Sequence record: PV660463
Direction: 5' to 3' (one strand)
Length of the DNA stretch: 64,000 nucleotides
Origin: Escherichia phage LF82-41
The position numbers and the translations under genes are program-made. The notes beneath the pieces were generated by a model, which was not told the DNA's origin, did not search any database, and worked only from the letters and a program-made list of their open reading frames with translations. Each line of letters begins with the position of its first letter. Within the stretch, counting starts at the first letter, position 1. This document shows positions 1-64,000 of this stretch, in pieces.

Positions 1-383
1 TCAATATAAAAACGTGGTTTATTAGGGTCTGCAGTGATATTGAAATTGAATTCTACATCAAAAGCGCCGTCATATCCAGTGATATCTGTGATTAGAAAAT
101 CACAATCATAATAAGCAATTAATGAATCAACCACAAATTCATTTTCAGACCAAAAATATTTACGAGTATTATACGCGTTATCTTTATACCATAATGGAAC
201 AAACTTAAATTCTGGGAAAAGACGTTCGCATTCTTTAATATCAGATGCATTACGTGGATATGTAATCACATCACCCGGATTAGCACGGTGCAAATGAAGT
301 TGGAAGTTGCCATCCTTAAGGATAGCATACTGTCCAGTTTCATAAGACCGCATACTCAAGATAGGTACGCGGAAAATAGCCAT
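1..383 (-). CDS. hypothetical protein, truncated by window edge (N-terminal ~127 aa present)
   Basis: ATG at 383..381 overlaps gene 42 stop as TAATG; open minus-strand frame runs to position 1 (MAIFRVPILSMRSYETGQYAILKDG...). Sits where T4 has beta-gt but shows no resemblance to it. Confidence 0.6.
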   Translation of the reverse strand, partial: MAIFRVPILSMRSYETGQYAILKDGNFQLHLHRANPGDVITYPRNASDIKECERLFPEFKFVPLWYKDNAYNTRKYFWSENEFVVDSLIAYYDCDFLITDITGYDGAFDVEFNFNITADPNKPRFYI

Positions 384-1099
384 TAGTCAAGGAATCCTTT
401 AACATAATCAAAATCACGTTCAAACACATGGGCACTTACCATGGTATGAGTATAATCACCAACTTCTACACCACATTCGTTAGCGATATAATGAAGTAAT
501 TTTCCTTGGAGATAAAAATCCAACTGCATAACAACAGCACAGTTCTGGGAACGCATATGACAGTGGGTATAAAGCTTACCGTCACGAATATAATAAGTCA
601 CTGAGTCAGTACATGGATATTCAAGCGTTTCGTCCGAATCAAGCAAAGCCTGATCAGAACTTTCTAAAATTTGGAACACAACTCTTCGAGAGTTAGGCTT
701 CTCTTTAAGTTCTTTTAGAAGAGCCGGTAATTGGGCCGCAATGCGAGGACCATAGAAAGTGTTGAAGTTCGCCGGCAAAGCATCCGATTTTGGTTTAGAA
801 ATAAATTTAGCGACATTAGGATATGCCTTAAACGCTTCTTCTGCATCAGTACCACCAGAAATCATAAACTTCCAGAAGTCTTCAGCATATTCATAAGAGA
901 TGCGGTTAATACGTGGGTCGGTCATTTTGAATGATGATGGAGTGTCAACAACTACTGTCATAGACCCAATTTCATTACAACGTCCAATACGAGAATCAGT
1001 TACGAATTCTGGGTTTTCTAAAATTTCACGATTGACTGCTTTAAATGCGGATTGAAAATCTGCGGCTTTGATATATTTCATTGTGTTATGTTTTCCCAT
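383..1099 (-). CDS. 42: dCMP hydroxymethylase (thymidylate-synthase family)
   Basis: 238 aa ORF; motifs SRR, YYIRD, HMRSQN, HVFERDF align with T4 gp42; position next to gene 43 region. Confidence 0.8.
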   Translation of the reverse strand: MGKHNTMKYIKAADFQSAFKAVNREILENPEFVTDSRIGRCNEIGSMTVVVDTPSSFKMTDPRINRISYEYAEDFWKFMISGGTDAEEAFKAYPNVAKFISKPKSDALPANFNTFYGPRIAAQLPALLKELKEKPNSRRVVFQILESSDQALLDSDETLEYPCTDSVTYYIRDGKLYTHCHMRSQNCAVVMQLDFYLQGKLLHYIANECGVEVGDYTHTMVSAHVFERDFDYVKGFLD

Positions 1100-1141
1100 G
1101 TTTACCTCAATACAATTTATTATATACTCGATTCGTAAAGC

Positions 1142-1381
1142 TTATTTGAATTTCTTGGCAATGTTGGTATACCGTAAAGCTTCAGCATCGATACTTCCAA
1201 GAACACTGTGAAGAAATGCATCAGCGTAGTATTCCAATCGAACAGGTTCTTTAATCATTTTAGCCGCTTTGGTTTCAAACAGGCCCATAAGGGCCTTTTT
1301 AAGAATTTGTTCGCTGCTGTTAATTTTTATAGTCAAAATCTCTTCGTTAAGTTGGTGGTTAAAAGTTTTTCTAGAAATCAT
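1142..1381 (-). CDS. hypothetical protein (79 aa)
   Basis: ORF in same orientation, ATGA overlap with upstream gene; no recognisable motif. Confidence 0.55.
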   Translation of the reverse strand: MISRKTFNHQLNEEILTIKINSSEQILKKALMGLFETKAAKMIKEPVRLEYYADAFLHSVLGSIDAEALRYTNIAKKFK

Positions 1382-2538
1382 TCTGGGTACCTCAAAGCGT
1401 CATCAGAGTTAGTTATATCAATAATAGATATAGAGTTTTCTGCTAACCCGTTTTTAGATAACTGACGTTTATAATATCTTTCACAATATGTACACGTCGT
1501 CCCACAGATTTCATTAGCACAATCGAAATCTGGATGTCTGAACCACCTTTTTTCTAAAAAGCCATCTAACAAAGAGGTTTCAATATTTACTGTATGTGAA
1601 AACTCAGTTTCATTTTCAAGAGTGAAAATAGTCTCTAAAGGCTTCCACAGTTCTAACAAATTACCTTCAAACTTTTCAGAAGCGTATGCTTCAAGAACTT
1701 TCAAAATGTAGTCTGTGCTACCTGTACGTCCTGAAACTTTGAATTGAGTGATACCAATATCATTATAAAGTTTCAAATCTTGAGGACGAACAAAACGAGT
1801 TCTCAACCAGTTAAATGGGTCTGTATCACGAGCTTTAATACAGTGCTGCATAGGATACCCATTTAAGGATTTAGCATCATCAGCGGTAACATCAGTACTA
1901 TGGAAAATATAGCAAGAGTCACGATAACTACAATGTGTTGTATACCCTTTACCAGCATTAGAACAGAACTCATTTACAAGAACTTCAAATATTATATTGT
2001 TCTTATTGCAAAACTCTGCTGCACGCTTCAGGAAAGAAACTGAACGGTTCTTATGAATTCCGCAACAGACCTTTTTGATGTTATATTGGTCGTGCAAGTA
2101 TTTGATTTGAGTTACAGCATCGACATGTAGAATTGTTGAAACTTCAATCTCAATATCTTTATTGACTTCACGAACAATTTCCATAACAACAGGGTTAGCG
2201 ATAGTAATACGCCATACGCCTATTGACCAAAGATACTGAACATAATCCTGAATAGCTTTCTTCTTCCACTCAACTAGTTCTCTTTTTGAACCAGGATTTA
2301 TCGTGTTGAGTGTATAGTTAAAGCAAATACCTAATTCGTTACAACGTTTAACGTAGTCTTCTAACATCTTTTTGTCAACGTCAGGAAGCCTAAAATCAGG
2401 TCTGGCTGCTACAAAAGCCATTTCTCTTGTAGAGCCATATACTTCGTTTATCAAGCTATTAGGATAAGTTTTATTGAGCTCTACGATTTTATCAAGAAGA
2501 GCTAAATCAAAATTCGTTCCGATTTTAAAAGTATTCAT
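1378..2538 (-). CDS. Cys-rich enzyme of unknown function, possible peptidase-U32-family-like (Fe-S) fold
   Basis: 386 aa; segments NYTLNT, STILHVD, EVLVNEFCSNAGKGYTTHCSYRDSC, FKVSGR resemble U32-family blocks; C-terminal CxxxxCGTTCTYC cluster. Assignment by eye only. Confidence 0.85.
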   Translation of the reverse strand: MNTFKIGTNFDLALLDKIVELNKTYPNSLINEVYGSTREMAFVAARPDFRLPDVDKKMLEDYVKRCNELGICFNYTLNTINPGSKRELVEWKKKAIQDYVQYLWSIGVWRITIANPVVMEIVREVNKDIEIEVSTILHVDAVTQIKYLHDQYNIKKVCCGIHKNRSVSFLKRAAEFCNKNNIIFEVLVNEFCSNAGKGYTTHCSYRDSCYIFHSTDVTADDAKSLNGYPMQHCIKARDTDPFNWLRTRFVRPQDLKLYNDIGITQFKVSGRTGSTDYILKVLEAYASEKFEGNLLELWKPLETIFTLENETEFSHTVNIETSLLDGFLEKRWFRHPDFDCANEICGTTCTYCERYYKRQLSKNGLAENSISIIDITNSDDALRYPE

Positions 2539-2595
2539 TTTTTTTGCATCTCGCGTTAATTGATGCGATGGTTTTTGCAGGTCTTACTTAAATTA

Positions 2596-2982
2596 TTATA
2601 GATTCGGTTTATATGATTTAAATGTTTCGAATTCGCCTTTATTCATAAGAGCTTTGAATTCGTCAGGACGCATAGCTTTGTCGTCGATAATCCAATCATA
2701 TACTGGTTTATGTGTTAGCAAATTATGGTACTTCAAACCAATGTTTTCCAAGTTCTGAATCAGACTTGGGAGAATGTCAATTGCTATACGTCCAGGACCT
2801 ACTGACTTCATACCGCGAGCAGTGTAAAGCGTTATGGTATGCCCTGCATCATACAGGGCATTAATGGCGGTCACCATTTCGACGTCTGGTTTGAAGTTCA
2901 CGTAATCACGATTGTTATTCCACTCTGTTATACAATCATCGACATCAAAACAAAGATTAAGCATGTTTTCTACACGGTGCAT
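2596..2982 (-). CDS. HAD-superfamily phosphatase (small)
   Basis: Motif I FDVDDCIT near N-terminus, motif II ITLYTAR, motif IV WIIDD; start ATG at 2982 couples to upstream stop as TAATG. Confidence 0.75.
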   Translation of the reverse strand: MHRVENMLNLCFDVDDCITEWNNNRDYVNFKPDVEMVTAINALYDAGHTITLYTARGMKSVGPGRIAIDILPSLIQNLENIGLKYHNLLTHKPVYDWIIDDKAMRPDEFKALMNKGEFETFKSYKPNL

Positions 2983-4667
2983 TAGATTCGTTCCCATTGA
3001 TGAGTGATATCGCCACCGATTGGACGATAAGAAACACCAGTTTCTTTATCAGTTAGTACCCATTTACCAGGATTTTTTGTAATCAGAGTAGCCGTTACAG
3101 GTTCTGCTACGTCATAACTAATAGAGCCGTCTTGAAGTACACGGCCCATGTTATGTAATTGCTTAGTCAGAAGTTCCATACCTTTATAATATGCGGCTAC
3201 CGCTTTAAGTGGATTATTCTTGAAATAACCACCTAATGCAATCCAGATAATTGCTACAGCCAAATGATGATACTCGTTAAACGAACTCATCTTTCCATAT
3301 TTGTAAACTAATGGATTGATGTTAATAGTCACATTACAAGTTGTTTCATCAATAGTAAACTGTCCCCAGGTCGGATTAGCATTGAATTCATCATAACCTG
3401 AAACAGCATAAAGCACTTTAGCTTCATCATATAATTTTGGCCCGTAAATCTTGGTTTCACCAAAATATCCACGAGGGTCGATAAACTTGACTTCGCCGTT
3501 ATCAGTAATCATAGTATTACTGAAGTTTGGGTCGCCGTGAATAACAGAGTACTGTCCCTGAGAACGGTTATGATAACGAATAAGATGTTCTAAAGCTTGT
3601 TTCAACATTGGCTTCAGACGTCCAATCTTAGTGTAGTTCACGTGTGTGATTTTACCAAATGAATCAATCAATGGCTGAATGCTTTCACAACGATCAATAA
3701 CTTTCGTATAGAACTCTTTAGTGAAATCACGGCGAACAGTTTCAGGACTTACAAAATAAGTGTCTGTGCTGAATTTCAGTGCATCTAAAATTGCATCAAC
3801 AATTTGTGGACGAGCAAGACTTGATTTGGATTTAATATATTCAAATGCCGGCTTACCTTTAATACGTTCCATTTCAAAATTATTTTCATTTACCGAAACT
3901 AACTGTGGAACTGAATCTGATTTCACTTTCAAATACCACGAAATCTCATCTTTCTGAAGAGCCCGTCCCTGTTCGGTTAATGCGAATTTAGTTACAGTTT
4001 CTTCACCAATTTCAACTGCATTAAAACTACGATTAAGTTCACGAACTTCATGAGCTTTTTCAAGTTTAGGCATATCACCTAAATCAATTATATTCATAAG
4101 CTCTGATTTATTGAATGCGCCGCTGTAAAGGAATTCTACGAAATCACGTCCTTTGCAGTATTCATGAATTTCCTCATCAGTAGAACCCATATAGAATTCC
4201 CAGTCTTTGAACTGATAAATTCCTACAACATTACCACCTGTTGAACCTACGTTAGTGATATTTTCACCGTCGAAATTATATCGACATTCGTCACCCTTAA
4301 CATAGATTGCGTTAACATTCCAAGACCATGAACCAAAATCAGGAATAATATCGCACCAGTTAACAACTACGTTATGGCCGTCTAAATCTTTATGTAATTT
4401 AGCAAGAGCATAAGCAGAACCATACGCTTCATCAACTGTACGAATAGTCACATTGAACCCTTCTTGCTCACAATAAGCTCGAACGGTTTCAGCAAATTTT
4501 GAATGAACTACTACAATAATTTCATCTGCGCCAAGGTCAGAATAAATTGTATACAAATTGCTCAGAATAGTGTCTTGTTTATAGTTAACAAGCACCTTAG
4601 GAATATGGTGAGTAATTGGATATAAACGAGTTGCTAATCCAGCACCAAGAATAACAGCTTTTTTCAT
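2982..4667 (-). CDS. bifunctional sugar-1-phosphate nucleotidyltransferase (N-term) / APH-type anomeric sugar kinase (C-term)
   Basis: 561 aa; N-term AVILGAGLATRLYPIT (RmlA/MurU-type G-x-G-T-R-L loop); C-term VIHGDPNFSNTMITDNGEVKFIDPRG (kinase HGD..N and D motifs, AmgK/LicA-like). Confidence 0.85.
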   Translation of the reverse strand: MKKAVILGAGLATRLYPITHHIPKVLVNYKQDTILSNLYTIYSDLGADEIIVVVHSKFAETVRAYCEQEGFNVTIRTVDEAYGSAYALAKLHKDLDGHNVVVNWCDIIPDFGSWSWNVNAIYVKGDECRYNFDGENITNVGSTGGNVVGIYQFKDWEFYMGSTDEEIHEYCKGRDFVEFLYSGAFNKSELMNIIDLGDMPKLEKAHEVRELNRSFNAVEIGEETVTKFALTEQGRALQKDEISWYLKVKSDSVPQLVSVNENNFEMERIKGKPAFEYIKSKSSLARPQIVDAILDALKFSTDTYFVSPETVRRDFTKEFYTKVIDRCESIQPLIDSFGKITHVNYTKIGRLKPMLKQALEHLIRYHNRSQGQYSVIHGDPNFSNTMITDNGEVKFIDPRGYFGETKIYGPKLYDEAKVLYAVSGYDEFNANPTWGQFTIDETTCNVTININPLVYKYGKMSSFNEYHHLAVAIIWIALGGYFKNNPLKAVAAYYKGMELLTKQLHNMGRVLQDGSISYDVAEPVTATLITKNPGKWVLTDKETGVSYRPIGGDITHQWERI

Positions 4668-4708
4668 GTTGAAGTCCTCATCGGTAAGTAGGTGTATTGT
4701 ACACTATT

Positions 4709-4852
4709 CTAGTTAAAGCATTCATACTTTGCCTGTAGACCAATCATAATCCATCCAATTACAAGTGTTGGAATCATTACCGGAGCCGTTAAGCTCCAGT
4801 AGATAGTCATGACAAGCATCAATAGTAAAAGTCCTATTGTTATTGCTTTCAT
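4709..4852 (-). CDS. small hydrophobic membrane protein (47 aa), not in supplied ORF track
   Basis: ATG overlaps stop of isomerase gene (ATGA); translation MKAITIGLLLLMLVMTIYWSLTAPVMIPTLVIGWIMIGLQAKYECFN is predicted to span the membrane; fills otherwise empty 180 bp gap. Confidence 0.4.
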   Translation of the reverse strand: MKAITIGLLLLMLVMTIYWSLTAPVMIPTLVIGWIMIGLQAKYECFN

Positions 4853-5484
4853 TGCTCGCCTCGTAACATGGCACCTAGTGCACCGCCTGGATGGAACTTA
4901 AGGAAATCATTAGAGGTAAATCCACGTTCAGATGAAAGGTTGATAGCGAACGTATCGATAAGCGCTAACAACAATGTAGTAGACATCGTCGGAGCTAAAG
5001 AGTTCTCGTCAACTTCTACCGCGATACCGGTACAGAACGTATAATCAAAAAGAGCTTCGTATTCTTGTGGAATGTCAGGGTTACAATGTAACAGAATCTG
5101 TTTAACCTGAGGACGAATCATACGAAGATGTTTAGCAACACCTATCATTTCTTCAGTCTTACCGGAACGACTGATGTGAACTAATACATCATTAGGTGCA
5201 ATAAATCCTGCGTCACCATGAGAATAATGCCCAGTGTTCAAATACATGCTAGGAATACCTAGTGAAGCAAATGTCTCAGAAGCTTTAGTTGCAATATTAG
5301 CATTCTTACCAACACCTGTAATAATTACTCGGCTTTCATAATTACTCAGTCCAGGGCGTCGAAGAGTTTCTAGAATAGCATTATAACGAGCAGGGTTTTG
5401 ACTAATTACTTTGGCCATAGCGGCCAAAGAAGAAGCTTGTTTTATGATTGCGTCAATAGCGATAGTAATAGGAGTAGTTTTCAT
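4849..5484 (-). CDS. SIS-domain sugar-phosphate isomerase, KdsD/GutQ-like arabinose-5-phosphate isomerase (no CBS domains)
   Basis: 211 aa; VIITGVGKNANIATKASETFASLGIPSMYLNTGHYSHGDAGFI and C-terminal HPGGALG match KdsD SIS-domain blocks. Confidence 0.8.
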   Translation of the reverse strand: MKTTPITIAIDAIIKQASSLAAMAKVISQNPARYNAILETLRRPGLSNYESRVIITGVGKNANIATKASETFASLGIPSMYLNTGHYSHGDAGFIAPNDVLVHISRSGKTEEMIGVAKHLRMIRPQVKQILLHCNPDIPQEYEALFDYTFCTGIAVEVDENSLAPTMSTTLLLALIDTFAINLSSERGFTSNDFLKFHPGGALGAMLRGEQ

Positions 5485-5524
5485 ATTTCTCTCATTTAAT
5501 TAGTTTACCGTCCATGGCATTATA

Positions 5525-8236
5525 TCAAAAATCAAACATATCGAACAGAGATGCTTTCTTCTCGTAATCGAGTTTCGCTGCTGATGTGAATCCTTCAAGT
5601 GGTTTAATAAATGTCTTCTCAAGGAGAACAGTGTAGTCCATCCAATGAAGTACGTCGTCTTTAATTAAATCTGTGATTTCAGTACCAGAAGGCCATGCGA
5701 TACATTTATCACCGAACGGGTTTCCTTCACGTAAAGGCAGAACATATACTTTTTCACCTTCTACAACTTGTGGAGCATCAATATTACCTTTGATAGCTCG
5801 GTTATATGTCAGAATTCCACGAATATGGAACGGGCATTTGGGACCAGGGAATCCACCTACATCATATTTAGCAATGTTATTCGCAGAAGATACCGACGCG
5901 ATGCTAATATAATTCAATTGACGGAATTCTTTTTCAAACTCTTTAAAATATTCTTGTAATGATTCTTCACCTTCCTGAAGCATACGACGAATACATTCCT
6001 TAAGAGCTTTCTGTACTGCTTTAGGAGTCGAAGATTTCTGAGTCTCTAGACCCATGATTTTGAGTTTAGGCTCAGCGTAACGAGTACCTTCCATATCCCA
6101 CACGTTTAATGCATAACGTTTCTTACCAGTCCAGAATCCGCCAATACCTTTAGAACCAAGCGGAGGACCAGCGATAGCTTCTCGGTCCATGAACATTAAG
6201 TGTTGTTTATTGTTCATGTATTCACACATTTCACGGAAACCTTTATCAATAGCTGGTTCCATACGTTCACGTGCGAACTTATCTAAGAAGTCTACCCAAT
6301 GGTTGGTATCACGGAATTTAGATTCACCAACCTTATCGATAATTTTATCAGCAGATACGTAAATAGAGTCTGTATCACCATAAAGAACGAAAGCTTCACC
6401 TTCTGTACCACAAACTTCATTCAGATATTCATTAACTTTACGTTCAATCCACTGTAAAGCCATTTGACCAAATGTTGTGATTGCAGTAGCATTACGCAAA
6501 TCATAATAACGGAACCAAACGTTACCAAGTGCACCATAAAGCGAGTTGATGAGCAATTTACGGTTAATTTGTGCAGTCATACCTGCAACTTCAGTACGTT
6601 GAGCTCTAAACAACATTTCATTAAGAGATTTAGCAGACAACTTTTTAATCTTTTCTTTAATCTCATCGCTGAAGTCGAAACGATAATCAACATCTAATGG
6701 TTCGTCAACAGAAAGATTAGGATTATGCAATGCCTCTTTAATTATTTCACCATTACGTTGAGCTGCAAGCATGTAACCTTTATGTTCTTTACGTTGATTA
6801 AAGACCTTAGTGATTTCAGTTGGAACTACACCATCACGGTCTTTATAATACATCATGCCGTTAGGAGAGCAACTGTACACATCTGAAGGACGTTCAGCGA
6901 TTGCGTTAATATAATCATGCAGTGGAGCTACTTTAAACGTTCCTGCTATTGTTTCCGGGCTAATATTCACTTGGCGAATAATACTTGGATACAGGGATGT
7001 AAGGTCGAAACTCATTACATATTTGTATCGATTTGGAATAGGTTCCTTAACAAAAGCACCTGGATAAGGTTGAACCGGGTGAGAACGACCTTGTGGAATC
7101 ACCTTGCTCTGCTCTTTAAGGCTATTAAAAATAATAGCATCCCATGTTTTAATTGGGCTAAACACAGATTGAATCTGTATCTTAGCATAATAACCCATGT
7201 CCAAACTCAAGTTGATGAACTGACGCTTAGCATCAATTTGCAATACACGATACACGTCGATAATGTTATAAGAAATATACCGTTGGTGATTGCTTTCACG
7301 AAGCTTAGAAATAGGGCCGTCATATTTCAGTTTACCAACATTCAATTCAAATTCTGAAATGTAATCCAGAGAATACGACGGTTGATTGGTAAAAGAGAAT
7401 TTTTTGTAAAGGTCAATGTAATCAAGAACAGAGATACCGAACATTGTAATGATTTCACGAGAACCATACATGTTTTCGATAACTTTAACACGAGTTTTAC
7501 GATGTGGTGATAAACGTTTCGCAGTAGATTCGCCAAAAATATTCTTGATTCGGTTATACACATATGGAATATCAAATGACTCAACGTTCCATCCAGTCAA
7601 AATGACAGGAGTTTTCTGTTGCCAGAAGTTGAGATATTCCATCAACAATTCTTTTTCGTTATCGAACGGCATATAAATGATTTTATCGATAATTTCAGAT
7701 GGAACTTCATCACCGCCTTGTTCTTGAAGCTTAGCCGCAATTTCGATAGACCATTCTTCTACATTACCATACGGAGAATTCAATAGATCAAATACGTAGA
7801 ACCTGTCGTCAATTGAGTCATAATGGGTGATAGCATCAATCGGATGTTTTGCTTGTGACGGCTCAGGGAACCCATCCGGAGATGTTACTTCGATGTCGAA
7901 GTTAGCCACACGAATTTTTGTATGGTCGTATTTGATTTCATAGTTATAAGTGTCAGACAAATACGCCAATTTGAAATCGTCCATGCCAAGTGCTTCAAGT
8001 CCGATATCTTCCATGCGTTTAATCCATTGGGAGGCATCACGCATATTAGCGAACAACTTACGAGTACACGGTTTACCGTAGATATCGAAATATTTCGTAG
8101 CCTGACTTTCTGGACAATGAGCAAACAGTGATGGTTTATATTCTACTTCACGAGTACGTTCACGGCCATTAGAATCGATGTAACGTTCAAAAATTGAATC
8201 ACCAATCTGTTCAACCGTTAAGTAAAATTCTTTCAT
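5525..8236 (-). CDS. 43: DNA polymerase (family B)
   Basis: 903 aa; N-terminus MKEFYLTVEQIGDSIFERYID..., exonuclease and polymerase motifs (DIE, YGDTDS, KILINSLYG); synteny with regA/62/44/45. Confidence 0.97.
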   Translation of the reverse strand: MKEFYLTVEQIGDSIFERYIDSNGRERTREVEYKPSLFAHCPESQATKYFDIYGKPCTRKLFANMRDASQWIKRMEDIGLEALGMDDFKLAYLSDTYNYEIKYDHTKIRVANFDIEVTSPDGFPEPSQAKHPIDAITHYDSIDDRFYVFDLLNSPYGNVEEWSIEIAAKLQEQGGDEVPSEIIDKIIYMPFDNEKELLMEYLNFWQQKTPVILTGWNVESFDIPYVYNRIKNIFGESTAKRLSPHRKTRVKVIENMYGSREIITMFGISVLDYIDLYKKFSFTNQPSYSLDYISEFELNVGKLKYDGPISKLRESNHQRYISYNIIDVYRVLQIDAKRQFINLSLDMGYYAKIQIQSVFSPIKTWDAIIFNSLKEQSKVIPQGRSHPVQPYPGAFVKEPIPNRYKYVMSFDLTSLYPSIIRQVNISPETIAGTFKVAPLHDYINAIAERPSDVYSCSPNGMMYYKDRDGVVPTEITKVFNQRKEHKGYMLAAQRNGEIIKEALHNPNLSVDEPLDVDYRFDFSDEIKEKIKKLSAKSLNEMLFRAQRTEVAGMTAQINRKLLINSLYGALGNVWFRYYDLRNATAITTFGQMALQWIERKVNEYLNEVCGTEGEAFVLYGDTDSIYVSADKIIDKVGESKFRDTNHWVDFLDKFARERMEPAIDKGFREMCEYMNNKQHLMFMDREAIAGPPLGSKGIGGFWTGKKRYALNVWDMEGTRYAEPKLKIMGLETQKSSTPKAVQKALKECIRRMLQEGEESLQEYFKEFEKEFRQLNYISIASVSSANNIAKYDVGGFPGPKCPFHIRGILTYNRAIKGNIDAPQVVEGEKVYVLPLREGNPFGDKCIAWPSGTEITDLIKDDVLHWMDYTVLLEKTFIKPLEGFTSAAKLDYEKKASLFDMFDF

Positions 8237-8294
8237 TTAATTTCCTTTAGACGAGTTATTGTCTTTTGTTTGTTGATGAAATTATTATACTCCA

Positions 8295-8314
8295 AATGGG
8301 ACCGAAGTCCCATT
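8295..8314 (-). terminator. stable UUCG-tetraloop hairpin downstream of regA
   Basis: aatgggaCCGAAGtcccatt; third member of gggac-UUCG-guccc hairpin family. Confidence 0.45.
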
Positions 8315-8317
8315 GCT

Positions 8318-8686
8318 TTAATTACCAATTGTATATTTTGCTTTCAAAGTCCAGTCATCTTTCTGTTTAAAAGAGATAACACGGAAGTTATTAGTCAGGC
8401 CAAACAGATCTTCACGAGCAGAGTCTTCAATAACAATTAATCCCCAGTCTTCAAGCAACTGAGCAATCGAATCACGTCGCTGATAGTCTTCACCATCGAT
8501 ATCAACTTGTCGCCCGTCCATACGCAGCATTTCTTTAAAGTGGACGATGTAATATTTACCTTGCTTTTGGAGGATATGACAGGACTGATAAAGAACTTTA
8601 TCCTTGTTATTAGCGATGCCCATACGGGTCAAAGTCTCTTTGACTTTCAGAAAATCTTCAGGGTTCTTCAATTTAATTTCAATCAT
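8318..8686 (-). CDS. regA: translational repressor RegA
   Basis: MIEIKLKNPEDFLKVKETLTRMGIANNKDKVLYQSCHILQK... closely matches T4 RegA; start taken at internal Met of ORF 8318..8695. Confidence 0.9.
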   Translation of the reverse strand: MIEIKLKNPEDFLKVKETLTRMGIANNKDKVLYQSCHILQKQGKYYIVHFKEMLRMDGRQVDIDGEDYQRRDSIAQLLEDWGLIVIEDSAREDLFGLTNNFRVISFKQKDDWTLKAKYTIGN

Positions 8687-8688
8687 TT

Positions 8689-9252
8689 TTACCATTCCAA
8701 TGCTAATTTTTTAAATTGTTTTTGTTCTTTCACGTTTTTGGTAACTTCTTTGAGAAATTCATCAGTGACCATGGCCTTCAGTTCTTTAAGGACTATTGGC
8801 AACTTGTTATTTTTTTCAAGGAGCCGCTTATACTCGGTAGCATCGTTCATGTTGATTGTGTAATGTTTCATCAACAGTTTGATAACTAGTAACTCTGAAG
8901 TGTCTTCTACTAGTTTAGCCCATTTAGAGAATCGACGACCACGCGGAATTGCCGCCATCATATAGTTGAAGTGTGCTTCATCACTTAATTCAGAACCGAC
9001 TAAGTTCATCATGTAAACAGCTGGCATACATTCTGGGAACTGGGATAATGAGTTCTCAACCATAAATTTTGAGTAGTCGACCTGAGCAATTGACATCGAT
9101 TTCTTTTCATTAATAGCATTAATGATTTTAAAGAATTCATTCTCAGGTTTTTCTTTAAACATATCAGCACATTTTTGAATCGCATCAGCGTCATTAGACT
9201 TCCATGCAATTTGGTGCTCGTTAAGCTGGACGTCATCATCAAATAAGTTCAT
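8689..9252 (-). CDS. 62: clamp loader small subunit
   Basis: 187 aa, position between regA and 44 as in T4. Confidence 0.85.
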
Positions 9253-9253
9253 A

Positions 9254-10216
9254 TTATTTCCAAGTCAGTTCACAGGTCAGTTGAAGAAGCATATACATAA
9301 CATGTAATTCAATATTACTTGCTAATCCGTGAAACTTATTATTTTCGCCTGCAATTTCATAAAGCGAAATAATACTTTTACCAGGTGCAACTTGGTCATA
9401 ACATTCTGAAACTAATTTATCGATGAACCATGAATAATCTGCGGCATATTTTGGAGCTAATGCACGAAGCTGTTTTATATCTTTGTTCTTCATTGCTTCG
9501 ATAACATCAGAGACTGTGCCACGGTCATTAGTTACGATAGACAAAATACCAGCATCAAGAACACCTTTAGACGAGTACTGGTCTAATTGACCAATTGTAC
9601 GACGAAAGTCCGGGAAGTTCTTTTTAACCAGAGCTGCAACAACTTTCATATCAGCGATTTCGATATTTTCGTTCTTACAGATTTCAACCATACGATGAAT
9701 CATTTTCTTCATCATCGAGATTTTATCTTCTTCGGTTGGACGTCCGAATTCGATAACTCGACAACGGCTACGTAATGGTTCAATAATTCCATCAATATTG
9801 TTAGCAGTGATAATAATAGAGCAGTTACTAGAGAATTCTTCCATGAATGTACGAAGGTGACGTTGTGATTCGGCGAGACCACTACGGTCGAATTCATCAA
9901 TAACAATAACTTTAGGCTTGCCTTCCATTGAGACTGAACGAGCGAATGCAGTTAACGGACCACGCACAAAATCAATCTTACAATCAGAGCCGTTGACGAA
10001 CATCATTTCGGCATTGATATCATTACATAATGCTTTTGCTACGGTTGTTTTACCTGTACCAGGAGAAGGAGAGTGCAAAATAATATGAGGAAGTTTTCCT
10101 TTAGATACTAAAGACTTGAATGTTTCATGGTCATACGCAGGCAGAATACATTCGTCAATGGAAGAAGGACGATATTTCTGTTCTAGAATGTGTTCTTTGG
10201 AATTGATAGTAATCAT
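9254..10216 (-). CDS. 44: clamp loader ATPase subunit
   Basis: 320 aa; Walker [11 protein letters not shown], Walker B VIVIDEFD; synteny. Confidence 0.95.
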
Positions 10217-10291
10217 GTAATTTTCCTCATTATCATTAATCTGGAGGATTTCTCCTCCATAATCGTACTACATTAAACGTAAAGCTTTGAC

Positions 10292-10978
10292 TTAGAAGTC
10301 GTGAGTAGAATCGGCTTCCATTGCAATAACGTAACTTACTTGAGAGCTTTCAAACTTAGCTGCAACTTTATCACCAGCTCCCCACAACATTACTTTATAG
10401 TTACCTGGCTGGATTTTCATATTAGCCATATTGATTACGAAGTTAAAGTTATTAGAACCATCATAATCGGTAAGAGTCAAAGAATACTTAGGACGAGTCA
10501 AGCCAGAATCTTCAACTTTATTGTAACCATTGATAACAATTTTACCATCTTTATTTGTAATAGCAATTGTATCAATCTGGAGACCACGTGAAACTCGAAG
10601 CAATTGTTGAAGGTCTTCAGCTTTAATTTCAGTAATCACAGAAGCCACCGGGAATTGAATTGGCTTATTAGGAAAAACAATGGTGCTCTTGTCGGCAGCA
10701 GGCCAATAAACTGTGGAACGTGTATCTGCAATTTTAATATTGCCATCAGTGTGCATTGAAATTTCAGCATCGTCAGACACTAGACTCAAAATGCTTAAGA
10801 AGCTATTCAAATCATAAAGTGCTACGTCAAAATCAATTTCATCAGAGATATTTGCTTCCGCGTAAGTGGTGCCATTAACTGCACGGGTCATAATAAATTT
10901 ACCTTGACTCAGCAGAATACCGGAGTTAATAGAGGCAAAGTTTTTCAGAATAGCGATAGTATCTTTAGACAGTTTCAT
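10292..10978 (-). CDS. 45: sliding clamp
   Basis: 228 aa from MKLSKDTIAILKNF...; strong match to T4/RB69 gp45; start set at second Met of ORF. Confidence 0.95.
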   Translation of the reverse strand: MKLSKDTIAILKNFASINSGILLSQGKFIMTRAVNGTTYAEANISDEIDFDVALYDLNSFLSILSLVSDDAEISMHTDGNIKIADTRSTVYWPAADKSTIVFPNKPIQFPVASVITEIKAEDLQQLLRVSRGLQIDTIAITNKDGKIVINGYNKVEDSGLTRPKYSLTLTDYDGSNNFNFVINMANMKIQPGNYKVMLWGAGDKVAAKFESSQVSYVIAMEADSTHDF

Positions 10979-11020
10979 TTTATTTCCTTTCAAGACAATT
11001 CAAAGTTTATAACAAATTTA

Positions 11021-11437
11021 TTATGCAGCAACCATCTGCTTTTTAATAGCTTCAGGCAGTGATTCAATATATTCTGGAATTTTAGAAGCAACAATTTCGC
11101 CAGCTGCAATTAGTTGTTCGTCGGCATCAACACAATAGAAATCTTCCAGGCGCTCAGAACCATCTTTATCAAGAACGATTTTTCCACCAGCTTCAATAGA
11201 ATCTTTATAGTGCTTACGCATCAGATGAATCCACATATCAGATACATCATTATCAATAAAACCATAAATCATAAAACGAGTTTCTTGCGGCAAAGATTGA
11301 AGCTTTTTAGCACTTGCGTCATCACAATGCAGGACCCATGCTTTACGAACACGATTATGGTTATGTGGGTTAGCGTCAGTACGGATAGAAGTAACTTTCA
11401 GATCAGCAGCAGTGAAACCTTTAGCAGTAGTAAACAT
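11021..11437 (-). CDS. rpbA: RNA polymerase-binding protein RpbA (by position)
   Basis: 138 aa ORF immediately downstream of gene 45 as in T4. Confidence 0.6.
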   Translation of the reverse strand: MFTTAKGFTAADLKVTSIRTDANPHNHNRVRKAWVLHCDDASAKKLQSLPQETRFMIYGFIDNDVSDMWIHLMRKHYKDSIEAGGKIVLDKDGSERLEDFYCVDADEQLIAAGEIVASKIPEYIESLPEAIKKQMVAA

Positions 11438-11449
11438 ATTATTTCTCTC

Positions 11450-11650
11450 TTATTCGTAGAAGTCGGTAACTGTCCATGCGGAATTGCGATTAGACATTAT
11501 TTTATTATACTCATCTTTAAAAGCAGATTTGAGCATTTGTTCAGTAACAATATGTTCTTCACCTGAAAATGTATTGGTCAAAACATATTTTTTAATTTCA
11601 GGGACAACGAGAAGATGTTGTCCGGTTGAATACTCCATGTTGTTCTCCAT
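11450..11650 (-). CDS. hypothetical protein (45.2-like by position)
   Basis: 66 aa ORF between rpbA and 46. Confidence 0.5.
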   Translation of the reverse strand: MENNMEYSTGQHLLVVPEIKKYVLTNTFSGEEHIVTEQMLKSAFKDEYNKIMSNRNSAWTVTDFYE

Positions 11651-11692
11651 TTAATTTGATGTGGTCATTATAACCACATCGTGTTAAAGCGT

Positions 11693-13381
11693 TTATGAAA
11701 CAGTCATTACCGTAAATCGTCCAACTTTGCTCATCTGAAGATGTTGTCCATAAGCTTGTGGGTCATGGTCTCTGTGACTAATTATAAACACGTTTGCATC
11801 GGTTAGAGAGTTAAGAATTGTTGAAATAGCTTTAATACCTTCAGAATCAGTCGCGGAATCCATGACTTCGTCCATAATTAATGTATTGATTCTAACACCA
11901 GAGACCTTTTCAGCAATATCTCGCCATGTAAACAACAATGCGATATCGATACGTGCCTTTTCACCTTGACTAAATGAAGCATAACTAAAATCTTCACGAC
12001 CACGTGATTTTATAGATTCATTGAATTCTTCATCAATAGAAAACACGTAATCGGCTTCCATGATTTTAAGATAATGGTTAATCTGCTTGTTGAACAGAGG
12101 CACATATTTTTTAATGATAGCACCTTTAATACCAGAATCTTTTAACATATCTGTGATAATACCACGATGGTATTTTTCAAGAACGATATCTGATTTTGTT
12201 TTAATGATTTTATCAAGTTCTTTTTGAAGCAAAGCTATCTCATCGGCATGGTCGATAAATTCCGCCGAGGCTTGCTCTATTGCAGCTTTAACTTTCTTAG
12301 CTTTATCAATAGTGGCAATCATTGCTTGTTTCTTGGTACGGATATCGGATGCAAGGTCCTGTTTAGTCTTAACATTAGCTCGATATTCGTCCACTAGGAC
12401 ACTCAGATTATCTCTGTGGCAGGTAAGTTGCTCGAATGAGTGATTACATTCATGAAGCTTATCGGTAATCTTAGAGACAATAGGGTCACCCTGGTGCAAC
12501 TGTGATGCGCAAGTAGGACATGTACCGCCATCATGATACATCTTAATAACTTTGTTATATGAGTCAATTTTAGATTTAATCAAGAATGCCTCTTGTCCGA
12601 TCTTGTTGAATGCCTCAGTAGGGTCTTCGTCAAGAACGATATTAAGTAGACGCTCGTTAGCTTCTTCAATTTCTGCTTTTAATGAACGAGCTTCTTTGGC
12701 TAGGTCGTCATACATATTCTGTAGACGCGCTACATTATCGCCAGATAATTTCTTTTGACGTTCGATATTCTCGTTATAAATCTTAATTTGTTGGATAATA
12801 CCATCTTTCTTGGCATCGAGAACTTGTCCCTGGGAATTAAGTTCTCGAACTTGAGACTTATTGATTTTATCCATTTCAGCTAGTGTTCCAACTTCTAATA
12901 AGTCTTCAACAAGCTTTCTGCGAGCAGGGGTGCTAAGAGCCATGAAAGGGGTATACCCTGCCGTCCCAAGCACAACGATCTGTTTAAAAGACGCGTATGA
13001 CATTCCGATGCTACGTTCAAATTCTTCTTGGAAGTCACGACTGCTGGCAGATTCATCAAGACGAACACCGTCAACGGAGATTTCGAAAATATTGGGCTTT
13101 TGGCCTCGTTTAATGAAGTATTTTTTATCATCGAATTCCATCCAAAGCTCAACTAAGAGCTCTTTCTTGTTCGTGCTATTAATGATTTGTCCTTTCTTAA
13201 CATCACGAAATGGTTTACCGAAAAGTCCGAAAGTAATGGCTTCTAACATCGTAGATTTACCACCACCATTTTTACCAGTGATTAATGTCTTTTGGACTTT
13301 ATCTAATTGGATATCAATAGGATTCCCACCTACCGACATGATGTTTTGATAACGAACACGATTTAATTTAAATGATTTCAT
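11693..13381 (-). CDS. 46: recombination endonuclease subunit (SbcC/Rad50-like ATPase)
   Basis: 562 aa; Walker A GKNGGGKST, long coiled coil, C-terminal signature/Walker B region. Confidence 0.95.
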   Translation of the reverse strand: MKSFKLNRVRYQNIMSVGGNPIDIQLDKVQKTLITGKNGGGKSTMLEAITFGLFGKPFRDVKKGQIINSTNKKELLVELWMEFDDKKYFIKRGQKPNIFEISVDGVRLDESASSRDFQEEFERSIGMSYASFKQIVVLGTAGYTPFMALSTPARRKLVEDLLEVGTLAEMDKINKSQVRELNSQGQVLDAKKDGIIQQIKIYNENIERQKKLSGDNVARLQNMYDDLAKEARSLKAEIEEANERLLNIVLDEDPTEAFNKIGQEAFLIKSKIDSYNKVIKMYHDGGTCPTCASQLHQGDPIVSKITDKLHECNHSFEQLTCHRDNLSVLVDEYRANVKTKQDLASDIRTKKQAMIATIDKAKKVKAAIEQASAEFIDHADEIALLQKELDKIIKTKSDIVLEKYHRGIITDMLKDSGIKGAIIKKYVPLFNKQINHYLKIMEADYVFSIDEEFNESIKSRGREDFSYASFSQGEKARIDIALLFTWRDIAEKVSGVRINTLIMDEVMDSATDSEGIKAISTILNSLTDANVFIISHRDHDPQAYGQHLQMSKVGRFTVMTVS

Positions 13382-13632
13382 ATGTATTCTCTTCGAATGA
13401 AGTCCTCTACATATTTTAACATGTCATCCCTATCAGCAAAATATTCATCTAGTTCTGCATACATAACAACACCTGGTGCGTACTCACAGGTAACATACAT
13501 TGTTCCAAAGAAACGAGGAGTTGATTCCTCGTAATTCTCAGTCCATTCAACGATACCAATATAACCGTCACCAATACTAAATTCGTGACGATGGATTTCA
13601 TAGTCAGTCTTCGTCATTATACGCATCCTCAA
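13378..13632 (-). CDS. hypothetical protein (46.1-like)
   Basis: 84 aa ORF, ATGA-coupled, between 46 and 47. Confidence 0.6.
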   Translation of the reverse strand: MRMRIMTKTDYEIHRHEFSIGDGYIGIVEWTENYEESTPRFFGTMYVTCEYAPGVVMYAELDEYFADRDDMLKYVEDFIRREYI

Positions 13633-13861
13633 TACACGCTTCAGCCATTTTAAGAATAGAGCCAGGAGTATCGTTGTCCATTATATTAAAGCTAAATTCA
13701 ATAGCCCAGTCGGTACAGACATGAACGGCTTTAACTTCATTGCCTTCAACGCGTAATGGCTCAATCCAATACTTGATAGTGTTCTCGAATCCATCATCAT
13801 CTTTAACGTCTATTTCAACTTCAAGCCCAAGCCCAGCATTGTTAAATTCATCTAAAGTCAT
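13604..13861 (-). CDS. hypothetical protein (46.2-like)
   Basis: 85 aa acidic ORF between 46 and 47. Confidence 0.6.
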   Translation of the reverse strand: MTLDEFNNAGLGLEVEIDVKDDDGFENTIKYWIEPLRVEGNEVKAVHVCTDWAIEFSFNIMDNDTPGSILKMAEACIEDAYNDED

Positions 13862-14877
13862 TGTGTTGCCTCAATATAAAGTTCGTTGGAATATTTGACC
13901 AGCGCTTCTCTGTCTTCGTCTGAGATATCTGGAATCGCGTCAATATATTCTTTAATGATATCTTGAAGTGATTTAATCTCGATTTCCTGGTCGTCATCAG
14001 ATTCAACACTGTTATCAACTTTAGAAACCATACGAAGAGAGTGAACTACTTTTTCAAGTTCAGATTCAAACTTAGTCAACTCTGAATCAATTTCTGATAC
14101 TATAACACGTACGGCTAGATTAGTATAATCAGAATAATTGATTTTGCCTTTAAATGGATAAGTGATTCGTCGATGCCATGTCGTTTCATTAGGAATAAAT
14201 TCCATACGTTCAACATCAGTGTCAAATACCCAGAATCCACGTGGGTCGTTCTCGTCACCTGCAGTAAGGGTCCATGGTGTCCCAATATATTTGACGTTAG
14301 CAGCTTCAGAGATTGTGTGGAAGTGGCCGGACCAGACTTGTTTATAGGTCTTTAAGAAATCAGGTTCAAGCCCATGAGACTTCATTCCTTTATAGAAATA
14401 AAAGCCATTCAGTTCCCAGTGCCCAACACAATACGCAGCAGAAGAAGTCTTGATATGCTCTAAGATTTCACCTGTATTTTCTTCACACATCCATGGAACG
14501 ATATCAATCAGACATCCATCAAAATCTACAGTAGTTGGATGTTCGTAAATAGTAAAGTTTTCAAATTGAGTTAACAATTCAGAAACAGTGTTAGGTGTTA
14601 TTGTATTCTTAAACGCCATGTCATGGTTTCCTATCGTGACATGAACGTGAATGCCTGCTTTAGAAATCATATCAACGATTTCACGATTGAATTCCATTGT
14701 ACGATGTGTTATTGCTTTACGGACGTCGAACCAATCACCGTACTGAATCCAAGTTTTAATCCCGTGTTTCTTAGAGTATTCAATTGCTTGACGAATACCA
14801 TCACGTTGAATATCTTGAACCCATGGGTCATCTTGTTTGACTCCGATATGGAAGTCTCCTAAGTGCAAAATTTTCAT
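13858..14877 (-). CDS. 47: recombination endonuclease subunit (SbcD/Mre11-like phosphoesterase)
   Basis: 339 aa; MKILHLGDFHIG, GNHD, GHFH phosphoesterase motifs. Confidence 0.95.
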   Translation of the reverse strand: MKILHLGDFHIGVKQDDPWVQDIQRDGIRQAIEYSKKHGIKTWIQYGDWFDVRKAITHRTMEFNREIVDMISKAGIHVHVTIGNHDMAFKNTITPNTVSELLTQFENFTIYEHPTTVDFDGCLIDIVPWMCEENTGEILEHIKTSSAAYCVGHWELNGFYFYKGMKSHGLEPDFLKTYKQVWSGHFHTISEAANVKYIGTPWTLTAGDENDPRGFWVFDTDVERMEFIPNETTWHRRITYPFKGKINYSDYTNLAVRVIVSEIDSELTKFESELEKVVHSLRMVSKVDNSVESDDDQEIEIKSLQDIIKEYIDAIPDISDEDREALVKYSNELYIEATQ

Positions 14878-14921
14878 ATTATTTCCTCATTAGTTAATTC
14901 ATTCTATCATCCGTTTATAAA

Positions 14922-14948
14922 GCAAAAAAGGAACTCCGAAGAGTTCCT
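14922..14948 (-). terminator. intrinsic terminator candidate (UUCG-loop hairpin followed by U-run on minus strand)
   Basis: plus strand gcAAAAAAGGAACTCcgaaGAGTTCCt; on minus strand the hairpin precedes a U6 run; lies upstream of gene 47. Confidence 0.6.
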
Positions 14949-15159
14949 ATCCACATAGTACACCGTACAGAGGCTCATTTGGACTTTTAAATCGAATGGG
15001 CTTGTACGTAATAGTTCCTTCGGCTTTAGCTTTATCATAAGACTCTTTAAAACGTCTCATTCTTTCTGCTTTGCCTTTACGGATTTTATCGAAATTTTCA
15101 GAAGTCGGGATGTTCATCATGCATAAGCACCTCTCGGAAAATGCCTAAATCGATTTCTC

Positions 15160-15381
15160 TCATCGTTTCCACCATTTCTTAACTTGAAATGAATCAACCC
15201 ACACGAGTTGTTTTGGGTCTGCCTTTACAATAGGCGGACAAATTTCTGTAATAGAACCGTCGTGATATTCCTTTTCAGAAATTTTAACACAAAGAGGACC
15301 ACCCAATTTAACGGTGAACCCTGCGTTCAGCTTCAGACGTTTAAACTTTGTTTGAACTAGCGCCATTAATGATGTCCTCAA
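15160..15381 (-). CDS. hypothetical protein (73 aa)
   Basis: ORF in region where T4 carries alpha-gt/47.1; start uncertain. Confidence 0.4.
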   Translation of the reverse strand: MRTSLMALVQTKFKRLKLNAGFTVKLGGPLCVKISEKEYHDGSITEICPPIVKADPKQLVWVDSFQVKKWWKR

Positions 15382-15664
15382 TAGCCTGACGAGTAGTAAC
15401 CCACTGGATTTTAATTAACTTGTCATTATATGGTTGTCGTAGAATATCCCGAGATTTCTTAATAGCGTATTCGTAAGCTTCGAAGTTGTTTTGAATTGCT
15501 GCTTCTTGAGCATGAGCATAAAGACGGTTTAGTTCAAAACGATTCTTTTTAAGAATCTTTTCGGATTTTTTACGTGCTTCAGCTTCGTTTTTCTTTTGGA
15601 TTTCTTGTAGCATTTTAGCTACTGCATCTTCTGCTTCTTTATTTTCAATAATCTCGGTAGTCAT
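15341..15664 (-). CDS. hypothetical protein (107 aa), charged helical
   Basis: ORF; Lys/Glu-rich predicted helix. Confidence 0.5.
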   Translation of the reverse strand: MTTEIIENKEAEDAVAKMLQEIQKKNEAEARKKSEKILKKNRFELNRLYAHAQEAAIQNNFEAYEYAIKKSRDILRQPYNDKLIKIQWVTTRQAIEDIINGASSNKV

Positions 15665-15665
15665 A

Positions 15666-15880
15666 TTATCTCATTAAATTAAAATAAAAACGTCCGTCCT
15701 CTTCAATACAGAACTCGTACTCAACTGGAGTCCCATTTATCGAAAATGACACGTCATGTGGGTTCAAAGGGTCGATGTCAAAATTAATTTTAAATTCTCG
15801 GCCCAACAGTTTTACCAAATAAGGGATTGCTTCGTCAAAAGGTTCTTCTAAGTAGTTAGAGATATCAATTGTCATCCTCA
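15666..15880 (-). CDS. hypothetical protein (start uncertain)
   Basis: ORF 15666..15959 overlaps 3' end of gene 55; shorter version from internal Met proposed. Confidence 0.4.
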
Positions 15881-16440
15881 TATAAAAAATCCAAACTAGG
15901 CGAATCGCTAACAACTTCCTTCTTTTCAGCCCCAGGAGCTTTATAAGCGGATTCTTCATAATGCGTCATTTTATCGTAGATGTCTTGAATAAACGTTTCA
16001 TCTACCAACGCTACCATATCATCGTCATGACTGTCGTAGACGTTATGAACGAAGTAACTATATTTCTTTGCAACTTCCTTACGTTCTTTTTTGATACGTT
16101 GGACAAAAGCATTAAAACAAGCTCGAGTTATGTATGCATGTGGGTTATTGTACTTAGTTTCGTCGAAATTATGAAGTCCCTTAATAGAGGCTTCAATCCC
16201 ATCTGCAATCATCTCCTGCTTCCAAGACTGGGTATATCCTGAAAAGTTGAAACGTTTGGACAGGCCTTCGGCGATAAGCATAATTGCTAAACCGATGGTA
16301 TCATTCTGACGAATAATTTTGTTTGGGTCTTTATTATTTAAGAGCTCCTTTTTCCACTCGATTATAGCAGCGAGAAGCTCTTTATTATTCACATAGTTAT
16401 TTTTAGGTTTTTGTTCAGTCATAAGTACCTCTTGGCTCAA
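15865..16440 (-). CDS. 55: late-transcription sigma factor
   Basis: 191 aa; [23 protein letters not shown]...[45 protein letters not shown] nearly identical to T4 gp55. Confidence 0.92.
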
Positions 16441-16444
16441 TTCA

Positions 16445-16490
16445 TAGGTCTATTATATCATAATATTTAGAGACCTATCTTAAAGCACGA
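16445..16490 (-). promoter_or_regulatory. early-promoter-like element with palindromic spacer (PeSL-like)
   Basis: minus strand: CTTTAA - 17 nt (palindrome ataggtct..agacctat) - TATGAT; upstream of gene 55. Confidence 0.4.
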
Positions 16491-16494
16491 GATA

Positions 16495-16764
16495 CTATCG
16501 GAGCAAACAATACGCCTGGAATACTTTTTCCATTAAACGTTTGAACTCATGTATATCGATATAAAGCTCAGTAAGACCGACATTATAAAGAAAATCTAAA
16601 AAGTTCTCATGTGTTTCGTTATAGACGCCTTCGTTTAATTGAGATACATGAGTTTCCCAAAAACCGACACCTTTAACAAATGGAAAATACGTAACTTTCA
16701 TAAAGTTGTCGACGTAAAATTCGCCCAGCTTTTCTTCAGTTATACTGATTCGAGTTAATTTCAT
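16495..16764 (-). CDS. hypothetical protein (89 aa)
   Basis: ORF, co-oriented, tightly packed. Confidence 0.5.
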   Translation of the reverse strand: MKLTRISITEEKLGEFYVDNFMKVTYFPFVKGVGFWETHVSQLNEGVYNETHENFLDFLYNVGLTELYIDIHEFKRLMEKVFQAYCLLR

Positions 16765-16988
16765 TCTAGTTCCTTTGCTGCAAATAAGGCAGCATCCAAT
16801 GAATCAAATTGGTCAACGAAATCAATATTCAACGCATCGTCAACCGTAGCATATAACCACCATTGTTTGAATTCGTATTCTAGAATAAATCCAGGACCTT
16901 CAATCTGAGGAAGACCTAGACTATTTGTACCAACTTCGTAACCAGCTAGACGCAGGTCATTAATCAAAGTTTCTGTTAATACGCTCAT
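16761..16988 (-). CDS. hypothetical protein (75 aa)
   Basis: ORF with ATGA overlaps to neighbours. Confidence 0.5.
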   Translation of the reverse strand: MSVLTETLINDLRLAGYEVGTNSLGLPQIEGPGFILEYEFKQWWLYATVDDALNIDFVDQFDSLDAALFAAKELE

Positions 16989-17317
16989 TTTACCGCCTTA
17001 ACAATTTTAAGGTCAACGAATTTTTTCTTACGTTGATTTTTCATACGACGGATAGTCTTTTCAGAGATTTCATGTTTCTGATAAGCTTTAGATTCAACAC
17101 CAAATGCAGCAACGTCAAATTCAGAAAGAATATATTGTACTAGAATTTCACGAATAGAATTACGTCCAATTTTCTGGTCGTGTTTTTGCATGATTTCATA
17201 AAGACGGAATTCCCACGCGTCAAGAACTTGAGGAGTAACAATACCACCTTTTTCTAGAAGACTAACAACTTTATCGAAAGCGAAAGAGTTCACTACGTTT
17301 TTGATTTTAGTAGACAT
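16985..17317 (-). CDS. hypothetical protein (start at internal Met with GAGGA RBS)
   Basis: ORF 16985..17356; Met at 17317 preceded by GAGGAAAAT; promoter element just upstream. Confidence 0.5.
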   Translation of the reverse strand: MSTKIKNVVNSFAFDKVVSLLEKGGIVTPQVLDAWEFRLYEIMQKHDQKIGRNSIREILVQYILSEFDVAAFGVESKAYQKHEISEKTIRRMKNQRKKKFVDLKIVKAVK

Positions 17318-17340
17318 ATTATTTTCCTCTGTTATTTTAT

Positions 17341-17385
17341 TATCCAACGAGAGCATTATACTCTGCTCTCAAGAGTTTGTGCGTT
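17341..17385 (-). promoter_or_regulatory. early-promoter/stem-loop cassette (PeSL-like); near-identical copy at 47227..47272
   Basis: minus strand: -35 region, 17-nt spacer, perfect TATAAT embedded in palindrome GAGAGCA..TGCTCTC. Confidence 0.55.
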
Positions 17386-17623
17386 ATTTCGTGATAAGAT
17401 AATGTAAATAGTTTGCTTGACGAACACTGATATCAACACCCATATCAAAGATACCTTTATAGAACGGGTATTTGTTTTCAGTAGAATCTAGACTAAAAGC
17501 CTTTCCGCCACAACTAACGGTAATAGCATCAGTTAAAGTGTCATATACAAACTTAATAGTTGAGCCGTTCACTACAACTTCAAGACGTTTTTTCGATGTA
17601 ATAATGTCTAATTCTTGTTCCAT
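17384..17623 (-). CDS. hypothetical protein (79 aa)
   Basis: ORF. Confidence 0.5.
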   Translation of the reverse strand: MEQELDIITSKKRLEVVVNGSTIKFVYDTLTDAITVSCGGKAFSLDSTENKYPFYKGIFDMGVDISVRQANYLHYLITK

Positions 17624-17637
17624 GATATTCTCCTCAA

Positions 17638-17680
17638 ATTGGTAGGAAGAAGTGTTATCTTCCTACCATCATAAACTATT
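17638..17680 (-). repeat. stem-loop element (ggtaggaag..cttcctacc) in intergenic gap
   Basis: 9-bp inverted repeat between ORFs 17384..17623 and 17679..17891; possible promoter/terminator. Confidence 0.35.
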
Positions 17681-17891
17681 AACCGAACTTTTTAGCGCCT
17701 TTCCAGCCTTCGTACATAACTGCACAAGTCAATAGTACAGCATGTTGGCATTCTTTGTATTTGTAAATCCAGAACCAGCGTAAGAAGTCTTCATCCTCAA
17801 CGCCGTTGAGTTTCATATTGGCAAAGAATTCGGCACGTTCTTCACGAAGTTGCCATGACACAATATTTTCAGGATTCATTTTGTGTTCCAC
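17679..17891 (-). CDS. hypothetical protein (70 aa)
   Basis: ORF. Confidence 0.5.
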   Translation of the reverse strand: MEHKMNPENIVSWQLREERAEFFANMKLNGVEDEDFLRWFWIYKYKECQHAVLLTCAVMYEGWKGAKKFG

Positions 17892-18010
17892 GCCCCATTT
17901 TCATCGATGAACTTAATCCAGTCATTTACAGACCATTTAGTTGTATCACCCTTTGGATTAACATTTAAAGTATATAATCCCTGCTTAAAAAGCATTCGTT
18001 TGATATTCAT
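17876..18010 (-). CDS. hypothetical small protein (44 aa; from internal Met with GAGGA RBS)
   Basis: ORF 17876..18103 overlaps next gene; internal Met at 18010 has good RBS. Confidence 0.4.
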   Translation of the reverse strand: MNIKRMLFKQGLYTLNVNPKGDTTKWSVNDWIKFIDENGAWNTK

Positions 18011-18017
18011 AATTTCC

Positions 18018-18341
18018 TCAACTGTAACGATAACATTCGTTAGCTTTACGTTTGGCTTCAGTATGAGAAGTATTATAATCATACTCTTCTTTACTGTAAA
18101 CATCTTTTTTCAACTTACGAACTTCTTTGCGGAGTTGTCGATTCATTTCATTCTTGACTTCAGAATCAACTCCTTTCATACGTTTCCATTTATCTGAGCG
18201 GAAAATGTTTTCAACCATGTCTTTGTGGCTAACACCGTCAGGAGCTTTACGCTTACCAAAATAGTCATAATCGCGAACTTTCAAATCTTTACGACGATAT
18301 GTTTTACCCATAAGTACCTCAGAGGTTGATTGATACGACAC
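18018..18341 (-). CDS. hypothetical basic protein (107 aa)
   Basis: ORF; Lys/Arg-rich. Confidence 0.5.
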   Translation of the reverse strand: MSYQSTSEVLMGKTYRRKDLKVRDYDYFGKRKAPDGVSHKDMVENIFRSDKWKRMKGVDSEVKNEMNRQLRKEVRKLKKDVYSKEEYDYNTSHTEAKRKANECYRYS

Positions 18342-18567
18342 GTTTGATAAAATTCACTTCACTTACTGAAAGGTCTTTAAGACCGATTGATTCTAAACGC
18401 TGAGTAAGCGTCAACATCGGGATATAATCCCAATGAGTTTTATTTGCTTGATAAGTACGGACGCCATTAGCAATTTCAACATGTAAATCGGAAATGATAA
18501 TGAATACCAGTCGCTCGTCATTAACTTTAAGGGTTAGAACAACTTTCTTTGAGTCTAAACTAATCAT
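18319..18567 (-). CDS. hypothetical protein (82 aa)
   Basis: ORF. Confidence 0.5.
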   Translation of the reverse strand: MISLDSKKVVLTLKVNDERLVFIIISDLHVEIANGVRTYQANKTHWDYIPMLTLTQRLESIGLKDLSVSEVNFIKRVVSINL

Positions 18568-18746
18568 GGTTTAATTTCCTTTGCAATTGAACAGAAGATA
18601 CCACGGTCACAAAGCATTTCACCAATTTCCGGATATTTGATTGAACGGTACCAAACATCCAGGCTTGAAACTCTGGTTATCTGTACTGCATTACCGTTGA
18701 CAGAATAGTACTGGTCAACCTTAATTTCTTTATCTTCAATTGTCAT
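18564..18746 (-). CDS. hypothetical protein (about 60 aa from internal Met)
   Basis: ORF 18564..18866; Met MTIEDKEIK preceded by GAGGAAAAT. Confidence 0.45.
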   Translation of the reverse strand: MTIEDKEIKVDQYYSVNGNAVQITRVSSLDVWYRSIKYPEIGEMLCDRGIFCSIAKEIKP

Positions 18747-18757
18747 TTTATTTTCCT

Positions 18758-18805
18758 CTATAGTAGATGGTTTAATCTTAACACAACTATTGAGGATGTA
18801 AACTG
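18758..18805 (-). promoter_or_regulatory. early-promoter-like element (GTTTAC -35, 17-nt spacer)
   Basis: minus strand cagTTTACAtcctcaatagttgtgtTAAGAT; same family as other cassettes. Confidence 0.45.
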
Positions 18806-18911
18806 TTTTATGAAAATATTTTTGGTTTGAGAGGGGCACAAGGAGATAGTGAAGTGAAGATTCCAATAGATTATATTGGAAATGGGATAAAGAAGACCAG
18901 GCGGCACCTGG

Positions 18912-19245
18912 TCAATCTTCTATGATATCAGAGTCATATCCTAATGAAATCAAGGACTTTTTAAACTCTGCAATATTCTTTTGTTTCTTATCATTTAAAA
19001 ATATGACAGGATAACGAATATTAAGTGAAGTGAATCCTGCACGTTTAGCAAGAGATACGATTAAAGGACGGTCATATTCAATCTTACCATTATTAGTGAG
19101 GACTTTATAAAATGTATAAGGAGCATTGAGCTCCTTTAAAAGTTTTGTAACAGTATAACATCCTGGACAACGTCCAACTTCTTCAGGGATGCCATAAATT
19201 TCAATCTTGTTCTTTAAGTTCGAGTTTTGTTCCACGAGAAATAAT
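18912..19245 (-). CDS. nrdH: glutaredoxin-like NrdH redoxin (start codon uncertain, possibly non-ATG)
   Basis: KIEIYGIPEEVGRCPGCY redox motif; N-terminal part of ORF 18912..19364 overlaps another gene so true start lies near 19245. Confidence 0.6.
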
Positions 19246-19518
19246 TCCTTGGTAAGCCCAATAAGGAGGATTAACAGAATCCTCACCAGAGTTTTCTTCA
19301 GGAAAATAAACCTGGATAACGAAGCCGGATTCATCAAAGGTAAAATAAACCGTAGGCAGTTCACCTAACAAATCGGCACGAGCGTTGATTTCTTCGAGGT
19401 CTTGTTCACGTCCAGCCCAGAAGCTTGGGTTCAGACTACATTCATAGAAATAATAGTCATTACCGAACATATCAAAACCATTCCAACTCTCTACTACATA
19501 CCGCTCAAAACTAATCAT
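19201..19518 (-). CDS. hypothetical protein (105 aa)
   Basis: ORF. Confidence 0.5.
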   Translation of the reverse strand: MISFERYVVESWNGFDMFGNDYYFYECSLNPSFWAGREQDLEEINARADLLGELPTVYFTFDESGFVIQVYFPEENSGEDSVNPPYWAYQGIISRGTKLELKEQD

Positions 19519-19520
19519 AA

Positions 19521-19736
19521 TTAAGCCTTTTTATCAAGAACAGAATTCAGTTTATTAGTAATTTTGTCCAAACGTTCATTGAATTCGCTGGAGGATAAAC
19601 CCTTTTCTGGAGAAATTAAACTAATCACGAAAAATACACCAGTAAAAGGAATAAGAAAAATAGCTCCAACTGCCATAAACAAAAAGAACGTTACAGTTGT
19701 AAGAAAATCAGCTAAACCTTTACGAAATTTGTACAT
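19521..19736 (-). CDS. small membrane protein (71 aa)
   Basis: ORF with long hydrophobic segment FLFMAVGAIFLIPFTGVFFVISLI. Confidence 0.5.
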   Translation of the reverse strand: MYKFRKGLADFLTTVTFFLFMAVGAIFLIPFTGVFFVISLISPEKGLSSSEFNERLDKITNKLNSVLDKKA

Positions 19737-19846
19737 ATTTACCCTTAATTAACTAAGTATTGATAATCATTAAACTATATTGCGAATAAAATTCTGGACC
19801 AAAACGAAAAATCATATCATTTATAGTATCCATAATGTAATTCAAT

Positions 19847-20317
19847 TTAATCATGTTTCCACACCCCATCGGTATTTGACCAAAGCCGCTGATTATCTGA
19901 TCCTCGCCACAGCTTTTTAGTCGGAAGATTTTTCTCATACTTCCCATCAATAATAACATCAACATATTTAAGCATTTCTAGTTGTTTAATATCTTCAAAC
20001 TTATATCCTGTCCACAACCAAATGCTTTTATTGGGATAAAGATTTTTTACTGTTTGAGCAATGCAATGAATAACAACTCGGTTATCAGGATAGAGAGGGT
20101 CACCTCCGGTTATAGTTAATCCTTCTATATAATCATTATTCAAATATTCAATTAATTGTTCTAGTGTTTCACCAGTGAATGGAATACCATTTCTAGCATT
20201 CCATGTTGATTTATTATAACACCCTTCGCATTTATGCAAACAACCCGTAACGAAAAGAACGACCCTGCATCCCGGGCCATTCACAAAATCGCAAGGATAA
20301 AATCTATCATAATTCAT
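19847..20317 (-). CDS. nrdG: anaerobic ribonucleotide reductase activating protein (radical SAM)
   Basis: 156 aa; CxxxCxxC-type cluster (FVTGCLHKCEGCYN); directly downstream of nrdD. Confidence 0.9.
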   Translation of the reverse strand: MNYDRFYPCDFVNGPGCRVVLFVTGCLHKCEGCYNKSTWNARNGIPFTGETLEQLIEYLNNDYIEGLTITGGDPLYPDNRVVIHCIAQTVKNLYPNKSIWLWTGYKFEDIKQLEMLKYVDVIIDGKYEKNLPTKKLWRGSDNQRLWSNTDGVWKHD

Positions 20318-22131
20318 TGGTGTTTAACCCTATGCATGATTTCTTTATTTTTACCGAGATTAAATCCGCGTTCGTTCGGATTTCCTAAATAACCGCATGT
20401 TCTTCTTATGGTGTTCATCTTTTTAGGATCAGTTTCTCCGCAAACTGAACAAACAAATCCGTTTTCAGTAGGAGTCATTTCATGGGTACTTCCACATGTA
20501 AAACATTTATCCACTGGCATATTAACACCAAAATAATCTAAATGTTGTGCAGCATAATCCCAGACGGCCTCAAGTCCCTTTAAATTGTTTTTCATATCTG
20601 GAAGTTCAACATAAGAAATGTGACCACCTGTCGCAATGAAATGATATGGCGCTTCACGAGAAATCTTTTCAAACGGAGTAATATTTTCTTCTACTGAAAC
20701 GTGGAAACTGTTAGTGTACCAGCCTTTATCGGTAACATCTTTTACACTTCCATATTTTTCTGTATCGAGTTTACAGAAGCGATAACAAAGGTTTTCAGCA
20801 GGAGTAGAATACAAACTAAAAGCAAAACCAGTTCTTTCAGTCCACTGTTTAAGATGAGCATTCATTTTAGTTAAAATTTCTTGTCCAATATCACGACCAA
20901 CAAGAATATTCAATTCATGAATACCGATGTATCCTAAAGACACTGAACTTCTACCGTTTTTAAATAACTCAATTATATCGTCATCAGGTTTAAGACGAAC
21001 CCCGAATGCACCTTCTTGGTAAAGAATAGGAGCAACAGTCGCTTTAACTCCTTTTAAGGAACTAATTCTACATATCAAAGCTTCAAAACATAAATCCATT
21101 CGTTCATTGAATAATTCAACAAATTTCTGTTCATTGAACTGTGTTCCAATATAAGAATCTAATGCGATGCGAGGAAGATTCAGTGTTACAACACCGAGAT
21201 TATTACGTCCATCAAGAATTTCATTACCAGTCGAATCTTTCCATACGCTCAAGAAACTACGGCAGCCCATTGGAGAAACCGGAACTGAAGAACCAGTAAT
21301 AGCTTTATTATTCTTAACCGAAATAATGTCAGGATACATTCTTTTGCTTGCACATTCTAACGCAAGTTGTTTAATATCATAGTTCGGATCATCTTTATAA
21401 AGATTAACACCTTCTTCAACAAACATAACAAGTTTAGGAAAAATAGGAGTTATCCCATCACGACCAAGACCTTTAATGCGGTTTTTAAGAATTGCCTTCT
21501 GAATCATTCGTTCAGTCCAATCGGTTCCCGTACCAAATGTAATTGTTACAAAAGGCGTTTGTCCGTTTGAACTAAAGAGAGTATTTACTTCATATTCATA
21601 AGCTTGGAATGCATCGTATACGTCTTTTTCTGTTTTAGATTGAGCATAATTCAACGCATCAGCTATTTGCCATTTTTCTGCATCCTCAATATGTTTTGCA
21701 TAGGTGCGTTTAACATAAGGAGAAAGTACTTTATCTACATTAGCAAAAGTCGTTCCGCCGTATTGATGTGAAGCAACCTGTGCAGTAATTTGTGCCATAA
21801 TTGCAGTAGCAACACCAATCGATTTAGGCGTTTCAATTTGAGCATTGCCTAATTTAAATCCATTCTCAAGCATCCCCTTTAAATCGACTAAACAGCAATT
21901 AGTAAATGGAAGAGCAGGAGAATAATCAATATCATGCATATGAATGATTCCGCTTTCATGCGCATTCATAATAAAAGACGGGACCATATTTTTGGCAATG
22001 TGCTTAGACACAATACCAGCCATAAGGTCCCGTTGAGTTGGAAAAACACGAGAATCTTTATTAGCATTCTCGTTTAAAAGGTCTTTATTAGTTTTATGAA
22101 TTAATCCTTCAATTTCTTTTTCAATTTTCAT
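20314..22131 (-). CDS. nrdD: anaerobic ribonucleoside-triphosphate reductase, intron-less
   Basis: 605 aa; C-terminal CxxC...CxxC zinc site and glycyl-radical region; continuous ORF. Confidence 0.95.
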   Translation of the reverse strand: MKIEKEIEGLIHKTNKDLLNENANKDSRVFPTQRDLMAGIVSKHIAKNMVPSFIMNAHESGIIHMHDIDYSPALPFTNCCLVDLKGMLENGFKLGNAQIETPKSIGVATAIMAQITAQVASHQYGGTTFANVDKVLSPYVKRTYAKHIEDAEKWQIADALNYAQSKTEKDVYDAFQAYEYEVNTLFSSNGQTPFVTITFGTGTDWTERMIQKAILKNRIKGLGRDGITPIFPKLVMFVEEGVNLYKDDPNYDIKQLALECASKRMYPDIISVKNNKAITGSSVPVSPMGCRSFLSVWKDSTGNEILDGRNNLGVVTLNLPRIALDSYIGTQFNEQKFVELFNERMDLCFEALICRISSLKGVKATVAPILYQEGAFGVRLKPDDDIIELFKNGRSSVSLGYIGIHELNILVGRDIGQEILTKMNAHLKQWTERTGFAFSLYSTPAENLCYRFCKLDTEKYGSVKDVTDKGWYTNSFHVSVEENITPFEKISREAPYHFIATGGHISYVELPDMKNNLKGLEAVWDYAAQHLDYFGVNMPVDKCFTCGSTHEMTPTENGFVCSVCGETDPKKMNTIRRTCGYLGNPNERGFNLGKNKEIMHRVKHQ

Positions 22132-22601
22132 TTTAAACTCTTTCTAAGCTGCTTTTTGAATGAAGCTATTAATTGTGTTTTAGTATCAGATTCATTATAT
22201 TCAAATCCTCTTTGAAGCATCTCGGTCATCATTTCCTCTTTACCTAGTCTTGAGAACTCTTTAGTTTTGTCTGGAACAAAATTAGGATGGATATTATTAT
22301 CAGAATAATCTTGTTTCAAATAAGCAAGAAGAGCTTCAAGCCATTCGAGGTAATCAACGTTTTGACCTTTAAGACCAGAACGGTTGAACTTATGCTTCAT
22401 TTGACCTTCTGCTGCATTGCACAGGTTACATAGTAAACCACGAACCTTACCAGCTTTTGGCCCGTTTAATTCATGGTCGTGGTCAAGATGGTTACCTTGA
22501 ACATCAGGGTCTAATTCACGGTGGCAAATAGGACACTTACCGTTCTGTGCATCATAAAATTTTTGTTTTTCTTCTTTGTATAATTTGCCAGATAATAACA
22601 T
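22128..22601 (-). CDS. 49: endonuclease VII (Holliday junction resolvase)
   Basis: 157 aa, MLLSGKLYKEEKQKFYDAQNGKCPICHRELDPDVQGNHLDHDHELNGPKAGKVRGLLCNLCN matches T4 gp49. Confidence 0.95.
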   Translation of the reverse strand: MLLSGKLYKEEKQKFYDAQNGKCPICHRELDPDVQGNHLDHDHELNGPKAGKVRGLLCNLCNAAEGQMKHKFNRSGLKGQNVDYLEWLEALLAYLKQDYSDNNIHPNFVPDKTKEFSRLGKEEMMTEMLQRGFEYNESDTKTQLIASFKKQLRKSLK

Positions 22602-22631
22602 AATAAACCCTTACCTTAAATAGATAAGGGT

Positions 22632-22639
22632 ATTTATAA
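22632..22639 (-). promoter_or_regulatory. late promoter candidate (TATAAATA on minus strand) upstream of gene 49
   Basis: exact T4 late-promoter octamer about 30 nt upstream of gene 49 start. Confidence 0.5.
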
Positions 22640-22640
22640 T

Positions 22641-22820
22641 TTAGTAAACGTTATAAAAGCCTCGATGGAAACGCTTATACTGACGAATCATTCTTTTAGT
22701 AGGACGAGTTTCTGAAATAATTGAAGTCCTCATATTTGGATTGTTTGGGGCCCCAATCATAATAAATTTCCAAGATTTTTGCCCATTTTTTCTTTCACCA
22801 TAAAATAGTTCAGTTTTCAT
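22641..22820 (-). CDS. small basic protein (59 aa), paralog of 23245..23442; not in ORF track
   Basis: MKTELFYGERKNGQKSW...SETRPTKRMIRQYKRFHRGFYNVY; shares KNG..W..PN..RPTKR..R..KR.HR.FY..Y with the upstream paralog. Confidence 0.5.
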   Translation of the reverse strand: MKTELFYGERKNGQKSWKFIMIGAPNNPNMRTSIISETRPTKRMIRQYKRFHRGFYNVY

Positions 22821-22829
22821 AATAAACCT

Positions 22830-23243
22830 TTAACTTAAACGTCTTTCTAAGTATTCAATGTATTCCGCTGCGGCTTGCATCAGATTACCTTCATAACCGT
22901 CATTATTTTCTTGACCAGCTAATTTAGCTAAAGCATAAGAAATACGTTCACCTTCGAATTCGCCAAGTCCACCATCACAAACTACTTGGTCAATTTCTTC
23001 GAGTTCATCTATTGAATGGGATTCCCAGAAGCACCAAAGAGAAGTATCACGGTCATAGATGCAAAGTTTCTCACCTGTGTTCAACATCACTTCGATAATG
23101 CCATGGTCGCCATAACCATCTTCGGTAGTAGTACCAATTACCTTGAGGATTGTTCCTTTCTTTAATTCAGGAAACTTGACTTGTAGTTCTTCGTCTTCTT
23201 TAACAATCTTGAACCATTTACCGCGAGTTTCAGAAATATTCAT
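22830..23243 (-). CDS. hypothetical acidic protein (138 aa from internal Met)
   Basis: ORF 22830..23381; start set at MNISETRGKWF (ATG 23243) abutting stop of upstream gene. Confidence 0.55.
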   Translation of the reverse strand: MNISETRGKWFKIVKEDEELQVKFPELKKGTILKVIGTTTEDGYGDHGIIEVMLNTGEKLCIYDRDTSLWCFWESHSIDELEEIDQVVCDGGLGEFEGERISYALAKLAGQENNDGYEGNLMQAAAEYIEYLERRLS

Positions 23244-23244
23244 A

Positions 23245-23442
23245 TCAATATTCTCTATAAAAGTTACGATGAGAACGTTTAGCTTTGCGAAGCTGACGTT
23301 TAGTAGGACGAACTGTAAATGGTTGTCCAGAGAAAAAATTCGGATCGGTTTTAATAAGCAAATACCAATCATGCTTGCCATTTTTTAATAAACGGTACAA
23401 TAATTTAACTTGCATAATAATCTCTTCCCATTTCCATATCAA
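23245..23442 (-). CDS. small basic protein (65 aa), paralog of 22641..22820
   Basis: C-terminus FTVRPTKRQLRKAKRSHRNFYREY. Confidence 0.5.
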   Translation of the reverse strand: MIWKWEEIIMQVKLLYRLLKNGKHDWYLLIKTDPNFFSGQPFTVRPTKRQLRKAKRSHRNFYREY

Positions 23443-23543
23443 TTAATTCATTTATTGAAGGTTCATCATAACATGGTTCTTCGTCGTTGTAAACCGTTTC
23501 GACGTCTGGCTCGACAGTCTCCCATCGAGCAGAATACCACAGT

Positions 23544-23900
23544 TTAACCCCGGAGTTTATTGAGCTCTTCATAATCAATCCAGGATTCTAGCCCTGACGG
23601 CAGGTCACATTCAATGTTCCACAGAAGCTCTTCAATGGCTTGCAGGCGATTATATTCTTCAACAGTAATAGTAACCATTGGTGCAACCGGTTCTGCCTTT
23701 TTAACAATCATATCGTTCATCAGGATGTAAAGGTCATCACGAACGACAGTGTCGTTCCATCCCCATGATTTGGCTTCGTAAGCTAATGTTGAAGGTAGCA
23801 CATTTAAAACTTCAATAATAGTTGGAGCATCAGGACCAAGTTCATTGGCACAAACTTCGTATACATCCTGGAAATCTTTAAGATTTAATGAATATGTCAT
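23544..23900 (-). CDS. hypothetical protein (118 aa)
   Basis: ORF. Confidence 0.55.
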   Translation of the reverse strand: MTYSLNLKDFQDVYEVCANELGPDAPTIIEVLNVLPSTLAYEAKSWGWNDTVVRDDLYILMNDMIVKKAEPVAPMVTITVEEYNRLQAIEELLWNIECDLPSGLESWIDYEELNKLRG

Positions 23901-23918
23901 TTAAAATTTTCTCGCAGG

Positions 23919-24215
23919 TTATTGTTCTACCCATGAACAAGAGACTTCAAAATCAGGACCACCGTATTCCCAGTGATATTCACCAACAGGAATCCAGTCA
24001 CCGTGCTCGTTTTCTTCATAGTCCTCAGGCTCAAGGCCAACGAATCGCCATTGGACACCAATGATTCGATTACCCATCATTACTCGAAATTCGCCCCATG
24101 GATTATCGATAGCATACTGAATATCGTTCTTGGCACGAGAGCACATTTCTTGATATAATAAAGCTTCTAATTCACCCTGGTCATAAGGGCCAGGGAAAGT
24201 TAAATCAATACTCAT
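23919..24215 (-). CDS. hypothetical protein (98 aa)
   Basis: ORF. Confidence 0.55.
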   Translation of the reverse strand: MSIDLTFPGPYDQGELEALLYQEMCSRAKNDIQYAIDNPWGEFRVMMGNRIIGVQWRFVGLEPEDYEENEHGDWIPVGEYHWEYGGPDFEVSCSWVEQ

Positions 24216-24475
24216 TTAAAATATTCTCGTAGTTGGTCAAATCCACCAATGTGACTTCCGTCAGGAGCAAACACTTGAGGCATAGTCAATCCAACTTGTG
24301 ATTCACGTCCAAGCTTAACCAGAAGCTCAGCAATTTTCTCATCGTCGAACACACCTTTTTCCGGCATAACATTAATGAATTCGAATGGCTGTTTCTTAAC
24401 AGTCAGCAATCGTTTCGCATTATCACAATAAATGCATTTATGAATAGTAGAGTCATACCCGTACACTTTAAACAT
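24212..24475 (-). CDS. nrdC: glutaredoxin/thioredoxin
   Basis: MFKVYGYDSTIHKCIYCDNAKRLL... matches T4 NrdC; start at internal Met of ORF. Confidence 0.9.
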   Translation of the reverse strand: MFKVYGYDSTIHKCIYCDNAKRLLTVKKQPFEFINVMPEKGVFDDEKIAELLVKLGRESQVGLTMPQVFAPDGSHIGGFDQLREYFK

Positions 24476-24881
24476 TATTTTTCCTTTCATCGATTAAATA
24501 TGCAATGCCAAATACAATACATGTAATAAAACCTGTGATACAGATAGAAACCAACAACACTGTACCAAAGAACCAAATCAAGTTATCTTTAGTAGTTTGT
24601 TTGATATCCATCTCACGAATTTCTATAGCTATCGTATCACCTTTATTCAGAAGCGTATAAAACGATGGCGATACACGTCTGTCAAAAACTCGTCCTTGCT
24701 CATCTTTATAGACTGCAATAAATTCTAATTTAGAATATTTTCCTGTAGATTGGCCTGAGATTAATTCCACTACCTCCACAGGAATTACTTTAGTTTCCAT
24801 GTAAGTATTCTGGCTGTTCCAAATGAATGGAATAATAGCAAAAACTAAAGCTGTGATAAAACAACGAAGGCTATATCTCAT
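24468..24881 (-). CDS. membrane protein (2 predicted TM segments)
   Basis: 137 aa; hydrophobic N- and C-terminal segments. Confidence 0.55.
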   Translation of the reverse strand: MRYSLRCFITALVFAIIPFIWNSQNTYMETKVIPVEVVELISGQSTGKYSKLEFIAVYKDEQGRVFDRRVSPSFYTLLNKGDTIAIEIREMDIKQTTKDNLIWFFGTVLLVSICITGFITCIVFGIAYLIDERKNNV

Positions 24882-25186
24882 TATAATGTTCTCTCAAAAT
24901 TGTGGAAGCATTTACGGCATTTCAATTTCAAGTTATCAGTGGTCCAGTTAACCAGTTGGACTTGGATAGTTCCACATTCCGGACATGGGTGTTTTGCTGC
25001 CGATTTGGCAGCATTTTCACGTCGTTCAACCATTTTCATGATTTCGTTCCATGCCGGAGGAACGAACTCTTCTTCATCGTAGATATTATCTCGCTGAACA
25101 AATTCAATCTTTGAACTATCATCAATAAACTTAACTAAGCCATGATTAGTGCTCATATCAATATCCTCTAGAAGACGTAGTTTCAT
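24881..25186 (-). CDS. zinc-ribbon protein (CPECG...CRKC)
   Basis: 101 aa ORF; C-terminal four-Cys motif; exact start uncertain. Confidence 0.5.
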   Translation of the reverse strand: MKLRLLEDIDMSTNHGLVKFIDDSSKIEFVQRDNIYDEEEFVPPAWNEIMKMVERRENAAKSAAKHPCPECGTIQVQLVNWTTDNLKLKCRKCFHNFERTL

Positions 25187-26136
25187 TATAAAACCTCAAT
25201 GGCATTTCGTAAACCGTCCGCTTTCGCATTCAGAGCTTTTAACGATTTAGTTTGTTCTGCAATCTGGGCTTCGACTTCTTTCAGACGAGATTTGAGGTAC
25301 TCGCGTTCTTCAGCCATGATATCAACCTTTTCTGCTTTAGGTTCTTTAATAGTCTTAAGTTTATACTCGTTAGGGTTCTTCAGCTTAATTCGGGTGCGAG
25401 AACTGTATAACATTGAACCGTTATCTTCGGATTCGTCGAACGTTTCAACAACATCCATAGTCTCTAACAATGTAATAAGTTTATAAGACAATGAACGAAC
25501 GGTTTTGTTATGCTTATTAATTTCTTCAGCTTTCATGGTACCGAGATTACGTGAGTAGTAATAAGGAACCTGGATATCAATTGATAATGATGCGTTACCA
25601 TTACCAGTCGGTTTGAATACTGCAGTAACCCAATCTTTAACATGAACTTTATTTGTACGACCATCACCGCCCGTGAATAATTTACGAGAATGTTTAAAAA
25701 GCATATTCACTTGGTTATTGAATTCACAAGCAAATTTATCAGCAAATTTAGTTTCAGGAATGGTAGATAACCAATCAGCCAAATGAGTCTTTTTAACATC
25801 ATTAACAATAGTGAATTCAACCAAATCAGTTTTAGATGTCACAGATTTAATAAAGCTAGGCTTCATAAAGTTTTTAATGTTATCGCGAGCTACAGTAGAA
25901 GATAATAAACGAGAACGTTTGAACCATTGAAGCAGTGTCCCTAATGAATGAGAATACGCATTCTGAGTATCTTTACAAATATGATTTTCTTGGCCTGTGT
26001 ATGTACCAAAATCGCGAAGAATACCACTTACTACATCTCGGTGTGGAACATCAAATCCTAGTGCACCAACAGCGCGCTGGGCATGAACGTTAGCGATAAG
26101 ACCGGCAAAGTATTCAATGTAATGTGAACGTGTCAT
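25186..26136 (-). CDS. hypothetical protein with C-terminal coiled coil (316 aa)
   Basis: ORF preceded by repeated promoter cassette; no recognisable catalytic motif. Confidence 0.7.
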   Translation of the reverse strand: MTRSHYIEYFAGLIANVHAQRAVGALGFDVPHRDVVSGILRDFGTYTGQENHICKDTQNAYSHSLGTLLQWFKRSRLLSSTVARDNIKNFMKPSFIKSVTSKTDLVEFTIVNDVKKTHLADWLSTIPETKFADKFACEFNNQVNMLFKHSRKLFTGGDGRTNKVHVKDWVTAVFKPTGNGNASLSIDIQVPYYYSRNLGTMKAEEINKHNKTVRSLSYKLITLLETMDVVETFDESEDNGSMLYSSRTRIKLKNPNEYKLKTIKEPKAEKVDIMAEEREYLKSRLKEVEAQIAEQTKSLKALNAKADGLRNAIEVL

Positions 26137-26162
26137 AATATTTTCCTCTCGTTAAGATAGAT

Positions 26163-26195
26163 TCATTATACTCCAACCATCCTTGGTTGTAAACT
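26163..26195 (-). promoter_or_regulatory. early promoter cassette (TTTACA-17-TATAAT) with palindromic spacer; core repeated at 27182..27214
   Basis: minus strand cagTTTACAaccaaggatggttggagTATAATgaa; 27-nt core identical to next copy. Confidence 0.6.
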
Positions 26196-26198
26196 GAT

Positions 26199-27158
26199 TT
26201 ATGATTTTAATGCATTCATTGCGTTAAAAAGTTTAGAGTACTGCAACTGGAGATTCGTTACAACACTTTGAGCATCACGAAGCTTAGCTTGTGCTTTGTC
26301 AAGTTCAACGGACAGTTGGTCTACAGTAGCCTTGATTTGATTGTAATGGTAATCTTCGACCGGAAGAAGGTCATTAGAAACATTTAGTTTTACTGCAGAC
26401 AGTTTGCACACATTTGGCAAACCTTTAAACATTGATTTTCCCGAAGTAGAATATGAACCTAGAACTTCAGCATTACCAATCGGGGTTGCAGTAATTGACG
26501 CTTCAAATGTTGCATTTTCCTTTTTAAGATTTTGATAGTATTCAGAGTCTTTGTGCCACCACGGCGCAGGAACCTTTTTACCAATAGATACACGAGCCTG
26601 GATAGCGATATGGCCCTTATTCTTGATAGGGTAGATAATATTAAGCTCACGAGAATAAATTGCTTTAATCTGGTGGATATTATCACCTAAAACTTCCAAC
26701 GCTTGGTGGAATACACGAGCAACGTTATCATTCTTAGGTTTATACGTAAGAGTGAACTCGTTCTCACTGATAACCATGATTTCTAACTTATCGTAAGTAT
26801 ATTTCAAATGTTTCATGTTAATTGCTTGAGGACGAATACGAGAAGCAATGGCCATCAGATTGTTAAGGTTATTCCGGAACTGCTTAGCGAAATATTGACC
26901 TTCACCGCCAATACAAAAATTACGAAGTTTCTGTTTGGCCAATAAACGGCTGAACTCACCATTTTTAATGAACTCTTTAACGGGTGTGTTAGTAACGCAT
27001 TCAAATTGGGTAAACATACGAGAAGTAATCCCATAATATGAACAGATTTCCTCAATCTCTTCAGGAGTCTTTACAGGCATACGGATAGGATTAGGTCCTG
27101 GAGTGTATGCGTTCGAGGTAAATTCTTTGATAAGTTCTCTACGTGTAATAAAAGCCAT
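26199..27158 (-). CDS. hypothetical protein with C-terminal coiled coil (319 aa)
   Basis: ORF; same size and architecture as neighbours. Confidence 0.7.
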   Translation of the reverse strand: MAFITRRELIKEFTSNAYTPGPNPIRMPVKTPEEIEEICSYYGITSRMFTQFECVTNTPVKEFIKNGEFSRLLAKQKLRNFCIGGEGQYFAKQFRNNLNNLMAIASRIRPQAINMKHLKYTYDKLEIMVISENEFTLTYKPKNDNVARVFHQALEVLGDNIHQIKAIYSRELNIIYPIKNKGHIAIQARVSIGKKVPAPWWHKDSEYYQNLKKENATFEASITATPIGNAEVLGSYSTSGKSMFKGLPNVCKLSAVKLNVSNDLLPVEDYHYNQIKATVDQLSVELDKAQAKLRDAQSVVTNLQLQYSKLFNAMNALKS

Positions 27159-27181
27159 TTTATATTCCTCATGTTGAAAAA

Positions 27182-27214
27182 TTTATTATACTCCAACCAT
27201 CCTTGGTTGTACAT
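27182..27214 (-). promoter_or_regulatory. early promoter cassette (TGTACA-17-TATAAT), repeat of 26163..26195
   Basis: attatactccaaccatccttggttgta core identical. Confidence 0.6.
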
Positions 27215-28209
27215 CATTCCTTAAGAAGTTTTACTACTTGAATAAGATTAGCTCGTTCTGTTTTATTTTTACCGTTTAAGCCTGCTAATCGTGAGATTTC
27301 ATCGTCAGTCTGTTGAATAGTTACATTAAGTTCGTTAATCAAAGCTTCAAAGTATTTGATTTGCTCAGCATGTTTTGATTCAAATTTCTGAACAGGAATA
27401 ACATCTTGGTTCAGTTCATCAATAAGGTCTTTAAGAGCATCTTCTTGGTTGATATCATATTCAACTTCTTTTATTTCTTCAAAGAGCTCGTCTTTATATC
27501 TAACGTCTTTTAGTCCTGGAGCTGGTCCTGAAATCTCTTCTTTAAGAGTACAAACATACCCAATACGGTATCCAATGCAGTCTCGCTTGATATCAACTTC
27601 GTCGATAAATCCACAATGTTTAAGACCAGAGCCGATTATGTCAAAATATCCTTGACGTCGTCCTTCAAACGTTACACGAACTACTAAGACAGTTTTACCA
27701 CCAACCTTTTGAAGCTCACATTTATAAAAGTCTGTTGAACCTGAATAACGTGGATGAGTTTTAAAGTTCATCTGACGATCTAGGCCCATTTGTAAACGTG
27801 CTGTTACGGCCATAAAACGTGTTTGGTTCTCGTTAAGATGAGCAACAATCCATTTCAAAGGCATTTTACACTGTTCACGACCGAACAAATCAGTACGTCC
27901 TAGATTACGCAGGATGTTGTTAGAGTTAATCATCGACAGAACGTTAAGTTTATTCAGCGCGCTGAAGATTCCGTCAGCCATTGATTTCCCATAACCTTTA
28001 CACGCTTTAATAAGTGCTCGCGGCAGATTAGTATAGATTTCAGACGGCATATGAAAATCAAATTTACTAGTCAGTAATTGATGAACTTGGATAGCAATTT
28101 GCTCATAATTAAGTGCTCTGCGATCGTTATGGTCTTTAAACCACACTTTAATCTGTGAAGCACATAAACCGTTAATTTCATGTTTTACCGCATCAGATGT
28201 AATGCTCAT
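27214..28209 (-). CDS. hypothetical protein with C-terminal coiled coil (331 aa)
   Basis: ORF. Confidence 0.7.
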   Translation of the reverse strand: MSITSDAVKHEINGLCASQIKVWFKDHNDRRALNYEQIAIQVHQLLTSKFDFHMPSEIYTNLPRALIKACKGYGKSMADGIFSALNKLNVLSMINSNNILRNLGRTDLFGREQCKMPLKWIVAHLNENQTRFMAVTARLQMGLDRQMNFKTHPRYSGSTDFYKCELQKVGGKTVLVVRVTFEGRRQGYFDIIGSGLKHCGFIDEVDIKRDCIGYRIGYVCTLKEEISGPAPGLKDVRYKDELFEEIKEVEYDINQEDALKDLIDELNQDVIPVQKFESKHAEQIKYFEALINELNVTIQQTDDEISRLAGLNGKNKTERANLIQVVKLLKE

Positions 28210-28271
28210 AACTATTTCCTCAGATTGAATTGGAACTCAAAACCATTATAACCCGTCCTTGGGTAAAGCGT

Positions 28272-28799
28272 TTATGCGTGAACCGTCTTTAAACGTTCTT
28301 CAAATTTCCGAAGAGTACTAATACGTTCTGCTTTCTGTTTTGTATAGTTTGCAATACGTTCTGAAGTGAGAGCGTATCGTTCGTTTACTGTTTCTTTCAT
28401 GAAGTCAGGGATTTCACGAGAAGCTTTAATTTCATCAAACTTATCGAGTACTGCCTGGTCTTCAGCGATTAAATTTTCATACATCTCGATATCTTTCTTG
28501 ATAAACTCGATATCTTCCTGAGTTACTTTGGATAAACGAGATGCTTTATCCTTTTTGTACTGCTCGTTAGTTTCACGAGACCAGAATAATGTACGTTTTT
28601 TGTTAGTGTTTTTGTAGACTTCCACAATTCCAACTGAATCGATGATAACAATCCAATTCCAGCGAGATTTGAAAATCTGACCTCCATCCACAGTAATCTC
28701 GTTACCATAAGCAACGTCATTAAAGAACTTGCTCTGTGCTTCAGATTTAAATTTACCGTCGTTATAATTTACCAGGTTGAAAATATCTTTAGCGTTCAT
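28272..28799 (-). CDS. hypothetical protein (175 aa)
   Basis: ORF. Confidence 0.65.
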   Translation of the reverse strand: MNAKDIFNLVNYNDGKFKSEAQSKFFNDVAYGNEITVDGGQIFKSRWNWIVIIDSVGIVEVYKNTNKKRTLFWSRETNEQYKKDKASRLSKVTQEDIEFIKKDIEMYENLIAEDQAVLDKFDEIKASREIPDFMKETVNERYALTSERIANYTKQKAERISTLRKFEERLKTVHA

Positions 28800-28810
28800 G
28801 TTTTACCTCC

Positions 28811-28858
28811 AGTAGTTGATAGGTCTATAATAACATAACCATAGACCTTGTAAACAAC
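28811..28858 (-). promoter_or_regulatory. early-promoter/stem-loop cassette (PeSL-like)
   Basis: GTTTACA -35 on minus strand; palindrome aggtctat..atagacct. Confidence 0.5.
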
Positions 28859-29145
28859 TAAAAGAAACTTTTTTCGGTATTTTTTCCACTGAACCAAACA
28901 GACTTCGGGATTTTTTGTAATTTTTCAGATTTAAGTTTCTCTTCATGTTCTTTCTTATATACACTCTTGTCGTACTGGAGCATCTCTATGGCATTCTTTT
29001 GCAAATGATCTAAGGTAATTAAGGCTTTAGTTTTTCCTTTCAAGGAAGAGTCCTGGCGAACCTCCTCGCTATATTGCATTGTAGAACTAACCATACGATG
29101 TGCATAGAGTTCGACTGCGGCTTTAATTTTTTGCATAAAATCCAT
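28858..29145 (-). CDS. hypothetical protein (95 aa)
   Basis: ORF. Confidence 0.5.
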   Translation of the reverse strand: MDFMQKIKAAVELYAHRMVSSTMQYSEEVRQDSSLKGKTKALITLDHLQKNAIEMLQYDKSVYKKEHEEKLKSEKLQKIPKSVWFSGKNTEKSFF

Positions 29146-29283
29146 AACATATCCTCTTTGATTTGTACATCATTATTTTTAAATATTTCTATGCCCTCAG
29201 TAGGTTCCTGGTGTCCTTCTTTGAGGTAAGCCATATGATTATTCATCTTTATGGCTTTTGTTACCTCAGAACTTCCTATAAGC

Positions 29284-30285
29284 TTATTTCAGTAAAGTAA
29301 CTTCCGAGATTTCTTCCCAACCATCTTTATCAGTTGAAATAAAATCTGCTACATAAAGAGCCGTACGTAATGATACATTGCGAAGACGAGATACGTTAGC
29401 CTTCATCCAGGACAATGCTTTGTACGTTTCAGCATCAGTCAAGCCACGTTTCTGCATCATGTCAGTAGATAATATTACATCTTCAACTCGAACCATAATC
29501 TCTTCATTAGAGTGTACTCCAAGGTCGAGATACACTGAACGAGATACTAAAGCTTGAAGGTGCGGAGCAAGTTTCGAACCGCGTTCTAACTCTTTATCAA
29601 TATCAACGTTTGTAATGAAAACGATAGTACCTTCAAACTCAAATTCTTTATCGATACCCTTATCATCAAGATAAGATGACGCAGTGCTCCAACAAACTTT
29701 GCGTTTATCGCCGGTATCTAATGCGGCTTTAAGAAGGTTCAGGATGTCCATATCTGAGAATACGTCAACGTCATCGATTAAGAGAACGCTGTCTGCATCA
29801 CGGTTGAGCCAAAGTTGTTCGTAAAGGCCAATACCAGAGATTTTACCATTAATGCTTTTGTATTTGATGAAACCATTATCATTAGCATTACTAAGTGCTT
29901 TATCCAGAGAATACGTCTTACCAATACCAGCTGCACCTGAAATAATGAGTGAACGAATTTTGCCATCGATAATGCCATTCGTCATCATGTTCATTACTTT
30001 AAAGCGTTTGTTGATACGAGTTTTCATATCTTCAGTGCTTTCAACAACTGCAACTGGTGATGTCTCAACTCCTTCCATTACGATGTCTGATTTGAAGACC
30101 CATACTCCACGTTCAGAACCATCAATCATAACGAAAATTTTACCGTCACCTAAGTGGGAACATTCAGGATTAAGCTTTGCCGGGAACCATGTCTTTGTGG
30201 CAACATAAGAACCAGAGATTTCGTTATTACGATAAATACCTTTTTTGATTTGAACGTTGAACATTTTATTCTCCAATTTACTCAT
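29284..30285 (-). CDS. P-loop ATPase (AAA-like)
   Basis: 333 aa; Walker A GAAGIGKT, Walker B VLLIDDVD. Confidence 0.75.
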   Translation of the reverse strand: MSKLENKMFNVQIKKGIYRNNEISGSYVATKTWFPAKLNPECSHLGDGKIFVMIDGSERGVWVFKSDIVMEGVETSPVAVVESTEDMKTRINKRFKVMNMMTNGIIDGKIRSLIISGAAGIGKTYSLDKALSNANDNGFIKYKSINGKISGIGLYEQLWLNRDADSVLLIDDVDVFSDMDILNLLKAALDTGDKRKVCWSTASSYLDDKGIDKEFEFEGTIVFITNVDIDKELERGSKLAPHLQALVSRSVYLDLGVHSNEEIMVRVEDVILSTDMMQKRGLTDAETYKALSWMKANVSRLRNVSLRTALYVADFISTDKDGWEEISEVTLLK

Positions 30286-30288
30286 TTC

Positions 30289-30333
30289 GTTTCGATAGGT
30301 CTATAGTATCATATCCTAAAAGCATGTACACTA
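30289..30333 (-). promoter_or_regulatory. early-promoter/stem-loop cassette (PeSL-like)
   Basis: ttcgataggtctatagtatca...tgtacac; minus-strand TGTACA -35. Confidence 0.5.
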
Positions 30334-30362
30334 CTTTTTAAAAATATTTTAACCCCCTAAAG

Positions 30363-30378
30363 GGACCCGAAGGTCCCC
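30363..30378 (-). terminator. stable UUCG-tetraloop hairpin at 3' end of gene 30383..30649
   Basis: gggacCCGAAGgtccc; related hairpins at 8295 and 48150. Confidence 0.45.
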
Positions 30379-30382
30379 ACAT

Positions 30383-30649
30383 TTACTTATCGCACTTAGC
30401 AACATAATTAGGCATATCACAGAATACGGAGCGTGTAACTACTCGACCCTTTGACCATGCTTCAGTTGCTTGTCCTGCCGTGCTATTAATATAGCTTGAT
30501 TTAATGTTCTCAATACCCTGAGAATGTGATGCATTTACCGAACCATTTGAAGGCCCGGAAGACTGGCTACCACCAGCTCCTGCACCCGTGGTAGCACCAA
30601 CAGAGAACGCCATCATTACTGCGAATAAACCAATTACTAATTTTTTCAT
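30383..30649 (-). CDS. small secreted protein (signal peptide, Gly/Ser-rich, 2 Cys)
   Basis: 88 aa; MKKLVIGLFAVMMAFSVGA signal-like N-terminus. Confidence 0.6.
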   Translation of the reverse strand: MKKLVIGLFAVMMAFSVGATTGAGAGGSQSSGPSNGSVNASHSQGIENIKSSYINSTAGQATEAWSKGRVVTRSVFCDMPNYVAKCDK

Positions 30650-30680
30650 ATTTACCTCAAGTGAATGGTTATTTATCTAT

Positions 30681-31670
30681 TTATTTATAGTAAGAATTAT
30701 GATTTTCGAGATAGACTTGCTCAAGGAAATCATCCCAGAAACTCATATCTACTTTTTGTTGCATACCGTTCTTAGCGGCTTGTTCTGATGCTTGTTCAAC
30801 TTGGTCAACGATATCTTCTAGGAATTCTTGTACAGTTTTAAATGTATGTTTACCAAGCTTGACATCGAGAATAAATGGAGCATCCTGAAGCGGGTAAACC
30901 AGGTCGCCAGTTTTGTAAATTTCCAATAATTGAAGTCCACCACGACATGCATGACTCAATGCTTTCCAGTCAATACCTTCGTTAGCTTCTGCCTTACGAG
31001 CACGTTCACCATAGTTCTCTTCCAGTTTAACCAGGATGGCATTGAACTCTTTATTGGTTAACGTATCTTGGAATTTACGGTCCAACAGATTATAGAATGT
31101 TTGCTTACCTGTTTTCTCGTTTTCGGTTTCAACCCATGAAGCAAATTCACCTACAGGCAGAACATTCTTCATATGTGATAAACGAATTACTGCACCATTA
31201 TCAAAGTATTGTCCCCATTCATTAGAACGTTTAAGGGCTTGACGAAGAACAGCCAGTCGAGAACCCTTGACACCGTATTTAGAAGCTTGCTTACGGACAT
31301 ACCCTAAATAAGATTTCATGTTAGTGGTATAGAAACGAGACCTATTATCTTGAATATATTTCCATACATCAGGCAAATCAGATTTAACTACTAGACTTTG
31401 TGGAGTGTGAAGCATATCTAATGCGACGGTTTCACCATCCGCAGCTAGTTTAAAGAAATATTTGAGACTATACAACTCATGGTCTACGTCGTCTTTTGTG
31501 TTCTTAGAAGATGTGTTATTCGTGTTCTTGCTCATGTGTTCTTTAACGTTACCGGTCAAGATATCACGAGCATGAGGGACATAAATTTCTTTAAAATCGA
31601 CGTCAGATTCAGGAGTAGACGTTCCATAAAGGTGGCTACCAAAGTAGCTTTTCATAATTGTTTTCATCAT
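30681..31670 (-). CDS. nucleotidyltransferase-fold protein (Pol-beta-like NTase signature)
   Basis: 329 aa; GSHLYGTSTPESDVDF fits [GS]-x(9-13)-D-x-[DE] minimal NTase motif. Confidence 0.7.
   Translation of the reverse strand: MMKTIMKSYFGSHLYGTSTPESDVDFKEIYVPHARDILTGNVKEHMSKNTNNTSSKNTKDDVDHELYSLKYFFKLAADGETVALDMLHTPQSLVVKSDLPDVWKYIQDNRSRFYTTNMKSYLGYVRKQASKYGVKGSRLAVLRQALKRSNEWGQYFDNGAVIRLSHMKNVLPVGEFASWVETENEKTGKQTFYNLLDRKFQDTLTNKEFNAILVKLEENYGERARKAEANEGIDWKALSHACRGGLQLLEIYKTGDLVYPLQDAPFILDVKLGKHTFKTVQEFLEDIVDQVEQASEQAAKNGMQQKVDMSFWDDFLEQVYLENHNSYYK
30682..30689 (-). promoter_or_regulatory. late promoter candidate (TATAAATA on minus strand)
   Basis: octamer 33 nt upstream of start of secreted-protein gene. 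Confidence 0.4.
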
Positions 31671-32140
31671 TTAGCCTTATATTCAAGAGTAGGACAGACT
31701 TTTTCTTTACGAGCTTTAAGGTATTCACCTATTAATGATTTCTTACGTTCAATAGGCTCAAGTCCATTTTTAATTCGTTCTTGGTTTTGCGCAATGAGCT
31801 CAATTTCTTTATAATATTTTCTGTCGTTATATTTGTCTAACAACCAAGACGGACCAATTACCAACCCGGTAGCAATAAAAGCCATGACTGCTACAATTAA
31901 AATGCCTACACCAATTGAGGCTGGAACTAATGTCCATAGACTGCTAAAAACAAAGAATTTAGTTAAAATTTCGTGGCCAAAGATTGTGACTGCTGCTAAA
32001 ATCGCAAATCCAATAATTGAAACAGCCAATACCGGGATTAACGTTTTCCAAAAATAAGCACACAACGTTTTCGGACGATTCCATGTACTATTGAACGCGG
32101 CATAAATTTTAAAGTGCCAAGAGTTTTCATTGATAATCAT
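31667..32140 (-). CDS. membrane protein (157 aa, 3-4 predicted TM)
   Basis: ORF with multiple hydrophobic segments. Confidence 0.6.
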   Translation of the reverse strand: MIINENSWHFKIYAAFNSTWNRPKTLCAYFWKTLIPVLAVSIIGFAILAAVTIFGHEILTKFFVFSSLWTLVPASIGVGILIVAVMAFIATGLVIGPSWLLDKYNDRKYYKEIELIAQNQERIKNGLEPIERKKSLIGEYLKARKEKVCPTLEYKAK

Positions 32141-32149
32141 AATAATTCC

Positions 32150-32686
32150 TTATTTCAAAGTCGGGATAACAGAATCAAGATAAGCTTTAAGAGCAACAGC
32201 TTCGTCTTTGGTAAACGTAGTAATATGTGAACGTAAATCATCAATTTGACGAATAGTTACGACATCACCATCTTCATAAGAATTCCGTACATCCAACGTC
32301 GTGGTATAGTTTAGAGCTACCGGATTAATAATAAAAGCACCACGTCCTTTACCCCATTGAAGTTTAGCCTTTTCGGGTGTTTCAGGTGTTTCAGAATTCA
32401 AGAATTCTTTAACCTTATCAACGAATGTTTTCCAATTATCAATAGAAAGACACATATCTTCAGTTTCGATATTAGCACCACGTTCCCCGCGATAAAAATG
32501 AACTTGTAGCTCGTTGCCAATACTAGTTACGCTATTAAATCCTGAAGGAGCATAAGATAAAATCTCTTCCAGTTCCATAGGAAGAATAGTAATACTATCA
32601 TCTTCTTGAGTGAAAAGATAGGTATTACCGAGTTTTTCGATAGTCAAGTCACCGAACATTTCAGTTGTTTCAATTACAGTTTTCAT
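32150..32686 (-). CDS. hypothetical protein (about 178 aa)
   Basis: ORF 32150..32698; first ATG at 32686. Confidence 0.65.
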   Translation of the reverse strand: MKTVIETTEMFGDLTIEKLGNTYLFTQEDDSITILPMELEEILSYAPSGFNSVTSIGNELQVHFYRGERGANIETEDMCLSIDNWKTFVDKVKEFLNSETPETPEKAKLQWGKGRGAFIINPVALNYTTTLDVRNSYEDGDVVTIRQIDDLRSHITTFTKDEAVALKAYLDSVIPTLK

Positions 32687-32990
32687 ATTATTCACCAATT
32701 AAAGTTTCAACAAAATTCACCAAATCGTTCTGACGAGCATCAACTTGCTTTTCATAGAAGTCTCCGCTATCATTTACTGCGTGATAAGCTACATCATTTA
32801 AATCAGTATCGGCTTCACGTAAGTCACGGATAAGGTCCATCAATTTATTAGCTTGTTCACGGGTCATTTTACCATACTCGTTTCAATAAGATTCACTATG
32901 CCGTTTACCATGTTATAAGTAAACATCGGATAATTGTATTGTACTACAACATAAGCGATAAGCAAAAGTTTCATTTTGTTCTCCGTTTGT

Positions 32991-33035
32991 TTTGGTAGGA
33001 CTACTATAACATAGTCCTACCAAGATGTAAACTAC
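32991..33035 (-). promoter_or_regulatory. early-promoter/stem-loop cassette (PeSL-like)
   Basis: ggtaggactactataacatagtcctacc palindrome; minus-strand GTTTAC -35. Confidence 0.5.
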
Positions 33036-33238
33036 CGATTGTGTTTTAAATGTTGATAAAGTTCTTCAACTTGTTTTGGGTCTAAAACAATTAGATCATT
33101 TTCTTGGCGAAGATAAATCCATCCCTTATCCCCAGGACCATTTTTACAAAACATCGCCACCATATCATCATCTTCAGCGCTTTCAGGTAAAAGTTCAAGC
33201 ACACCGTCTTCAGATTTTCCAGTATAATCGTAAAGCAT
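33032..33238 (-). CDS. hypothetical acidic protein (68 aa from Met with GAGGAT RBS)
   Basis: ORF 33032..33265; internal Met has RBS. Confidence 0.5.
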   Translation of the reverse strand: MLYDYTGKSEDGVLELLPESAEDDDMVAMFCKNGPGDKGWIYLRQENDLIVLDPKQVEELYQHLKHNR

Positions 33239-33435
33239 AATATCCTCACATAATCTCGTTAACATACATTTGCAATTCGGTGTGAGCGTCGGCCATCTTT
33301 TTCATAGCTCTGTTAATGTCGATGTCTCCATCTTCGCACCCGTGAGCATTTTCCCAATCAGATACCGCATTAGCATACTCTTCAATCAAAAACATCAACT
33401 TAGAAATCTTTTCTTTACGTGTCATAGCGTTCTCC

Positions 33436-33483
33436 TATAGTAAGTAAGGACTACTATAACACAACCTGAGGAGAAGTAAACTG
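33436..33483 (-). promoter_or_regulatory. early-promoter cassette (GTTTAC-17-TATAGT)
   Basis: minus strand cagTTTACTtctcctcaggttgtgtTATAGT. Confidence 0.5.
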
Positions 33484-33492
33484 ATAGATGCC

Positions 33493-33520
33493 AAAAAGCC
33501 CCAACCATAAGGAAGGGGCT
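33493..33520 (-). terminator. intrinsic terminator (hairpin + U-run on minus strand) after rI
   Basis: agccccaaccataaggaaggggct preceded on plus strand by A-run; near-identical to 48842..48871. Confidence 0.6.
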
Positions 33521-33526
33521 AGTAAA

Positions 33527-33829
33527 TTAGATAGATGTAGGCTCTAATTTTATTTTCATGAACTCGGCAAATTGTCTGGCAGTTTTTATGCCTTGTTCAT
33601 GACATTCAAATGCATCATCACAGGGGCTATTTTTGTAATGCTTTGCCATATACTTATAGAATTTTTCAGAATTCTCAACATTTTGAATTTCAAACAAAGT
33701 ATATACGTTTTTAATCCCTGATTCCATAAAGTTATCAAAATATGGGTCAATATGTGCAGTACCAACGATAGGAGTTGTTGCTGCAAAAAACCCCAGCATC
33801 GCCATGACAGCTATCGCTCTTAAGGCCAT
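33527..33829 (-). CDS. rI: lysis-inhibition regulator RI (periplasmic antiholin)
   Basis: 100 aa; MALRAIAVMAMLGFFAA...DPYFDNFMESGIKNVYTLFE matches T4 RI. Confidence 0.85.
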   Translation of the reverse strand: MALRAIAVMAMLGFFAATTPIVGTAHIDPYFDNFMESGIKNVYTLFEIQNVENSEKFYKYMAKHYKNSPCDDAFECHEQGIKTARQFAEFMKIKLEPTSI

Positions 33830-33841
33830 ATAGGCCTCCTG

Positions 33842-34054
33842 TTAATTTTGGCCAGTATTTATTTTTCGCCTTTGGACGGCCTTAACATCTGTGAGGTATT
33901 TTTCCAGCTTGCGCTTGCGTGTATAATCAGCTTTAGAACCAGTTTGACGGATATCCTCGTTTAAATGAGAAATAGAATGTCCTAATTCTCTTCGGATTTC
34001 ATCTAATTGGGTTACAGTAAGATTACGAAGTTGTCTTTCGTTTAATTGCTGCAT
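33842..34054 (-). CDS. hypothetical protein (rI.1-like by position)
   Basis: 70 aa ORF between rI and tk. Confidence 0.5.
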
Positions 34055-34081
34055 ATATACCTCTTGGTTAGATATTAGTAT

Positions 34082-34663
34082 TTATAACAACCCTGTCAAA
34101 TCATTCCAATGCTTCCGGCATAATGACACATATCTATCGGTATCACCAATTTCAATTTGACTGCCATCTGTAATTGGAAGTCCGTCTTCCGTGACTCTAG
34201 CTACCATTGTGGCCTTTTTACCACAATGACAGACACCTTTAAGTTCAACAAGCTTATCGGCAATAGCCATTAATGCTTGAGAACCTTCAAATAGATTACC
34301 TTTAAAATCTGTTCGTAGTCCATATGCCATTACCGGCACATTGTATACGTCAACAATACGACTAAGTTGATACACCTTTTCAGTAGTTAAGAACTGAGCT
34401 TCGTCAACAAATACGCAGTGAATATCCTTTTGTGCTGCAGCCCATTTATAGAATTCAAAGATATCCATGTCTTTTGTAATTATATTGGCATCCTGACGAA
34501 TACCAATACGAGAGACTATTTCACCTTTTGAATCACGAGTATCAATAGCCGGTTTAAGAACTAATACACCCATGCCACGTTCTTTATAGTTATGTGCGGC
34601 AGTAAGTAATGAAGCAGACTTACCAGCGTTCATAGCGGCATAGGTAAAAATTAAACTAGCCAT
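34082..34663 (-). CDS. tk: thymidine kinase
   Basis: 193 aa; P-loop AAMNAGKS and CxxC zinc site characteristic of TK. Confidence 0.92.
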   Translation of the reverse strand: MASLIFTYAAMNAGKSASLLTAAHNYKERGMGVLVLKPAIDTRDSKGEIVSRIGIRQDANIITKDMDIFEFYKWAAAQKDIHCVFVDEAQFLTTEKVYQLSRIVDVYNVPVMAYGLRTDFKGNLFEGSQALMAIADKLVELKGVCHCGKKATMVARVTEDGLPITDGSQIEIGDTDRYVSLCRKHWNDLTGLL

Positions 34664-34672
34664 AAGAGTCCC

Positions 34673-34855
34673 TTATAGTGAATTCACGTAGTCAATGAGT
34701 TCTTGTTCTTTCCTGTCAAATGATTCCAACAATGCTTGATATTCTTCGTCCGTCAAAGGAGCATATTCATCATACGCATTGGTGGCTGCTTGCTCATCCA
34801 ATAGGTCATGGATAAGTTCAAACAGTTTAGTTTTCTCTTCTTTAGTCAATTTCAT
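34673..34855 (-). CDS. hypothetical acidic protein (60 aa)
   Basis: ORF. Confidence 0.45.
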   Translation of the reverse strand: MKLTKEEKTKLFELIHDLLDEQAATNAYDEYAPLTDEEYQALLESFDRKEQELIDYVNSL

Positions 34856-35079
34856 TTAGGTTCACCTTCTTTAACGAAATCTGGGTAAGGGTAAAATCCT
34901 GAGTAAAACCCTTCACCTTTATGATTGCTACAACCTTTGTTCGAACAGTAACACCAATAATCAAAATCACAAGCCATTTCGTCATTGCATAAAGCAAAAA
35001 CTACAGGCCATTCGCATTTTTCGCATTTAGCACCTGTAAGAATTTTTGTTTGACTCATAGCCATGTCACCTTTAAGCAA
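34852..35079 (-). CDS. Cys-rich small protein (75 aa)
   Basis: ORF with 9 Cys (CEKCEW...CNDEMACDFDYWCYCSNKGCSNH). Confidence 0.5.
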   Translation of the reverse strand: MLKGDMAMSQTKILTGAKCEKCEWPVVFALCNDEMACDFDYWCYCSNKGCSNHKGEGFYSGFYPYPDFVKEGEPK

Positions 35080-35282
35080 TATTCTTCTACATGTTGTTTA
35101 CGGCCTTTCTTATCAATAAAGGTATATTCAACGAATGTTCCGATGTAGTCTTTATCTACATCATGTGGACTATTAATTGGACATTTAGTACGACAAATGC
35201 GTTCCCATTGACGAATAATTACTGCCTTATTCTTTGGATCATATGGATGTGGATAATGTATATTCATAATAACGGTTCCCAA
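35055..35282 (-). CDS. hypothetical protein (75 aa)
   Basis: ORF. Confidence 0.5.
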   Translation of the reverse strand: MGTVIMNIHYPHPYDPKNKAVIIRQWERICRTKCPINSPHDVDKDYIGTFVEYTFIDKKGRKQHVEEYCLKVTWL

Positions 35283-35761
35283 TCAACAATCACAATTTCT
35301 AGTTTAGTGGAATACGTATCTAAAATCTCTTCGATGACATCCCAGTTTCCACCACCAATACCTGCACCAATTCTTGGCATATAAATTACAGGCTTTGTTA
35401 TCTTATTCTTTCCAAATTCATTTAATTCTATTATACAATTCATTAAAGCAGAGTACTCAAAATTAGGTCCCGGCTCAAACTGCGTATAAAGATTAAAGCA
35501 ATAAGCTTTATGGGTCTTAAAATATTTTTCATAAACCGAATAAGTCCCGAGTTTAGACTCGTCTCCGAATTCGGTTTGAAGTTTATCGGCTTCCAGAATT
35601 TTTGGATAAGCCTTTGCTAATTGTCCTGCCACACCGGCGCCCATTGTATGAAAACAATTACACCCATGAGCAATATTATTACCTTTAGAAAACAGGGCGA
35701 CAATATCGCCCTTGATATAGTTTTTAATCACTTGCTGCAAGTCCTCTAGTATAAGAGTCAA
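35264..35761 (-). CDS. macro-domain protein (ADP-ribose binding/processing)
   Basis: 165 aa; NNIAHGCNCFHTMGAGVAGQLAKAYP and RIGAGIGGGNW resemble macro-domain glycine-rich loops. Confidence 0.65.
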   Translation of the reverse strand: MTLILEDLQQVIKNYIKGDIVALFSKGNNIAHGCNCFHTMGAGVAGQLAKAYPKILEADKLQTEFGDESKLGTYSVYEKYFKTHKAYCFNLYTQFEPGPNFEYSALMNCIIELNEFGKNKITKPVIYMPRIGAGIGGGNWDVIEEILDTYSTKLEIVIVDWEPLL

Positions 35762-36071
35762 CTAGGCGGTCCACCATAGAATTGCATGCTGCCTTATCTT
35801 TAGGTTCCGCCACCGAGCATTCTAATATTTGCCATTTTTTATAGTATCTTTTAATTAAGGTAGACGCCTTGAACCTACTAGACGCCCCATCTTTTTCTCC
35901 GTCTTTATACGCATATAACAATTTTTGTGAAAAATCTACTTTACACTCTTGACTTTTACCACAATAATCAGACGCCGTTCTGTTTGTATACTCCGTTACA
36001 TCAGTATATGTAGTATTAGCAAGAGCGTTAAATGAAACCAAGCCAACTATTAAAGCTAACATTTTGGTCAT
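35724..36071 (-). CDS. secreted/periplasmic protein (signal peptide, 4 Cys)
   Basis: 115 aa; MTKMLALIVGLVSFNALA signal-like. Confidence 0.6.
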   Translation of the reverse strand: MTKMLALIVGLVSFNALANTTYTDVTEYTNRTASDYCGKSQECKVDFSQKLLYAYKDGEKDGASSRFKASTLIKRYYKKWQILECSVAEPKDKAACNSMVDRLVDSYTRGLAASD

Positions 36072-36610
36072 TCTTTTATTTCCAGTAGTTTATTTGATTT
36101 AAGGTAATTAGCCTTTTCTAGGACTTCAGAAGCATATTTACTTCCAGCACTTGTCTTCCATCCCGCATTATATGAGGATATAGCTTTTCTTATATCCCCG
36201 TTATGTATATTTAACCAATAAGAAAATTCGATATAAGCCCATCTTGCTGAATTAGACCGCTTAGATAGCATTTTCTTAATTTGGGCATCAGTCATATTAT
36301 AACCAAGCTGGTTAATTCTTGCCCTCATTGTTGGTAGATAATTTTGGAACATTCCATACGCATGGTGACCTTTCTTATCTTTAAGATTAATACCGGCAGA
36401 TGATTCCTGCCATAGTATTGCGGCCATTATGTATCCAAGTCCTTTCTTATGCATATTTTCATGCGTTTTAAATTTTCCATCCTTAGAAAACTGTTCCCCA
36501 AACTGATAAGCATAATTCAAGTTATCGAGTTGGACATTACTAAAAGTATGCTCGGAGCTATGTGCTGATAACGAAAGAGCAAATAGACCAGCGAGTAGTG
36601 CTTTTCTCAT
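36068..36610 (-). CDS. periplasmic lytic-transglycosylase-like (SLT-domain) protein
   Basis: 180 aa; signal peptide; WQESS..., YGMFQ, SYNAGW motifs typical of SLT domain. Confidence 0.65.
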   Translation of the reverse strand: MRKALLAGLFALSLSAHSSEHTFSNVQLDNLNYAYQFGEQFSKDGKFKTHENMHKKGLGYIMAAILWQESSAGINLKDKKGHHAYGMFQNYLPTMRARINQLGYNMTDAQIKKMLSKRSNSARWAYIEFSYWLNIHNGDIRKAISSYNAGWKTSAGSKYASEVLEKANYLKSNKLLEIKE

Positions 36611-36618
36611 GTTTACCT

Positions 36619-37077
36619 CTAGATTTTAATCACTGCTTTAGAAGCTTTTCCTGGTAGTCGTTTACTGTTAATAATAGCCATTCTGCATTGAAGAGTCTTC
36701 ATTTTGAATGCTGGATTTTCGCGACAGACTGTAAGTCCTAACCAAAGATTTCCGTCAGTTATTTCTAAACGGCCTGGGCGATATTCGACACCTTCGACAA
36801 AATCTTCATCAACATCTGGACGTGCCGGCATTGATAAAAATTCTGCAACTTCTTTAACATGATTTTTTACTTTATGAAATAATTCAAAAACGTAATTCTC
36901 ATCTATTTCTCTCTGGATGGCACGATCTAAGAGATGTTGAGAATACTTGATATGAAAGCCTGGTAGTCCAAGAGACTTTGCAGCATCTTTTATACCGGCA
37001 TTTATTTTGCGGAACTCCGTTTCAAAGATTCGACGGAGTTTATTACGGCGGATAAAAACTTCCGAATTGATAGTCAT
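36619..37077 (-). CDS. regB: endoribonuclease RegB
   Basis: MTINSEVFIRRNKLRR...LQCRMAIINSKRLPGKASKAVIK matches T4 RegB; start at internal Met. Confidence 0.9.
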   Translation of the reverse strand: MTINSEVFIRRNKLRRIFETEFRKINAGIKDAAKSLGLPGFHIKYSQHLLDRAIQREIDENYVFELFHKVKNHVKEVAEFLSMPARPDVDEDFVEGVEYRPGRLEITDGNLWLGLTVCRENPAFKMKTLQCRMAIINSKRLPGKASKAVIKI

Positions 37078-37085
37078 TTTGATTT

Positions 37086-37137
37086 CTCCTCTAGTTGACA
37101 AGTCTATAGTAACACAACTAGAGGAGAAGTAAACTAC
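37086..37137 (-). promoter_or_regulatory. early-promoter/stem-loop cassette with 12-bp inverted repeat
   Basis: ctcctctagttg...caactagaggag; minus-strand GTTTAC-17-TACTAT; upstream of regB. Confidence 0.55.
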
Positions 37138-37433
37138 TCTTTGAAAGGAATTAACTTTTTAACTGCTTTAGATACTTCGTCACGAACCTGATGGAAGTTC
37201 TTGAGCTGTTCAAGGCGTTGTTCGTAATACGCAATCTCATCTTCTTCAAGACAATCGTCAGCGTCTTCTTTCAGATATGCCTTGTACTCATTAAAGAGGG
37301 CCCATAGGCGGTTCTCAAAGTCATCAAGGCTTTGAATTTTCTTGTGCTTCGGAACAAGGCCAAAAGGATTGCTTTCAGTTATGCGTCTAGATGCTTCATA
37401 ATGAGTTCCAAAGCCTGATAGGATTTGAGCCAT
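37134..37433 (-). CDS. hypothetical protein (99 aa)
   Basis: ORF. Confidence 0.55.
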
Positions 37434-37699
37434 TAGTATTTTTCCTCAGGTCGAAATACTGCACGACAGGCCCACATGCTGGCTTCTTTTAGATGTTGCT
37501 TAGCATACTTAAGAGCCTGTACTGCATCCATATCTTCTTTGGTTTGTTGCTCTGTTTCATTTTCTTTCAAGATATATGCTTCTTCAATCAGAGCATCAAA
37601 CAACAATCCAAGACGGACTTCTGCATCTTTAATAGCGTTCACTTTACCGATTTTATCGTCGGTATGTGGCTTGTAGCCTTTAATATCTTCAATCGACAT
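37433..37699 (-). CDS. hypothetical protein (88 aa from internal Met)
   Basis: ORF 37433..37867 overlaps 37689..37913; internal start avoids overlap. Confidence 0.5.
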
Positions 37700-37913
37700 A
37701 AGGAATTTCCTCATCGGTGGCAAGGTCATATTCGACCAATTGGATAGGCTCATTAATACCATATCCACGTACAGTGATATCAGTTGCCGGATAGTTTCCA
37801 GTAATATCACCCATTCTAAATGCTTCAATGAATGATTGCTCGCCTGAGCAACTAAACCAGGCGGCAAAACATTTTAAAACATCTTCAGACCCTTCTATAA
37901 TCAATTTAGCCAT
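37689..37913 (-). CDS. hypothetical protein (74 aa)
   Basis: ORF. Confidence 0.5.
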   Translation of the reverse strand: MAKLIIEGSEDVLKCFAAWFSCSGEQSFIEAFRMGDITGNYPATDITVRGYGINEPIQLVEYDLATDEEIPYVD

Positions 37914-38275
37914 TATAGGCTCTCAGTAAAGGTACGAGCGATAACGTCACGCTGTTGTTCCGGCGTCAGAGAGTTAAAGCGAACTGCATAACCGGATACA
38001 CGGATGGTCAACTGCGGATATTTTTCTGGATGCTTAACTGCATCTTCCAGAGTTTCACGACGCAGAACATTAACGTTCAGGTGTTGACCACCTTCAATTT
38101 TAACTTTAGGTTGATGTTCAATTTCAATTTCACGGGCATTCAAACCGTAGAAAATTTCCGGGTCTACAATAGCGTCTTCTTTAAAAGTCTTAGAGACGAT
38201 AATCCGGGCTTGAGCACCGTCTTCAAAATAAATAGTGCCTTTATGTGCACCTTCAAGAATTTGATATGCTTTCAT
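37913..38275 (-). CDS. autonomous glycyl-radical cofactor (GrcA/YfiD-like)
   Basis: 120 aa; C-terminal ...[29 protein letters not shown] carries the glycyl-radical RVSGY motif. Confidence 0.8.
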
Positions 38276-38281
38276 ATAACC

Positions 38282-38590
38282 TCAATTAGAAAATAAATTT
38301 ATCCAAGTTTTTTCTTTAATCAAAAATGGGTCAGAATTAAACGCCATTAAACTTTGAGTGATTAATCCCTTAAATGGCCCATCAATAAATTCCATTTTGA
38401 AATGCGGAATACTAGTCATCAACCGTGCATTAGGAGCAGTACAAAGAACCTGCTGCCCTGCGAACGGACCTTTAGTCAAACGGTATCGTTTAGGTTTAAA
38501 ATGGTAAATCTCGTAATTTTCTACAAGAGCCCTTTTATTGCATACTGGGCTGTTATAACAATACTCAAAAACTTCAATAGTGGTCATCAT
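38282..38590 (-). CDS. hypothetical protein (102 aa)
   Basis: ORF. Confidence 0.55.
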   Translation of the reverse strand: MMTTIEVFEYCYNSPVCNKRALVENYEIYHFKPKRYRLTKGPFAGQQVLCTAPNARLMTSIPHFKMEFIDGPFKGLITQSLMAFNSDPFLIKEKTWINLFSN

Positions 38591-39126
38591 TGCATTCCAA
38601 TCACAAAAAATTGAGGACGAGCATTACCGCCGATGCAATATTTGCTTTTGCAACAGTGTTGGACTGTTTTAATATGTACATTGTAAATCTTATCCATATC
38701 AGGAGCTTTAATAGGCTCGTCAATTATATACAGAATACGAGAAAGCGTTAATCCACGGAATTTAGAACCTTCATTGCCAATAAAACTACGAACAGAATCA
38801 GTAAATAAACGGAATCGAATATCGTCGCTAGAATAACGAGAAAATTCTTTTTTAATGTTGCCAGCAGAAATTTTAGAATAAGCTGAAGTATTAGAAAGAA
38901 CAATAACTGTTCCACCATCATACAGCCAATTAACAGCAAAATTAGTTACTGCGGTCGATTTACCTGATTGTCGGCCGCCGTCTAAACGAAGTGTACAGTA
39001 CTGCTTGAGTACGTCTTCAAACGGTGGGATATAACCGTTCTTACAAATTTCTTCTACTCTAGCATCAGAATGGTGTGTAAAAGCATTCATCAGGGATAGA
39101 TAAGGTCCAGTTAAAAATGTTCTCAT
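38587..39126 (-). CDS. P-loop NTPase-like protein
   Basis: 179 aa; GGRQSGKST Walker-A-like motif. Confidence 0.6.
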   Translation of the reverse strand: MRTFLTGPYLSLMNAFTHHSDARVEEICKNGYIPPFEDVLKQYCTLRLDGGRQSGKSTAVTNFAVNWLYDGGTVIVLSNTSAYSKISAGNIKKEFSRYSSDDIRFRLFTDSVRSFIGNEGSKFRGLTLSRILYIIDEPIKAPDMDKIYNVHIKTVQHCCKSKYCIGGNARPQFFVIGMQ

Positions 39127-39298
39127 TTAGTTTCTCTTAAGGTTGGGGCCATTCCATGGCACATGTTAGGTCCTTCGACTCGCTATGTAAACCCATTACC
39201 GCATTGCGCTCGACCTTATTACAGGTTGGAAAAGGTACATCACTCAGAGGACTCGACGTTCATGAGGAGAGGTTGCGTTTCCCTTTATTAGGCAAGAA

Positions 39299-39628
39299 TT
39301 ATACTCTAGGCTTTTGAGCTTGTTTGGTATTGGATTCCCATGTGGCTTTGGTAATTTTGTTAGCGGCATAACCAAAGGCATTAGATAGAACACCTTTAGA
39401 GTTGAATACATCCAATCCAATAAGTACACCGGCTGTGTTAAATTTAGGAGCAAAGTACGCATTAGTTTTAGAAAGAGCTTTTTTCAATTCAGGGTCTTGA
39501 ACCAAGCCATCAAAAACGCCTTTACTATTTACTTTATATGTTACTTTGGGATTTTTACCTTCTTCGATAGCAGCTTTCTGTTCCGCAGATAATGTAACTT
39601 CAGTGATAAACTCCTGATATGTTTTCAT
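39299..39628 (-). CDS. internal-protein-like (capsid-targeting leader MKTYQEFITE)
   Basis: 109 aa; N-terminal leader shared with T4 internal proteins. Confidence 0.7.
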   Translation of the reverse strand: MKTYQEFITEVTLSAEQKAAIEEGKNPKVTYKVNSKGVFDGLVQDPELKKALSKTNAYFAPKFNTAGVLIGLDVFNSKGVLSNAFGYAANKITKATWESNTKQAQKPRV

Positions 39629-39636
39629 TTTGTTCC

Positions 39637-40050
39637 TTAGTAAATTGATTTACCATAGTATTTGTACCAAGTCGGACGTTGAGCAATTTTTTCATCTAAG
39701 CGTGCTTGACTTATCGCAATGGACGCTTCGGACGGGACATAATTATTACGAAATTCGGCAGGGATGTCGGAAATATCCTGGACTGTCGTGTCCTTGATTT
39801 TGAAACCACGTTTCAAACATTCAGCGATTAGCTCGATTTGACGTAAACGTAAAAATTCGAGTTTGTCGTAAAAGAACGTTACGTGGCCTGTGCCTAAGAT
39901 AAATGTTGGAGAGATTTTAAAATCCTTTACACGTTTACCGTTTTGAACATGTTTACGGACTGCACCAAATACGCGTGGTAATTCACGATACTCAGCCATA
40001 AGATGTTGGTCGGACAGTTCAGAAACAAGTGTTAAATTGATACGAGTCAT
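39637..40050 (-). CDS. denV: endonuclease V (pyrimidine-dimer DNA glycosylase)
   Basis: [34 protein letters not shown]... matches T4 DenV. Confidence 0.93.
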
Positions 40051-40054
40051 AATT

Positions 40055-40109
40055 TCCTCCAAGTAGTTGATGAATGTATAGTATCAAATCCCTTGGAGGA
40101 AGTAAACAC
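40055..40109 (-). promoter_or_regulatory. early-promoter/stem-loop cassette (PeSL-like) upstream of denV
   Basis: tcctccaag...cttggagga inverted repeat; minus-strand GTTTAC -35. Confidence 0.5.
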
Positions 40110-40390
40110 TATTTTTCTGAAGCGCCTGAAATATATTTTTCAAGACGTTGTTTCATCAGCGAGCCGTTCTTAGCGATTTCTTCTGGTTTATCGCACATAC
40201 GCAACAAGGCTTCAAGCTTAGCGATATCGCTGGTACGTTCAAATTTGCGAGTATCTATCTTACTAGCAAGTTCAGAAATACGTGCTAATAGACTTTCAGC
40301 TTCAACCAAAGCTGCACCTAGCTTAGTTGCAAATGTGTCAGTAGCTTCGTTAAGAATAGATTCTGATAAAAATTCACTATATGTTTTCAT
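40109..40390 (-). CDS. internal-protein-like (leader [10 protein letters not shown])
   Basis: 93 aa from internal Met of ORF 40109..40405. Confidence 0.65.
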
Positions 40391-40875
40391 ATATACGCTT
40401 TCCAAGTTCCTGTTTTAAATGTTGAGATTACGCGTTTCGCGCGATTAGGTGTCTGACGATACCATTTAGATTGAGCTAGATTTACTGCCGCTTCATCCCA
40501 ACGTTTCTGTTTAAGCATACGAAGAGAATTAGTAAAACCAGCGACGCCTGCTACACCCATTTGGAAGACCATATTGACCAATGCACACCGACGAACTGCA
40601 TCTAAAGAATCATATACCGGTTTAAGTTTAGCATTACCCAAGATTCCGCGGACGGCTTTATCAACGTCTTCATTAAATAGCTTTTCAGCCTCATCAAGGG
40701 TAATTGTACCGTTGCATTTACGACCGATCATTCTGTCAAGTTCAGCTTTAGCTACGGCTAAAGACGGGTTCTTTGTTACTAAATGGCCTATGCCAATCGT
40801 CCAAAAGCCTTCAGTGTCTTTGTATAAAGTCAGTCTAAGACCTTCGTCATTACGAAGCATTTCAAATATATTCAT
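40387..40875 (-). CDS. e: lysozyme (endolysin)
   Basis: [32 protein letters not shown]... matches T4 lysozyme. Confidence 0.95.
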
Positions 40876-40903
40876 AATACCTCCCACGTTTATAGGAGGT
40901 ATT
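40876..40903 (-). promoter_or_regulatory. RBS-sequestering hairpin with embedded late-promoter-like TATAAA upstream of e
   Basis: aatacctcc cacgtttata ggaggtatt: SD GGAGGT of e pairs with upstream ACCTCC, as in T4. Confidence 0.55.
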
Positions 40904-40909
40904 TATTAC

Positions 40910-41368
40910 TTATAGGAGGGTAGTGAGCACCTTATATAATGATTTGCCCATTACATATTCCCATTGAGAAGGTTTAATTAAAGCGAATGCATCAAATTCA
41001 GGAATCTGTCGTCCGTTTGGGAATGTATGATAGGAATTGCAAACACTGTTTCTGAATTGCTCGTGCTCTACAGGGATGGTATATAGGAACAGATGAATAT
41101 TCTTATTGTCTGAGTAATTATGTTCACCTAGGTCTTTCAGGAAGGCAGGGTCATATTGTGTAAACCCAGTTTCTTCTTCGCATTCACGAATAGCGGCTTC
41201 AATAGGAGATTCACCAGGTTCGACACGGCCTTTAGGAATATCCCACCGATGAGCTAATGCACCTTTAGGACGAGAACCAGTTACACGACCCATGAATAAT
41301 TCTTTATCTTTTGTCATGAAGATAATACCGGCTGATAGTTCTTTCACTTTATTTTTCTTACTCATCAT
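40910..41368 (-). CDS. nudE: Nudix hydrolase
   Basis: Nudix box GRVEPGESPIEAAIRECEEETG. Confidence 0.85.
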   Translation of the reverse strand: MMSKKNKVKELSAGIIFMTKDKELFMGRVTGSRPKGALAHRWDIPKGRVEPGESPIEAAIRECEEETGFTQYDPAFLKDLGEHNYSDNKNIHLFLYTIPVEHEQFRNSVCNSYHTFPNGRQIPEFDAFALIKPSQWEYVMGKSLYKVLTTLL

Positions 41369-41609
41369 CTCGGTCCCATGATTTGGCCATCAATTCGGAC
41401 ATAAATTCTTCAATGCGCGTTTCTTTAGATGGACTTTCACTATTAGAGACCGCAAGTTTGTAATCTGCAATAGGACAGAACATATCAAGGCCCGTATTAA
41501 GATCGTCTTTGATTTTTTCTTCTGACACATCTTTATCATATGTGTACAGATAACTATCACATGATTCTGATTTAATGTAAATTGCTATACTCATCTCAAA
41601 TTCCTGCAT
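41358..41609 (-). CDS. hypothetical protein (83 aa)
   Basis: ORF. Confidence 0.5.
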   Translation of the reverse strand: MQEFEMSIAIYIKSESCDSYLYTYDKDVSEEKIKDDLNTGLDMFCPIADYKLAVSNSESPSKETRIEEFMSELMAKSWDRDDE

Positions 41610-42082
41610 TCGGTAATAAAACGTTCAACTTCATTATTCTTGGCCTTTATCTTGTCTTTACGTTCCTGTAAACTACTTTTAACAAGATTAATAATTATGC
41701 CTATAGTACCTCCACCAATAATACCACCAATAATACTTACGATAGTAGATGCTAATAATATAGCGATAATATCTGGTATGGCAAAGGCACTTACTTTAGT
41801 ACTAAAAAACCATACCGACGGTACAAATATAATCCATCCTGTTATCCATTGGCACTTATTGAAAAACTTTTCAAGCTCAACTTGAGTTGTTCGTATTACT
41901 TCATCGATAGGTTGATATCCATTAATGTATCTGTTCACGATAATACCTGCTGGCTGGTCGATTTTAAATTCTTGGCAAATACGTTTCACTAAGTAGGATG
42001 GACATCCTGTCCAATCCACTGAATAGTACGAAATACCTTCATTACCGTCGTCAATATTAGACCAATATGTTTTGTTAATCAT
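41591..42082 (-). CDS. membrane protein (163 aa)
   Basis: ORF with two hydrophobic segments including Gly/Ile-rich stretch. Confidence 0.6.
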   Translation of the reverse strand: MINKTYWSNIDDGNEGISYYSVDWTGCPSYLVKRICQEFKIDQPAGIIVNRYINGYQPIDEVIRTTQVELEKFFNKCQWITGWIIFVPSVWFFSTKVSAFAIPDIIAILLASTIVSIIGGIIGGGTIGIIINLVKSSLQERKDKIKAKNNEVERFITECRNLR

Positions 42083-42768
42083 TACCAGCCTTCCATAGGG
42101 AATTCCAGATAAACTTGGGCATTGACACGAATTTCATTGGTAATCTTTTTAACTCGGTCTGTATTACGAGATACACGTCCGAACCAACGCCATCCATTAC
42201 TAATTGCACGAGAACCAGTGTGCCATGTTTGCCAATCGAACTGAAGAAGAGTACGGTCTGGAGCTTCCCATTTCTCTAGTTCACCTTTTTCAATTTTTTC
42301 GAGGACTTCTTTGTGCCACTGGCGATAGATAAGTTCGCCATCAGGAATCTGACTGAACTCTGCAGTTCCTGTTGCAAAATGAGTAGGACACACATCAGCG
42401 TTAACAAGACCAAGAATATGTTCAGACAAATAGCGAGGATTGTCATAGTCAGGTTGTCCTGCAGTAATAAAATGTTGACCAACCGGAATATCCGGGCGTG
42501 GTACGTCATCATGGTGATAACCAGGAATAGCAGGGTACCAGCCAGGCATCAGCATGTGGACTCGTGAATCAAATACAACCTGGTCGGTGTTCCAATCATC
42601 CGGCAAGTTCATGATGAAGCTGCGAGTAATAGGACCGCCGTTATTATAAGCAAATTCTAAACTACAGTTGAAGAACATAGGCTCGTTCTTGATTTTATCA
42701 TTAGAAATACCGCCGGCAAAACCACCTACTGCACGAGCTTGACTATTAAACACTTTAGAACTATTCAT
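42082..42768 (-). CDS. hypothetical protein (228 aa)
   Basis: ORF. Confidence 0.65.
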   Translation of the reverse strand: MNSSKVFNSQARAVGGFAGGISNDKIKNEPMFFNCSLEFAYNNGGPITRSFIMNLPDDWNTDQVVFDSRVHMLMPGWYPAIPGYHHDDVPRPDIPVGQHFITAGQPDYDNPRYLSEHILGLVNADVCPTHFATGTAEFSQIPDGELIYRQWHKEVLEKIEKGELEKWEAPDRTLLQFDWQTWHTGSRAISNGWRWFGRVSRNTDRVKKITNEIRVNAQVYLEFPMEGW

Positions 42769-42769
42769 A

Positions 42770-43075
42770 TTATTTTCCTCGACATTCTTTAATGAAATTT
42801 TCTAGATTGGTAGATTCAATAGCTTTTTTACGAGCTTCTGCGTGTTCTTCTTCGGACAATTTACGTTTATAATTGACCCAGACATTATGGTCGAAACCAG
42901 TCGTGGCATATAATATCAAAGCTCCGACGAATAATAAAAACGGTGATAAAAATATACAACCAGGAACACCATCCATATCGTAAGCCTTTTGTAATACTGC
43001 AACAGAAAGAGCTGCGTAAAAAAGTGATACAAATATTGTTAAAAGACCAATTCGGTTGGTTTCTGTTAATTTCAT
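42770..43075 (-). CDS. small membrane protein (101 aa)
   Basis: ORF with two TM-like segments. Confidence 0.55.
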   Translation of the reverse strand: MKLTETNRIGLLTIFVSLFYAALSVAVLQKAYDMDGVPGCIFLSPFLLFVGALILYATTGFDHNVWVNYKRKLSEEEHAEARKKAIESTNLENFIKECRGK

Positions 43076-43091
43076 AATATTCTCCTCATGT

Positions 43092-43134
43092 TTTAATAGG
43101 ACTACTATAACATAGTCCTATCAGTTTGTACACT
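43092..43134 (-). promoter_or_regulatory. early-promoter/stem-loop cassette (PeSL-like)
   Basis: gataggactactataacatagtcctatc palindrome. Confidence 0.5.
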
Positions 43135-43352
43135 TATTTTGACATTTCTTCGATGTCACGACGATACCCATCACGAACTTCACGAAGAGCTTCAAGGCCA
43201 CACATAGGCTCGATACCAGTAATGTGAACTTGATTAATCTGATACTCTACATCTTCTAACTGAGCGAAAACATAACGACGTTCTGCTGCACAACCAGGTT
43301 TAGCTTTACCGAAACGTTTATTCAAAGTAGTCATTTTTATATCTCCATTCAC
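43134..43352 (-). CDS. hypothetical protein (72 aa)
   Basis: ORF. Confidence 0.5.
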   Translation of the reverse strand: MNGDIKMTTLNKRFGKAKPGCAAERRYVFAQLEDVEYQINQVHITGIEPMCGLEALREVRDGYRRDIEEMSK

Positions 43353-43359
43353 TCATTTG

Positions 43360-43403
43360 TTTTGATAGGTCTATAGTATCAACAACTACAGACCTTGTAA
43401 ACT
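43360..43403 (-). promoter_or_regulatory. early-promoter/stem-loop cassette (PeSL-like)
   Basis: ttgataggtctatagtatcaacaactacagaccttgtaaactg. Confidence 0.5.
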
Positions 43404-43414
43404 GTTTTGTGAAA

Positions 43415-44371
43415 TTATTTGAAAGGTTTTACCATATGAAAGTTTTGTTTAAAACGTTTTACATAATCGTCATGTCCTAAGCTTTGGTACATACTTACAA
43501 CTTTGCTGTAGTTTTCCCAAGCGTATTCACGGAACCAGCCTGACGTGATTGAAGTACAGACCTTTTCAAGAGCCATCATAAAACTATCACGTGGATGGAT
43601 TTCAAAGTTATTAGGAATCTGAGAACGTTCTAACGCTAGTACACATGATTCTTCGTATACGCCAGCCAATTTGACCATTTCCGGTAATGATTCGAACTTC
43701 TCGCGTGAGGTCATGACTTCAGAACCATCTTTCATATAAAATGTATACGCTGGACGGTCCGTTAGTGCAATGGCTTCGTGAATAGTATCATGGTCATACG
43801 TATAGATGTCATCTTTAAAGAATGCGCTTTTAGAAGTGTCAAGAACTGGGTGAGCATAGTTCAAGGTTTCTTTCTGGCGTTTCAGCATAATTTCATTAAG
43901 TTCATCGTTCAGTGTAACACCTTTACCACGAAGATACTGAATATGGTTCATAGTCTTTAAAAAGAATGGATTATTTTTCTTGAAACGATGGGACATCTTA
44001 ATTGCAAGGCACATCTCAGGAGTTGCCCAGTAAAACCCGTTCAAACGGTCTTTAGTCAAATTTTTCTTGGCGTATTTTAAAAGGTCATAAGAAGACGTGA
44101 AATCTTCAGGAGTGAGTTCACCGACTAATTCACGGACATTAGTGATTGCCGGAACAATATATGCTTCAAAATGAGTTTCGCGCCCATTATGGAAGCATTT
44201 GAAAACTTGGACATCAGGGTTATCTTGGTGAACATATACACCCATCATTTGATTTTTGAATGCATTCCAAGAACCTTGGTCCGCAATAAAGTCCCAATCA
44301 CTATTTTTAATAGCGCTAGAATCAATAAGACCGTGATAGTGAAGTGCACGAGAACCAATAACTAACATCAT
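43415..44371 (-). CDS. hypothetical protein (318 aa)
   Basis: ORF; weak NTase-like GS...DxD spacing at N-terminus. Confidence 0.7.
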   Translation of the reverse strand: MMLVIGSRALHYHGLIDSSAIKNSDWDFIADQGSWNAFKNQMMGVYVHQDNPDVQVFKCFHNGRETHFEAYIVPAITNVRELVGELTPEDFTSSYDLLKYAKKNLTKDRLNGFYWATPEMCLAIKMSHRFKKNNPFFLKTMNHIQYLRGKGVTLNDELNEIMLKRQKETLNYAHPVLDTSKSAFFKDDIYTYDHDTIHEAIALTDRPAYTFYMKDGSEVMTSREKFESLPEMVKLAGVYEESCVLALERSQIPNNFEIHPRDSFMMALEKVCTSITSGWFREYAWENYSKVVSMYQSLGHDDYVKRFKQNFHMVKPFK

Positions 44372-44399
44372 AATATTTTCCTCGGATTAATTCATTAAC

Positions 44400-44651
44400 T
44401 TAAATTTCACGACATGCGATATTATATTCATCCCAGAGGTCATCATGTGAAGCCTCTACCAATGGAACGATTGTACCGTTTATGTCTTCATTATAAGGGC
44501 AAATTGTACAGTGCGCATCTTCGAATCGGATGCCTTTGTGTTCAGATTTTTTATAACGCATATCGAATATCTTTGCAAACTTTTCACGAGTAATGGTTTT
44601 ACCAACCACTTTGGTTCCGATACTTTCGTAATAAATCATTGTGGACTCCAT
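44400..44651 (-). CDS. hypothetical protein (83 aa)
   Basis: ORF. Confidence 0.5.
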   Translation of the reverse strand: MESTMIYYESIGTKVVGKTITREKFAKIFDMRYKKSEHKGIRFEDAHCTICPYNEDINGTIVPLVEASHDDLWDEYNIACREI

Positions 44652-44654
44652 TTG

Positions 44655-44699
44655 TTTTGATAGGACTACTATAACATAGCCCTATCTTGTTGTAAACTG
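44655..44699 (-). promoter_or_regulatory. early-promoter/stem-loop cassette (PeSL-like)
   Basis: ttgataggactactataacatagccctatc...tgtaaactg. Confidence 0.5.
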
Positions 44700-44701
44700 T
44701 T

Positions 44702-44899
44702 TTAGCAAGAATAACTAGATGATACCCAGCCTTGAACAGTGATACTATTGTGGGATAATGAGATCGCGTCCTGGAGATTCAGACCTGCGTTATCTTCAAT
44801 CCATAATGTAACTTCTTCGCGTTCTTCTGTTGCAATTTGGAACAGGTTTTCTAGAGCAGCTACTGCGGTACGTACAGCACAATCTAATTCACGAGACAT
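44702..44899 (-). CDS. small protein, member of tandem family with C-terminal GWVSSSxxC
   Basis: 65 aa ending QGWVSSSYSC. Confidence 0.55.
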   Translation of the reverse strand: MSRELDCAVRTAVAALENLFQIATEEREEVTLWIEDNAGLNLQDAISLSHNSITVQGWVSSSYSC

Positions 44900-44908
44900 A
44901 TTGTTTCC

Positions 44909-45181
44909 TTAGCAAGTGTGAGAAGATGCGACCCAACCACCAGTTTCGAGGCTCAGGTTGTAGTCGTATTGGTAAACGTCAGCCCATTCGGCATAACCGT
45001 TTTTTGTACAACGTTCAAGATCGGCTTTAAGATGTCCGGGTGAATGATAGGTTCCACCCATACCATAAGCTGGGTACAAGTTGAATGTTGTGTTTTGTTT
45101 ATCAGCAATTTCTTTGGCAGCCTCAATAGCGGCATAGATTTTTGCTACAGCTTCAGCCAGTTCGGTTTGTTCTTTAGACAT
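44909..45181 (-). CDS. small protein, member of tandem family with C-terminal GWVASSxxC
   Basis: 90 aa ending GGWVASSHTC. Confidence 0.55.
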   Translation of the reverse strand: MSKEQTELAEAVAKIYAAIEAAKEIADKQNTTFNLYPAYGMGGTYHSPGHLKADLERCTKNGYAEWADVYQYDYNLSLETGGWVASSHTC

Positions 45182-45190
45182 AATGATTCC

Positions 45191-45496
45191 TTAGCACAAC
45201 GCAGAAGACGAAACCCAAGCACCTTCAGTAATAACGTATCCATTACCTTCACGCTTAACATCGCCGCCATTATTTTCAATTTCATCTTTCATCCACTGGG
45301 ATACGATTTCACCCTTAGGATAATAAGTACGACCGCTACCATAATCACCTACAGAAAATGATACGGCATATTGGTCTGCGATCTTTGTTGCTTCTTCTTC
45401 GATACGTTCAGCTTGATTTAGAAGTTTATAAATTGCATCTGAAGCGGATTTGGCATCATTAAATTCTGGTACTTTAATTTCAATAATCTTACTCAT
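45191..45496 (-). CDS. small protein, member of tandem family with C-terminal AWVSSSxxC
   Basis: 101 aa ending GAWVSSSALC. Confidence 0.55.
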   Translation of the reverse strand: MSKIIEIKVPEFNDAKSASDAIYKLLNQAERIEEEATKIADQYAVSFSVGDYGSGRTYYPKGEIVSQWMKDEIENNGGDVKREGNGYVITEGAWVSSSALC

Positions 45497-45594
45497 TTTC
45501 TACATTCCTTAATAAAGTTTTCGATTGTTTCATTTTCACGTCTAGCTAGGAGTTCATTATAACTAATCATTTGAGAAGCGTAAACAGCATAAAT

Positions 45595-46017
45595 TCAGTT
45601 CAGGCTTTTGCATCTTATTTCCTTAACGAATTCCATAGCTTCTTCATATTCATACTTTTTAACAGCTTCATCATACTGAGCTTGGGCTTTTGCGCACTGA
45701 ACTTTCCATTCTCTTAATCTGGCTCTGTGATGACGGCCTTGGTGCCAATATCCCACCCAATTAATAGGCATTAATAAAAACGGTACAATAAGTGGTGCGA
45801 CGAACATTAATGAAAATGCTGCATCAGACGATATAACTTCACTAGAATCTAAAACAGCTCCTATAATCATAAAGATTAAAAATGCTAAAGCTAAAATAGG
45901 GCCAAATAGTACTTCATTTGGGATTAATTTACGCTTGTATTCATACGCCCAGGGCTTACTTGGCATGTATAGGGTTGGCTTTGACATATTCTCTACATTC
46001 CATAATAAATTGCTCAA
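45595..46017 (-). CDS. membrane protein (start uncertain)
   Basis: 140 aa ORF with two hydrophobic segments; overlaps upstream ORF so true start probably internal. Confidence 0.5.
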   Translation of the reverse strand: MSNLLWNVENMSKPTLYMPSKPWAYEYKRKLIPNEVLFGPILALAFLIFMIIGAVLDSSEVISSDAAFSLMFVAPLIVPFLLMPINWVGYWHQGRHHRARLREWKVQCAKAQAQYDEAVKKYEYEEAMEFVKEIRCKSLN

Positions 46018-46558
46018 GGATTAAATTGTTAGTGAAATTAGGACTAACAACCATAGTTTCATAAAGCGCATCAATAGCACTTAAAGCATCAACTCTTTTA
46101 AGCAAAGGCTTGCCTTCATACATAGTTTCAGAATCGATGATTAACGTAAAGTAATATTTTTTATTATCGACTAGAACTTCTGTATCGATATAAAACATAT
46201 TAGACCTCAGAAGCTTATCTCTAAAACCATAATAATCTTCAGAGCGTTCGCTGATATATTCCCATTCAGTGTTTAAACAACAAACAGACCACGTAGGAGC
46301 AACGAAATCAGTGAATCTAATATCATGGTCTGCAACTAGTTTAGCAATAGCTCCGATATCATGAATCATAATACCTGGGGCTAATAAAGATTTTCTGCTA
46401 TGGCTAGCCGTTTTCTCGGTGGTCTCATAAGAAGACGACCAGTACCATTTACGTCCGGTTGCAACATATCGTAATGAATCAACTAAGGACGTAGGTGGAT
46501 TTACCTTATCTCGGAACTCTTCGAACATTGAGTCAATATCATTATTTTGGTTTCGCAT
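45956..46558 (-). CDS. hypothetical protein (about 200 aa)
   Basis: ORF 45956..46579. Confidence 0.6.
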   Translation of the reverse strand: MRNQNNDIDSMFEEFRDKVNPPTSLVDSLRYVATGRKWYWSSSYETTEKTASHSRKSLLAPGIMIHDIGAIAKLVADHDIRFTDFVAPTWSVCCLNTEWEYISERSEDYYGFRDKLLRSNMFYIDTEVLVDNKKYYFTLIIDSETMYEGKPLLKRVDALSAIDALYETMVVSPNFTNNLILEQFIMECREYVKANPIHAK

Positions 46559-46607
46559 GTTAACTCCTTTATTATCCAAAAGGAGGACCGGAGTCCTCCG
46601 TATTATT

Positions 46608-47201
46608 TTATTTCAAAGAGTTAATATATTCTTGTACATCAGCAGAAGTGGTTTCGACACCAGCTGGAGTGCCATTGAACGTTTCAACACGAGTCAGAGT
46701 GTCTTCGATATCAACCTTAGTCAGTGCAGCGATTTCAATTACATCGTCAGCGGTAGAGATACCAAGGGCATTGGCTGCTCGAGTTTCACGAATGTATTCG
46801 AGTTTGATTGCCAGGTTCTGACGAGCATCGTCAAGTTCAACCACCTTACGAGCAATTTCAATTCGCATAGCGGCATACCCGTCAGCTTTTGTATTAAGTT
46901 GTTCGGCAGTTCGACGATACAGAAGACCAAGCTTAGCATGCATGGTAACATCTTGTCCTTCAGCCAGGAGCTTACGAATTTCACGTTCCTTAGAAGCGGC
47001 TTGTTTGTTCTTTTCATTAACAAGTTCGCGAATACGTTTTTCTTCATTAATAGATTTAACAGAAGCCGTTTTTAGTTCTTTGATTTGGGTAATCAACTTA
47101 TCTGCAGCTGCGTTATACTGTTCTTCGACAGTCAGATTTTTAGCCATAGCAGTACCCAGTTTAGTGCGGATAAATTCAACAAGTTTCTTCAGTGTGTTCA
47201 T
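46608..47201 (-). CDS. coiled-coil protein (about 197 aa)
   Basis: ORF 46608..47216; highly helical Lys/Glu/Ala-rich. Confidence 0.6.
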
Positions 47202-47226
47202 ATTATTACCTTTCAATTGGTGGTTT

Positions 47227-47272
47227 ATTATCCAATGAGAGCATTATACTCTGCTCTCAAGAGTTTGTAAAT
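47227..47272 (-). promoter_or_regulatory. early-promoter/stem-loop cassette; near-identical copy of 17341..17385
   Basis: ccaatgagagcattatactctgctctcaagagtttgtaa; minus strand TTTACA-17-TATAAT. Confidence 0.55.
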
Positions 47273-47499
47273 TATTTTTTAATCAAATTGACATAAAACT
47301 TGGCGTCTTCGGGGTGCATGCCTTCGCAGTATTCTTCAACCATGAAATTCTTAACAGCTTCATAAGGACCACTCAGATTAAGCTCAGTTGTCCAAAACTT
47401 GGAATCTTGGACTGAATCGATACGAACTTCAGGATGACGATTGCGAATAACTTCTTCGGTGTATTCATAATCAACGACATCAATACTAACTTTAGCCAT
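47272..47499 (-). CDS. hypothetical protein (75 aa)
   Basis: ORF. Confidence 0.5.
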   Translation of the reverse strand: MAKVSIDVVDYEYTEEVIRNRHPEVRIDSVQDSKFWTTELNLSGPYEAVKNFMVEEYCEGMHPEDAKFYVNLIKK

Positions 47500-47514
47500 T
47501 TTGTTTCTCCTCTT

Positions 47515-47558
47515 GATTTGATAGGTCTATAGTAACACCTTCCTTGGTGTTTGTACAT
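47515..47558 (-). promoter_or_regulatory. early-promoter/stem-loop cassette (PeSL-like)
   Basis: ttgataggtctatagtaacacc...gtttgtacatc. Confidence 0.5.
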
Positions 47559-48061
47559 CATTTATTTTTAATTTTGCAAATTTTTCCAGCTTCGATACAT
47601 GCAGCATAGATGATGCTCTGGGCAATTTTATTGCTAGTAGACCTTGCAATCACACTAAGAACAATTTCTTTTTCTTCACCACCACAACCCCAGGACCTTT
47701 GCCCATGAGTACCTTTAACTACGGCTGAAACTTCAACAGAACGTCCGCCATCAGAAGTTTTAACATCTACAACCCAATCACCATCTTTCTCTTCAATCTG
47801 TGGTTTATCCCAATAGATATTAATAAACGATGTCTCACCAATAGAAGTCGGCGGTTTTTTCTCTACAGTAAGACCTTCGCTTTCTAACCACTCAATGACT
47901 TTTGTAGATAAAGCTAAAGAAACATGTAATGGACAACGACAGTATTTTTCACCTTTAGCTGAAGACTCGTACATCTTTTCTAAAATACGCTTTTGCACGT
48001 TTTTAAAAATAGTTTCAGCAGATTCTTCAGATTTTTTATTCAGTTCAGTATAAAGACTCAT
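47558..48061 (-). CDS. hypothetical protein (167 aa)
   Basis: ORF. Confidence 0.6.
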   Translation of the reverse strand: MSLYTELNKKSEESAETIFKNVQKRILEKMYESSAKGEKYCRCPLHVSLALSTKVIEWLESEGLTVEKKPPTSIGETSFINIYWDKPQIEEKDGDWVVDVKTSDGGRSVEVSAVVKGTHGQRSWGCGGEEKEIVLSVIARSTSNKIAQSIIYAACIEAGKICKIKNK

Positions 48062-48074
48062 AGCATTTTCCTCT

Positions 48075-48120
48075 GTAGTTGATAGGTCTATACTAACACA
48101 TCTAGGGAAGAAGTAAACAA
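48075..48120 (-). promoter_or_regulatory. early-promoter/stem-loop cassette (PeSL-like)
   Basis: gtagttgataggtctatactaacac...gaagtaaacaac. Confidence 0.5.
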
Positions 48121-48149
48121 CTTTTTCAGTAAGTTATAGACCCCCTAAA

Positions 48150-48165
48150 GGGGACCGAAGTCCCC
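48150..48165 (-). terminator. stable UUCG-tetraloop hairpin at 3' end of gene 48171..48797
   Basis: ggggacCGAAgtcccc. Confidence 0.45.
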
Positions 48166-48170
48166 ATTCT

Positions 48171-48797
48171 TTACTTACGAGTTTTTGCATACTGAGCAGC
48201 GTCAGCAGCCAAACGACCTGCCTGACGAAGTTTTTCTTTAATCGCATCGTGAAGTGGTTGAGTATACTTCAAACCTTCGATAGTCAAATAAAGACGATAA
48301 AGGTCTGGGGTATCAAGGTTGTTGATATGTTGGCCATTACGAAGACTGTTGAATTCACGAACGAGTGAAGATGTATCAGATTCAATATCACGAACAAGCG
48401 AAGATAGTTGTTTATATTTTTTTTCCAGGCTAGAAGTATCAAACTTAAGAGCAGGAGCTTTAGGAGTTGCTTTTACTTCCGGCTTAGGCTCAGGTTTTGC
48501 TATTGCTTTAGGGGTCGCAGGTTTAGGAACGGTAGGAGCAGGTTTTACTTTAGGCGAGCCCGATTTAGCAGAAACACCACCACTAACAATATCTTTGAAT
48601 GCTTTAGAAGCTCTGTAATATTCTTTTTGGCTGGAAGTGTCGATACCGTACATGGCTTGAACGTTTTTGAAAAACTCTGTACTAGTTTTTGTACCAGAAA
48701 TAGCATCGTAAGCAGCTTGCCATTTCTCTTTTGTCATACGTACACCGGCTTCGGTGATTACTTCCGTTTCGGCTAAAAATTCATTAAAAGTATACAT
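48171..48797 (-). CDS. internal-protein-like with leader MYTFNEFLAETE and Lys/Pro/Ala-rich low-complexity linker
   Basis: 208 aa; N-terminal leader resembles capsid-targeting sequence; PKVKPAPTVPKPATPKAIAKPEPKPEVKATPKAP repeat region. Confidence 0.6.
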   Translation of the reverse strand: MYTFNEFLAETEVITEAGVRMTKEKWQAAYDAISGTKTSTEFFKNVQAMYGIDTSSQKEYYRASKAFKDIVSGGVSAKSGSPKVKPAPTVPKPATPKAIAKPEPKPEVKATPKAPALKFDTSSLEKKYKQLSSLVRDIESDTSSLVREFNSLRNGQHINNLDTPDLYRLYLTIEGLKYTQPLHDAIKEKLRQAGRLAADAAQYAKTRK

Positions 48798-48841
48798 TGA
48801 TGGTCCTTAGAAAGTAGGTTTATTGTTTACTATATTTATAC

Positions 48842-48871
48842 AAAAAAAGCCCCAACCTTTCGGAAGGGGCT
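48842..48871 (-). terminator. intrinsic terminator (hairpin + U-run on minus strand), repeat of 33493..33520
   Basis: A7 run then agccccaacctttcggaaggggct on plus strand. Confidence 0.55.
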
Positions 48872-48904
48872 ATATACCTTGTCGGGGTTTCCACCTACTA
48901 GGTA

Positions 48905-49000
48905 AGTGTTTGTACGAAACGCCGGGATTCGAACCCGGTTATTAAGCAGTTGACGCTACTCAATATTTTTAAAAGGCCGTATCTCTACCATATCCGAACG
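48905..49000 (-). other. tRNA-like remnant / possible small stable RNA (canonical T-arm, no clean cloverleaf)
   Basis: minus strand ccgggTTCGAATcccgg T-arm at 48921..48939 with 3' acceptor-like strand; anticodon/D arms could not be folded by eye. Confidence 0.3.
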
Positions 49001-49173
49001 TCCCGTCAAAAACGCTACTCGGCTTACGGCAAAGATATTTCCTCGAATCGATAATTCTGTGCGCCGTTTCTGCTGTGATGTAAGGGGATATTAACAAATC
49101 ATAAAGATTTATTAAGACCAATCCTTACTCAGGGAACATCAGTCCGACGTCTTGCCGGTAGCGACCCGGCTTC

Positions 49174-49518
49174 TTATTTTGGCATATCATCAATTTGCTC
49201 TCGACGCCGACGCCATAGATTAATCGCTTCATAGGCACATTCTGCGTTTGGTATATGACGGCAATAATATAATGATTCGCGTTTCTGGAACCGATGTTGT
49301 AATGGAATTTCGTTTAAAAGGTCTTTACGGTCAAAGTATTCAAAACTAGTTAACCCAGAACGGTTTTTAATGAACTTCCAATGATCAAATTCATTTTGAG
49401 CATAGATGTAATCGGCATGCTGATACAGCGAATTAATCAATCGATGAGAAATAACTGTATCATATTCGTTAAAATAAAACGTTAAATCATGAACTACCAG
49501 ATAAATATTGCCTTTCAT
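49174..49518 (-). CDS. hypothetical protein (114 aa from internal Met)
   Basis: ORF 49174..49566 overlaps tRNA-Arg; start moved to MKGNIYLVV at 49518. Confidence 0.5.
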   Translation of the reverse strand: MKGNIYLVVHDLTFYFNEYDTVISHRLINSLYQHADYIYAQNEFDHWKFIKNRSGLTSFEYFDRKDLLNEIPLQHRFQKRESLYYCRHIPNAECAYEAINLWRRRREQIDDMPK

Positions 49519-49536
49519 ATTTTCCTCACTTGAAGT

Positions 49537-49613
<77 letters not shown>

Positions 49614-49616
49614 AAT

Positions 49617-49691
49617 TGGTGACCCTGGCTGGTTTCGATCCAGCTACCTATCAGTTATGAGCTGACAGCTCTCCCATTGAGCTACAGGGCC
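49617..49691 (-). tRNA. tRNA-Met or tRNA-Ile2 (anticodon CAT), CCA encoded
   Basis: Manual cloverleaf: acceptor ggccctg/cagggtc, D-stem gctc/gagc, anticodon loop ctCATaa, T-arm gctgg-atcgaaa-ccagc. Confidence 0.8.
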
Positions 49692-49770
49692 TTAATAACT
49701 TTCTATTATGAAAGGCACTTTAGAGCACCTTTGGTAATAGAGGGTATGAATTAATAATAACACATAATTC

Positions 49771-50286
49771 TTAAAGCAAATCAATCATTTTAACAGTTGG
49801 CAAAACAATTTCTTCTTCAATATAAGCAAATTCGACACGTTCAACTACACGCAAGAAATCGTAATCATAGTATTCAGAAGCATAGCCAAGAATATCAATA
49901 AGTCCTTGAGATATCTCATCGCCTTTCACAAAGAACAGGTCGAATACGCGGGCTTCGTCTTCTTCAGATTTATCACCAAGGTCTACTTCGATGCCAAAGA
50001 CCTTTTTAATAAATTCTGGTCGGAGTTGGTCTGAGAACAGCCCTTCAACCAGATATTCGTAGATAATAAGCGAGCAGTCACTGAATGGTGTATTACCACA
50101 GTAACGTTCAGCTTTAGTGCTGGAATGACGACTCTTAAATTTCTTCAAGAGATATTTAAACTGTTGGAGCTCATGCTCTTCCACTTCAAACAATGTTTTG
50201 GTTTTATAGTTGTCCCCGTCATTTTCATAGGTAGTGACATCAATTACATAACCCTTAGGAATTGTACTGCCTAAACAAATATTCAT
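49771..50286 (-). CDS. hypothetical acidic protein (171 aa)
   Basis: ORF. Confidence 0.6.
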   Translation of the reverse strand: MNICLGSTIPKGYVIDVTTYENDGDNYKTKTLFEVEEHELQQFKYLLKKFKSRHSSTKAERYCGNTPFSDCSLIIYEYLVEGLFSDQLRPEFIKKVFGIEVDLGDKSEEDEARVFDLFFVKGDEISQGLIDILGYASEYYDYDFLRVVERVEFAYIEEEIVLPTVKMIDLL

Positions 50287-50290
50287 TTAC

Positions 50291-50581
50291 TCACCGTACC
50301 ATATTAATGTAATTATACTCAATACATTCAAGATTTAAAGGATTCTTGAAAATATCATATTCAAGAGGACCTTTTTCTGTTTCAATAAAGAAATCAAAGT
50401 TCACACTACTAAATTTGCGGTCTTCCCAAAGTAATTTAACCTGTGAAGATGAACGGTCGACGTAAACCTTTTCAACTTCAAAGTGGGTCAAAATACCATA
50501 GTAATCGACTAGTGCTTTAGCTGCACGTTGATCGCTTTCATATCCATTCTCAACGGATTTTACCTTAGCATAAAGAATCAT
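50291..50581 (-). CDS. hypothetical protein (96 aa)
   Basis: ORF. Confidence 0.55.
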   Translation of the reverse strand: MILYAKVKSVENGYESDQRAAKALVDYYGILTHFEVEKVYVDRSSSQVKLLWEDRKFSSVNFDFFIETEKGPLEYDIFKNPLNLECIEYNYINMVR

Positions 50582-50940
50582 GAATGTTCCACCACTTCAA
50601 AGGTATGAGCATCAACAATATGATACCAGTCAAAATTTTCTTCTGCGTTTTTATAAATTTCGCGAAGAGCTTCAACAGTTTTTCCTGTAGCAACAAGGTC
50701 GTCAATACCACCAAGAGGATAACAGTCATAACCAGCAAACAGAAGGAAATTAATAGTTTCTGTAGGTTCTGGATGCAAAACACCATTATCATCTACCACT
50801 TCAAAGAAAGTGTAAGAAGGAGTACAAGTTTTAATCCAGGCCCATGCTTGAGCTGCTGAATCAAACGGATTACGGAATAAACGACAATCCGGGTCTTTAG
50901 AAGGATTTGCTTCAAAATCCGCATATACGTGATATTTCAT
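50578..50940 (-). CDS. hypothetical protein (about 120 aa)
   Basis: ORF 50578..50973; start probably MKYHVYADF. Confidence 0.55.
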   Translation of the reverse strand: MKYHVYADFEANPSKDPDCRLFRNPFDSAAQAWAWIKTCTPSYTFFEVVDDNGVLHPEPTETINFLLFAGYDCYPLGGIDDLVATGKTVEALREIYKNAEENFDWYHIVDAHTFEVVEHS

Positions 50941-50941
50941 T

Positions 50942-51127
50942 TTACTCACCTTTTGCAATTTTATCCATAACAATAGCGATTAAACCGATTAGAAATGCTA
51001 CTACCAATGAGATAGAATTTTCAGTTGTTGTCAGTAGTCCACAAATGAATCCTACAAACATCGAAAAACTAAAAGCCATTGAAGCAATTACTACAGCAAC
51101 ATTACGAATCAGTTCAGCGCGTTTCAT
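50942..51127 (-). CDS. small membrane protein (61 aa)
   Basis: ORF with two hydrophobic helices. Confidence 0.5.
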   Translation of the reverse strand: MKRAELIRNVAVVIASMAFSFSMFVGFICGLLTTTENSISLVVAFLIGLIAIVMDKIAKGE

Positions 51128-51140
51128 TTTATTCTCCTCA

Positions 51141-51187
51141 GTAGTTGATAGGGTAATAGTATCACTACCCTATCTAAAAGTAAACGG
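51141..51187 (-). promoter_or_regulatory. early-promoter/stem-loop cassette (PeSL-like)
   Basis: gatagggtaatagtatcactaccctatc palindrome; minus-strand GTTTAC -35. Confidence 0.5.
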
Positions 51188-51196
51188 TTTTATAAA

Positions 51197-51505
51197 CTAT
51201 TTTATTCCGCGTGATGCAATCGTATTCTGCCGTTTAACGCCGGTTTGTTTAAAGTCATGACTGTCGATTTGATCGGTACGAGCAACTCCGAATGATGATT
51301 TAATCTTAGCTTTAGATCCTTTAACTATAGAAATAAACATCTCGGAAGACCCTTTCTTAAAGTCTGATGCAGATACTTCAACGCCGTTCTTAGCAAGTGA
51401 CCTCAGAATTGCATCCGCGTACTCATCATCAAGACTCGCTTGAGTATTAATAACGAATGTCTTTGGTGCAGCCGCTTCATTGATAAATTCTTTGAAAGTT
51501 TTCAT
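51197..51505 (-). CDS. internal-protein-like (leader MKTFKEFINEA)
   Basis: 102 aa basic protein with capsid-targeting-type N-terminus. Confidence 0.7.
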   Translation of the reverse strand: MKTFKEFINEAAAPKTFVINTQASLDDEYADAILRSLAKNGVEVSASDFKKGSSEMFISIVKGSKAKIKSSFGVARTDQIDSHDFKQTGVKRQNTIASRGIK

Positions 51506-51521
51506 TTTATTTTCCTAATTA

Positions 51522-51567
51522 ATTTTGATAGGACTACTATACCATAATCCTATCAGCATGTAAACTA
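51522..51567 (-). promoter_or_regulatory. early-promoter/stem-loop cassette (PeSL-like)
   Basis: minus strand GTTTAC-18-TATAGT; palindrome gataggact..agtcctatc. Confidence 0.5.
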
Positions 51568-51568
51568 C

Positions 51569-51856
51569 TTACAGAAGGGTTTTTGCAATAATTTTAAGCT
51601 GAGCTACAGAAATATGCTTAGCTTTAAACAGTGCAGTCTCTTCAGCCGGAGAGATAACAATAGTAGCGCCATCTTTCTTAGCAGACCATCCATCCCCTAA
51701 GTAAACAGTACCTTTTACTTCTTCGCCGTCAACCAGACTAATCATTGGTTTACCCTCACGTCCTTTATTTGCTTTAATAACTTCGGAAGTAAGGGTCGCT
51801 TCGGTCAGAGTAGAAACGTTAGCATCAGGTGATATAAATTCTTTATAGGTTTTCAT
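51569..51856 (-). CDS. ipI: internal protein I-like (leader MKTYKEFIS)
   Basis: 95 aa, same length and position (upstream of 57B) as T4 ipI. Confidence 0.7.
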   Translation of the reverse strand: MKTYKEFISPDANVSTLTEATLTSEVIKANKGREGKPMISLVDGEEVKGTVYLGDGWSAKKDGATIVISPAEETALFKAKHISVAQLKIIAKTLL

Positions 51857-51878
51857 TTTATTTCCTTGAGGTCGTTTA

Positions 51879-51922
51879 TTTGATAGGATGATAGTAACAC
51901 GCCATCATCCTTATGTAAACTG
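51879..51922 (-). promoter_or_regulatory. early-promoter/stem-loop cassette (PeSL-like)
   Basis: aggatgatag...catcatcct palindrome; minus-strand GTTTAC -35. Confidence 0.5.
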
Positions 51923-51932
51923 TTTTGTAAAA

Positions 51933-52618
<686 letters not shown>

Positions 52619-52622
52619 TTTA

Positions 52623-53357
52623 TTACCTTAAGATTGTTTCAATTTTAGAATAAAGCTCTTCTAAAGAGCCGTCGTTTGTAATAACTAAATCACCTTCTTC
52701 AATAGGCAACCCAGCTTCTGTAATATGTTTATCGGTGGATTCCGTACCAGAGCGAACCACATGAATAACTGTGGCACCCATCGCTCTAGCGGTTTCCATT
52801 TCATGGACTTGGCGTGTATCGGTTACGACATAGTAATCGAAATCACTTCCAATATAATCCATATAGTTTAATGCAAAAAGCTTAACCCAATACATACGGT
52901 CAAATAAATTAACGACAACATCCGTACCGAGGGCTTGCATAAGACGGCGGATTGACCATGTGTCGTTGATATTATTTATAGCTTCACGCAGGGCTTCATA
53001 TGGTTTAATATCTAGATATGAATATCCACCTTCTAATGATGATAATACTTTAACATTATTAATTGGTAAATATTGACTTTGTAAATAAATTATCGCTTCT
53101 TCCAATAATTCAATAACATCCAACTTATTGAGATTTAATGGTGTTTCACGGTCGTATCCAATGCCTTCAAAGTATTCGTATTTCAACTCGGTGAATACGT
53201 CGGGGTTTTCAGCATGTTTACGCTCCCAGGCTATTGCTAGAGCGTCTTTAATTGGATATGCTAATTGGTATTTTACGGATTTAAAGTTTGAATTGATGTA
53301 ATCAGCAGTAGTGTCTTTACCACTACGTTTGATGCCACTTAAAAAGATTAGCTCCAT
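52623..53357 (-). CDS. 1: deoxynucleoside monophosphate kinase
   Basis: 244 aa; P-loop GIKRSGKDT; synteny. Confidence 0.88.
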   Translation of the reverse strand: MELIFLSGIKRSGKDTTADYINSNFKSVKYQLAYPIKDALAIAWERKHAENPDVFTELKYEYFEGIGYDRETPLNLNKLDVIELLEEAIIYLQSQYLPINNVKVLSSLEGGYSYLDIKPYEALREAINNINDTWSIRRLMQALGTDVVVNLFDRMYWVKLFALNYMDYIGSDFDYYVVTDTRQVHEMETARAMGATVIHVVRSGTESTDKHITEAGLPIEEGDLVITNDGSLEELYSKIETILR

Positions 53358-53410
53358 AGGTTTTCCTCATATAATTTATAAGTGATTATAACATACGGAG
53401 CTAGAAGCGA

Positions 53411-54001
53411 TTAACGCAAGGAAGGGTGTCTAGAAATGGATTTAGATTCGGCTGCTTGACGAGGCTGTTGAGATACAATGACTTCACCGTCTTTTTCTAT
53501 CGTCATATACGCGTAGTGAATAGTTGCTACGCACGTAACGGCAGGATCAGAATCTTCAGTGTAACTAAATTCAATTTCGCTCAAATCAGAAATCCATGGT
53601 TTATAGAAATTCGCAGTCAAAACTACTTCGGTCTTATTGTTGTTTAAAATGTGCAAAGTAACAAACTCAGGACCATCGGCATGTGCCGTATTATGTCCGG
53701 TTATATAGTTATTAGTGCTGAGCATCCATTTATACATGTTCATCCAGGACGTCATGTCTTCATCAACTATAAATCGTACAATAAAAGGGTCATATTCAAA
53801 TGTGGTGCCTGCACGCATTGCACGACCTAGCCCCATTGTGCCTGTCACAGTTTCAACAACAGGAATTCTCACACCTGGCAGTGGAGCCGTTTGGGCATTG
53901 AGCACAAAACCTGAAGTTCGTGTACTATCCGGGATATCCACAACAAAGTTTGTTATATTTGTTTGGTTAAAAATCTGTCTCGTTGGACGAGTCATAAGCA
54001 C
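53411..54001 (-). CDS. 3: tail completion / sheath stabiliser protein (by synteny)
   Basis: 196 aa ORF between genes 1 and 2. Confidence 0.65.
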   Translation of the reverse strand: MLMTRPTRQIFNQTNITNFVVDIPDSTRTSGFVLNAQTAPLPGVRIPVVETVTGTMGLGRAMRAGTTFEYDPFIVRFIVDEDMTSWMNMYKWMLSTNNYITGHNTAHADGPEFVTLHILNNNKTEVVLTANFYKPWISDLSEIEFSYTEDSDPAVTCVATIHYAYMTIEKDGEVIVSQQPRQAAESKSISRHPSLR

Positions 54002-54097
54002 CTCAAAAACGCTTTAATAAAAATGCAGTATAATGGTTTTAGGTCTCTTCCATTAATCTGGTTCAACAGAATATCAGAAGAACGGAAGAGAATAGAA

Positions 54098-54919
54098 TTA
54101 AGATTTCCAAACAGTATTCGCAGAGAAACGTTTTCCTTTTGACATAAACTGCTGAGTAGGTAACATGATTATGTTAGCCCAGTCTTTAGGAGCGATTTCT
54201 GTTATTGTTCCTCTAATGTGGCCTGGCAGGTATGCTTTAATCATTTTGTCAGCACCTTGAAATCCTTTCACCTTGCTCCAGTCTATCTTCAACTTTGTGT
54301 TATTAGTAATAGTAGTTGTGCTAGCATATTGCTTCAGCAATTCTTCAAGAAACTGTTGTCGTGCTTTAGGTGGGATATAGTGCAAGTTTAACCCGTACAT
54401 CAAATTATGTTTACCTAATCCTAAATAAATAATCAAAGGATATCGGTCCCAGTATGGCAGAGTATCTTTATGTTTAGCATCATACACGTAAGTATAAATT
54501 TTGCCTGGCGTAGGCTTGACTACTTTATGACCTTTTACACTTTTCTTAATTGTTTCAACAAACCACTTAGATGATTTGTTGTTTACTGCTGCACCTTCAT
54601 TTCTAATCTTTTCTCGTATTGAACTGCGAAACGAGTTTATCATCAGAAGTTGACGTTCTTGCTTATTGAGTTTATTTTTAGGTTTAGATTCAAGCGTTTC
54701 AATTTTCTGTGCAGTCTTAATAGATGATGCATATCTAGACATTGCAGATGTAAACGACGAGTATTTTATTCCTTTTGATTCTGCAAATGCTTTTGCAGTG
54801 ATTCCTTTCTCTTTAGCTTTCTTGTATTCTAATCCTATCTCAATCCATTTTCTTTCATTCATAGACTGGGCAATCTTAGGGGCTTGTACGCCTTCAGATA
54901 TAATTTGGAATATGCTCAT
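54098..54919 (-). CDS. 2: DNA end-protector protein
   Basis: 273 aa basic protein; synteny with genes 3 and 4. Confidence 0.8.
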
Positions 54920-54921
54920 AA

Positions 54922-55371
54922 TTACCCCTTGTATCCGAGTTTTCTAAGACCATCTTCGGTTAGAACTCGAAATTTTATATTTCTCTTTTCAGCAACAGCT
55001 GAGGCAGCTTTCCATTTGTCACAGTTCACAGACCATGTGTAGATTTCATTCATATAACGTTTCTTAGCCGCAGTTGTAAGATTCACCGGTTTAATAGGTG
55101 GCTGAGTTTCTTTCTTTGGTTTTATTTCTACAAAGAACTCTTGACCTGATGCATCTTTCATCCATATGTCCATATAGTATCGACGTTTCTTACCTTCAGC
55201 ATTACAAAAATATGGAATTACTGCTGTTTCACTACCCCATGCAATAATTTCTGGATTTTTATCCAACCATTCGAAAAAGAATTTTTCCCAGTTTGAACGA
55301 TACGTTATTTTGGTATGGTCTCCACGGTATTTTTTTAAATTTTTTGGGACCCATTTACCAGAGTAGGCCAT
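54922..55371 (-). CDS. 4: head completion protein
   Basis: [70 protein letters not shown] matches T4 gp4; AGGAGG RBS before ATG 55371. Confidence 0.9.
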
Positions 55372-55382
55372 GTTGTCCTCCT

Positions 55383-55390
55383 TATAAATA
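55383..55390 (+). promoter_or_regulatory. late promoter (TATAAATA) for gene 53
   Basis: exact octamer 43 nt upstream of gene 53 ATG. Confidence 0.55.
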
Positions 55391-55397
55391 GTATTAT

Positions 55398-55405
55398 TAT
55401 TTATA
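55398..55405 (-). promoter_or_regulatory. late promoter (TATAAATA on minus strand) for gene 4
   Basis: exact octamer on minus strand; divergent partner of 55383..55390. Confidence 0.5.
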
Positions 55406-55432
55406 CCAATTTCATATTGGAAGGAGACTATT

Positions 55433-56008
55433 TTGTTATTTACATTCTTCGACCCAATAGGATATAGTGCTAAAACAGTTGATAAGAATGCACCTACTAT
55501 TCCTATGACAGACATATTTCGTAACTATAAAGAGTACTTTAAGCGTGTGGCTGCCAATTATAGATTACGTTCTTATTACATTAAAGGCTCTCCACGTCCT
55601 GAAGAACTAGCAAACATAATTTATGGCAACCCTCAATTATACTGGGTCCTTTTGATGTGTAATGATAACTATGACCCATATTATGGTTGGATTACATCTC
55701 AGGAAGCAGCGTATCAAGCGTCTATTCAGAAATATGCAAATGCTGGTGGAGACCAAATTCTTTACCATATTAACGAGAACCGTGAGAAATTTTACAATTT
55801 AGTTTCATATCCAGACGAGCCTTTAGTGTGGTACGACAAAGGTGACGAAGCTCGTAAGTATCCGCAATATAAAGGGCCTTTAGCTGCAGTAGATACTTAT
55901 GAAGCGGCAGTATTAGATAATGAAAAACTTCGTAAAATAAAAATTGTTGCAAAAGAAGATATAAACTCGTTTATTACTGATTTGATTCGTGAGATGGAGA
56001 TTGCATAA
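55433..56008 (+). CDS. 53: baseplate wedge protein
   Basis: 191 aa; immediately precedes gene 5. Confidence 0.85.
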   Translation: MLFTFFDPIGYSAKTVDKNAPTIPMTDIFRNYKEYFKRVAANYRLRSYYIKGSPRPEELANIIYGNPQLYWVLLMCNDNYDPYYGWITSQEAAYQASIQKYANAGGDQILYHINENREKFYNLVSYPDEPLVWYDKGDEARKYPQYKGPLAAVDTYEAAVLDNEKLRKIKIVAKEDINSFITDLIREMEIA

Positions 56009-57741
56009 TGGAAATGATTAGCAGTAGCCTTAATTGGTTCGTGGGTGTTGTCGAGGACAGAATGGACCCATTAAAACAAGGGCGAGTTCGAGTTCGAGTC
56101 GTTGGTCTTCATCCAGCACAGAGAGCACAAGGTGATGTACAAGGTATTCCTACAGAAAAACTTCCATGGATGACTGTTATTCAACCTATTACGTCTGCGT
56201 CAATGTCAGGTATTGGTGGTTCTGTTACAGGTCCTGTTGAAGGAACTCGAGTATATGGTCATTTCTTAGACAAATGGAAAACAAACGGGATTGTACTTGG
56301 TACATACGGTGGAATCGTACGTGAAAAGCCTAATAGACTTGAAGGTTTTTCAGACCCGACAGGCCAGTATCCGCGACGTTTAGGTAATGATACGAACGTA
56401 TTAAACCAAGGTGGTGAAGCTGGTTATTATTCGAACTCTAACGTAATTCAAGATAACAACTTGGATTATGGTATAAACCCAGACGATACAGATTTAGCAA
56501 ATATTCCAGAAGATGATGACCCTAATTTTACAATAACAGAAATGTTGCGACGTGACGAAGGTCTTCGTGATAAAGTGTATTGGGACCATCTCGGGTATCC
56601 TACAGTAGGTATTGGACACCTTATCGTAATGGAAAAGACCCGAGATATGTCTCGAATTAATAAATTGTTATCTGATCAAGTAGGGCGTGAAGTAACAGGA
56701 AATCCGGGAACTATTACATTAGAAGAAGCAACAGCGTTATTTGAGAAGGACCTTGCTAAGATGCAGAAAGATATTCGTTCTAATTCTAAAGTAGGTCCTG
56801 TTTATGCTAAAATGAACAGGTCTCGTCAAATGGCATTAGAAAACATGTGCTTCCAAATGGGCGTTGGTGGTGTAGCAAAATTCAATACTATGCTTAAAGC
56901 AATGGCCGAAGGTGATTGGAAAACTGCATACAAATCTGGGCGCGATTCATTATGGTTCCAACAGACTAAAGGACGTGCTTCACGCGTAACAACAATTATT
57001 TTAACTGGTAACATGGAATCGTATGGTGTTCCTGTTAAAACACCACCTTCACCAGGAGTTGGTGCCGATTTAGTTACTAGAAATACCGATTCAGAAGACC
57101 CGGCTGGTCCTCCTGTTCCATTAGATTCACGCATCCTTTTTAAAGAACCGGAATCAAGTTATCGTGGTGAGTATCCATATGTTCATGCTATGGAAACAGA
57201 AAGTGGTCATATCCAAGAATTTGATGACACTCCAGGTAATGAACGTTATCGCTTAGTTCATCCAACAGGGTCATATGAGGAAGTTTCTCCATCCGGTCGT
57301 CGTACTCGTAAAACTGTAGAAGACCTTTTTGACATCACTAATGGTGATGGGAACTTCTTGATTTCTGGTGATAAACTTGTTAACGTTGGTGCTAATGAAA
57401 TATATTATAACATGGCAGACCGCCTCCATCAAATAGACGGTAATGACACAATCTTTATTCGTGGTAACCAATCTAAAACTGTTGAAGGTGACGGAACTCT
57501 TTACGTTAAGGGCAATATCAAAATAGTTGTTGACGGAAATGCAGATATTCTTGTTAAAGGTGATGCTAAAACTCAGGTTGAAGGGAATCACGATTACACC
57601 GTCAACGGAAACGTTAAATGGACTGTTAATGGTAATGTTGATATGACTGTTGCCGGGGATTGGGCAGAAACAATGTCCACAATGAGCTCAGTAGCTTCAG
57701 GACAATACACTGTTGACGGATCTCGTATTGATATTGGGTAA
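56008..57741 (+). CDS. 5: baseplate hub / cell-puncturing protein with lysozyme domain
   Basis: 577 aa; OB-fold N-terminus, lysozyme block DEGLRDKVYWDHLGYPTVGIGHL, C-terminal beta-helix VxGxxxxx repeats. Confidence 0.95.
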   Translation: MEMISSSLNWFVGVVEDRMDPLKQGRVRVRVVGLHPAQRAQGDVQGIPTEKLPWMTVIQPITSASMSGIGGSVTGPVEGTRVYGHFLDKWKTNGIVLGTYGGIVREKPNRLEGFSDPTGQYPRRLGNDTNVLNQGGEAGYYSNSNVIQDNNLDYGINPDDTDLANIPEDDDPNFTITEMLRRDEGLRDKVYWDHLGYPTVGIGHLIVMEKTRDMSRINKLLSDQVGREVTGNPGTITLEEATALFEKDLAKMQKDIRSNSKVGPVYAKMNRSRQMALENMCFQMGVGGVAKFNTMLKAMAEGDWKTAYKSGRDSLWFQQTKGRASRVTTIILTGNMESYGVPVKTPPSPGVGADLVTRNTDSEDPAGPPVPLDSRILFKEPESSYRGEYPYVHAMETESGHIQEFDDTPGNERYRLVHPTGSYEEVSPSGRRTRKTVEDLFDITNGDGNFLISGDKLVNVGANEIYYNMADRLHQIDGNDTIFIRGNQSKTVEGDGTLYVKGNIKIVVDGNADILVKGDAKTQVEGNHDYTVNGNVKWTVNGNVDMTVAGDWAETMSTMSSVASGQYTVDGSRIDIG

Positions 57742-57744
57742 TAT

Positions 57745-58260
57745 ATGGCACAAATACTTCCTTTAAATACCGACTTAGGAGAAGACATGGAAGGGGCGTC
57801 TATTGACGTCCTTTTTACTCCACAGTTAGAAACGTCCGAAACTTTAGTGTCAATAAATATAATAGATTATGAACCAACACAAGGCATTACGGTAGATGGT
57901 AATCGTTTATATGGGACATATGAAAGTGTGTTTAGCTTTTCTTCAGATGCATTGAAATATCGATTAAATGATGATTTTAAAACTGCATCTTCATGGGATG
58001 ATTTACCAAAAGATGAGTCCACACAGTTATATTTGTGGAGAGCTCCTCAGAATCTTCGTAAAGTGTTTAGTTATACGGTTGAAATGATTTATAACTACCA
58101 AGAAGAAAGTTCATCAGGCGGTTCTAGAAGTGACTCTGGTACAGAACCTCCACCAGCTCCAGTACAAAAAACTCTTACTAAGGTTTATACAAAAACTATA
58201 GTAGGAAATTGGAGCAAATGGGCTCATCAATTACGAAACTATGTTTATGTGAGGCCGTGA
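57745..58260 (+). CDS. 5.1: hypothetical protein 5.1-like
   Basis: 171 aa ORF between genes 5 and 5.4. Confidence 0.7.
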
Positions 58261-58262
58261 AA

Positions 58263-58556
58263 ATGTCTGGCTTAAGTTACGACAAGTGCGTTACAACAGG
58301 TCATGAAGCATGGCCTCCTACTGTAATAAATGCTTCCCAATCTAAAGTGTTCACCGGCGGTATTCCTGTTCTTGTGGCGGGAGACCAAATAACACCTCAT
58401 ACAGAAATTAAAAAACCATACGAGACTCATGGAGGTGTTACTGAACCTCGTACATCTAAAGTATACGTCACCGGTAAAAAGGCCGTTCAAATGGCTGACC
58501 CAATTTCATGCGGGGATACTGTTTCTCAGGCCTCGTCAAAAGTCTTTATAAAATAG
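58263..58556 (+). CDS. 5.4: PAAR-repeat spike-tip protein
   Basis: [48 protein letters not shown] matches T4 gp5.4. Confidence 0.88.
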
Positions 58557-58564
58557 GAATTAAA

Positions 58565-60538
58565 ATGGCAAACACTCCTGTAAATTATCAATTAACACGA
58601 ACAGCGAATGCTATTCCCGAGATTTTTATCGGGGGCACATTTGCCGAAATCAAACAGAACATTATCGAATGGCTCAATGGACAGAATGAATTTCTTGATT
58701 ATGATTTTGAAGGTTCACGCTTAAACGTATTGTGCGACCTTTTAGCATATAACACTCTTTACATCCAACAGTTCAGTAATAGTGCAGTGTATGAAAGTTT
58801 TATGCGTACTGCAAACTTGCGTAGTTCTGTTGTACAAGCGGCTCAAGATAACGGATATCTGCCTTCATCTAAATCAGCAGCACAAACAGAAATTATGCTC
58901 ACATGTACAGATGCATTAAATAGAAACTATATCACCATTCCACGTGGCACTCGTTTCTTAGCATACGCTAAAGATACTTCTGTTAACCCGTATAACTTTG
59001 TTTCTACTGAAGATGTCATTGTAGTTAAAGACAAAAATAACCAATATTTCCCACGTCTTCGATTAGCTCAGGGTCGTATTGTTCGCACTGAATTAACATT
59101 TGATAAATTAAAACCTATCATTATTCGTGATAAGAACATTGACCGTAATTTGGTTAAGTTGTACGTTGATGGAGCAGAATGGATTAACTGGACTCGTAAG
59201 TCGATGGTTCACGCTGGTTCTACGTCAACAATCTATTATATGCGTGAAACAGTTGATGGGAACACCGAATTTTATTTTGGTGAAGGCGAAATCTCTATTA
59301 ACACATCAGAAGGCGCGTTAACATCCAACTATATTGGTGGCCTTAAACCTGTTCAGGGTTCTAAAATCGTAATTGAGTATATTTCTACTAATGGCGCAGA
59401 TGCTAACGGTGCTGTAGGATTTTCTTATGCAGATACATTAGCTAATATCACGGTAATCGATATTAACGAGAACCCTAGCAATAACCCAGACTTTGTCGGG
59501 GCTGATGGTGGCGGTGACCCTGAAGATATTGAACGTATTAGAGAATTAGGCACAATTAAACGCGAAACTCAACAACGTTGTGTAACCGCTTCCGACTATG
59601 ACACATTCGTCTCTGAGCGGTTTGGTTCTATTATTCAAGCGGTTCAAACATTCACAGATTCATCTAAACCAGGGTACGCATATATTGCCGCTAAGCCTAA
59701 ATCTGGATTGTATTTGACTTCTGTCCAACGTGATGATATCAAAAATTATTTGAATGATTATAACTTAGGGACTATTACACCTGTTGTTATTTCGCCTGAT
59801 TATTTGTTTATCAAAATGAATATCAAAGTTACGTACGCGTTGAATAAACTCCAAGAATCAGAACAATATCTTGAAGGGCAAATTATTAATAAAATTGACC
59901 GATATTATATTGAAGATGTAGAAATTTTTAACTCATCGTTTGCAAAATCTAAAATGCTAACTTATGTCGATGATGCAGATATTTCTATTATTGGTTCTTC
60001 AGCTACTATTCAAATGGTTCGCGAAGTACAAAACTTCTATAAAACGCCTGAGGCCGGTATTAAATACAATAATCAGATTAAAGATAGATCGATGGAATCT
60101 AATATATTCTCGTTTGATTCGCACAGACCTAATCCAGAAAATGCAAACGAAACTATTAAATACGGTGTTCGCATAGTATCTTCTGACCGTAATGACCGTG
60201 GCATAGGTCAAGTTATTATTGGTCCATTTGCAGACGGTGATGTTGTTGAAAACGAAAATATACAACCTTATACAGGTAATGATTTTAATAAACTTACTGT
60301 TACTGACGGACGAAACAAATACTATTCAATTGGTGAAGTGAATTATCCTGCCGATTCGATTTATTGGAATATTGCTAAAATTGACCTCACTTCAGACCGT
60401 TTTGAAGTTCAAACAATTGAACTTTATTCCGACCCTGCAGATGATATTATTTTTACAAAGGATGGTTCTTTAATCGTATTCGAAAATGACTTACGTCCTC
60501 AGTACTTAACTATAGATTTGGAGCCTATTTCACAATGA
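58565..60538 (+). CDS. 6: baseplate wedge protein
   Basis: MANTPVNYQLTRTANAIPEIFIGGTFAEIKQNIIEWLNGQ... matches T4 gp6; start at internal Met of ORF 58508..60538. Confidence 0.95.
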   Translation: MANTPVNYQLTRTANAIPEIFIGGTFAEIKQNIIEWLNGQNEFLDYDFEGSRLNVLCDLLAYNTLYIQQFSNSAVYESFMRTANLRSSVVQAAQDNGYLPSSKSAAQTEIMLTCTDALNRNYITIPRGTRFLAYAKDTSVNPYNFVSTEDVIVVKDKNNQYFPRLRLAQGRIVRTELTFDKLKPIIIRDKNIDRNLVKLYVDGAEWINWTRKSMVHAGSTSTIYYMRETVDGNTEFYFGEGEISINTSEGALTSNYIGGLKPVQGSKIVIEYISTNGADANGAVGFSYADTLANITVIDINENPSNNPDFVGADGGGDPEDIERIRELGTIKRETQQRCVTASDYDTFVSERFGSIIQAVQTFTDSSKPGYAYIAAKPKSGLYLTSVQRDDIKNYLNDYNLGTITPVVISPDYLFIKMNIKVTYALNKLQESEQYLEGQIINKIDRYYIEDVEIFNSSFAKSKMLTYVDDADISIIGSSATIQMVREVQNFYKTPEAGIKYNNQIKDRSMESNIFSFDSHRPNPENANETIKYGVRIVSSDRNDRGIGQVIIGPFADGDVVENENIQPYTGNDFNKLTVTDGRNKYYSIGEVNYPADSIYWNIAKIDLTSDRFEVQTIELYSDPADDIIFTKDGSLIVFENDLRPQYLTIDLEPISQ

Positions 60539-63500
60539 CAGTAAAAGCGCCAGCAGTCACAAGTCTCAGAATATCCAAGTTGTCCGCTAACCAAGTTCAA
60601 ATACGCTGGGATGACGTTGGTGCTAATTTCTACTATTTCGTAGAAATCGCTGAGACTAAAACGGCAGACGGGGAAATAATTCCTCCTGCCAGCTACAGAT
60701 GGATAAATTTAGGATATACTCCTAATAGCAACTGGTTCGAAAGTAGCTTAGACCCATTAACTTCTTATATTATTCGTGTATCAACTGCCGCTGAAGGCTT
60801 CGAGAGATCCGATTGGGTATATACCGAAATATTTGAATCATTTCAGACTAACGCGTATACATTTCAACATATGATTGAAATGCAATTGGCTAACACTTTT
60901 ATTAGAGAAAAATTTACAAATAACAACATGGCTTATGTCGATTTTAATAACGACACTATAATGGCAGCTCTAATGAATGAATCGTTCCAATTTAGCCCTG
61001 CTTATGCGGATATTTCATCTATTAAAAATTTCATTATTGGCGAAAATGAGTATCATGAAATTCAAGGTTCGATTCAACAGGTGTGTCATGATATAAACCG
61101 TGTTTATTTGATGGAATCTGAAGGAATTCTTTATTTGTTTGAACGGTATCAGCCTGTGGTTAAAGTCTCTAATGATAAGGGACAAACCTGGAAATCGGTT
61201 AAATTGTTTAATGACCGTGTAGGGTACCCTGTATCAAGAACAGTGTATTACCAGACAGGTTATACCACGTATGTTCTTGGGTATGATAAATTATTTTACG
61301 GCCGTAAATCAACTGACGTTCGTTGGTCTGCTGATGATGTGAGATTTAGTTCTCAAGATATAACATTTGCTAAAATTGGTGACCAGTTAAATTTAGGATT
61401 TGATGTAGAAATATTTGGTAACTACGCATCATTACCTGCTAACGTATCACGTATTGCAGAAGCTATCGTTTGCAACGACGATTATGTATACGTTGCTGCT
61501 CGAGATAAAGTTCGTTTTATTAAAACTAGTAATGCCCCTATTGATTCAGACCCGTTATCTCCGACATATTCCGAACGTTTGTTTGAACAAGAAACATTTA
61601 ACATCACAGGTAACCCTAAAGCAGTTTGCTATAAAATGGATTCTGTCGGTGGTAAAATATTTGCACTGATTATCGGTGAAGTTGTTAATCTTAATGACGA
61701 CCCGAGGACCACTCCTATTGTTGATTCCGCTGATAAGGGTGTTTACGTTCTAGACCATGATGCTGGCACATTTAAACGTGTGTTTGGTAATACTGAAGAA
61801 GAACGCCGTCGTATTGAACCTGGGTACACCAGTATGTCTACTGATGGTGTTGAGTTATCTATTTCATCTAGTAATTTTAAATTTTTAGAATCAGATATTG
61901 TTGATGACCCAAAAACACAAGTCAAGTACGGTTTAATCGGTGCTGTTAAATATGAGTATCCTCGTGAATGGCTGGCTGATAAACATTATCATATGATGGC
62001 ATTTATTTCAACTGAAGACTCTCAATGGGAATCGTTCACTCCCCAACCGATGGAATACTACGCTGAGCCATTCTTTAGTTATTCTAGAAAGTCTGGTACT
62101 CGTTGTTGGATTAATAACTCAGACAAGGCCGTTGTAATTTATTCTGATTTACTTTACACTAAGGTTATTGAGAATCATCCACTTAGTTCTTCAGACCGTG
62201 AAGTTCATGAATATTGGAAGGACGGTGACTGTACAATAGTGATGCCTAACGTAGATTTCACCGGATTTAAAAAATATGCGTCCGGCATGATTTTCTATAA
62301 ATCATCAGGTGAGATTATTTCTTATTATGATTTTAGTTATCGTGTTAGAGATAATGTTTCTATAATTTGGAAGCCTACTAATATATTCTTAACAGCATCA
62401 TTACAAAACCAAGAAAAAGATACCACATGGACTCCTGTAGAAGAGAACGGTATTGCAGACCCAGATTTACGACCCTTGCTCACTACAATGATGCCAGAGT
62501 CTTATCTTTTAGATAATACAAACTTCGAAGCATTCTGCGAGGCTTATATTCAGTATCTTTCTGACGGTTATGGGACTCATTATAACAACCTTTTAAATCT
62601 TATTAAAAATCAATATCCACGCGAAGAACATGCGTGGGAATATTTATGGTCTGAGATTTATAAACGAAACATTTACTTAAACGCCGAAAAACGCGATTTA
62701 GTGTCTCGTTTCTTTGAATCAAGAAGTTATGACTTCTATTCAACTAAAGGAACTGAAGCATCATATAAATTCTTGTTTAAAGTGCTTTATAACGAAGATG
62801 TTGAAATTGAAATTGAATCTAGTTCCGGGACCGAATATGATATCATCATTGAATCTGATTCGTTGACAGAAGATTTGGTCGGACAAACCATATACACCGC
62901 TACAGGACGTTGTAATGTGACGTATATCGAGAGAAGTTACTCTAAAGGTAAATTACAATGGACTGTAACAATTCACAACCTCTTAGGTCGTTTAATCCAA
63001 GGACAGGAAGTTAAAGCTGAAAGACTCCCTGGTTTTGAAGGTGAAATTGTTCGTGGTATTAAAGGTAAAGAGCTTTCTCAGAACAACATCGATTACATAA
63101 ATCGTGGTAGAGCATACTACGTAATGAAGATTAAATCTAAACTTCCATCGTCTCGTTGGAAATCAGACGTATTACGTTTTGTTCATCCGGTTGGATTTGG
63201 ATTTATCGCAATTACCCTTCTCACAATGTTTATTAACACCGGATTAACACTTAAACATGTTGAAACCATTATTAATAAATACAAAAACTATAAGTGGGAT
63301 TCTGGATTACCGACTAAATATGCAGACCGAGTGGCTAAATTAGACCCACAAGGAAATGTTGAGTTTGACCCTATTACAGGTAAAGCGATATATGAAATAG
63401 GCCCTATGGCTGGTCAAGATTATCCATTGCCTGAAGATTATAACGCTGAAAACAATAACTCTATATTTCAAGGTCAACTTCCATCGGAACGTCGTAAACT

Positions 63501-63633
63501 GATGAGCCCATTATTTGATGCGTCCGGAACAACATTCTCTAGATTTAGAGATTTGGTTGAACAGCGGTTAATCGATAATGTAGGAAATCCAAGAGACCCC
63601 GTGAATCCACCACAGGTTAAATTAGATGAATGA
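60535..63633 (+). CDS. 7: baseplate wedge protein
   Basis: 1032 aa, ATGA-coupled to gene 6. Confidence 0.92.
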   Translation: MTVKAPAVTSLRISKLSANQVQIRWDDVGANFYYFVEIAETKTADGEIIPPASYRWINLGYTPNSNWFESSLDPLTSYIIRVSTAAEGFERSDWVYTEIFESFQTNAYTFQHMIEMQLANTFIREKFTNNNMAYVDFNNDTIMAALMNESFQFSPAYADISSIKNFIIGENEYHEIQGSIQQVCHDINRVYLMESEGILYLFERYQPVVKVSNDKGQTWKSVKLFNDRVGYPVSRTVYYQTGYTTYVLGYDKLFYGRKSTDVRWSADDVRFSSQDITFAKIGDQLNLGFDVEIFGNYASLPANVSRIAEAIVCNDDYVYVAARDKVRFIKTSNAPIDSDPLSPTYSERLFEQETFNITGNPKAVCYKMDSVGGKIFALIIGEVVNLNDDPRTTPIVDSADKGVYVLDHDAGTFKRVFGNTEEERRRIEPGYTSMSTDGVELSISSSNFKFLESDIVDDPKTQVKYGLIGAVKYEYPREWLADKHYHMMAFISTEDSQWESFTPQPMEYYAEPFFSYSRKSGTRCWINNSDKAVVIYSDLLYTKVIENHPLSSSDREVHEYWKDGDCTIVMPNVDFTGFKKYASGMIFYKSSGEIISYYDFSYRVRDNVSIIWKPTNIFLTASLQNQEKDTTWTPVEENGIADPDLRPLLTTMMPESYLLDNTNFEAFCEAYIQYLSDGYGTHYNNLLNLIKNQYPREEHAWEYLWSEIYKRNIYLNAEKRDLVSRFFESRSYDFYSTKGTEASYKFLFKVLYNEDVEIEIESSSGTEYDIIIESDSLTEDLVGQTIYTATGRCNVTYIERSYSKGKLQWTVTIHNLLGRLIQGQEVKAERLPGFEGEIVRGIKGKELSQNNIDYINRGRAYYVMKIKSKLPSSRWKSDVLRFVHPVGFGFIAITLLTMFINTGLTLKHVETIINKYKNYKWDSGLPTKYADRVAKLDPQGNVEFDPITGKAIYEIGPMAGQDYPLPEDYNAENNNSIFQGQLPSERRKLMSPLFDASGTTFSRFRDLVEQRLIDNVGNPRDPVNPPQVKLDE

Positions 63634-64000
63634 TTCAAGTGTTATCTATCGTGCAATAGTTACATCAAAATTTAGAACAGAGAAAATGCTGAATTTTTAT
63701 AATTCAGTTGGGGATGGAGATGATAAGAACTCCATTTATATTACGTTTGGACGTTCAGAGCCTTGGGCGTCAAATGAAAATGAGGTGGGCTTCGCCCCAC
63801 CTTATCCTACAGATTCTGTTCTTGGTGTTACTGATATGTGGACCCATATGATGGGTACCGTTAAAGTTTTACCTTCAATGTTAGATTCTGTTATTCCTAG
63901 ACGTGATTGGGGAGATGTGCGATATCCAGACCCTTACACGTTTAGAATTAACGATATAGTCGCATGTAATACTGCTCCGTACAACGCGACAGAAGTTGGA
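63626..64000 (+). CDS. 8: baseplate wedge protein, truncated by window edge
   Basis: MNDSSVIYRAIVTSKFRTEKMLNFYNSVGDGDDKNSIYITFGRSEPWASNENEVGFAPPYPTDSVLGV... matches T4 gp8 N-terminus; open to window end. Confidence 0.9.
   Translation, partial: MNDSSVIYRAIVTSKFRTEKMLNFYNSVGDGDDKNSIYITFGRSEPWASNENEVGFAPPYPTDSVLGVTDMWTHMMGTVKVLPSMLDSVIPRRDWGDVRYPDPYTFRINDIVACNTAPYNATEVG

Follow-up and report, generated by a model that had tools for sequence, protein, structure and literature searches.

Five open reading frames (ORFs) in this stretch of phage DNA begin with what looks like the capsid-targeting sequence of T4. Do they encode internal head proteins, and what is the 208-aa member among them? The window (the whole stretch of 64,000 nucleotides analysed) is part of the genome of a Mosigvirus, an RB69-like relative of T4, and all five ORFs are on its minus strand, where an earlier note had placed them (Table 1). 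A six-frame scan of the window with the pattern M[KY]T[YF].EF[IL] gave five matches, which are ORF1 to ORF5, all at ORF starts. In the shuffle control this pattern gave no match in 100 shuffles and a looser pattern gave a mean of 0.01, while a further relaxed leader pattern found no extra match anywhere in the window. The claim that five ORFs open with a T4-type leader is thus confirmed. For ORF2, the leader-bearing ORF is real but its listed start, TTG at 40405, was a mechanical one; relatives annotate the ATG at 40390, which overlaps the stop codon of the endolysin gene e as ATGA.

Table 1. Positions of the leader-bearing genes and the associated signals in the window; cleavage sites are putative.
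Feature	Position	Strand	Description
ORF1	39299..39628	minus	109 aa; leader MKTYQEFITE (site ITE10), cut before V; phrog_3966 (RB69ORF123c family, unknown function)
ORF1 leader-coding segment, 10 codons	39598..39628	minus	recombination joint of the cassette swap relative to phage LF82-1
ORF2	40109..40390	minus	93 aa; leader ending in LSE10, cut before S; second site LNE, cut before A; phrog_3499 'internal head protein'
Hairpin GGGGAC-UUCG-GUCCCC	48150..48165	minus	just 3' of the ORF3 stop codon
ORF3	48171..48797	minus	208 aa; leader MYTFNEFLAE (site LAE10), cut before T; second site ITE16, cut before A; phrog_2280 (unknown function)
T4 late-promoter consensus TATAAATA	48833..48840	minus	43 nt upstream of the ORF3 start codon
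Intrinsic-terminator hairpin GCCCCUUCCGAAAGGUUGGGGC then seven U	48842..48870	minus	from folding; upstream of ORF3
ORF4	51197..51505	minus	102 aa; leader MKTFKEFINE (site INE10), cut before A; Ip7 family, phrog_2667 'internal head protein'
Early-type promoter TTTACA, 17 nt, TATAGT in stem-loop	51506..51565	minus	upstream of ORF4; PeSL-type cassette
ORF5 (ipI)	51569..51856	minus	95 aa; leader MKTYKEFISPD...LTE of 19 residues (site LTE19), cut before A
Early-type promoter TTTACA, 17 nt, TACTAT in stem-loop	51857..51922	minus	upstream of ipI; -14.3 kcal/mol

The leaders agree with the residues mapped as important in the T4 capsid-targeting sequence, in which residues 4 and 7 serve targeting and residues 8 and 10 serve processing (PMC9026906), and the identification of the leader as this sequence is supported. 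Residue 4 is Tyr or Phe, residue 7 is Phe and residue 8 is Ile or Leu in all five, and Glu10 is present in ORF1 to ORF4. The full motif that had been quoted, M(K/Y)T(Y/F)x-E-F-(I/L)-x-E, fits these four but not ORF5, where residue 10 is Pro and the leader is longer. The mature forms would have 8-22 kDa and, in four of the five, a pI of 9.0-10.0, similar in size and pI to the T4 internal proteins. The exception to the basic charge is ORF2, with a pI of 6.3-8.1, close to neutral, for its mature form.

In T4, leader-tagged internal proteins are loaded into the prohead, cut by gp21 and injected with the DNA. We consider it quite probable that the five genes encode Mosigvirus internal head proteins, which are loaded via the leader and act by the T4-like route. 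Each protein would be made with an N-terminal capsid-targeting sequence of about 10 residues (19 in IPI), which would bind the scaffolding core during prohead assembly and be removed when the gp21 prohead protease cuts after the Glu of (L/I)-x-E. The small, mostly basic mature protein would stay with the packaged DNA and then enter the host alongside it. There IPI* would block the GmrSD type IV restriction enzyme, and ORF1 to ORF4 would most likely target other first-response host defences or host functions. For these four, packaging, cleavage and injection are what we infer by analogy with T4, and any anti-defence role beyond IPI is likewise a presumed one. The genes of gp21 and gp22 lie outside the 64-kb window and are known only through relatives: the genome of Mizar, the closest relative with 96.6% nucleotide identity across the region, encodes gp21, gp22, gp67 and gp68.

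ORF5 has the clearest identity. It matches the Pfam family IPI_T4 (PF11634) over profile positions 1-76 of 76 (E 1.4e-50, 169.6 bits against a cut-off of 25) and PDB 2JUB (E 6e-42), and its full-length identity with T4 IPI, the GmrSD inhibitor, is 88%. The 19-residue leader ending in (I/L)TE before Ala and the neighbours 57B and 57A are common to both. ORF5 departs from T4 as an RB69-type variant, with four substitutions relative to T4 IPI* in its 76 mature residues. By sequence, ORF5 is an IPI orthologue. The RB69 IPI, with as many differences from T4 IPI as ORF5 has, was reported to protect against GmrSD (PMC6024577).

Known families could be assigned to ORF4 and ORF2 as well. ORF4 matches phrog_2667 over residues 1-102 (E 3.8e-41), and its homologues are named Ip7 or internal head protein; the predicted model has a small alpha/beta core (residues 15-71) and a disordered basic tail. 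ORF2 matches phrog_3499 over its full length (E 2.1e-46) and is 47.6% identical to Ip5 of RB15 over 90% of its length. Among the polymorphic T-even internal proteins Ip5 and Ip7 (Repoila et al. 1994, as described in PMC3012670), ORF4 is of the Ip7 family and ORF2 is Ip5-like. They map to e-denV and 57B-tRNA, two loci already known to vary, and the leader is all that they share with other internal proteins. The cassette order varies within the genus, being 57B-ipI-Ip7 in the window and 57B-Ip7-like-ipI in RB69. The earlier note had proposed a diversified set of candidate injected anti-defence proteins. The IPI, Ip7 and Ip5-like memberships support this proposal, but a published anti-defence role exists for IPI only. 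The T-even internal proteins are described as diverse defence proteins with nothing but the leader in common (PMC3012670), and varied internal proteins sharing only the leader have been on record since 1994 according to the account given there of Repoila et al.; the five genes are therefore additions to a known class. This kind of gene set was already known, and what is new here are two leader-bearing families, those of ORF1 and ORF3, that had never been labelled internal proteins.

The genes in the 57B-tRNA locus resemble the promoter-early stem-loop (PeSL) cassettes known from the hyperplastic regions of T4-type phages (Arbiol et al. 2010, PMC2839356). ORF4, ORF5 and a downstream trna.4-like gene each lie behind a sigma-70-type promoter in a stem-loop, and the three promoter stem-loops are direct repeats of each other. 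The stem-loop segment upstream of ORF4 folds with -15.7 kcal/mol (z -3.8) and shows 82% identity with the sequence ahead of T4 ipI; the arrangement of early promoter and stem-loop is also found at T4 ipI, ipII and ipIII. Here, however, the homology patch runs on into the coding sequence, as the ribosome-binding site (RBS) and leader of ORF4 and ORF5 form a 90% direct repeat, and the single breakpoint that we mapped is located at the end of a leader and not in a promoter. An Rfam search of the region found two tRNAs and nothing else.

This breakpoint was observed in ORF1, whose Shine-Dalgarno sequence overlaps the denV stop codon. Homology with the close relative LF82-1 (97.8%) extends from denV down to window position 39598, the end of the 10-codon leader, and resumes from 39165; in between, LF82-1 has ipII and an 86-aa internal protein at the position of ORF1. 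The same 34 nt at the ORF1 leader also match the LF82-1 ipII leader with 91% identity. A break at the end of the leader codons provides a clean case of how the internal-protein repertoire gets reshuffled. We would ascribe the variability of the repertoire to short homology patches, in leader-coding DNA and promoter stem-loops, where cassettes recombine.

Given the joint in the leader codons and the repeat shared by ORF4 and ORF5, another reading is that recombination at a conserved DNA linker has left the five genes with a common N-terminus as a mere by-product, and that some of the proteins, notably ORF1 and ORF3, are ordinary unpackaged cytoplasmic ones. The RB69 orthologues tolerate changes in the leader: that of ORF1 has no Glu10 and that of ORF2 has a scrambled leader, so the tag is not always kept. 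We consider this explanation improbable, however. The 10-residue T4 leader alone suffices for loading foreign proteins into the head (PMC9026906), and the ORF3 leader DNA is just 63-76% identical to the other leaders, with synonymous codons that differ and residues that are the same. In addition, no other part of the ORF3 family is as well conserved between genera as the leader, which has a mean pairwise identity of 53% against 21-36% elsewhere and is retained even in members that are only ~25% identical overall. These data favour the reading of the five genes as internal head proteins. The ORF3 leader itself has Tyr and Phe at residues 2 and 4 instead of Lys and Tyr, and the Dhakavirus orthologues carry the canonical MKTYNEFLNE. 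Its second site is conserved too, with Glu16 invariant throughout the family.

ORF3 has its own expression signals. The late-promoter consensus TATAAATA, or a 7/8 variant that keeps ATAAATA, was found at most ~45 nt upstream of the start in 12 of 12 homologue loci from several genera. As a word, TATAAATA occurs in the window about as often as expected (7 against 7.3), and the case for this promoter therefore rests on its position and cross-genus conservation. The terminator hairpin GCCCCUUCCGAAAGGUUGGGGC has a folding energy of -16 kcal/mol (z -2.65), equalled by none of 200 shuffles, and hairpins of this kind are present upstream of the ORF3 homologues in all 12 loci examined, including PG7, Potts1 and AnYang. 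We predict that the hairpin shields ORF3 from transcription that starts further upstream. As a two-domain member of the set with a late promoter and a terminator of its own, ORF3 would be produced during head assembly, and such timing is a further argument against an unpackaged cytoplasmic protein.

The 208-aa protein had been called unusual, with a linker for which no counterpart was recognised. It is not unique: we found its family in 143 phage records, none of which gives it a name. An exhaustive HMMER search with the family returned only 13 cluster representatives, and the family is hence confined to T4-like phages, where it keeps one syntenic site in several genera. No homologue was found in T4 or in the Jiaodavirus examined, and the RB69 homologue is apparently frameshifted. 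Structure prediction suggests a disordered leader (residues 1-18), a helical N-domain (20-72), a disordered Pro/Ala/Lys linker (~75-118) and a helical bundle (122-206). The Lys/Pro/Ala-rich linker described earlier is borne out by the composition of residues 73-118, with 11 Pro, 8 Ala and 10 Lys/Arg among 46 residues, and throughout the family the linker is Lys/Pro/Ala-rich and positively charged overall. Some relatives have an unrelated C-terminal domain swapped in. Fold and profile searches with ORF3 gave no match pointing to a function, and all its Pfam matches were under the cut-off. Two other matches were rejected: one to an occludin coiled-coil (profile against PDB sequences, E 0.0016) was judged compositional, and an NCBIfam TonB match (17.4 bits against a cut-off of 315) is compositional as well since it is restricted to the proline-rich spacer.

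In T4 a parallel to ORF3 is IPIII, the large basic internal protein of 193 aa. The two are alike in leader, mature mass and charge, with 21-22 kDa, pI 9.7 and 34 Lys+Arg for mature ORF3 and 20.4 kDa, pI 9.65 and 33 Lys+Arg for IPIII*, and presumably enter the head by the same route. The window encodes neither ipII nor ipIII, the IPIII matches there being limited to leaders. One may then ask if ORF3 is a functional stand-in for IPIII where ipIII is missing. This is highly improbable: the mature proteins have no sequence similarity, as residues 1-26 alone align (E 0.008), and JS98, S143_2, FL31 and AnYang have ipIII and an ORF3 homologue together. We rejected a replacement of IPIII by ORF3 because of this co-occurrence. 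ORF3 also differs from IPIII in its two domains joined by a disordered linker and in its late promoter; that of ipIII is early and is accompanied by a stem-loop.

Another possibility, which we regard as real though somewhat doubtful, is that the proteins are packaged but that ORF3, and perhaps ORF1, work mainly inside the head, in neutralising DNA charge, organising the DNA or aiding the scaffold. The mature forms are basic (pI 9.7-10), as is the ORF3 linker in every family member, and the purely late promoter is like those of structural genes. The single syntenic position across several genera looks more housekeeping-like than arms-race-like, and part of the T4 IPIII role was proposed to be in the head, as IPIII mutants have head-assembly defects (PMC9026906). 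However, the ORF3 family seems dispensable, being absent from T4 and the Jiaodavirus examined and apparently frameshifted in RB69, and a C-terminal domain that is exchanged in some members is a typical effector trait. For T4 IPIII there is in addition a role in host range, on strain ECOR17 (PMC9391042). For ORF3 as an injected protein, we speculate, with low confidence, that the family is an unrecognised late-expressed, leader-tagged class, spread over several genera of T4-like phages, in which a conserved carrier delivers exchangeable C-terminal effectors into the host. The carrier would consist of the leader, the small helical domain and the extended basic proline-rich linker, and the whole would resemble polymorphic toxin systems.

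ORF1 has a mature form of ~10.7 kDa with a pI of 9.7. Its family covers 90 phage records, and nearly all matches listed are named 'hypothetical protein', with two named otherwise; all named members of its protein cluster are 'hypothetical protein'. The ORF1 alignment consists of near-identical sequences only. Our literature search found no proteomic or genetic data on the ORF1 or ORF3 families. Published mass spectrometry of purified Jiaodavirus virions detected a leader-bearing non-T4 protein, different from ORF1 to ORF5, with 66 peptide-spectrum matches. This detection is a proof of principle only, from the same phage that has no ORF3 homologue.

Our findings extend a catalogue and do not overturn current understanding. 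Injected proteins act ahead of any phage gene expression and are therefore well placed to disarm first-response defences, and a target is known for IPI only, the IPIII phenotype being limited to host range. As a sequence tag, the leader offers an inexpensive way to find further candidates: two conserved families, in 143 and 90 phage records, bear this tag and yet are 'hypothetical' in nearly every record seen. If packaged, ORF3 would add to a class known mostly for small single-domain proteins a type that is expressed late, has two domains and can exchange the C-terminal one.

The window contains five ORFs encoding proteins that start with the T4-type capsid-targeting leader, and our data support reading them, as a prediction, as leader-tagged internal head proteins (IPs). 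In a six-frame scan of the window the pattern M[KY]T[YF].EF[IL] had exactly five matches, every one at the start of an ORF, versus none in 100 shuffles of the sequence, which confirms the five IP-like ORFs of the earlier note. No sixth leader ORF was found in the window using a much looser pattern. Each of the five is preceded by a ribosome-binding site; the start codon of ORF2 overlaps the stop of the endolysin gene e (ATGA), and the gap between denV and ORF1 is 8 nt. The start used for ORF2 is the ATG annotated in relatives, while the mechanical ORF list uses a TTG further upstream.

Leader-bearing ORFs found in the window of Escherichia phage LF82-41 (PV660463)
ORF	Position	Strand	Length (aa)	Start of product
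ORF1	39299-39628	minus	109	MKTYQEFITE
ORF2	40109-40390	minus	93	leader-type start
ORF3	48171-48797	minus	208	MYTFNEFLAE
ORF4	51197-51505	minus	102	MKTFKEFINE
ORF5	51569-51856	minus	95	MKTYKEFISPD

Mutagenesis of the IPIII leader assigned targeting to residues 4 and 7 and processing to residues 8 and 10, and foreign proteins can be directed into the head by its first 10 residues alone (PMC9026906). In all five leaders residue 4 is aromatic, residue 7 is Phe and residue 8 is Ile or Leu. The motif originally claimed, with Glu at residue 10, holds for ORF1-ORF4 but not for ORF5, where cleavage is predicted later, after LTE19, as in T4 IPI. The mature proteins are predicted to be of 8-22 kDa and, except for the near-neutral ORF2, to have pI 9.0-10.0; the T4 IPs have similar sizes and pI values. 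We infer that ORF1-ORF4 would be packaged, cleaved and injected. In a Jiaodavirus virion study a different leader-bearing protein, gp127 (MKTYQEFLNES...), gave 66 peptide-spectrum matches in purified virions, so the tag is predictive outside T4; our literature search found no virion proteomics covering either the ORF1 or the ORF3 family. Retention of the tag is not universal, since the RB69 orthologue of ORF1 lacks Glu10 and that of ORF2 has a scrambled leader. The first 20 residues of the latter (RB69ORF127c, RB69 2423-2704) differ from those of the window's ORF2, and its leader core appears to be scrambled by a -1 frameshift that a second shift compensates, either a genuine mutation or a mistake in the 2003 sequence.

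Three of the five ORFs belong to families already named as internal proteins. ORF5 is IPI (Pfam IPI_T4, E 1.4e-50); it matches PDB 2JUB from residue 20 onwards (E 6e-42), is 88% identical to T4 IPI, and its mature part differs from mature T4 IPI (IPI*) at four residues. RB69 IPI, likewise with four differences from IPI*, was reported to protect RB69 from GmrSD (PMC6024577). ORF4 is of the Ip7 family (phrog_2667, E 3.8e-41), as its homologues are named, and was modelled as a small ferredoxin-like core with a disordered basic tail, for which structure searches gave only generic matches. ORF2 falls in phrog_3499, 'internal head protein', with 47.6% identity to Ip5 of RB15. ORF1 is in the RB69ORF123c family (phrog_3966, unknown function); almost every listed row of its 90 phage records reads 'hypothetical protein', as does every named member of its protein cluster. 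Past the first 10-25 residues ORF1-ORF4 have no likeness to T4 IPI, IPII or IPIII or to the other ORFs here, and ipII and ipIII are absent from the window.

ORF3 belongs to phrog_2280 (unknown function). The earlier note regarded this member as unusual and recognised no counterpart of its Lys/Pro/Ala linker; the linker is indeed there, but the family occurs in 143 phage records, 'hypothetical' in every annotated one examined. Among 1.8 billion proteins searched exhaustively there were 13 cluster representatives; this small family is restricted to T4-like phages, among them Mosigvirus, Dhakavirus, Karamvirus and Marfavirus members and others from Serratia, Yersinia, Kosakonia and Erwinia. The gene lies between the tRNA cluster and e.8-like genes in all genomes examined. 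Conservation is highest in the leader (53% mean pairwise identity versus 21-36% elsewhere), which is kept even in members ~25% identical overall and is canonical in the Dhakavirus orthologues (MKTYNEFLNE). Its residues are kept with differing codons, so it is the peptide that is under selection. In a second site, (I/L)xE16 before Ala, the Glu is invariant.

With the hairpins and the conserved TATAAATA around it, ORF3 appears to form a late transcription unit of its own. On its 5' side a hairpin (-16 kcal/mol) and seven U precede TATAAATA, 43 nt before the start codon; the stop is followed directly by a UUCG hairpin. TATAAATA, or a 7/8 variant with ATAAATA, was found within ~45 nt upstream of the start at 12 of 12 homologue loci examined, with diverged flanks. 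As TATAAATA is not enriched across the window, the promoter case rests on position and conservation. In contrast, T4 ipI, ipII and ipIII as well as ORF4 and ORF5 have early-type promoters inside stem-loops.

In the AlphaFold model of ORF3, with a mean pLDDT of 74, the leader is disordered and leads into a helical domain (20-72), a disordered linker (75-118) and a helical bundle (122-206), both domains being modelled confidently. The linker is 25 to 50 residues long in the family, Pro/Ala/Lys-rich and net positive in every member. With its two small domains flexibly tethered, the modelled protein might be suited to threading the narrow channel of the tail. Apart from generic helical bundles, the fold and profile comparisons turned up just a weak match to the occludin coiled-coil and one to the TonB spacer, which is compositional. 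Two members, P0019 and P0023, are near-identical through the N-domain with unrelated C-terminal domains, and the alternative C-terminal domain also occurs in two long phage contigs, L015 (174,924 bp) and L016. At 1501-2127 of these contigs that other domain, ...GKYGTVIGSSELRTAIDAVIP...SGLSYTI, follows the leader, N-domain and linker of the family. RB69 ORF149c, with the canonical leader MKTYAEFLTE, is a divergent member at the same site (hhalign probability 96.5%); together with ORF148c (RB69 10929-11491) it is apparently one gene split by a frameshift.

The window region is 95-97% identical to ~100 coliphage genomes, including Mizar, FP43, CEV1, ATK47, HX01 and LF82-1; ATK47 and HX01 belong to Mosigvirus, the RB69-like genus of Tevenvirinae. 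Its gene order is T4-like: e, denV, e.x genes, tRNA cluster, trna.2-4, ipI, 57B, 57A. The closest relative, Mizar, has genes for gp21 (the prohead protease), gp22, gp67 and gp68; in LF82-41 the head protease gene is outside the window. The tRNA cluster (49537-49691) has only tRNA-Arg(tct) and tRNA-Met, compared with eight tRNAs in T4, and lacks the additional tRNA-Asn and the homing-endonuclease-like gene between the tRNAs of Mizar. No Rfam match was found at 48840-49170, where the T4 counterpart holds rnaC and rnaD. Three tandem small ORFs (44702-45496, minus; 65, 90 and 101 aa) have G-W-V-(S/A)-S-S-x-x-C as their last residues (...QGWVSSSYSC, ...GGWVASSHTC, ...GAWVSSSALC). For two of them the match is to the C-terminal part of phrog_899 and for the third to phrog_4882, both families with no assigned function.

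The IP repertoire differs between relatives. Homology to LF82-1 runs from denV to 39598, i.e. 30 nt into ORF1 at the end of the leader codons, and resumes at 39165; LF82-1 has an 86-aa IP and ipII in between instead. The three promoter stem-loop elements around ORF4 and ORF5 are direct repeats, with a 90% repeat covering the ribosome-binding site and leader start, and the regions upstream of T4 ipI and ORF4 are 82% identical. The window has 57B-ipI-Ip7 (ipI and Ip7 at 51197-51856) whereas RB69, of the same genus, has the two in reversed order, 57B-Ip7-like-ipI (13950-14610). The 57B homologue adjoining ipI (51933-52388, minus) is annotated as anti-CBASS Acb1-like in Mizar's record, so 57B-ipI-Ip7 looks like a small anti-defence cluster. 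These differences in repertoire fit the published reshuffling of hyperplastic regions via promoter stem-loop cassettes (PMC2839356), to which the leader codons add a further joint. In AnYang, a Dhakavirus, 16 kb hold six or more leader-bearing ORFs (1308-12804): ipIII, ipII, Ip7-like, ORF1-like, ORF3-like and a 132-aa ORF starting MKTYNEFIAENV, three being annotated merely as hypothetical.

The IP class, its tag and its interpretation as part of an arms race are already established: the T-even class, a varied group of defence proteins with just the leader in common, has been in print since 1994 (PMC3012670), a 2022 review gives the same picture for related phages (PMC9026906), and ECOR17 infection needs IPIII (PMC9391042). 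The window adds two families, ORF1 and ORF3, labelled internal proteins in none of the annotations examined, though Repoila 1994 or Comeau 2007 may mention them. Among these additions the ORF3 family has an unusual build and a putative late promoter.

What the first reader, a model, noticed from the sequence alone, without database searches (positions are those of the whole stretch)
44702..45496. Tandem triplet of small paralogous proteins with a conserved C-terminal G-x-W-V-S-S-S-x-x-C tail
Three adjacent ORFs (65, 90, 101 aa) have divergent bodies but end in QGWVSSSYSC, GGWVASSHTC and GAWVSSSALC. A conserved extreme C-terminal motif ending in Cys on otherwise diversifying proteins suggests a shared processing, modification or targeting signal (e.g. 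protease recognition, acylation or packaging tag). I do not recognise this family.
Basis: seen in the sequence. Interest (0 to 1): 0.65.

Follow-up and report, generated by a model that had tools for sequence, protein, structure and literature searches.

The report
Cys-tailed small proteins paired with nucleotidyltransferase
Three adjacent small phage genes belong to a large, unannotated, apparently phage-only family. Nearly every member ends in the same eight residues (W-x-S-S-S-x-x-Cys) and sits just upstream of one predicted nucleotidyltransferase gene, which suggests an undescribed two-part system whose function is still unknown.

Summary
Three minus-strand ORFs (44702-44899, 44909-45181, 45191-45496) are paralogs ending in W-V-[S/A]-S-S-x-x-C. 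This pattern occurs only three times in the six-frame translation of the 64-kb window, each time directly before a stop codon.

The window is a Mosigvirus (RB69-like T-even phage). The family is large: at least 173 clusters at 50% identity and 424 at 90%. It has no Pfam, NCBIfam, PADLOC or PDB match and no fold relative. Of 153 representatives, 137 end exactly in W-x-[S/A/P]-S-S-x-x-Cys. Members are small (median 89 aa) and acidic.

The new finding is near-obligate synteny. In 73-75 of 80 diverse loci fetched through the downstream gene (window 43415-44371, DUF7277+DUF7275), 1-6 tail-bearing genes lie on the same strand within about 2.7 kb upstream. In the reverse test, 25 of 25 informative loci showed the pairing.

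My best inference is that the tail is the element this enzyme recognises and probably nucleotidylates. This step is not shown. The packaging-tag, protease-site, RiPP and chance readings are not supported.

The parts
45191..45496 (-). Paralog 1 (101 aa), the first gene of the array. It is the RB69ORF139c+138c ortholog and matches phrog_899. It has an N-terminal helix, the block F-S-V-G-D-Y-G-S-G-R-T-Y-Y-P, a beta-hairpin, and the tail A-W-V-S-S-S-A-L-C.
   Evidence: (AF2 pLDDT 89.2)
44909..45181 (-). Paralog 2 (90 aa). It is the RB69ORF137c ortholog and matches phrog_899. It has the central block A-Y-G-M-G-G-T-Y-H and the tail G-W-V-A-S-S-H-T-C.
44702..44899 (-). Paralog 3 (65 aa). It is the RB69ORF136c ortholog and matches phrog_4882. 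This minimal version has a helix, a short beta region and the tail G-W-V-S-S-S-Y-S-C. In T-even relatives it is always the last copy of the array, nearest the partner gene.
45191..45217 (-). Tail codons of paralog 1 (W-V-S-S-S-A-L-C plus stop)
44909..44935 (-). Tail codons of paralog 2 (W-V-A-S-S-H-T-C plus stop)
44702..44728 (-). Tail codons of paralog 3 (W-V-S-S-S-Y-S-C plus stop)
43415..44371 (-). Partner gene (318 aa), the RB69ORF134c ortholog, with DUF7277 (residues 2-101) and DUF7275 (120-305). It is a predicted Pol-beta-type nucleotidyltransferase with invariant G6-S7, D25, D27, E69, H128, H194, D195, H198 and C272.
44400..44651 (-). Intervening 83-aa ORF (phrog_3723, unknown function) between the array and the partner gene. 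It is not conserved in divergent loci, so it is probably not part of the module.
45556..45584 (-). Sigma-70-like promoter match (TTTACG-17-TATAAT, 10 of 12) about 60 nt upstream of paralog 1. This is a consensus match only.
44668..44696 (-). Sigma-70-like promoter match (TTTACA-17-TATAGT with an upstream TG) between the array and the 83-aa ORF. This is a consensus match only.

Best explanation
The three ORFs are ancient paralogs of a phage-restricted family of small acidic proteins. Each has an N-terminal helix, a small beta unit and an invariant C-terminal W-x-S-S-S-x-x-Cys. They work as a two-component module with the Pol-beta-type nucleotidyltransferase (DUF7277+DUF7275) encoded just downstream in the same orientation.

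**Proposed mechanism**
- The tail is the element through which each paralog engages the enzyme.
- Most likely the enzyme docks on the Trp/Cys-flanked tail and transfers a nucleotide monophosphate to one of the tail serine hydroxyls, as MntA does to HepT.
- The modification would switch on, switch off or mark a set of early-expressed accessory effector proteins.

**Status of each step**
- Shown: paralogy, family-wide invariance of the tail, amino-acid-level selection, near-obligate same-strand synteny with the enzyme gene, and the NTase fold and catalytic signature of the partner.
- Inferred: physical interaction, the tail as the contact site, covalent nucleotidylation, early expression, and any biological role.

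I put about 0.75-0.8 on a functional partnership with the NTase of some kind. I put about 0.3-0.35 on the specific claim that the tail is recognised and nucleotidylated.
For: **1. Tail invariance**
- 137 of 153 representatives end in W-x-[S/A/P]-S-S-x-x-C. W, S(-4) and C are invariant, and 77 of the 137 have no other Cys.
- Both Ser codon families are used at the invariant positions.

**2. Synteny from the enzyme side**
- 80 IMG/VR loci were fetched through a DUF7275 alignment, with partner identity down to 39%.
- 73 have a profile hit, and 75 have a profile hit or a motif ORF. All are on the partner's strand, and nearly all end within about 2.7 kb upstream.
- Copy number is 1-6 per locus, and the median gap to the partner gene is 354 bp.
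- 118 motif-ending ORFs lie in that upstream zone, against 1 of 5,321 ORFs elsewhere in the same loci.

**3. Synteny from the small-protein side**
- 27 loci were fetched through the internal YGMGGTYY block. 25 have the partner gene downstream within 1.7 kb.
- The other two contigs end 94 and 887 bp after the small gene.
- Independent metagenomic contigs of 75-371 kb show the same pairing.

**4. Specificity of the linkage**
- No other gene family co-occurs comparably: the next best is found in 16 of 55 divergent loci.

**5. The partner looks like an active NTase**
- pLDDT is 92.3.
- G-S, D-x-D and E are invariant in 91-92 of 92 proteins aligned at those positions.

**6. Weak covariation**
- Partner C272 is Cys in 84 of 84 tail-associated proteins. 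It is Ile or Val only in three distant homologs that have no tail-bearing neighbour.

**7. Precedent**
- A minimal NTase that adenylylates its adjacent small partner protein is known: HepT/MntA (PMC7641770 abstract).

**8. Repeated motif**
- Some members repeat the W-x-S-S unit in tandem before the terminal copy, as would be expected of a repeated acceptor or recognition site.
Against:
- In the AF2 model, W-V-S is a beta-strand of the fold and only the last residues are less confident. Part of the motif may therefore be conserved for structural reasons.
- One family member on a 305-kb contig has no DUF7275 gene within 6 kb. Five of the 80 partner loci have no tail gene.
- A sub-lineage carries one extra residue after the Cys, so a free Cys alpha-carboxylate is not essential.
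- The C272 covariation rests on three phylogenetically distant sequences.
- Gene order in large virulent phages can be conserved without direct interaction.
Confidence: 0.33

Rival explanations
1. The partner is an RNA or tRNA 3'-end nucleotidyltransferase, working for repair or modification as RlaP, CCA-adding enzymes or MenT do. The small acidic proteins are non-covalent regulators, specificity subunits or antitoxin-like inhibitors. Their tail would plug or dock at the active site, perhaps mimicking an acceptor end, without being modified.
For: - The best fold matches are the tRNA-modifying MenT toxins (the MenT function comes from PMC10435456 and PMC7450476 abstracts).
- RNA-repair genes lie near the module in some lineages: Rnl1 and PNKP, Rnl2 and a metallophosphoesterase, and a polynucleotide kinase.
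- tRNA genes lie within 6 kb in 20 of 80 loci, in the window's relatives, and in Gordonia phage Miskis.
- RlaP shows that phage and bacterial Pol-beta NTases near RNA ligases add 1-2 NMP to damaged RNA 3' ends.
- The small proteins are strongly acidic, with a median net charge of -9, which is compatible with nucleic-acid mimicry.
Against: - RNA-repair neighbours occur in only 6-14 of 80 loci, all in one jumbo-phage lineage.
- There is no PF10127 (RlaP) or PF08843 (AbiEii) hit, even at E<=0.1, in 41 partner homologs.
- This reading does not explain why 1-6 diverged paralogs are kept, or why Ser-Ser and a terminal Cys are invariant.
- Distant partner homologs manage without tail proteins.
Confidence: 0.3
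2. The tail is a structural, metal-binding or thiol-dependent oligomerisation element of an autonomous small domain. Examples would be a terminal Cys that bridges a metal or forms a disulfide between paralogs. The proteins would act on host targets on their own, for instance as acidic mimics or anti-defence factors. Adjacency to the NTase gene would reflect only co-regulation or a shared accessory-gene island.
For: - AF2 places W-V-S in a beta-strand packed into the fold.
- 77 of 137 members have a single Cys, a pattern typical of intermolecular sites.
- The locus lies in a variable accessory region. T4 lacks it, and a Gad2 anti-defence gene lies nearby in one locus.
- The RB69 reference carries a frameshifted copy, which suggests the gene is dispensable in the laboratory.
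Against: - Strand, order and proximity to the NTase gene are kept across hosts, genome sizes and partner identity down to 39%, while every other neighbour changes.
- Conservation of this kind in phage genomes usually marks functional coupling.
Confidence: 0.2
3. This is RiPP-like maturation. The Ser-Ser-Ser-x-x-Cys-COOH end would be dehydrated and cyclised (lanthionine, or aminovinyl-cysteine as at the S-x-x-C end of epidermin), with the tandem small genes acting as precursors and the neighbour as the tailoring enzyme.
For: - The S-x-x-C-COOH spacing equals that of the epidermin AviCys ring (own knowledge).
- Several small precursor-like genes sit next to one enzyme gene.
Against: - No LanB/LanM/LanKC, LanD flavoprotein, YcaO or radical-SAM gene appears among the Pfam-annotated neighbours of five independent contexts or among the recurrent neighbour clusters.
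- The proteins are predicted to be folded domains of 65-120 aa, not leader-core peptides.
- The partner has an NTase fold, not a known RiPP tailoring fold.
Confidence: 0.05
4. This is the first reader's specific proposal: the tail is a capsid-packaging, protease-recognition or acylation signal, analogous to the capsid-targeting sequence of T4 internal proteins.
For: - The shared terminal motif on small paralogs in a T-even phage resembles the IPI/IPII/IPIII logic (own knowledge).
- Glu is frequent at positions -10 and -11.
Against: - The motif is C-terminal, and the N-termini (MSKIIEIK, MSKEQTEL, MSRELDCA) do not resemble the T4 CTS (own knowledge of that signal).
- No conserved Leu/Ile-x-Glu cleavage context precedes the tail.
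- The family also occurs in non-T4-like phages, including genomes of about 99 kb and 150 kb.
- The conserved neighbour is an NTase, not a structural gene, protease or acyltransferase.
Confidence: 0.04
5. This is chance resemblance, or a DNA-level repeat, at the ends of unrelated ORFs.
For: None were found.
Against: - The pattern occurs only three times in the window, all at ORF ends.
- At least 173 family clusters carry the same end.
- Codon usage at the invariant residues is synonymous and mixed.
Confidence: 0.01

Closest known systems
HepT/MntA type VII toxin-antitoxin (a minimal Pol-beta NTase that poly-adenylylates its adjacent small partner protein; PMC7641770)
   Same: - A small Pol-beta-fold NTase is encoded next to a small protein partner.
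- NMP transfer goes to a protein hydroxyl, which is the mechanism proposed here.
- It is a two-gene module.
   Different: - The partner here has no HEPN domain and no R-x(4-6)-H motif. It is a 65-120 aa acidic helix-plus-beta protein with an invariant C-terminal W-x-S-S-S-x-x-C.
- It is present in 1-6 copies.
- The module was found only in phage-type contigs, including virulent T-even phages, not in bacterial chromosomes.
- The enzyme carries a large conserved C-terminal domain (DUF7275).
MenT/AbiEii (DUF1814) NTase toxins with MenA/AbiEi antitoxins (PMC10435456, PMC7450476, PMC11375011)
   Same: - They share the NTase lobe followed by a helical lobe.
- Each is encoded next to a small regulator gene.
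   Different: - There is no PF08843 sequence match.
- The small proteins have no AbiEi/MenA-type domain.
- Here the small genes are upstream and multi-copy.
- There is no evidence of toxicity.
[quoted passage not shown]
   Same: - It is a Pol-beta NTase common in large phages.
- In one lineage the module sits beside Rnl1 and PNKP.
   Different: - There is no PF10127 match.
- An RNA-ligase neighbour occurs in only 6 of 80 loci.
- In the texts read here, RlaP is not described as having tail-bearing small-protein partners.
Capsid-targeting sequence of the T4 internal proteins IPI/IPII/IPIII (own knowledge)
   Same: It is a short shared terminal motif on otherwise diverged small proteins of T-even phages.
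   Different: - That signal is N-terminal, is cleaved by the prohead protease, and is linked to head assembly.
- The motif here is C-terminal, is linked to an NTase gene, and is also found outside T4-like phages.
C-terminal S-x-x-C ends of AviCys-containing lanthipeptides such as epidermin (own knowledge)
   Same: - It has a Ser-rich stretch followed by a terminal Cys at the same spacing.
- Multiple small genes sit beside an enzyme gene.
   Different: No dehydratase, cyclase or LanD gene is present. The proteins are predicted to be folded. The enzyme has an NTase fold.
PHROG families phrog_899 / phrog_4882 (small proteins) and phrog_2141 (partner)
   Same: The window proteins are members, with E values from 5e-19 to 1.6e-150.
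   Different: All three PHROGs are listed as 'unknown function'. Neither the tail nor the linkage is recorded in any text found here.

Membership tests
Small-protein family defined here (phrog_899 / phrog_4882) | C-terminal W-x-[S/A/P]-S-S-x-x-C at the end of the protein | tested here: met
   All three window ORFs have it, as do 137 of 153 family representatives.
Small-protein family defined here (phrog_899 / phrog_4882) | Position immediately upstream of a DUF7275 gene, on the same strand | tested here: met
   The window array at 44702-45496 is followed by 43415-44371, with one 83-aa ORF in between. The family-wide figures are 73-75 of 80 loci and 25 of 25 loci.
Pol-beta-type nucleotidyltransferase superfamily (partner protein) | h-G-[GS] motif followed by the [DE]-x-[DE] metal ligands and a third carboxylate | tested here: met
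   G6-S7, D25 and D27 are invariant. E69 is E or D in 91 of 92 aligned proteins.
Pol-beta-type nucleotidyltransferase superfamily (partner protein) | NTase fold | tested here: met
   [not shown]
Pol-beta-type nucleotidyltransferase superfamily (partner protein) | Nucleotidyl-transfer activity | not testable with these tools
   This needs biochemistry.
MenT / AbiEii (DUF1814, PF08843) | Sequence match to PF08843 | tested here: not met
   Only DUF7275 and DUF7277 hit: at E<=1 for the window protein and at E<=0.1 for 41 homologs.
MenT / AbiEii (DUF1814, PF08843) | Adjacent AbiEi/MenA-type antitoxin | tested here: not met
   None of 139 small-family members matches any consistent Pfam family.
RlaP (PF10127) | Sequence match to PF10127 | tested here: not met
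RlaP (PF10127) | Neighbouring RNA ligase gene | tested here: not met
   Rnl1 occurs in 6 of 80 loci and Rnl2 in 0 of 80. None is in the window locus.
HepT/MntA type VII TA | Partner is a HEPN RNase with the R-x(4-6)-H motif | tested here: not met
   No HEPN Pfam hit appears in the three ORFs or in 139 members.
T4 internal proteins (CTS-tagged) | N-terminal capsid-targeting sequence ending in a prohead-protease site | tested here: not met
   The N-termini MSKIIEIK, MSKEQTEL and MSRELDCA show no CTS-like sequence. The comparison rests on my own knowledge of the T4 CTS.
Lanthipeptide / AviCys RiPP precursors | Co-located dehydratase, cyclase or LanD decarboxylase | tested here: not met
   None appears among the Pfam-annotated neighbours in five contexts, and none appears among the recurrent neighbour clusters.
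Lanthipeptide / AviCys RiPP precursors | S-x-x-C at the free C-terminus | tested here: met
   This is a resemblance only.
Known anti-defence or defence proteins (PADLOC-DB) | Match to any model | tested here: not met
   The only hit is one chance-level match (E=0.01, 12.5 bits).

The most novel reading that the evidence does not exclude
This is a phage-specific protein-tagging system. A dedicated Pol-beta-type nucleotidyltransferase (DUF7277+DUF7275) would recognise a portable C-terminal W-x-S-S-S-x-x-Cys tag and covalently nucleotidylate it, or use its Ser as a primer. The tag is carried by a family of 1-6 diversified small acidic effector proteins. This would be a new kind of virus-encoded post-translational switch, used early in infection, possibly in counter-defence or in control of host RNA and tRNA.
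Probability: 0.25. Interest if true: 0.85.

Novelty: new variant of a known kind. Interest (0 to 1): 0.7.

Why it matters
**Scale of the unknown**
- The small family has 424 clusters at 90% identity.
- The partner has more than 2,200 clusters and is found in 733 of 50,697 sequenced phage genomes.
- Hosts include E. coli, Klebsiella, Aeromonas, Pseudomonas and Acinetobacter.
- Several of these phage groups are considered for therapy (general knowledge, not checked here), yet no function, name or paper is attached to the family.

**Why the tail stands out**
- An eight-residue end that is invariant across such divergence, always terminal, and coupled to one enzyme gene is an unusually clear handle on unannotated phage genes.

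**What it makes testable**
- It predicts a specific protein-enzyme pair, specific residues to mutate (W, S-S, the terminal C; D25/D27 and C272 in the enzyme), and a specific mass shift to look for.

**What would follow**
- If the enzyme modifies the tail, this would be a new viral post-translational modification system.
- If instead the small proteins regulate an RNA-directed NTase, it would add a new branch to phage RNA-repair and tRNA-conflict biology.

Tried and rejected
1. **Curated libraries.** Pfam, NCBIfam, PADLOC and PDB sequence searches of the three ORFs, and of a 7-sequence profile, gave nothing above chance. Pfam on all 139 aligned members gave only scattered single hits.
4. **Scanning IMG/VR with a degenerate DNA pattern of the tail.** All 120 returned loci were chance matches without an ORF, so this was a dead end. 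It was replaced by the YGMGGTYY-block alignment.
5. **Covariation of partner C243 with tail presence.** Rejected, because Tyr replaces it in 21 tail-associated proteins. Only C272 tracks the tail, and the support for that is weak.
6. **Treating the partner as RlaP or AbiEii.** There was no sequence match.
7. **RNA-repair or tRNA gene context as a general rule.** It holds only in some lineages.
8. **Literature searches.** Searches for the RB69 ORF names, PHROG ids, DUF numbers and descriptive terms found nothing on this family. The QueC/QatB paper was read and found irrelevant.
9. **The intervening 83-aa ORF as a module member.** It is not conserved in divergent loci.
Full report
**1. What is in the window**

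The window is a Mosigvirus, an RB69-like T-even phage. A 4.5-kb stretch around the finding is 98-99% identical to phages FP43, ATK47 and JK42. The locus lies between the lysozyme e/nudE genes and the tRNA cluster.

- 44702-44899: 65 aa, ending QGWVSSSYSC
- 44909-45181: 90 aa, ending GGWVASSHTC
- 45191-45496: 101 aa, ending GAWVSSSALC

Each is preceded by an AAGGAA ribosome-binding sequence. For the second and third genes this sequence overlaps the TGC-TAA end of the gene before. A sigma-70-like promoter match lies about 60 nt upstream of the first gene. That is a consensus match only.

**2. Is the observation more than chance?**

Yes, on four counts.
- Pairwise BLASTP supports paralogy: E=2e-6 for 90 vs 101 aa, and 4e-4 and 1e-3 for the 65-aa protein.
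- The pattern W-x-[SAP]-S-S-x-x-C occurs exactly three times in the six-frame translation of all 64 kb. Each occurrence is directly followed by a stop codon.
- The three tails differ at synonymous sites.
- In 107 distinct homologous tails, the invariant serines use both TCN and AGY codons, Cys uses both of its codons, and all three stop codons occur. Selection is therefore on the peptide, not on a DNA repeat.

**3. The family**

*Searches.* A word-seeded search found only seven relatives, but all full-length ones kept the end. An exhaustive profile search of 1.84 billion representatives found 173 clusters at 50% identity with E<=1e-3. In almost all of them the last profile position coincides with the last residue of a 70-120 aa protein. 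A second search with a 139-sequence profile found 424 clusters at 90% identity. None carried a Pfam domain or an informative name.

*Tail statistics*:
- 137 of the 153 listed sequences end in W-x-[S/A/P]-S-S-x-x-C.
- W(-7), S(-4) and C(0) are invariant, and S(-3) is present in 134 of 137.
- Gly is common at positions -8 and -9.
- 77 of the 137 have no other cysteine.
- Median length is 89 aa and median net charge is -9.
- Six sequences carry one extra residue after the Cys, so the free Cys carboxylate is not strictly required.

*Other features.* A second conserved block (I-A-D-E-x-G-x-x-F...Y-G-M-G-G-T-Y-Y-P) precedes a variable acidic linker. Some members repeat W-x-S-S in tandem before the terminal copy.

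*Not unrelated bodies.* With the last ten residues removed, 170 of 183 tail-bearing ORFs still form one BLASTP cluster. The 65-aa window protein is a minimal version without the central block.

*Structure.* AF2 gives a confident model of the 101-aa protein (pLDDT 89.2). It has a long N-terminal helix, a small sheet, W-V-S in the last strand, and a short, less confident terminal turn.

*Distribution.* The family occurs in T-even-like phages of Escherichia, Klebsiella, Enterobacter, Serratia, Yersinia and Aeromonas. It also occurs in Pseudomonas phiPsa-type phages (about 99 kb), in coliphages of about 150 kb, and on metagenomic contigs of up to 371 kb. A Tegunavirus has four adjacent copies at the same locus. 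No relative was found in one genome from each of 185,579 bacterial and archaeal species.

**4. The new finding: a conserved partner gene**

*First sign.* Neighbourhood look-ups for diverse members on long contigs repeatedly showed a DUF7275 (usually also DUF7277) protein just downstream. In the window this is the 318-aa ORF at 43415-44371 (RB69ORF134c). It is separated from the array by one non-conserved 83-aa ORF.

*Test from the enzyme side.* I fetched 80 IMG/VR loci with an alignment of DUF7275 proteins, with identity to the window protein from 98% down to 39%.
- 73 loci contain at least one profile hit. 75 contain a profile hit or a motif ORF.
- All are on the same strand as the partner, and nearly all end within about 2.7 kb upstream of it.
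- There are 1-6 copies per locus, and the median gap to the partner gene is 354 bp.
- In the 70 loci with full flanks, 118 motif-ending ORFs lie in that upstream zone. Only 1 of 5,321 ORFs elsewhere has the motif.

*Test from the small-protein side.* I fetched 27 loci through the internal YGMGGTYY block alone. 25 have the partner gene downstream within 1.7 kb. The other two contigs end 94 and 887 bp after the small gene, so they are uninformative.

*Specificity.* In the 55 most divergent loci no other family comes close. The next best, a metallophosphatase, is present in 16 loci.

*Exceptions.* One family member on a 305-kb contig has no partner within 6 kb. Five partner loci have no tail gene. 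The most distant partner homologs, in Streptomyces, Gordonia, Vibrio and roseobacter phages, have no tail-bearing neighbours.

*Cellular genomes.* The partner was found only on five MAG contigs that look like binned phage. Three of these again have tail ORFs upstream.

*Well-known relatives.* T4 has neither gene at this locus.

**5. What the partner is**

- It has more than 2,200 clusters, all carrying PF23940 (DUF7275), nearly all also PF23942 (DUF7277), and no credible name. It occurs in 733 of 50,697 phage records.
- It has no sequence match in the PDB.
- Its N-terminus carries the Pol-beta nucleotidyltransferase signature: G6-S7, then D25-x-D27, then E69. These are invariant or nearly so in 91-92 of 92 proteins aligned at those positions.
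- AF2 with a 41-sequence alignment gives pLDDT 92.3.
- The C-terminal DUF7275 domain has invariant H128, H194, D195 and H198, and a K-V-C272-T-S-I-T-S-G-W motif.
- C272 is Cys in all 84 tail-associated partners. It is Ile or Val only in three tail-less distant homologs. This is suggestive, but it rests on three phylogenetically confounded sequences. C243 does not covary.

**6. How it most likely works**

*Shown:*
- A family-wide invariant C-terminal peptide under amino-acid-level selection.
- Near-obligate, oriented linkage to a gene for a probably active Pol-beta NTase.
- Variable copy number (1-6), with a conserved order of paralog types in T-even phages.

*Inferred:* The tail is the element through which these proteins engage the enzyme.

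*Favoured mechanism.* I favour O-nucleotidylation of a tail serine for three reasons.
- The enzymes nearest in fold all transfer NMP to hydroxyl groups.
- The serines are invariant and sometimes repeated.
- HepT/MntA provides a precedent for a minimal NTase that modifies its neighbouring small protein (PMC7641770, abstract seen).

*Confidence.* I put about 0.33 on this specific mechanism. I put about 0.75-0.8 on the weaker statement that the small proteins and the NTase work together.

*Main rival (about 0.3).* The enzyme may act on RNA or tRNA 3' ends, as MenT, CCA-adding enzymes or RlaP do. The acidic small proteins would then regulate or target it without being modified. RNA-repair neighbours (Rnl1, PNKP, Rnl2, metallophosphoesterases) and tRNA genes support this, but only in some lineages: 6-14 and 20 of 80 loci respectively.

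*Other rivals.*
- A purely structural, metal-binding or oligomerisation role for the tail, with only co-regulation: about 0.2.
- RiPP-like maturation: about 0.05. No tailoring enzymes are nearby, and the proteins are predicted to be folded.
- A packaging or protease signal: about 0.04. There is no N-terminal CTS, no cleavage context and no structural neighbour.
- Chance is excluded.

**7. Comparison with what is known**

The module works most like an NTase-plus-small-partner pair (HepT/MntA; MenT/MenA), but it fails the membership tests for each. It has no HEPN, no DUF1814, no AbiEi-type partner and no PF10127. Nothing about the tail, the family or the linkage was found in 8 million full texts under the RB69 ORF names, the PHROG or DUF identifiers, or descriptive terms.

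I rate it a new variant of a known kind (a nucleotidyltransferase with a dedicated small-protein partner). There is roughly a one-in-four chance that it is a new viral protein-tagging system.

**8. Verdict**

A shared functional tail is likely, but the bodies are not unrelated, and the specific signals proposed have no support.
- Interest: 0.7.

Noticed in passing
window 45497-45600 (compare L001 5587-5836): Relative to Shigella phage JK42 and RB69, the window lacks about 240 bp. The deletion removes most of the e.3 homolog, a predicted membrane protein. Only its 3' remnant is left between the array and the e.4 homolog at 45595-46017.
   Followed up: yes
L249 1185-1491 (RB69 reference, ORF139c + ORF138c); window equivalent about 45293: In the RB69 reference genome the ortholog of the 101-aa paralog is split by a 1-nt insertion, and its tail reads WVSSPALC (invariant Ser to Pro). 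It is either a pseudogene in the lab strain or a sequencing error. Either way, this suggests this paralog is dispensable in culture.
   Followed up: yes
L003 2239-3262 (Yersinia phage fHe-Yen9-01, Tegunavirus): There are four adjacent paralogs at the same locus. One (74 aa) carries an internal D-W-L-S-S-S-C and a terminal I-W-E-S-S-S-C. Another ends ...W-V-S-S-T-Q-E-C-N, with one residue after the Cys.
   Followed up: partly
L240 4094-4393, L241 4100-4390, L243 2860-3153: Distant partner homologs in Streptomyces, Gordonia and Vibrio phages lack tail-bearing neighbours. Instead they are flanked by a different small acidic protein of about 97 aa (a shared ...Y..S..G....EV.P..K.IT.Y-like C-terminal region). 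This may be an alternative partner family.
   Followed up: no
window 43415-44371, residues 270-279 of the product: The partner's most conserved motif, K-V-C-T-S-I-T-S-G-W, has the same Cys-to-Trp spacing (six residues between them) and the same Ser/Thr content as the tail W-x-S-S-S-x-x-C read backwards. This may be coincidence. It is mentioned only as a lead for complex modelling.
   Followed up: no
L007 11139-12071: A Gad2 (PF26128) anti-defence gene lies about 4 kb downstream of the module on one metagenomic contig and is absent from the otherwise syntenic L006. This suggests the module sits in an accessory or counter-defence gene neighbourhood.
   Followed up: no
L004 689-3478, L010 1456-4249: In a jumbo-phage lineage (contigs of 355-371 kb) the module lies 2.5-4 kb downstream of T4-type RNA ligase 1 and polynucleotide kinase-phosphatase. 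An ATP-dependent DNA ligase and metallophosphatases lie further on.
   Followed up: partly
window 46582-46599: A strong bidirectional terminator-like hairpin (GGAGGAC-CGGA-GTCCTCC) lies between the e.5 and e.6 homologs. It matches the terminator annotated in phage ATK47.
   Followed up: no
P0257: One GenBank record (Klebsiella phage vB_KpnM-VAC36) labels the partner ortholog 'prohead assembly scaffold protein', and one MAG record labels it as HdeA-like. Both look like annotation errors, given the NTase signature and fold.
   Followed up: no

What the first reader, a model, noticed from the sequence alone, without database searches (positions are those of the whole stretch)
48880..49170. About 290-bp ORF-free region next to the tRNAs containing a tRNA-like T-arm
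A perfect T-stem-loop (ccgggTTCGAATcccgg) with an acceptor-like 3' strand lies at 48911..48939 but I could not fold a canonical anticodon or D arm. T4 encodes small stable RNAs (species 1 and 2) beside its tRNA cluster. This region may encode an analogous ncRNA or a decayed tRNA.
Basis: seen in the sequence. Interest (0 to 1): 0.4.

Follow-up and report, generated by a model that had tools for sequence, protein, structure and literature searches.

The report
T4 stable RNAs C and D
This gap next to the tRNA genes of a T4-like phage holds that phage's copies of two small stable RNAs, RNA D and the partly tRNA-shaped RNA C, which were described in T4 in the 1970s and whose function is still unknown.

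Summary
A perfect T arm (CCGGGTTCGAATCCCGG, minus strand 48938..48922) is followed directly by an acceptor-like strand, and neither ARAGORN nor Rfam calls a tRNA there. The region is not new. The 376-bp intergenic stretch 48798-49173 aligns end to end with the annotated T4 genes rnaD (species 2 RNA) and rnaC (species 1 RNA). The window's copies are 85% and 97% identical to T4's, and they lie at the same place: the distal end of the tRNA operon, before the terminator. The T arm belongs to RNA C. A covariance model built here finds one RNA C copy per phage in at least eight Tevenvirinae genera. Compensatory changes support a four-way fold: a 7-bp acceptor stem with an invariant tandem U·U, a long arm I, a 10-bp arm II and the T arm. 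That rules out a decaying tRNA. Two hexaloops, UUGACG and CGUCAA, are invariant and exactly complementary, which suggests a kissing-loop lock. Function is still unknown in the literature searched. My best guess is a tRNA-top-half mimic that is processed and stabilised like a tRNA and acts on a host factor. Verdict: already known, modest interest.

The parts
49754..49781 (-). T4 middle-promoter-like site upstream of the tRNA operon: MotA box ATTTGCTTTA, a 12-nt spacer, then TATTAT
   Evidence: Pattern scan. The position agrees with the T4 middle promoter just upstream of the tRNA cluster described in PMC2330249. Inferred, not tested.
49617..49691 (-). tRNA with anticodon CAT. It sits in the same position and has the same anticodon as the T4 and RB32 tRNA-Ile(CAU).
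   Evidence: ARAGORN; Rfam RF00005 at 59.4 bits; RB32 annotation note
49537..49613 (-). tRNA-Arg (TCT)
   Evidence: ARAGORN; Rfam RF00005 at 71.1 bits
49174..49521 (-). 115-aa ORF of unknown function (phrog_3355) lying between tRNA-Arg and rnaD. It is absent from T4. Its TAA stop (49176..49174) overlaps the 5' end of the rnaD homology.
   Evidence: An ORF of similar size sits in the same position in BW-1 and in RB69, ORF150c; homology to those two was not tested.
49058..49177 (-). Orthologue of T4 rnaD (RNA D, species 2 RNA). It has a 5' hairpin H1, GCCGG-GUCGCUA-CCGGC (49170..49154), then a long bent hairpin with a variable tip, then the tail CACA.
   Evidence: 102 identical positions with T4 rnaD (120 nt here, 119 in T4), 85%. 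MFE -38.1 kcal/mol, z -3.28. Covariation at the H1 closing pair and in the stems.
49051..49057 (-). A/U-rich spacer GAAUUAU between RNA D and RNA C (T4: AAAUUAU), presumed to be an endonucleolytic processing site
   Evidence: Alignments. The nuclease assignment rests on memory only and is untested.
48913..49051 (-). Orthologue of T4 rnaC (RNA C, species 1 RNA), with limits transferred from the T4 annotation. The structural core is 49050..48915 and the invariant tail UACAA runs to 48910.
   Evidence: 135 of 139 positions identical to T4. Model R1 scores 165 bits, E about 1e-34. MFE -49.9 kcal/mol, z -3.88.
49044..49050 (-). RNA C acceptor stem, 5' strand CGAUUCG
   Evidence: It pairs with 48921..48915. 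Pair 3 switches between A-U and G-C (14 versus 13 sequences). The two U·U mismatches are invariant.
48974..49043 (-). RNA C arm I: a 3-bp base AGG/CCU, a long interrupted hairpin, and the invariant apical hexaloop UUGACG at 49009..49004
   Evidence: 19 of 22 stem pairs above the invariant 3-bp base show changes on both sides. The stem is completely rewritten in KMB17, Melville, PEi20 and NM4.3 while the loop is kept.
48940..48965 (-). RNA C arm II: a 10-bp hairpin with the invariant hexaloop CGUCAA at 48955..48950, the exact reverse complement of the arm I loop
   Evidence: 8 of 10 pairs show changes on both sides. Such complementary loops appear in 3 of 1000 shuffles.
48922..48938 (-). RNA C T arm CCGGG-UUCGAAU-CCCGG.
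   Evidence: The middle stem pair takes G-C, U-A, A-U and U-G. The T-loop sequence is not conserved in the Kc304 and CIP9 groups.
48915..48921 (-). RNA C acceptor stem, 3' strand CGUUUCG
48877..48908 (-). Conserved 3' trailer: hairpin CACUUAC-CUA-GUAGGUG (48908..48892), then GAAACCCCGACAAGG
   Evidence: Alignment. The hairpin keeps pairing through an A-U to G-C change relative to T4. It is also present in AnYang, which lacks rnaC.
48842..48871 (-). Intrinsic-terminator-like hairpin AGCCCCUUCC-GAAA-GGUUGGGGC plus U7, the end of the tRNA/RNA D/RNA C transcription unit
   Evidence: Read from the sequence and homologous to the T4 sequence after rnaC. PMC2330249 states that T4 transcription terminates after the species I gene. 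The consensus scan did not flag it, because the stem holds a U·U interruption.
48833..48840 (-). T4 late-promoter consensus TATAAATA, serving the downstream ORF 48171-48797

Best explanation
The region encodes this phage's orthologues of the T4 small stable RNAs RNA D (species 2, window 49177..49058) and RNA C (species 1, 49051..48913), both on the minus strand. They form the distal end of one transcription unit: middle promoter, tRNA(CAU), tRNA-Arg, a 115-aa ORF, RNA D, RNA C, a trailer hairpin, then the terminator. Its 5' and 3' ends form a 7-bp acceptor-like stem with an invariant tandem U·U mismatch, and this stem is contiguous with a 5-bp T stem, so the two make a tRNA-like top half. The D and anticodon arms of a tRNA are replaced by a roughly 70-nt arm I and a 10-bp arm II. 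How it works is inferred, not shown. (1) The tRNA-like minihelix and the A/U-rich spacer let host tRNA- and RNA-processing enzymes cut RNA C out of the polycistronic transcript and give it tRNA-like stability (about 0.5-0.6). (2) The invariant hexaloops UUGACG in arm I and CGUCAA in arm II pair with each other in a 6-bp kissing interaction. This either locks the body within one molecule or joins two molecules (about 0.4-0.5). (3) The mature RNAs act in trans on a host factor that recognises tRNA-like RNA, as a decoy or sponge. They would modulate fitness on particular hosts rather than being essential (about 0.3). The confidence figure below refers to the identity claim.
For: Identity. The region aligns end to end with T4 rnaD plus rnaC, which AF158101 annotates as misc_RNA. 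Identity to T4 is 97.1% for rnaC and 85% for rnaD. Other records carry the same annotation: RB3 AJ884578 'rnaC: species I RNA' and RB10. About 800 T4-like phage records match.

Structure. RNAalifold and the model-based alignment of 27 distinct sequences give 97.7% paired cells, against about 40% for slid controls. 29 of 51 pairs show changes on both sides. Model R1 finds exactly one hit per phage.

Transcription unit. A MotA-box promoter-like site lies upstream and a terminator downstream. PMC2330249 describes a single primary transcript of about 1.75 kb that is the precursor of the tRNAs and of species I and II RNAs and that ends after species I. Both RNAs were classified as late RNAs by RNA-seq in T4, validated by a Northern blot made with an RNAC probe (PMC9697503).

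Processing context. In every genus RNA C is preceded by a tRNA, RNA D or a hairpin, followed by an A/U-rich spacer of 6-7 nt.

Kissing loops. Both hexamers are invariant in 27 of 27 sequences while the stems holding them are rewritten. Complementary loops of this kind arise in 3 of 1000 shuffles.

Host-specific role. The convergent SNP reported in phage BW-1 evolved on E. coli ECOR34 (PMC12685909) maps to the rnaD tip hairpin. It turns a C·A mismatch into a C-G pair, restoring the sequence seen in natural relatives.
Against: No function is known. The reviews and omics papers found state that the roles of RNA C and RNA D are unknown (PMC3014915, PMC9697503). Nothing was measured in this phage: no expression data, no mapped ends. 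The kissing pairs never vary, so covariation neither supports nor refutes them. Arm I is much longer than arm II, so an intramolecular kiss would need sharp bends. The T-loop sequence is not conserved in two groups (UGCAUUC, UGCAUGC), so full tRNA mimicry, including TrmA and TruB recognition, cannot be the family-wide requirement. The T4 annotation starts rnaC one nucleotide upstream of the predicted acceptor stem and ends it two nucleotides after the stem. That does not match a simple RNase P plus CCA picture. The alignment used for the pair counts was fitted to the model, which inflates the percentage paired.
Confidence: 0.93

Rival explanations
1. Decayed tRNA: the T arm and acceptor strand are what remains of a tRNA gene that lost its D and anticodon arms and is drifting without function.
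For: The acceptor and T-arm geometry is that of a tRNA, and the element sits in a tRNA cluster. In phage PG7, ARAGORN calls the 3' two-thirds of the homologue a 95-nt 'tRNA-Met'. It uses an alternative acceptor stem, ACGGAAC/GUUCCGU, with arm II as a long variable arm. A tRNA ancestry is therefore plausible.
Against: The non-tRNA arms are under structural selection. 27 of the 32 variable-stem pairs in arm I and arm II show compensatory changes across at least eight genera, and two loops, the tandem U·U and the 3' tail are invariant. The T4 RNA is an abundant stable species (PMC9697503). The alternative tRNA-like acceptor stem is mismatched in EcS1, in the CIP9 group and in the divergent group. 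The Rfam tRNA model gives no hit at E<=10.
Confidence: 0.03
2. Cis-acting by-product: RNA D and RNA C have no function of their own. They are structured 3' ends or spacers that protect the tRNA operon transcript from 3' exonucleases and organise its processing, and they accumulate only because they are stable.
For: In T4-type phages they lie at the 3' end of the operon, just before the terminator. I know of no deletion phenotype, but that is from memory and was not checked here. RNA D and RNA C occur independently of each other: AnYang has only rnaD, and EcS1, Kc304 and KMB17 have only rnaC.
Against: In Karamvirus, Kagamiyamavirus, Winklervirus and Gelderlandvirus, RNA C sits in the middle of the tRNA cluster, between tRNA-Trp (or tRNA-Phe, or tRNA-Ile) and the next tRNA, so it protects no 3' end there. 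A mere protective hairpin would not need invariant hexaloops, an invariant tandem U·U or a four-way fold kept through complete stem turnover. The adaptive SNP in BW-1 repairs a base pair in RNA D.
Confidence: 0.15
3. An aminoacylatable or tmRNA-like RNA: RNA C is charged at its 3' end and enters the ribosome or another aminoacyl-transfer pathway.
For: Like the tRNA-like domain of tmRNA, it has an acceptor/T-arm top half without an anticodon arm.
Against: ARAGORN finds no tmRNA. There is no G3·U70 pair; pair 3 is A-U or G-C. No CCA is encoded, and the invariant tail is UACAA. There is no conserved reading frame, and the tandem U·U lies in the acceptor stem. Rfam finds no match in the tmRNA clan.
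Confidence: 0.04
4. A small protein gene: the region encodes a short peptide, for example the 50-aa TTG ORF at 48969-49121, as several GenBank records imply by placing 'hypothetical protein' features here.
For: Mechanical ORFs of 34-50 aa exist. Records such as FL31, ESh26, PEi20 and NM4.3 annotate hypothetical proteins over the homologous stretch.
Against: The ORFs use TTG or GTG starts and span the RNA D/RNA C boundary. The substitution pattern is one of paired compensatory changes in stems, not of codon-position drift. The element is rewritten in arm I without keeping any frame. T4 biochemistry identifies RNAs here.
Confidence: 0.01

Closest known systems
Bacteriophage T4 rnaC (RNA C, species 1 / species I RNA; AF158101 70908-71046)
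   Same: 135 of 139 positions are identical. It has the same strand and the same position after rnaD and before the trailer hairpin and terminator, and the same predicted fold.
   Different: There are four substitutions. Two sit in stems and keep pairing: one changes G-U to G-C and one changes U-A to U-G. In this phage the operon carries 2 tRNAs rather than 8, lacks segB, and has an extra ORF upstream of rnaD.
Bacteriophage T4 rnaD (RNA D, species 2 / species II RNA; AF158101 71053-71171)
   Same: The 5' module (H1 hairpin and the GUCGUCGGACUGAUG region) and the 3' module (CAUCACAGCAGAAACGGCGCAC) are conserved, and it lies in the same position.
   Different: Identity is 85%. The tip of the long hairpin is a different variant, the 3' tail is CACA rather than CACC, and U28 is replaced by A, which breaks one pair. 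Its 5' end abuts the stop codon of an ORF instead of tRNA-Arg.
tRNA (Rfam RF00005)
   Same: A 7-bp acceptor stem is contiguous with a 5-bp T stem and a 7-nt UUCGAAU loop. The gene lies in a tRNA operon.
   Different: There is no D arm, no anticodon arm and no CCA. The acceptor stem carries a tandem U·U. The RNA is 139-141 nt long. Neither ARAGORN nor the Rfam model scores it.
tRNA-like domain of tmRNA, and the bacterial Y-RNA-like YrlA RNAs (tRNA-top-half mimics)
   Same: The concept is the same: an acceptor/T-arm module fused to a non-tRNA body. This is a functional analogy only.
   Different: There is no sequence or model match to either. RNA C has no tag reading frame, no pseudoknot series and no G3·U70. 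No Ro-binding-stem resemblance was looked for beyond Rfam; what I know of YrlA comes from memory.
Kissing hairpin complexes with fully complementary loops (HIV TAR-TAR*, ColE1 RNA I/RNA II)
   Same: Two hairpin loops of 6 nt are perfectly Watson-Crick complementary.
   Different: Here both loops lie in one RNA. The interaction is predicted only, from invariance and complementarity, and has not been shown.

Membership tests
T4 rnaC (species 1 RNA) family | Sequence homology to the annotated T4 rnaC over its full length | tested here: met
   135 of 139 positions identical. Full-length hit to model R1 at 165 bits.
T4 rnaC (species 1 RNA) family | Location on the tRNA strand inside or at the distal end of the phage tRNA cluster | tested here: met
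   It lies downstream of tRNA-Arg and rnaD and upstream of the terminator, as in T4.
T4 rnaC (species 1 RNA) family | Conserved four-way fold (acceptor stem with tandem U·U, arm I, arm II, T arm) | tested here: met
   The window sequence forms every consensus pair in its own MFE structure, and the consensus is supported by covariation.
T4 rnaC (species 1 RNA) family | Accumulates as a discrete stable RNA of about 140 nt in infected cells | not testable with these tools
   Shown for T4 only (a Northern blot in PMC9697503). No expression data exist for this phage.
T4 rnaD (species 2 RNA) family | Sequence homology to the annotated T4 rnaD, and a position immediately upstream of rnaC | tested here: met
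   85% identity, with the conserved 5' and 3' modules and a variable tip.
T4 rnaD (species 2 RNA) family | Accumulates as a discrete stable RNA of about 120 nt | not testable with these tools
   T4 data only (PMC9697503)
tRNA (RF00005) | Cloverleaf with D arm and anticodon arm, scored by tRNA models | tested here: not met
   No ARAGORN call. No RF00005 hit in 48700-49800 other than the two real tRNAs, even at E<=10.
tRNA (RF00005) | Acceptor stem stacked on a T arm with a canonical T loop | tested here: met
   CGAUUCG/CGUUUCG lies next to CCGGG-UUCGAAU-CCCGG. The T loop is not canonical in the Kc304 and CIP9 groups.
tmRNA | tRNA-like domain with G3·U70, a tag reading frame and pseudoknots | tested here: not met
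   ARAGORN finds no tmRNA. Pair 3 is A-U or G-C. No Rfam hit.
Any curated Rfam 15 family | Score at or above the gathering threshold | tested here: not met
   Only the two tRNAs pass. Hits below threshold in the region overlap the terminator and are chance-level.

The most novel reading that the evidence does not exclude
RNA C is not a relic. It is a distinct, strongly constrained RNA family with no match in Rfam 15, present in at least eight genera of Tevenvirinae. It combines a tRNA top half, marked by an invariant tandem U·U in the acceptor stem, with a body locked or dimerised by a 6-bp kiss between two invariant hexaloops. Together with RNA D it acts as a host-specific decoy or counter-defence RNA against a host factor that targets tRNA-like molecules. 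The base-pair-restoring adaptive SNP in BW-1 rnaD on ECOR34 would be the first genetic hint of such a role.
Probability: 0.2. Interest if true: 0.65.

Novelty: already known. Interest (0 to 1): 0.27.

Why it matters
As a finding in this window it is ordinary. These are the local copies of two RNAs sequenced from T4 in the 1970s and annotated in the T4 reference genome. It has some value because their function has stayed unknown for about fifty years and most phage records leave them unannotated, or lay spurious 'hypothetical protein' or 'tRNA-Met' features over them. The comparative work done here adds three things. It gives a covariation-supported secondary structure and a working covariance model for RNA C. 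It shows that RNA C and RNA D are separable modules with different distributions. It yields concrete, mutable targets for experiment: the complementary hexaloops, the tandem U·U, the UACAA tail and the RNA D tip hairpin. If the RNAs turn out to be decoys for host tRNA-directed factors, they would add to the known role of phage tRNA genes in countering host defence.

Tried and rejected
- **Rfam.** I searched at gathering score over the whole window and at E<=10 over 48700-49800. Only the two real tRNAs matched. The weak hits (NsiR1, mir-7, TarA and others) sit on the terminator and are chance-level.
- **ARAGORN.** No tRNA or tmRNA in the region.
- **Pattern scan of 185,579 bacterial and archaeal genomes** for the RNA C ends. 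All 15 hits were GC-rich coding sequence lacking the loop motifs, so they are chance matches.
- **The same scan on metagenomes.** 29 loci; the 11 that carry both loop motifs are all T4-like by sequence, and the other 18 are chance.
- **blastn against 5,426 complete E. coli genomes.** No match, so the RNAs are not host-derived.
- **Protein families for the flanking ORFs.** There were no Pfam hits, and the PHROGs hits are to families of unknown function, so the context gives no functional clue.
- **Literature.** Searches for 'species 1 RNA', 'p2Sp1', rnaC, rnaD and RNAC found no functional study. The original papers of the 1970s and 1980s, and Miller et al. 2003, are not held. The 2026 SegB/Septu paper does not mention these RNAs.
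- **Covariation in the kissing helix.** I looked for it in the most divergent homologues (Melville, NM4.3, Ursula, Kosakonia 305, PEi20). Both loops are invariant, so the test says nothing.
- **Alternative tRNA-like fold of the 3' two-thirds of RNA C.** This is the fold behind the ARAGORN call in PG7. I rejected it as the family structure because its acceptor stem is mismatched in most groups.
- **Model search of RB49 and KP15.** No hit in the 50-100 kb stretch of either genome. For KP15 that stretch may not include the tRNA cluster, so absence is not established.

Full report
**1. The observation**

Genes in this part of the window run on the minus strand. Read on that strand, 48938..48922 is CCGGG-UUCGAAU-CCCGG, a perfect 5-bp stem with a canonical 7-nt T loop. 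CGUUUCG follows it with no spacer at 48921..48915, exactly where the 3' acceptor strand of a tRNA would lie. ARAGORN finds only two tRNAs in the 64 kb: Arg-TCT at 49537-49613 and a CAT tRNA at 49617-49691. It finds no tmRNA. Rfam 15 finds the same two tRNAs at gathering score. A sensitive search of 48700-49800 at E<=10 adds only chance-level hits, and these sit on the terminator. The gap with no credible ORF is 48798-49173 (376 bp), somewhat larger than stated. A 115-aa ORF (49174-49521) separates it from the tRNAs.

**2. What it is**

blastn of the gap against 50,697 phage records hits 804 of them. Nearly all are T4-like coliphages and their relatives, and the best match is 98.7% identical (Escherichia phage FP43). 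The T4 reference record AF158101 annotates two misc_RNA genes directly downstream of tRNA-Arg: rnaD ('small, stable RNA; species 2 RNA', 71053-71171) and rnaC ('species 1 RNA', 70908-71046).

The window aligns with this T4 stretch column for column. Transferring the T4 limits gives rnaD = 49177..49058 (120 nt here against 119 in T4, 102 identical, 85%) and rnaC = 49051..48913 (135 of 139 identical, 97.1%).

Downstream of rnaC lie a conserved trailer hairpin (48908..48892), the block GAAACCCCGACAAGG, and a terminator-like hairpin with a run of seven U (48871..48842). All of these are homologous to the T4 sequence. The trailer hairpin keeps its pairing through an A-U to G-C change.

A MotA-box middle-promoter-like site (ATTTGCTTTA, 12 nt, TATTAT) lies at 49781..49754, upstream of the tRNAs. 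A late-promoter consensus, TATAAATA (48840..48833), follows the terminator. This matches the published picture for T4: a middle promoter just upstream of the cluster and one primary transcript that is the precursor of the tRNAs and of species I and II RNAs and that ends after the species I gene (PMC2330249).

**3. Anatomy of RNA C**

I collected homologues from three sources: the phage records, IMG/VR and metagenomes by pattern scans, and annotated records of other genera. RNAalifold on 14 sequences gives a four-way junction. A covariance model built from that alignment (R1) finds exactly one full-length hit per phage locus. The window scores 165 bits and the most divergent members score 91-116 bits.

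RNA C is present in these groups:
- Tequatrovirus;
- Mosigvirus (RB69, where it is unannotated);
- Karamvirus (KMB17, PG7);
- Kagamiyamavirus (EcS1);
- Winklervirus (Kc304);
- Kanagawavirus (Kosakonia 305);
- Gelderlandvirus (Melville);
- Moonvirus (NM4.3);
- Edwardsiella phage PEi20 and Citrobacter phage Ursula.

There was no hit in the Dhakavirus AnYang locus or in the 50-100 kb stretch of RB49.

On the alignment of 27 distinct sequences, 97.7% of cells are standard pairs, against about 40% when partners are slid by 1-3 columns. 29 of 51 pairs show changes on both sides. One caveat applies: the alignment was fitted to the model, which favours pairing.

The parts of RNA C are:
- **Acceptor stem.** CGAUUCG/CGUUUCG, five Watson-Crick pairs around an invariant tandem U·U. 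Pair 3 switches between A-U and G-C.
- **Arm I** (49043..48974). A 3-bp base, then a long interrupted hairpin whose stems are completely rewritten in KMB17, Melville, PEi20 and NM4.3.
- **Linker.** An A-rich single-stranded stretch.
- **Arm II** (48965..48940). 10 bp, of which 8 covary.
- **T arm.** Its middle pair takes four forms.
- **3' tail.** An invariant UACAA.

The T-loop sequence itself is replaced by UGCAUUC or UGCAUGC in two groups. The stem matters family-wide, therefore, but a canonical T loop does not.

**4. Complementary hexaloops**

In every homologue the apical loop of arm I is UUGACG and the loop of arm II is CGUCAA. These are exact reverse complements. Both are invariant in 27 of 27 sequences, although the stems that close them change: GCGUUU/GAACGU, GUAG/CUGC and GCAU/AUGC for arm I, and UAG/CUG against UGA/UCG for arm II. 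Among 1000 shuffles of the window RNA, only 3 gave two MFE hairpin loops with 6 complementary bases.

I read this as a probable 6-bp kissing interaction, either within one molecule or between two. Because neither loop ever varies, covariation cannot test it. Arm I is much longer than arm II, so an intramolecular kiss needs bends at the internal loops.

Two related points remain open. The invariant 3' tail CGUACAA is the arm II loop plus one A, so it is also nearly complementary to UUGACG. In KMB17 the complementarity between the arm I tip and arm II extends to 15 nt.

**5. Anatomy of RNA D**

RNA D has a 5' hairpin, (A/G)CCGG-GUCGCUA-CCGG(U/C), whose closing pair covaries. After it comes a long bent hairpin with a conserved lower part (CGUCG/CGGCG, CUG/CAG, AUG/CAU). 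The form GAUG...CAUC becomes GAAG...UUUC in AnYang and one IMG/VR phage. The tip exists in at least four unrelated versions. The window RNA folds with z = -3.3.

RNA D and RNA C are separable modules. AnYang has RNA D joined directly to the trailer. The Karamvirus, Kagamiyamavirus, Winklervirus and Gelderlandvirus phages have RNA C alone, embedded between tRNAs.

**6. Function**

One recent paper reports a single convergent SNP in the rnaD region of phage BW-1 after evolution on E. coli ECOR34 (PMC12685909). I fetched BW-1 and mapped the position. On the RNA strand the change is A to G in CACAG-UUUUA-CU[A>G]UG. It converts a C·A mismatch into a C-G pair in the tip hairpin of RNA D and recreates the sequence found in natural relatives. 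That is my inference from their coordinates. It suggests selection on RNA D structure that depends on the host.

My committed model has three steps:
1. The acceptor/T minihelix and the A/U-rich spacer make RNA C a substrate for host tRNA- and RNA-processing enzymes, which release and stabilise it.
2. The body is organised by the hexaloop kiss.
3. The mature RNAs act in trans on a host factor that recognises tRNA-like RNA, as a decoy or sponge, and matter only on some hosts.

Step 1 rests on structure and on my recollection of older work from the Abelson and Apirion laboratories on RNase P and RNase E cleavage of T4 tRNA-region precursors, which I could not retrieve. Steps 2 and 3 are inference.

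One fact argues against a simple RNase P plus CCA picture. The T4 annotation starts rnaC one base before the predicted stem and ends it two bases after the stem, and no CCA is encoded.

**7. Rivals**

- **Decaying tRNA.** Excluded by the covariation and the invariant non-tRNA features. A tRNA ancestry remains possible: in PG7, ARAGORN calls the 3' two-thirds of RNA C a 95-nt 'tRNA-Met', with arm II as a long variable arm. That alternative acceptor stem is mismatched in most groups.
- **Purely cis-acting 3' protective element.** Hard to reconcile with RNA C lying in the middle of tRNA clusters in four genera, and with the invariant loops.
- **tmRNA-like charging.** Unsupported: no G3·U70, no CCA, no tag frame.
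- **Peptide gene.** Contradicted by the substitution pattern.
- **Host origin.** Not supported: 5,426 E. coli genomes gave no match, and all 15 pattern hits in bacterial genomes are chance.

**8. Verdict**

Its main interpretation, RNAs like T4 species 1 and 2, is correct, and these are in fact the orthologues. The thing is already known and annotated in T4, so novelty is nil for the locus itself. Residual interest comes from the unsolved function, the lack of any Rfam match, widespread mis-annotation, and the testable structural features found here.

Noticed in passing
window 49174-49521 (-): A 115-aa ORF of unknown function (phrog_3355, no Pfam hit) lies between tRNA-Arg and rnaD. In T4, rnaD starts one nucleotide after tRNA-Arg. 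The ORF's TAA stop overlaps the start of the rnaD homology (AUAAGAA here, AUGAGAA in T4). An ORF of similar size occupies the same position in BW-1 and in RB69 (ORF150c); homology to those was not tested. In this phage the 5' end of RNA D must therefore be cut out of an mRNA 3' end rather than from a tRNA trailer.
   Followed up: partly
window 49537-49691 (-): The tRNA cluster here has only two tRNAs (CAT and Arg-TCT) and no segB homing-endonuclease gene. T4 has eight tRNAs plus segB. The layout matches RB69. The CAT tRNA that ARAGORN calls Met sits in the same position and has the same anticodon as the T4 and RB32 tRNA-Ile(CAU).
   Followed up: partly
L022:8491-8585 (Enterobacter phage PG7); GenBank KJ101592 / NC_023561: ARAGORN calls a 95-nt 'tRNA-Met (cat)' inside the RNA C homologue, and the PG7 records list a tRNA-Met under this stretch. 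The call uses an alternative acceptor stem, ACGGAAC/GUUCCGU, with arm II as a long variable arm. It is probably a mis-annotation, but it hints at descent from a class II tRNA.
   Followed up: partly
L068:672 (phage BW-1, record position 164264): The convergent adaptive SNP reported in PMC12685909 maps to the tip hairpin of RNA D. On the RNA strand it is A to G, and it restores a C-G pair (CACAG-UUUUA-CUGUG), the sequence seen in natural relatives L009 and L047. The paper did not describe it this way.
   Followed up: yes
L006:1493-1730 (Escherichia phage AnYang, Dhakavirus): This phage has RNA D joined directly to the conserved trailer hairpin and terminator. The whole RNA C module, from UUAUCG to GUACAA, is cleanly absent. 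The reverse case, RNA C without RNA D, holds in EcS1, Kc304, KMB17, Melville and others.
   Followed up: partly
window 48877-48908 (-): A conserved trailer lies between RNA C and the terminator. It consists of a hairpin with a compensatory A-U/G-C change relative to T4, plus the invariant block GAACCCCGACAAGG. Its role is unknown; it could be a processing signal, a protective structure or a third small RNA.
   Followed up: no
window 48910-48916 and 48950-48955 (-): The invariant 3' tail CGUACAA differs from the invariant arm II loop CGUCAA by one inserted A. Both can therefore pair with the arm I loop UUGACG. This could mean alternative pairings before and after 3' trimming, or two copies of one recognition motif.
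   Followed up: no
L005:1436-1576 (Enterobacter phage KMB17): The complementarity between the arm I tip and arm II extends to 15 contiguous nucleotides (AAAGUAGUUGACGCU / AGCGUCAACUACUUU). The MFE fold of this homologue forms that long-range helix instead of the two hairpins.
   Followed up: partly
window 49154-49170 (+): The promoter/terminator scan flags a plus-strand terminator-like site here. It is simply the reverse complement of the RNA D 5' hairpin H1, not a terminator for the plus strand.
   Followed up: yes
Records FL31, ESh26, ST2, PEi20, NM4.3, Ursula, Kosakonia 305 and others; RB69 L074:24157-24297: Most deposited genomes leave rnaC and rnaD unannotated, including RefSeq RB69. Others lay short 'hypothetical protein' CDS features across them.
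   Followed up: partly
window 48833-48871 (-): The late-promoter consensus TATAAATA starts two bases after the terminator's U tract. The end of the tRNA/RNA D/RNA C unit and the late promoter of the next gene (ORF 48171-48797, phrog_2280) are packed back to back.
   Followed up: no
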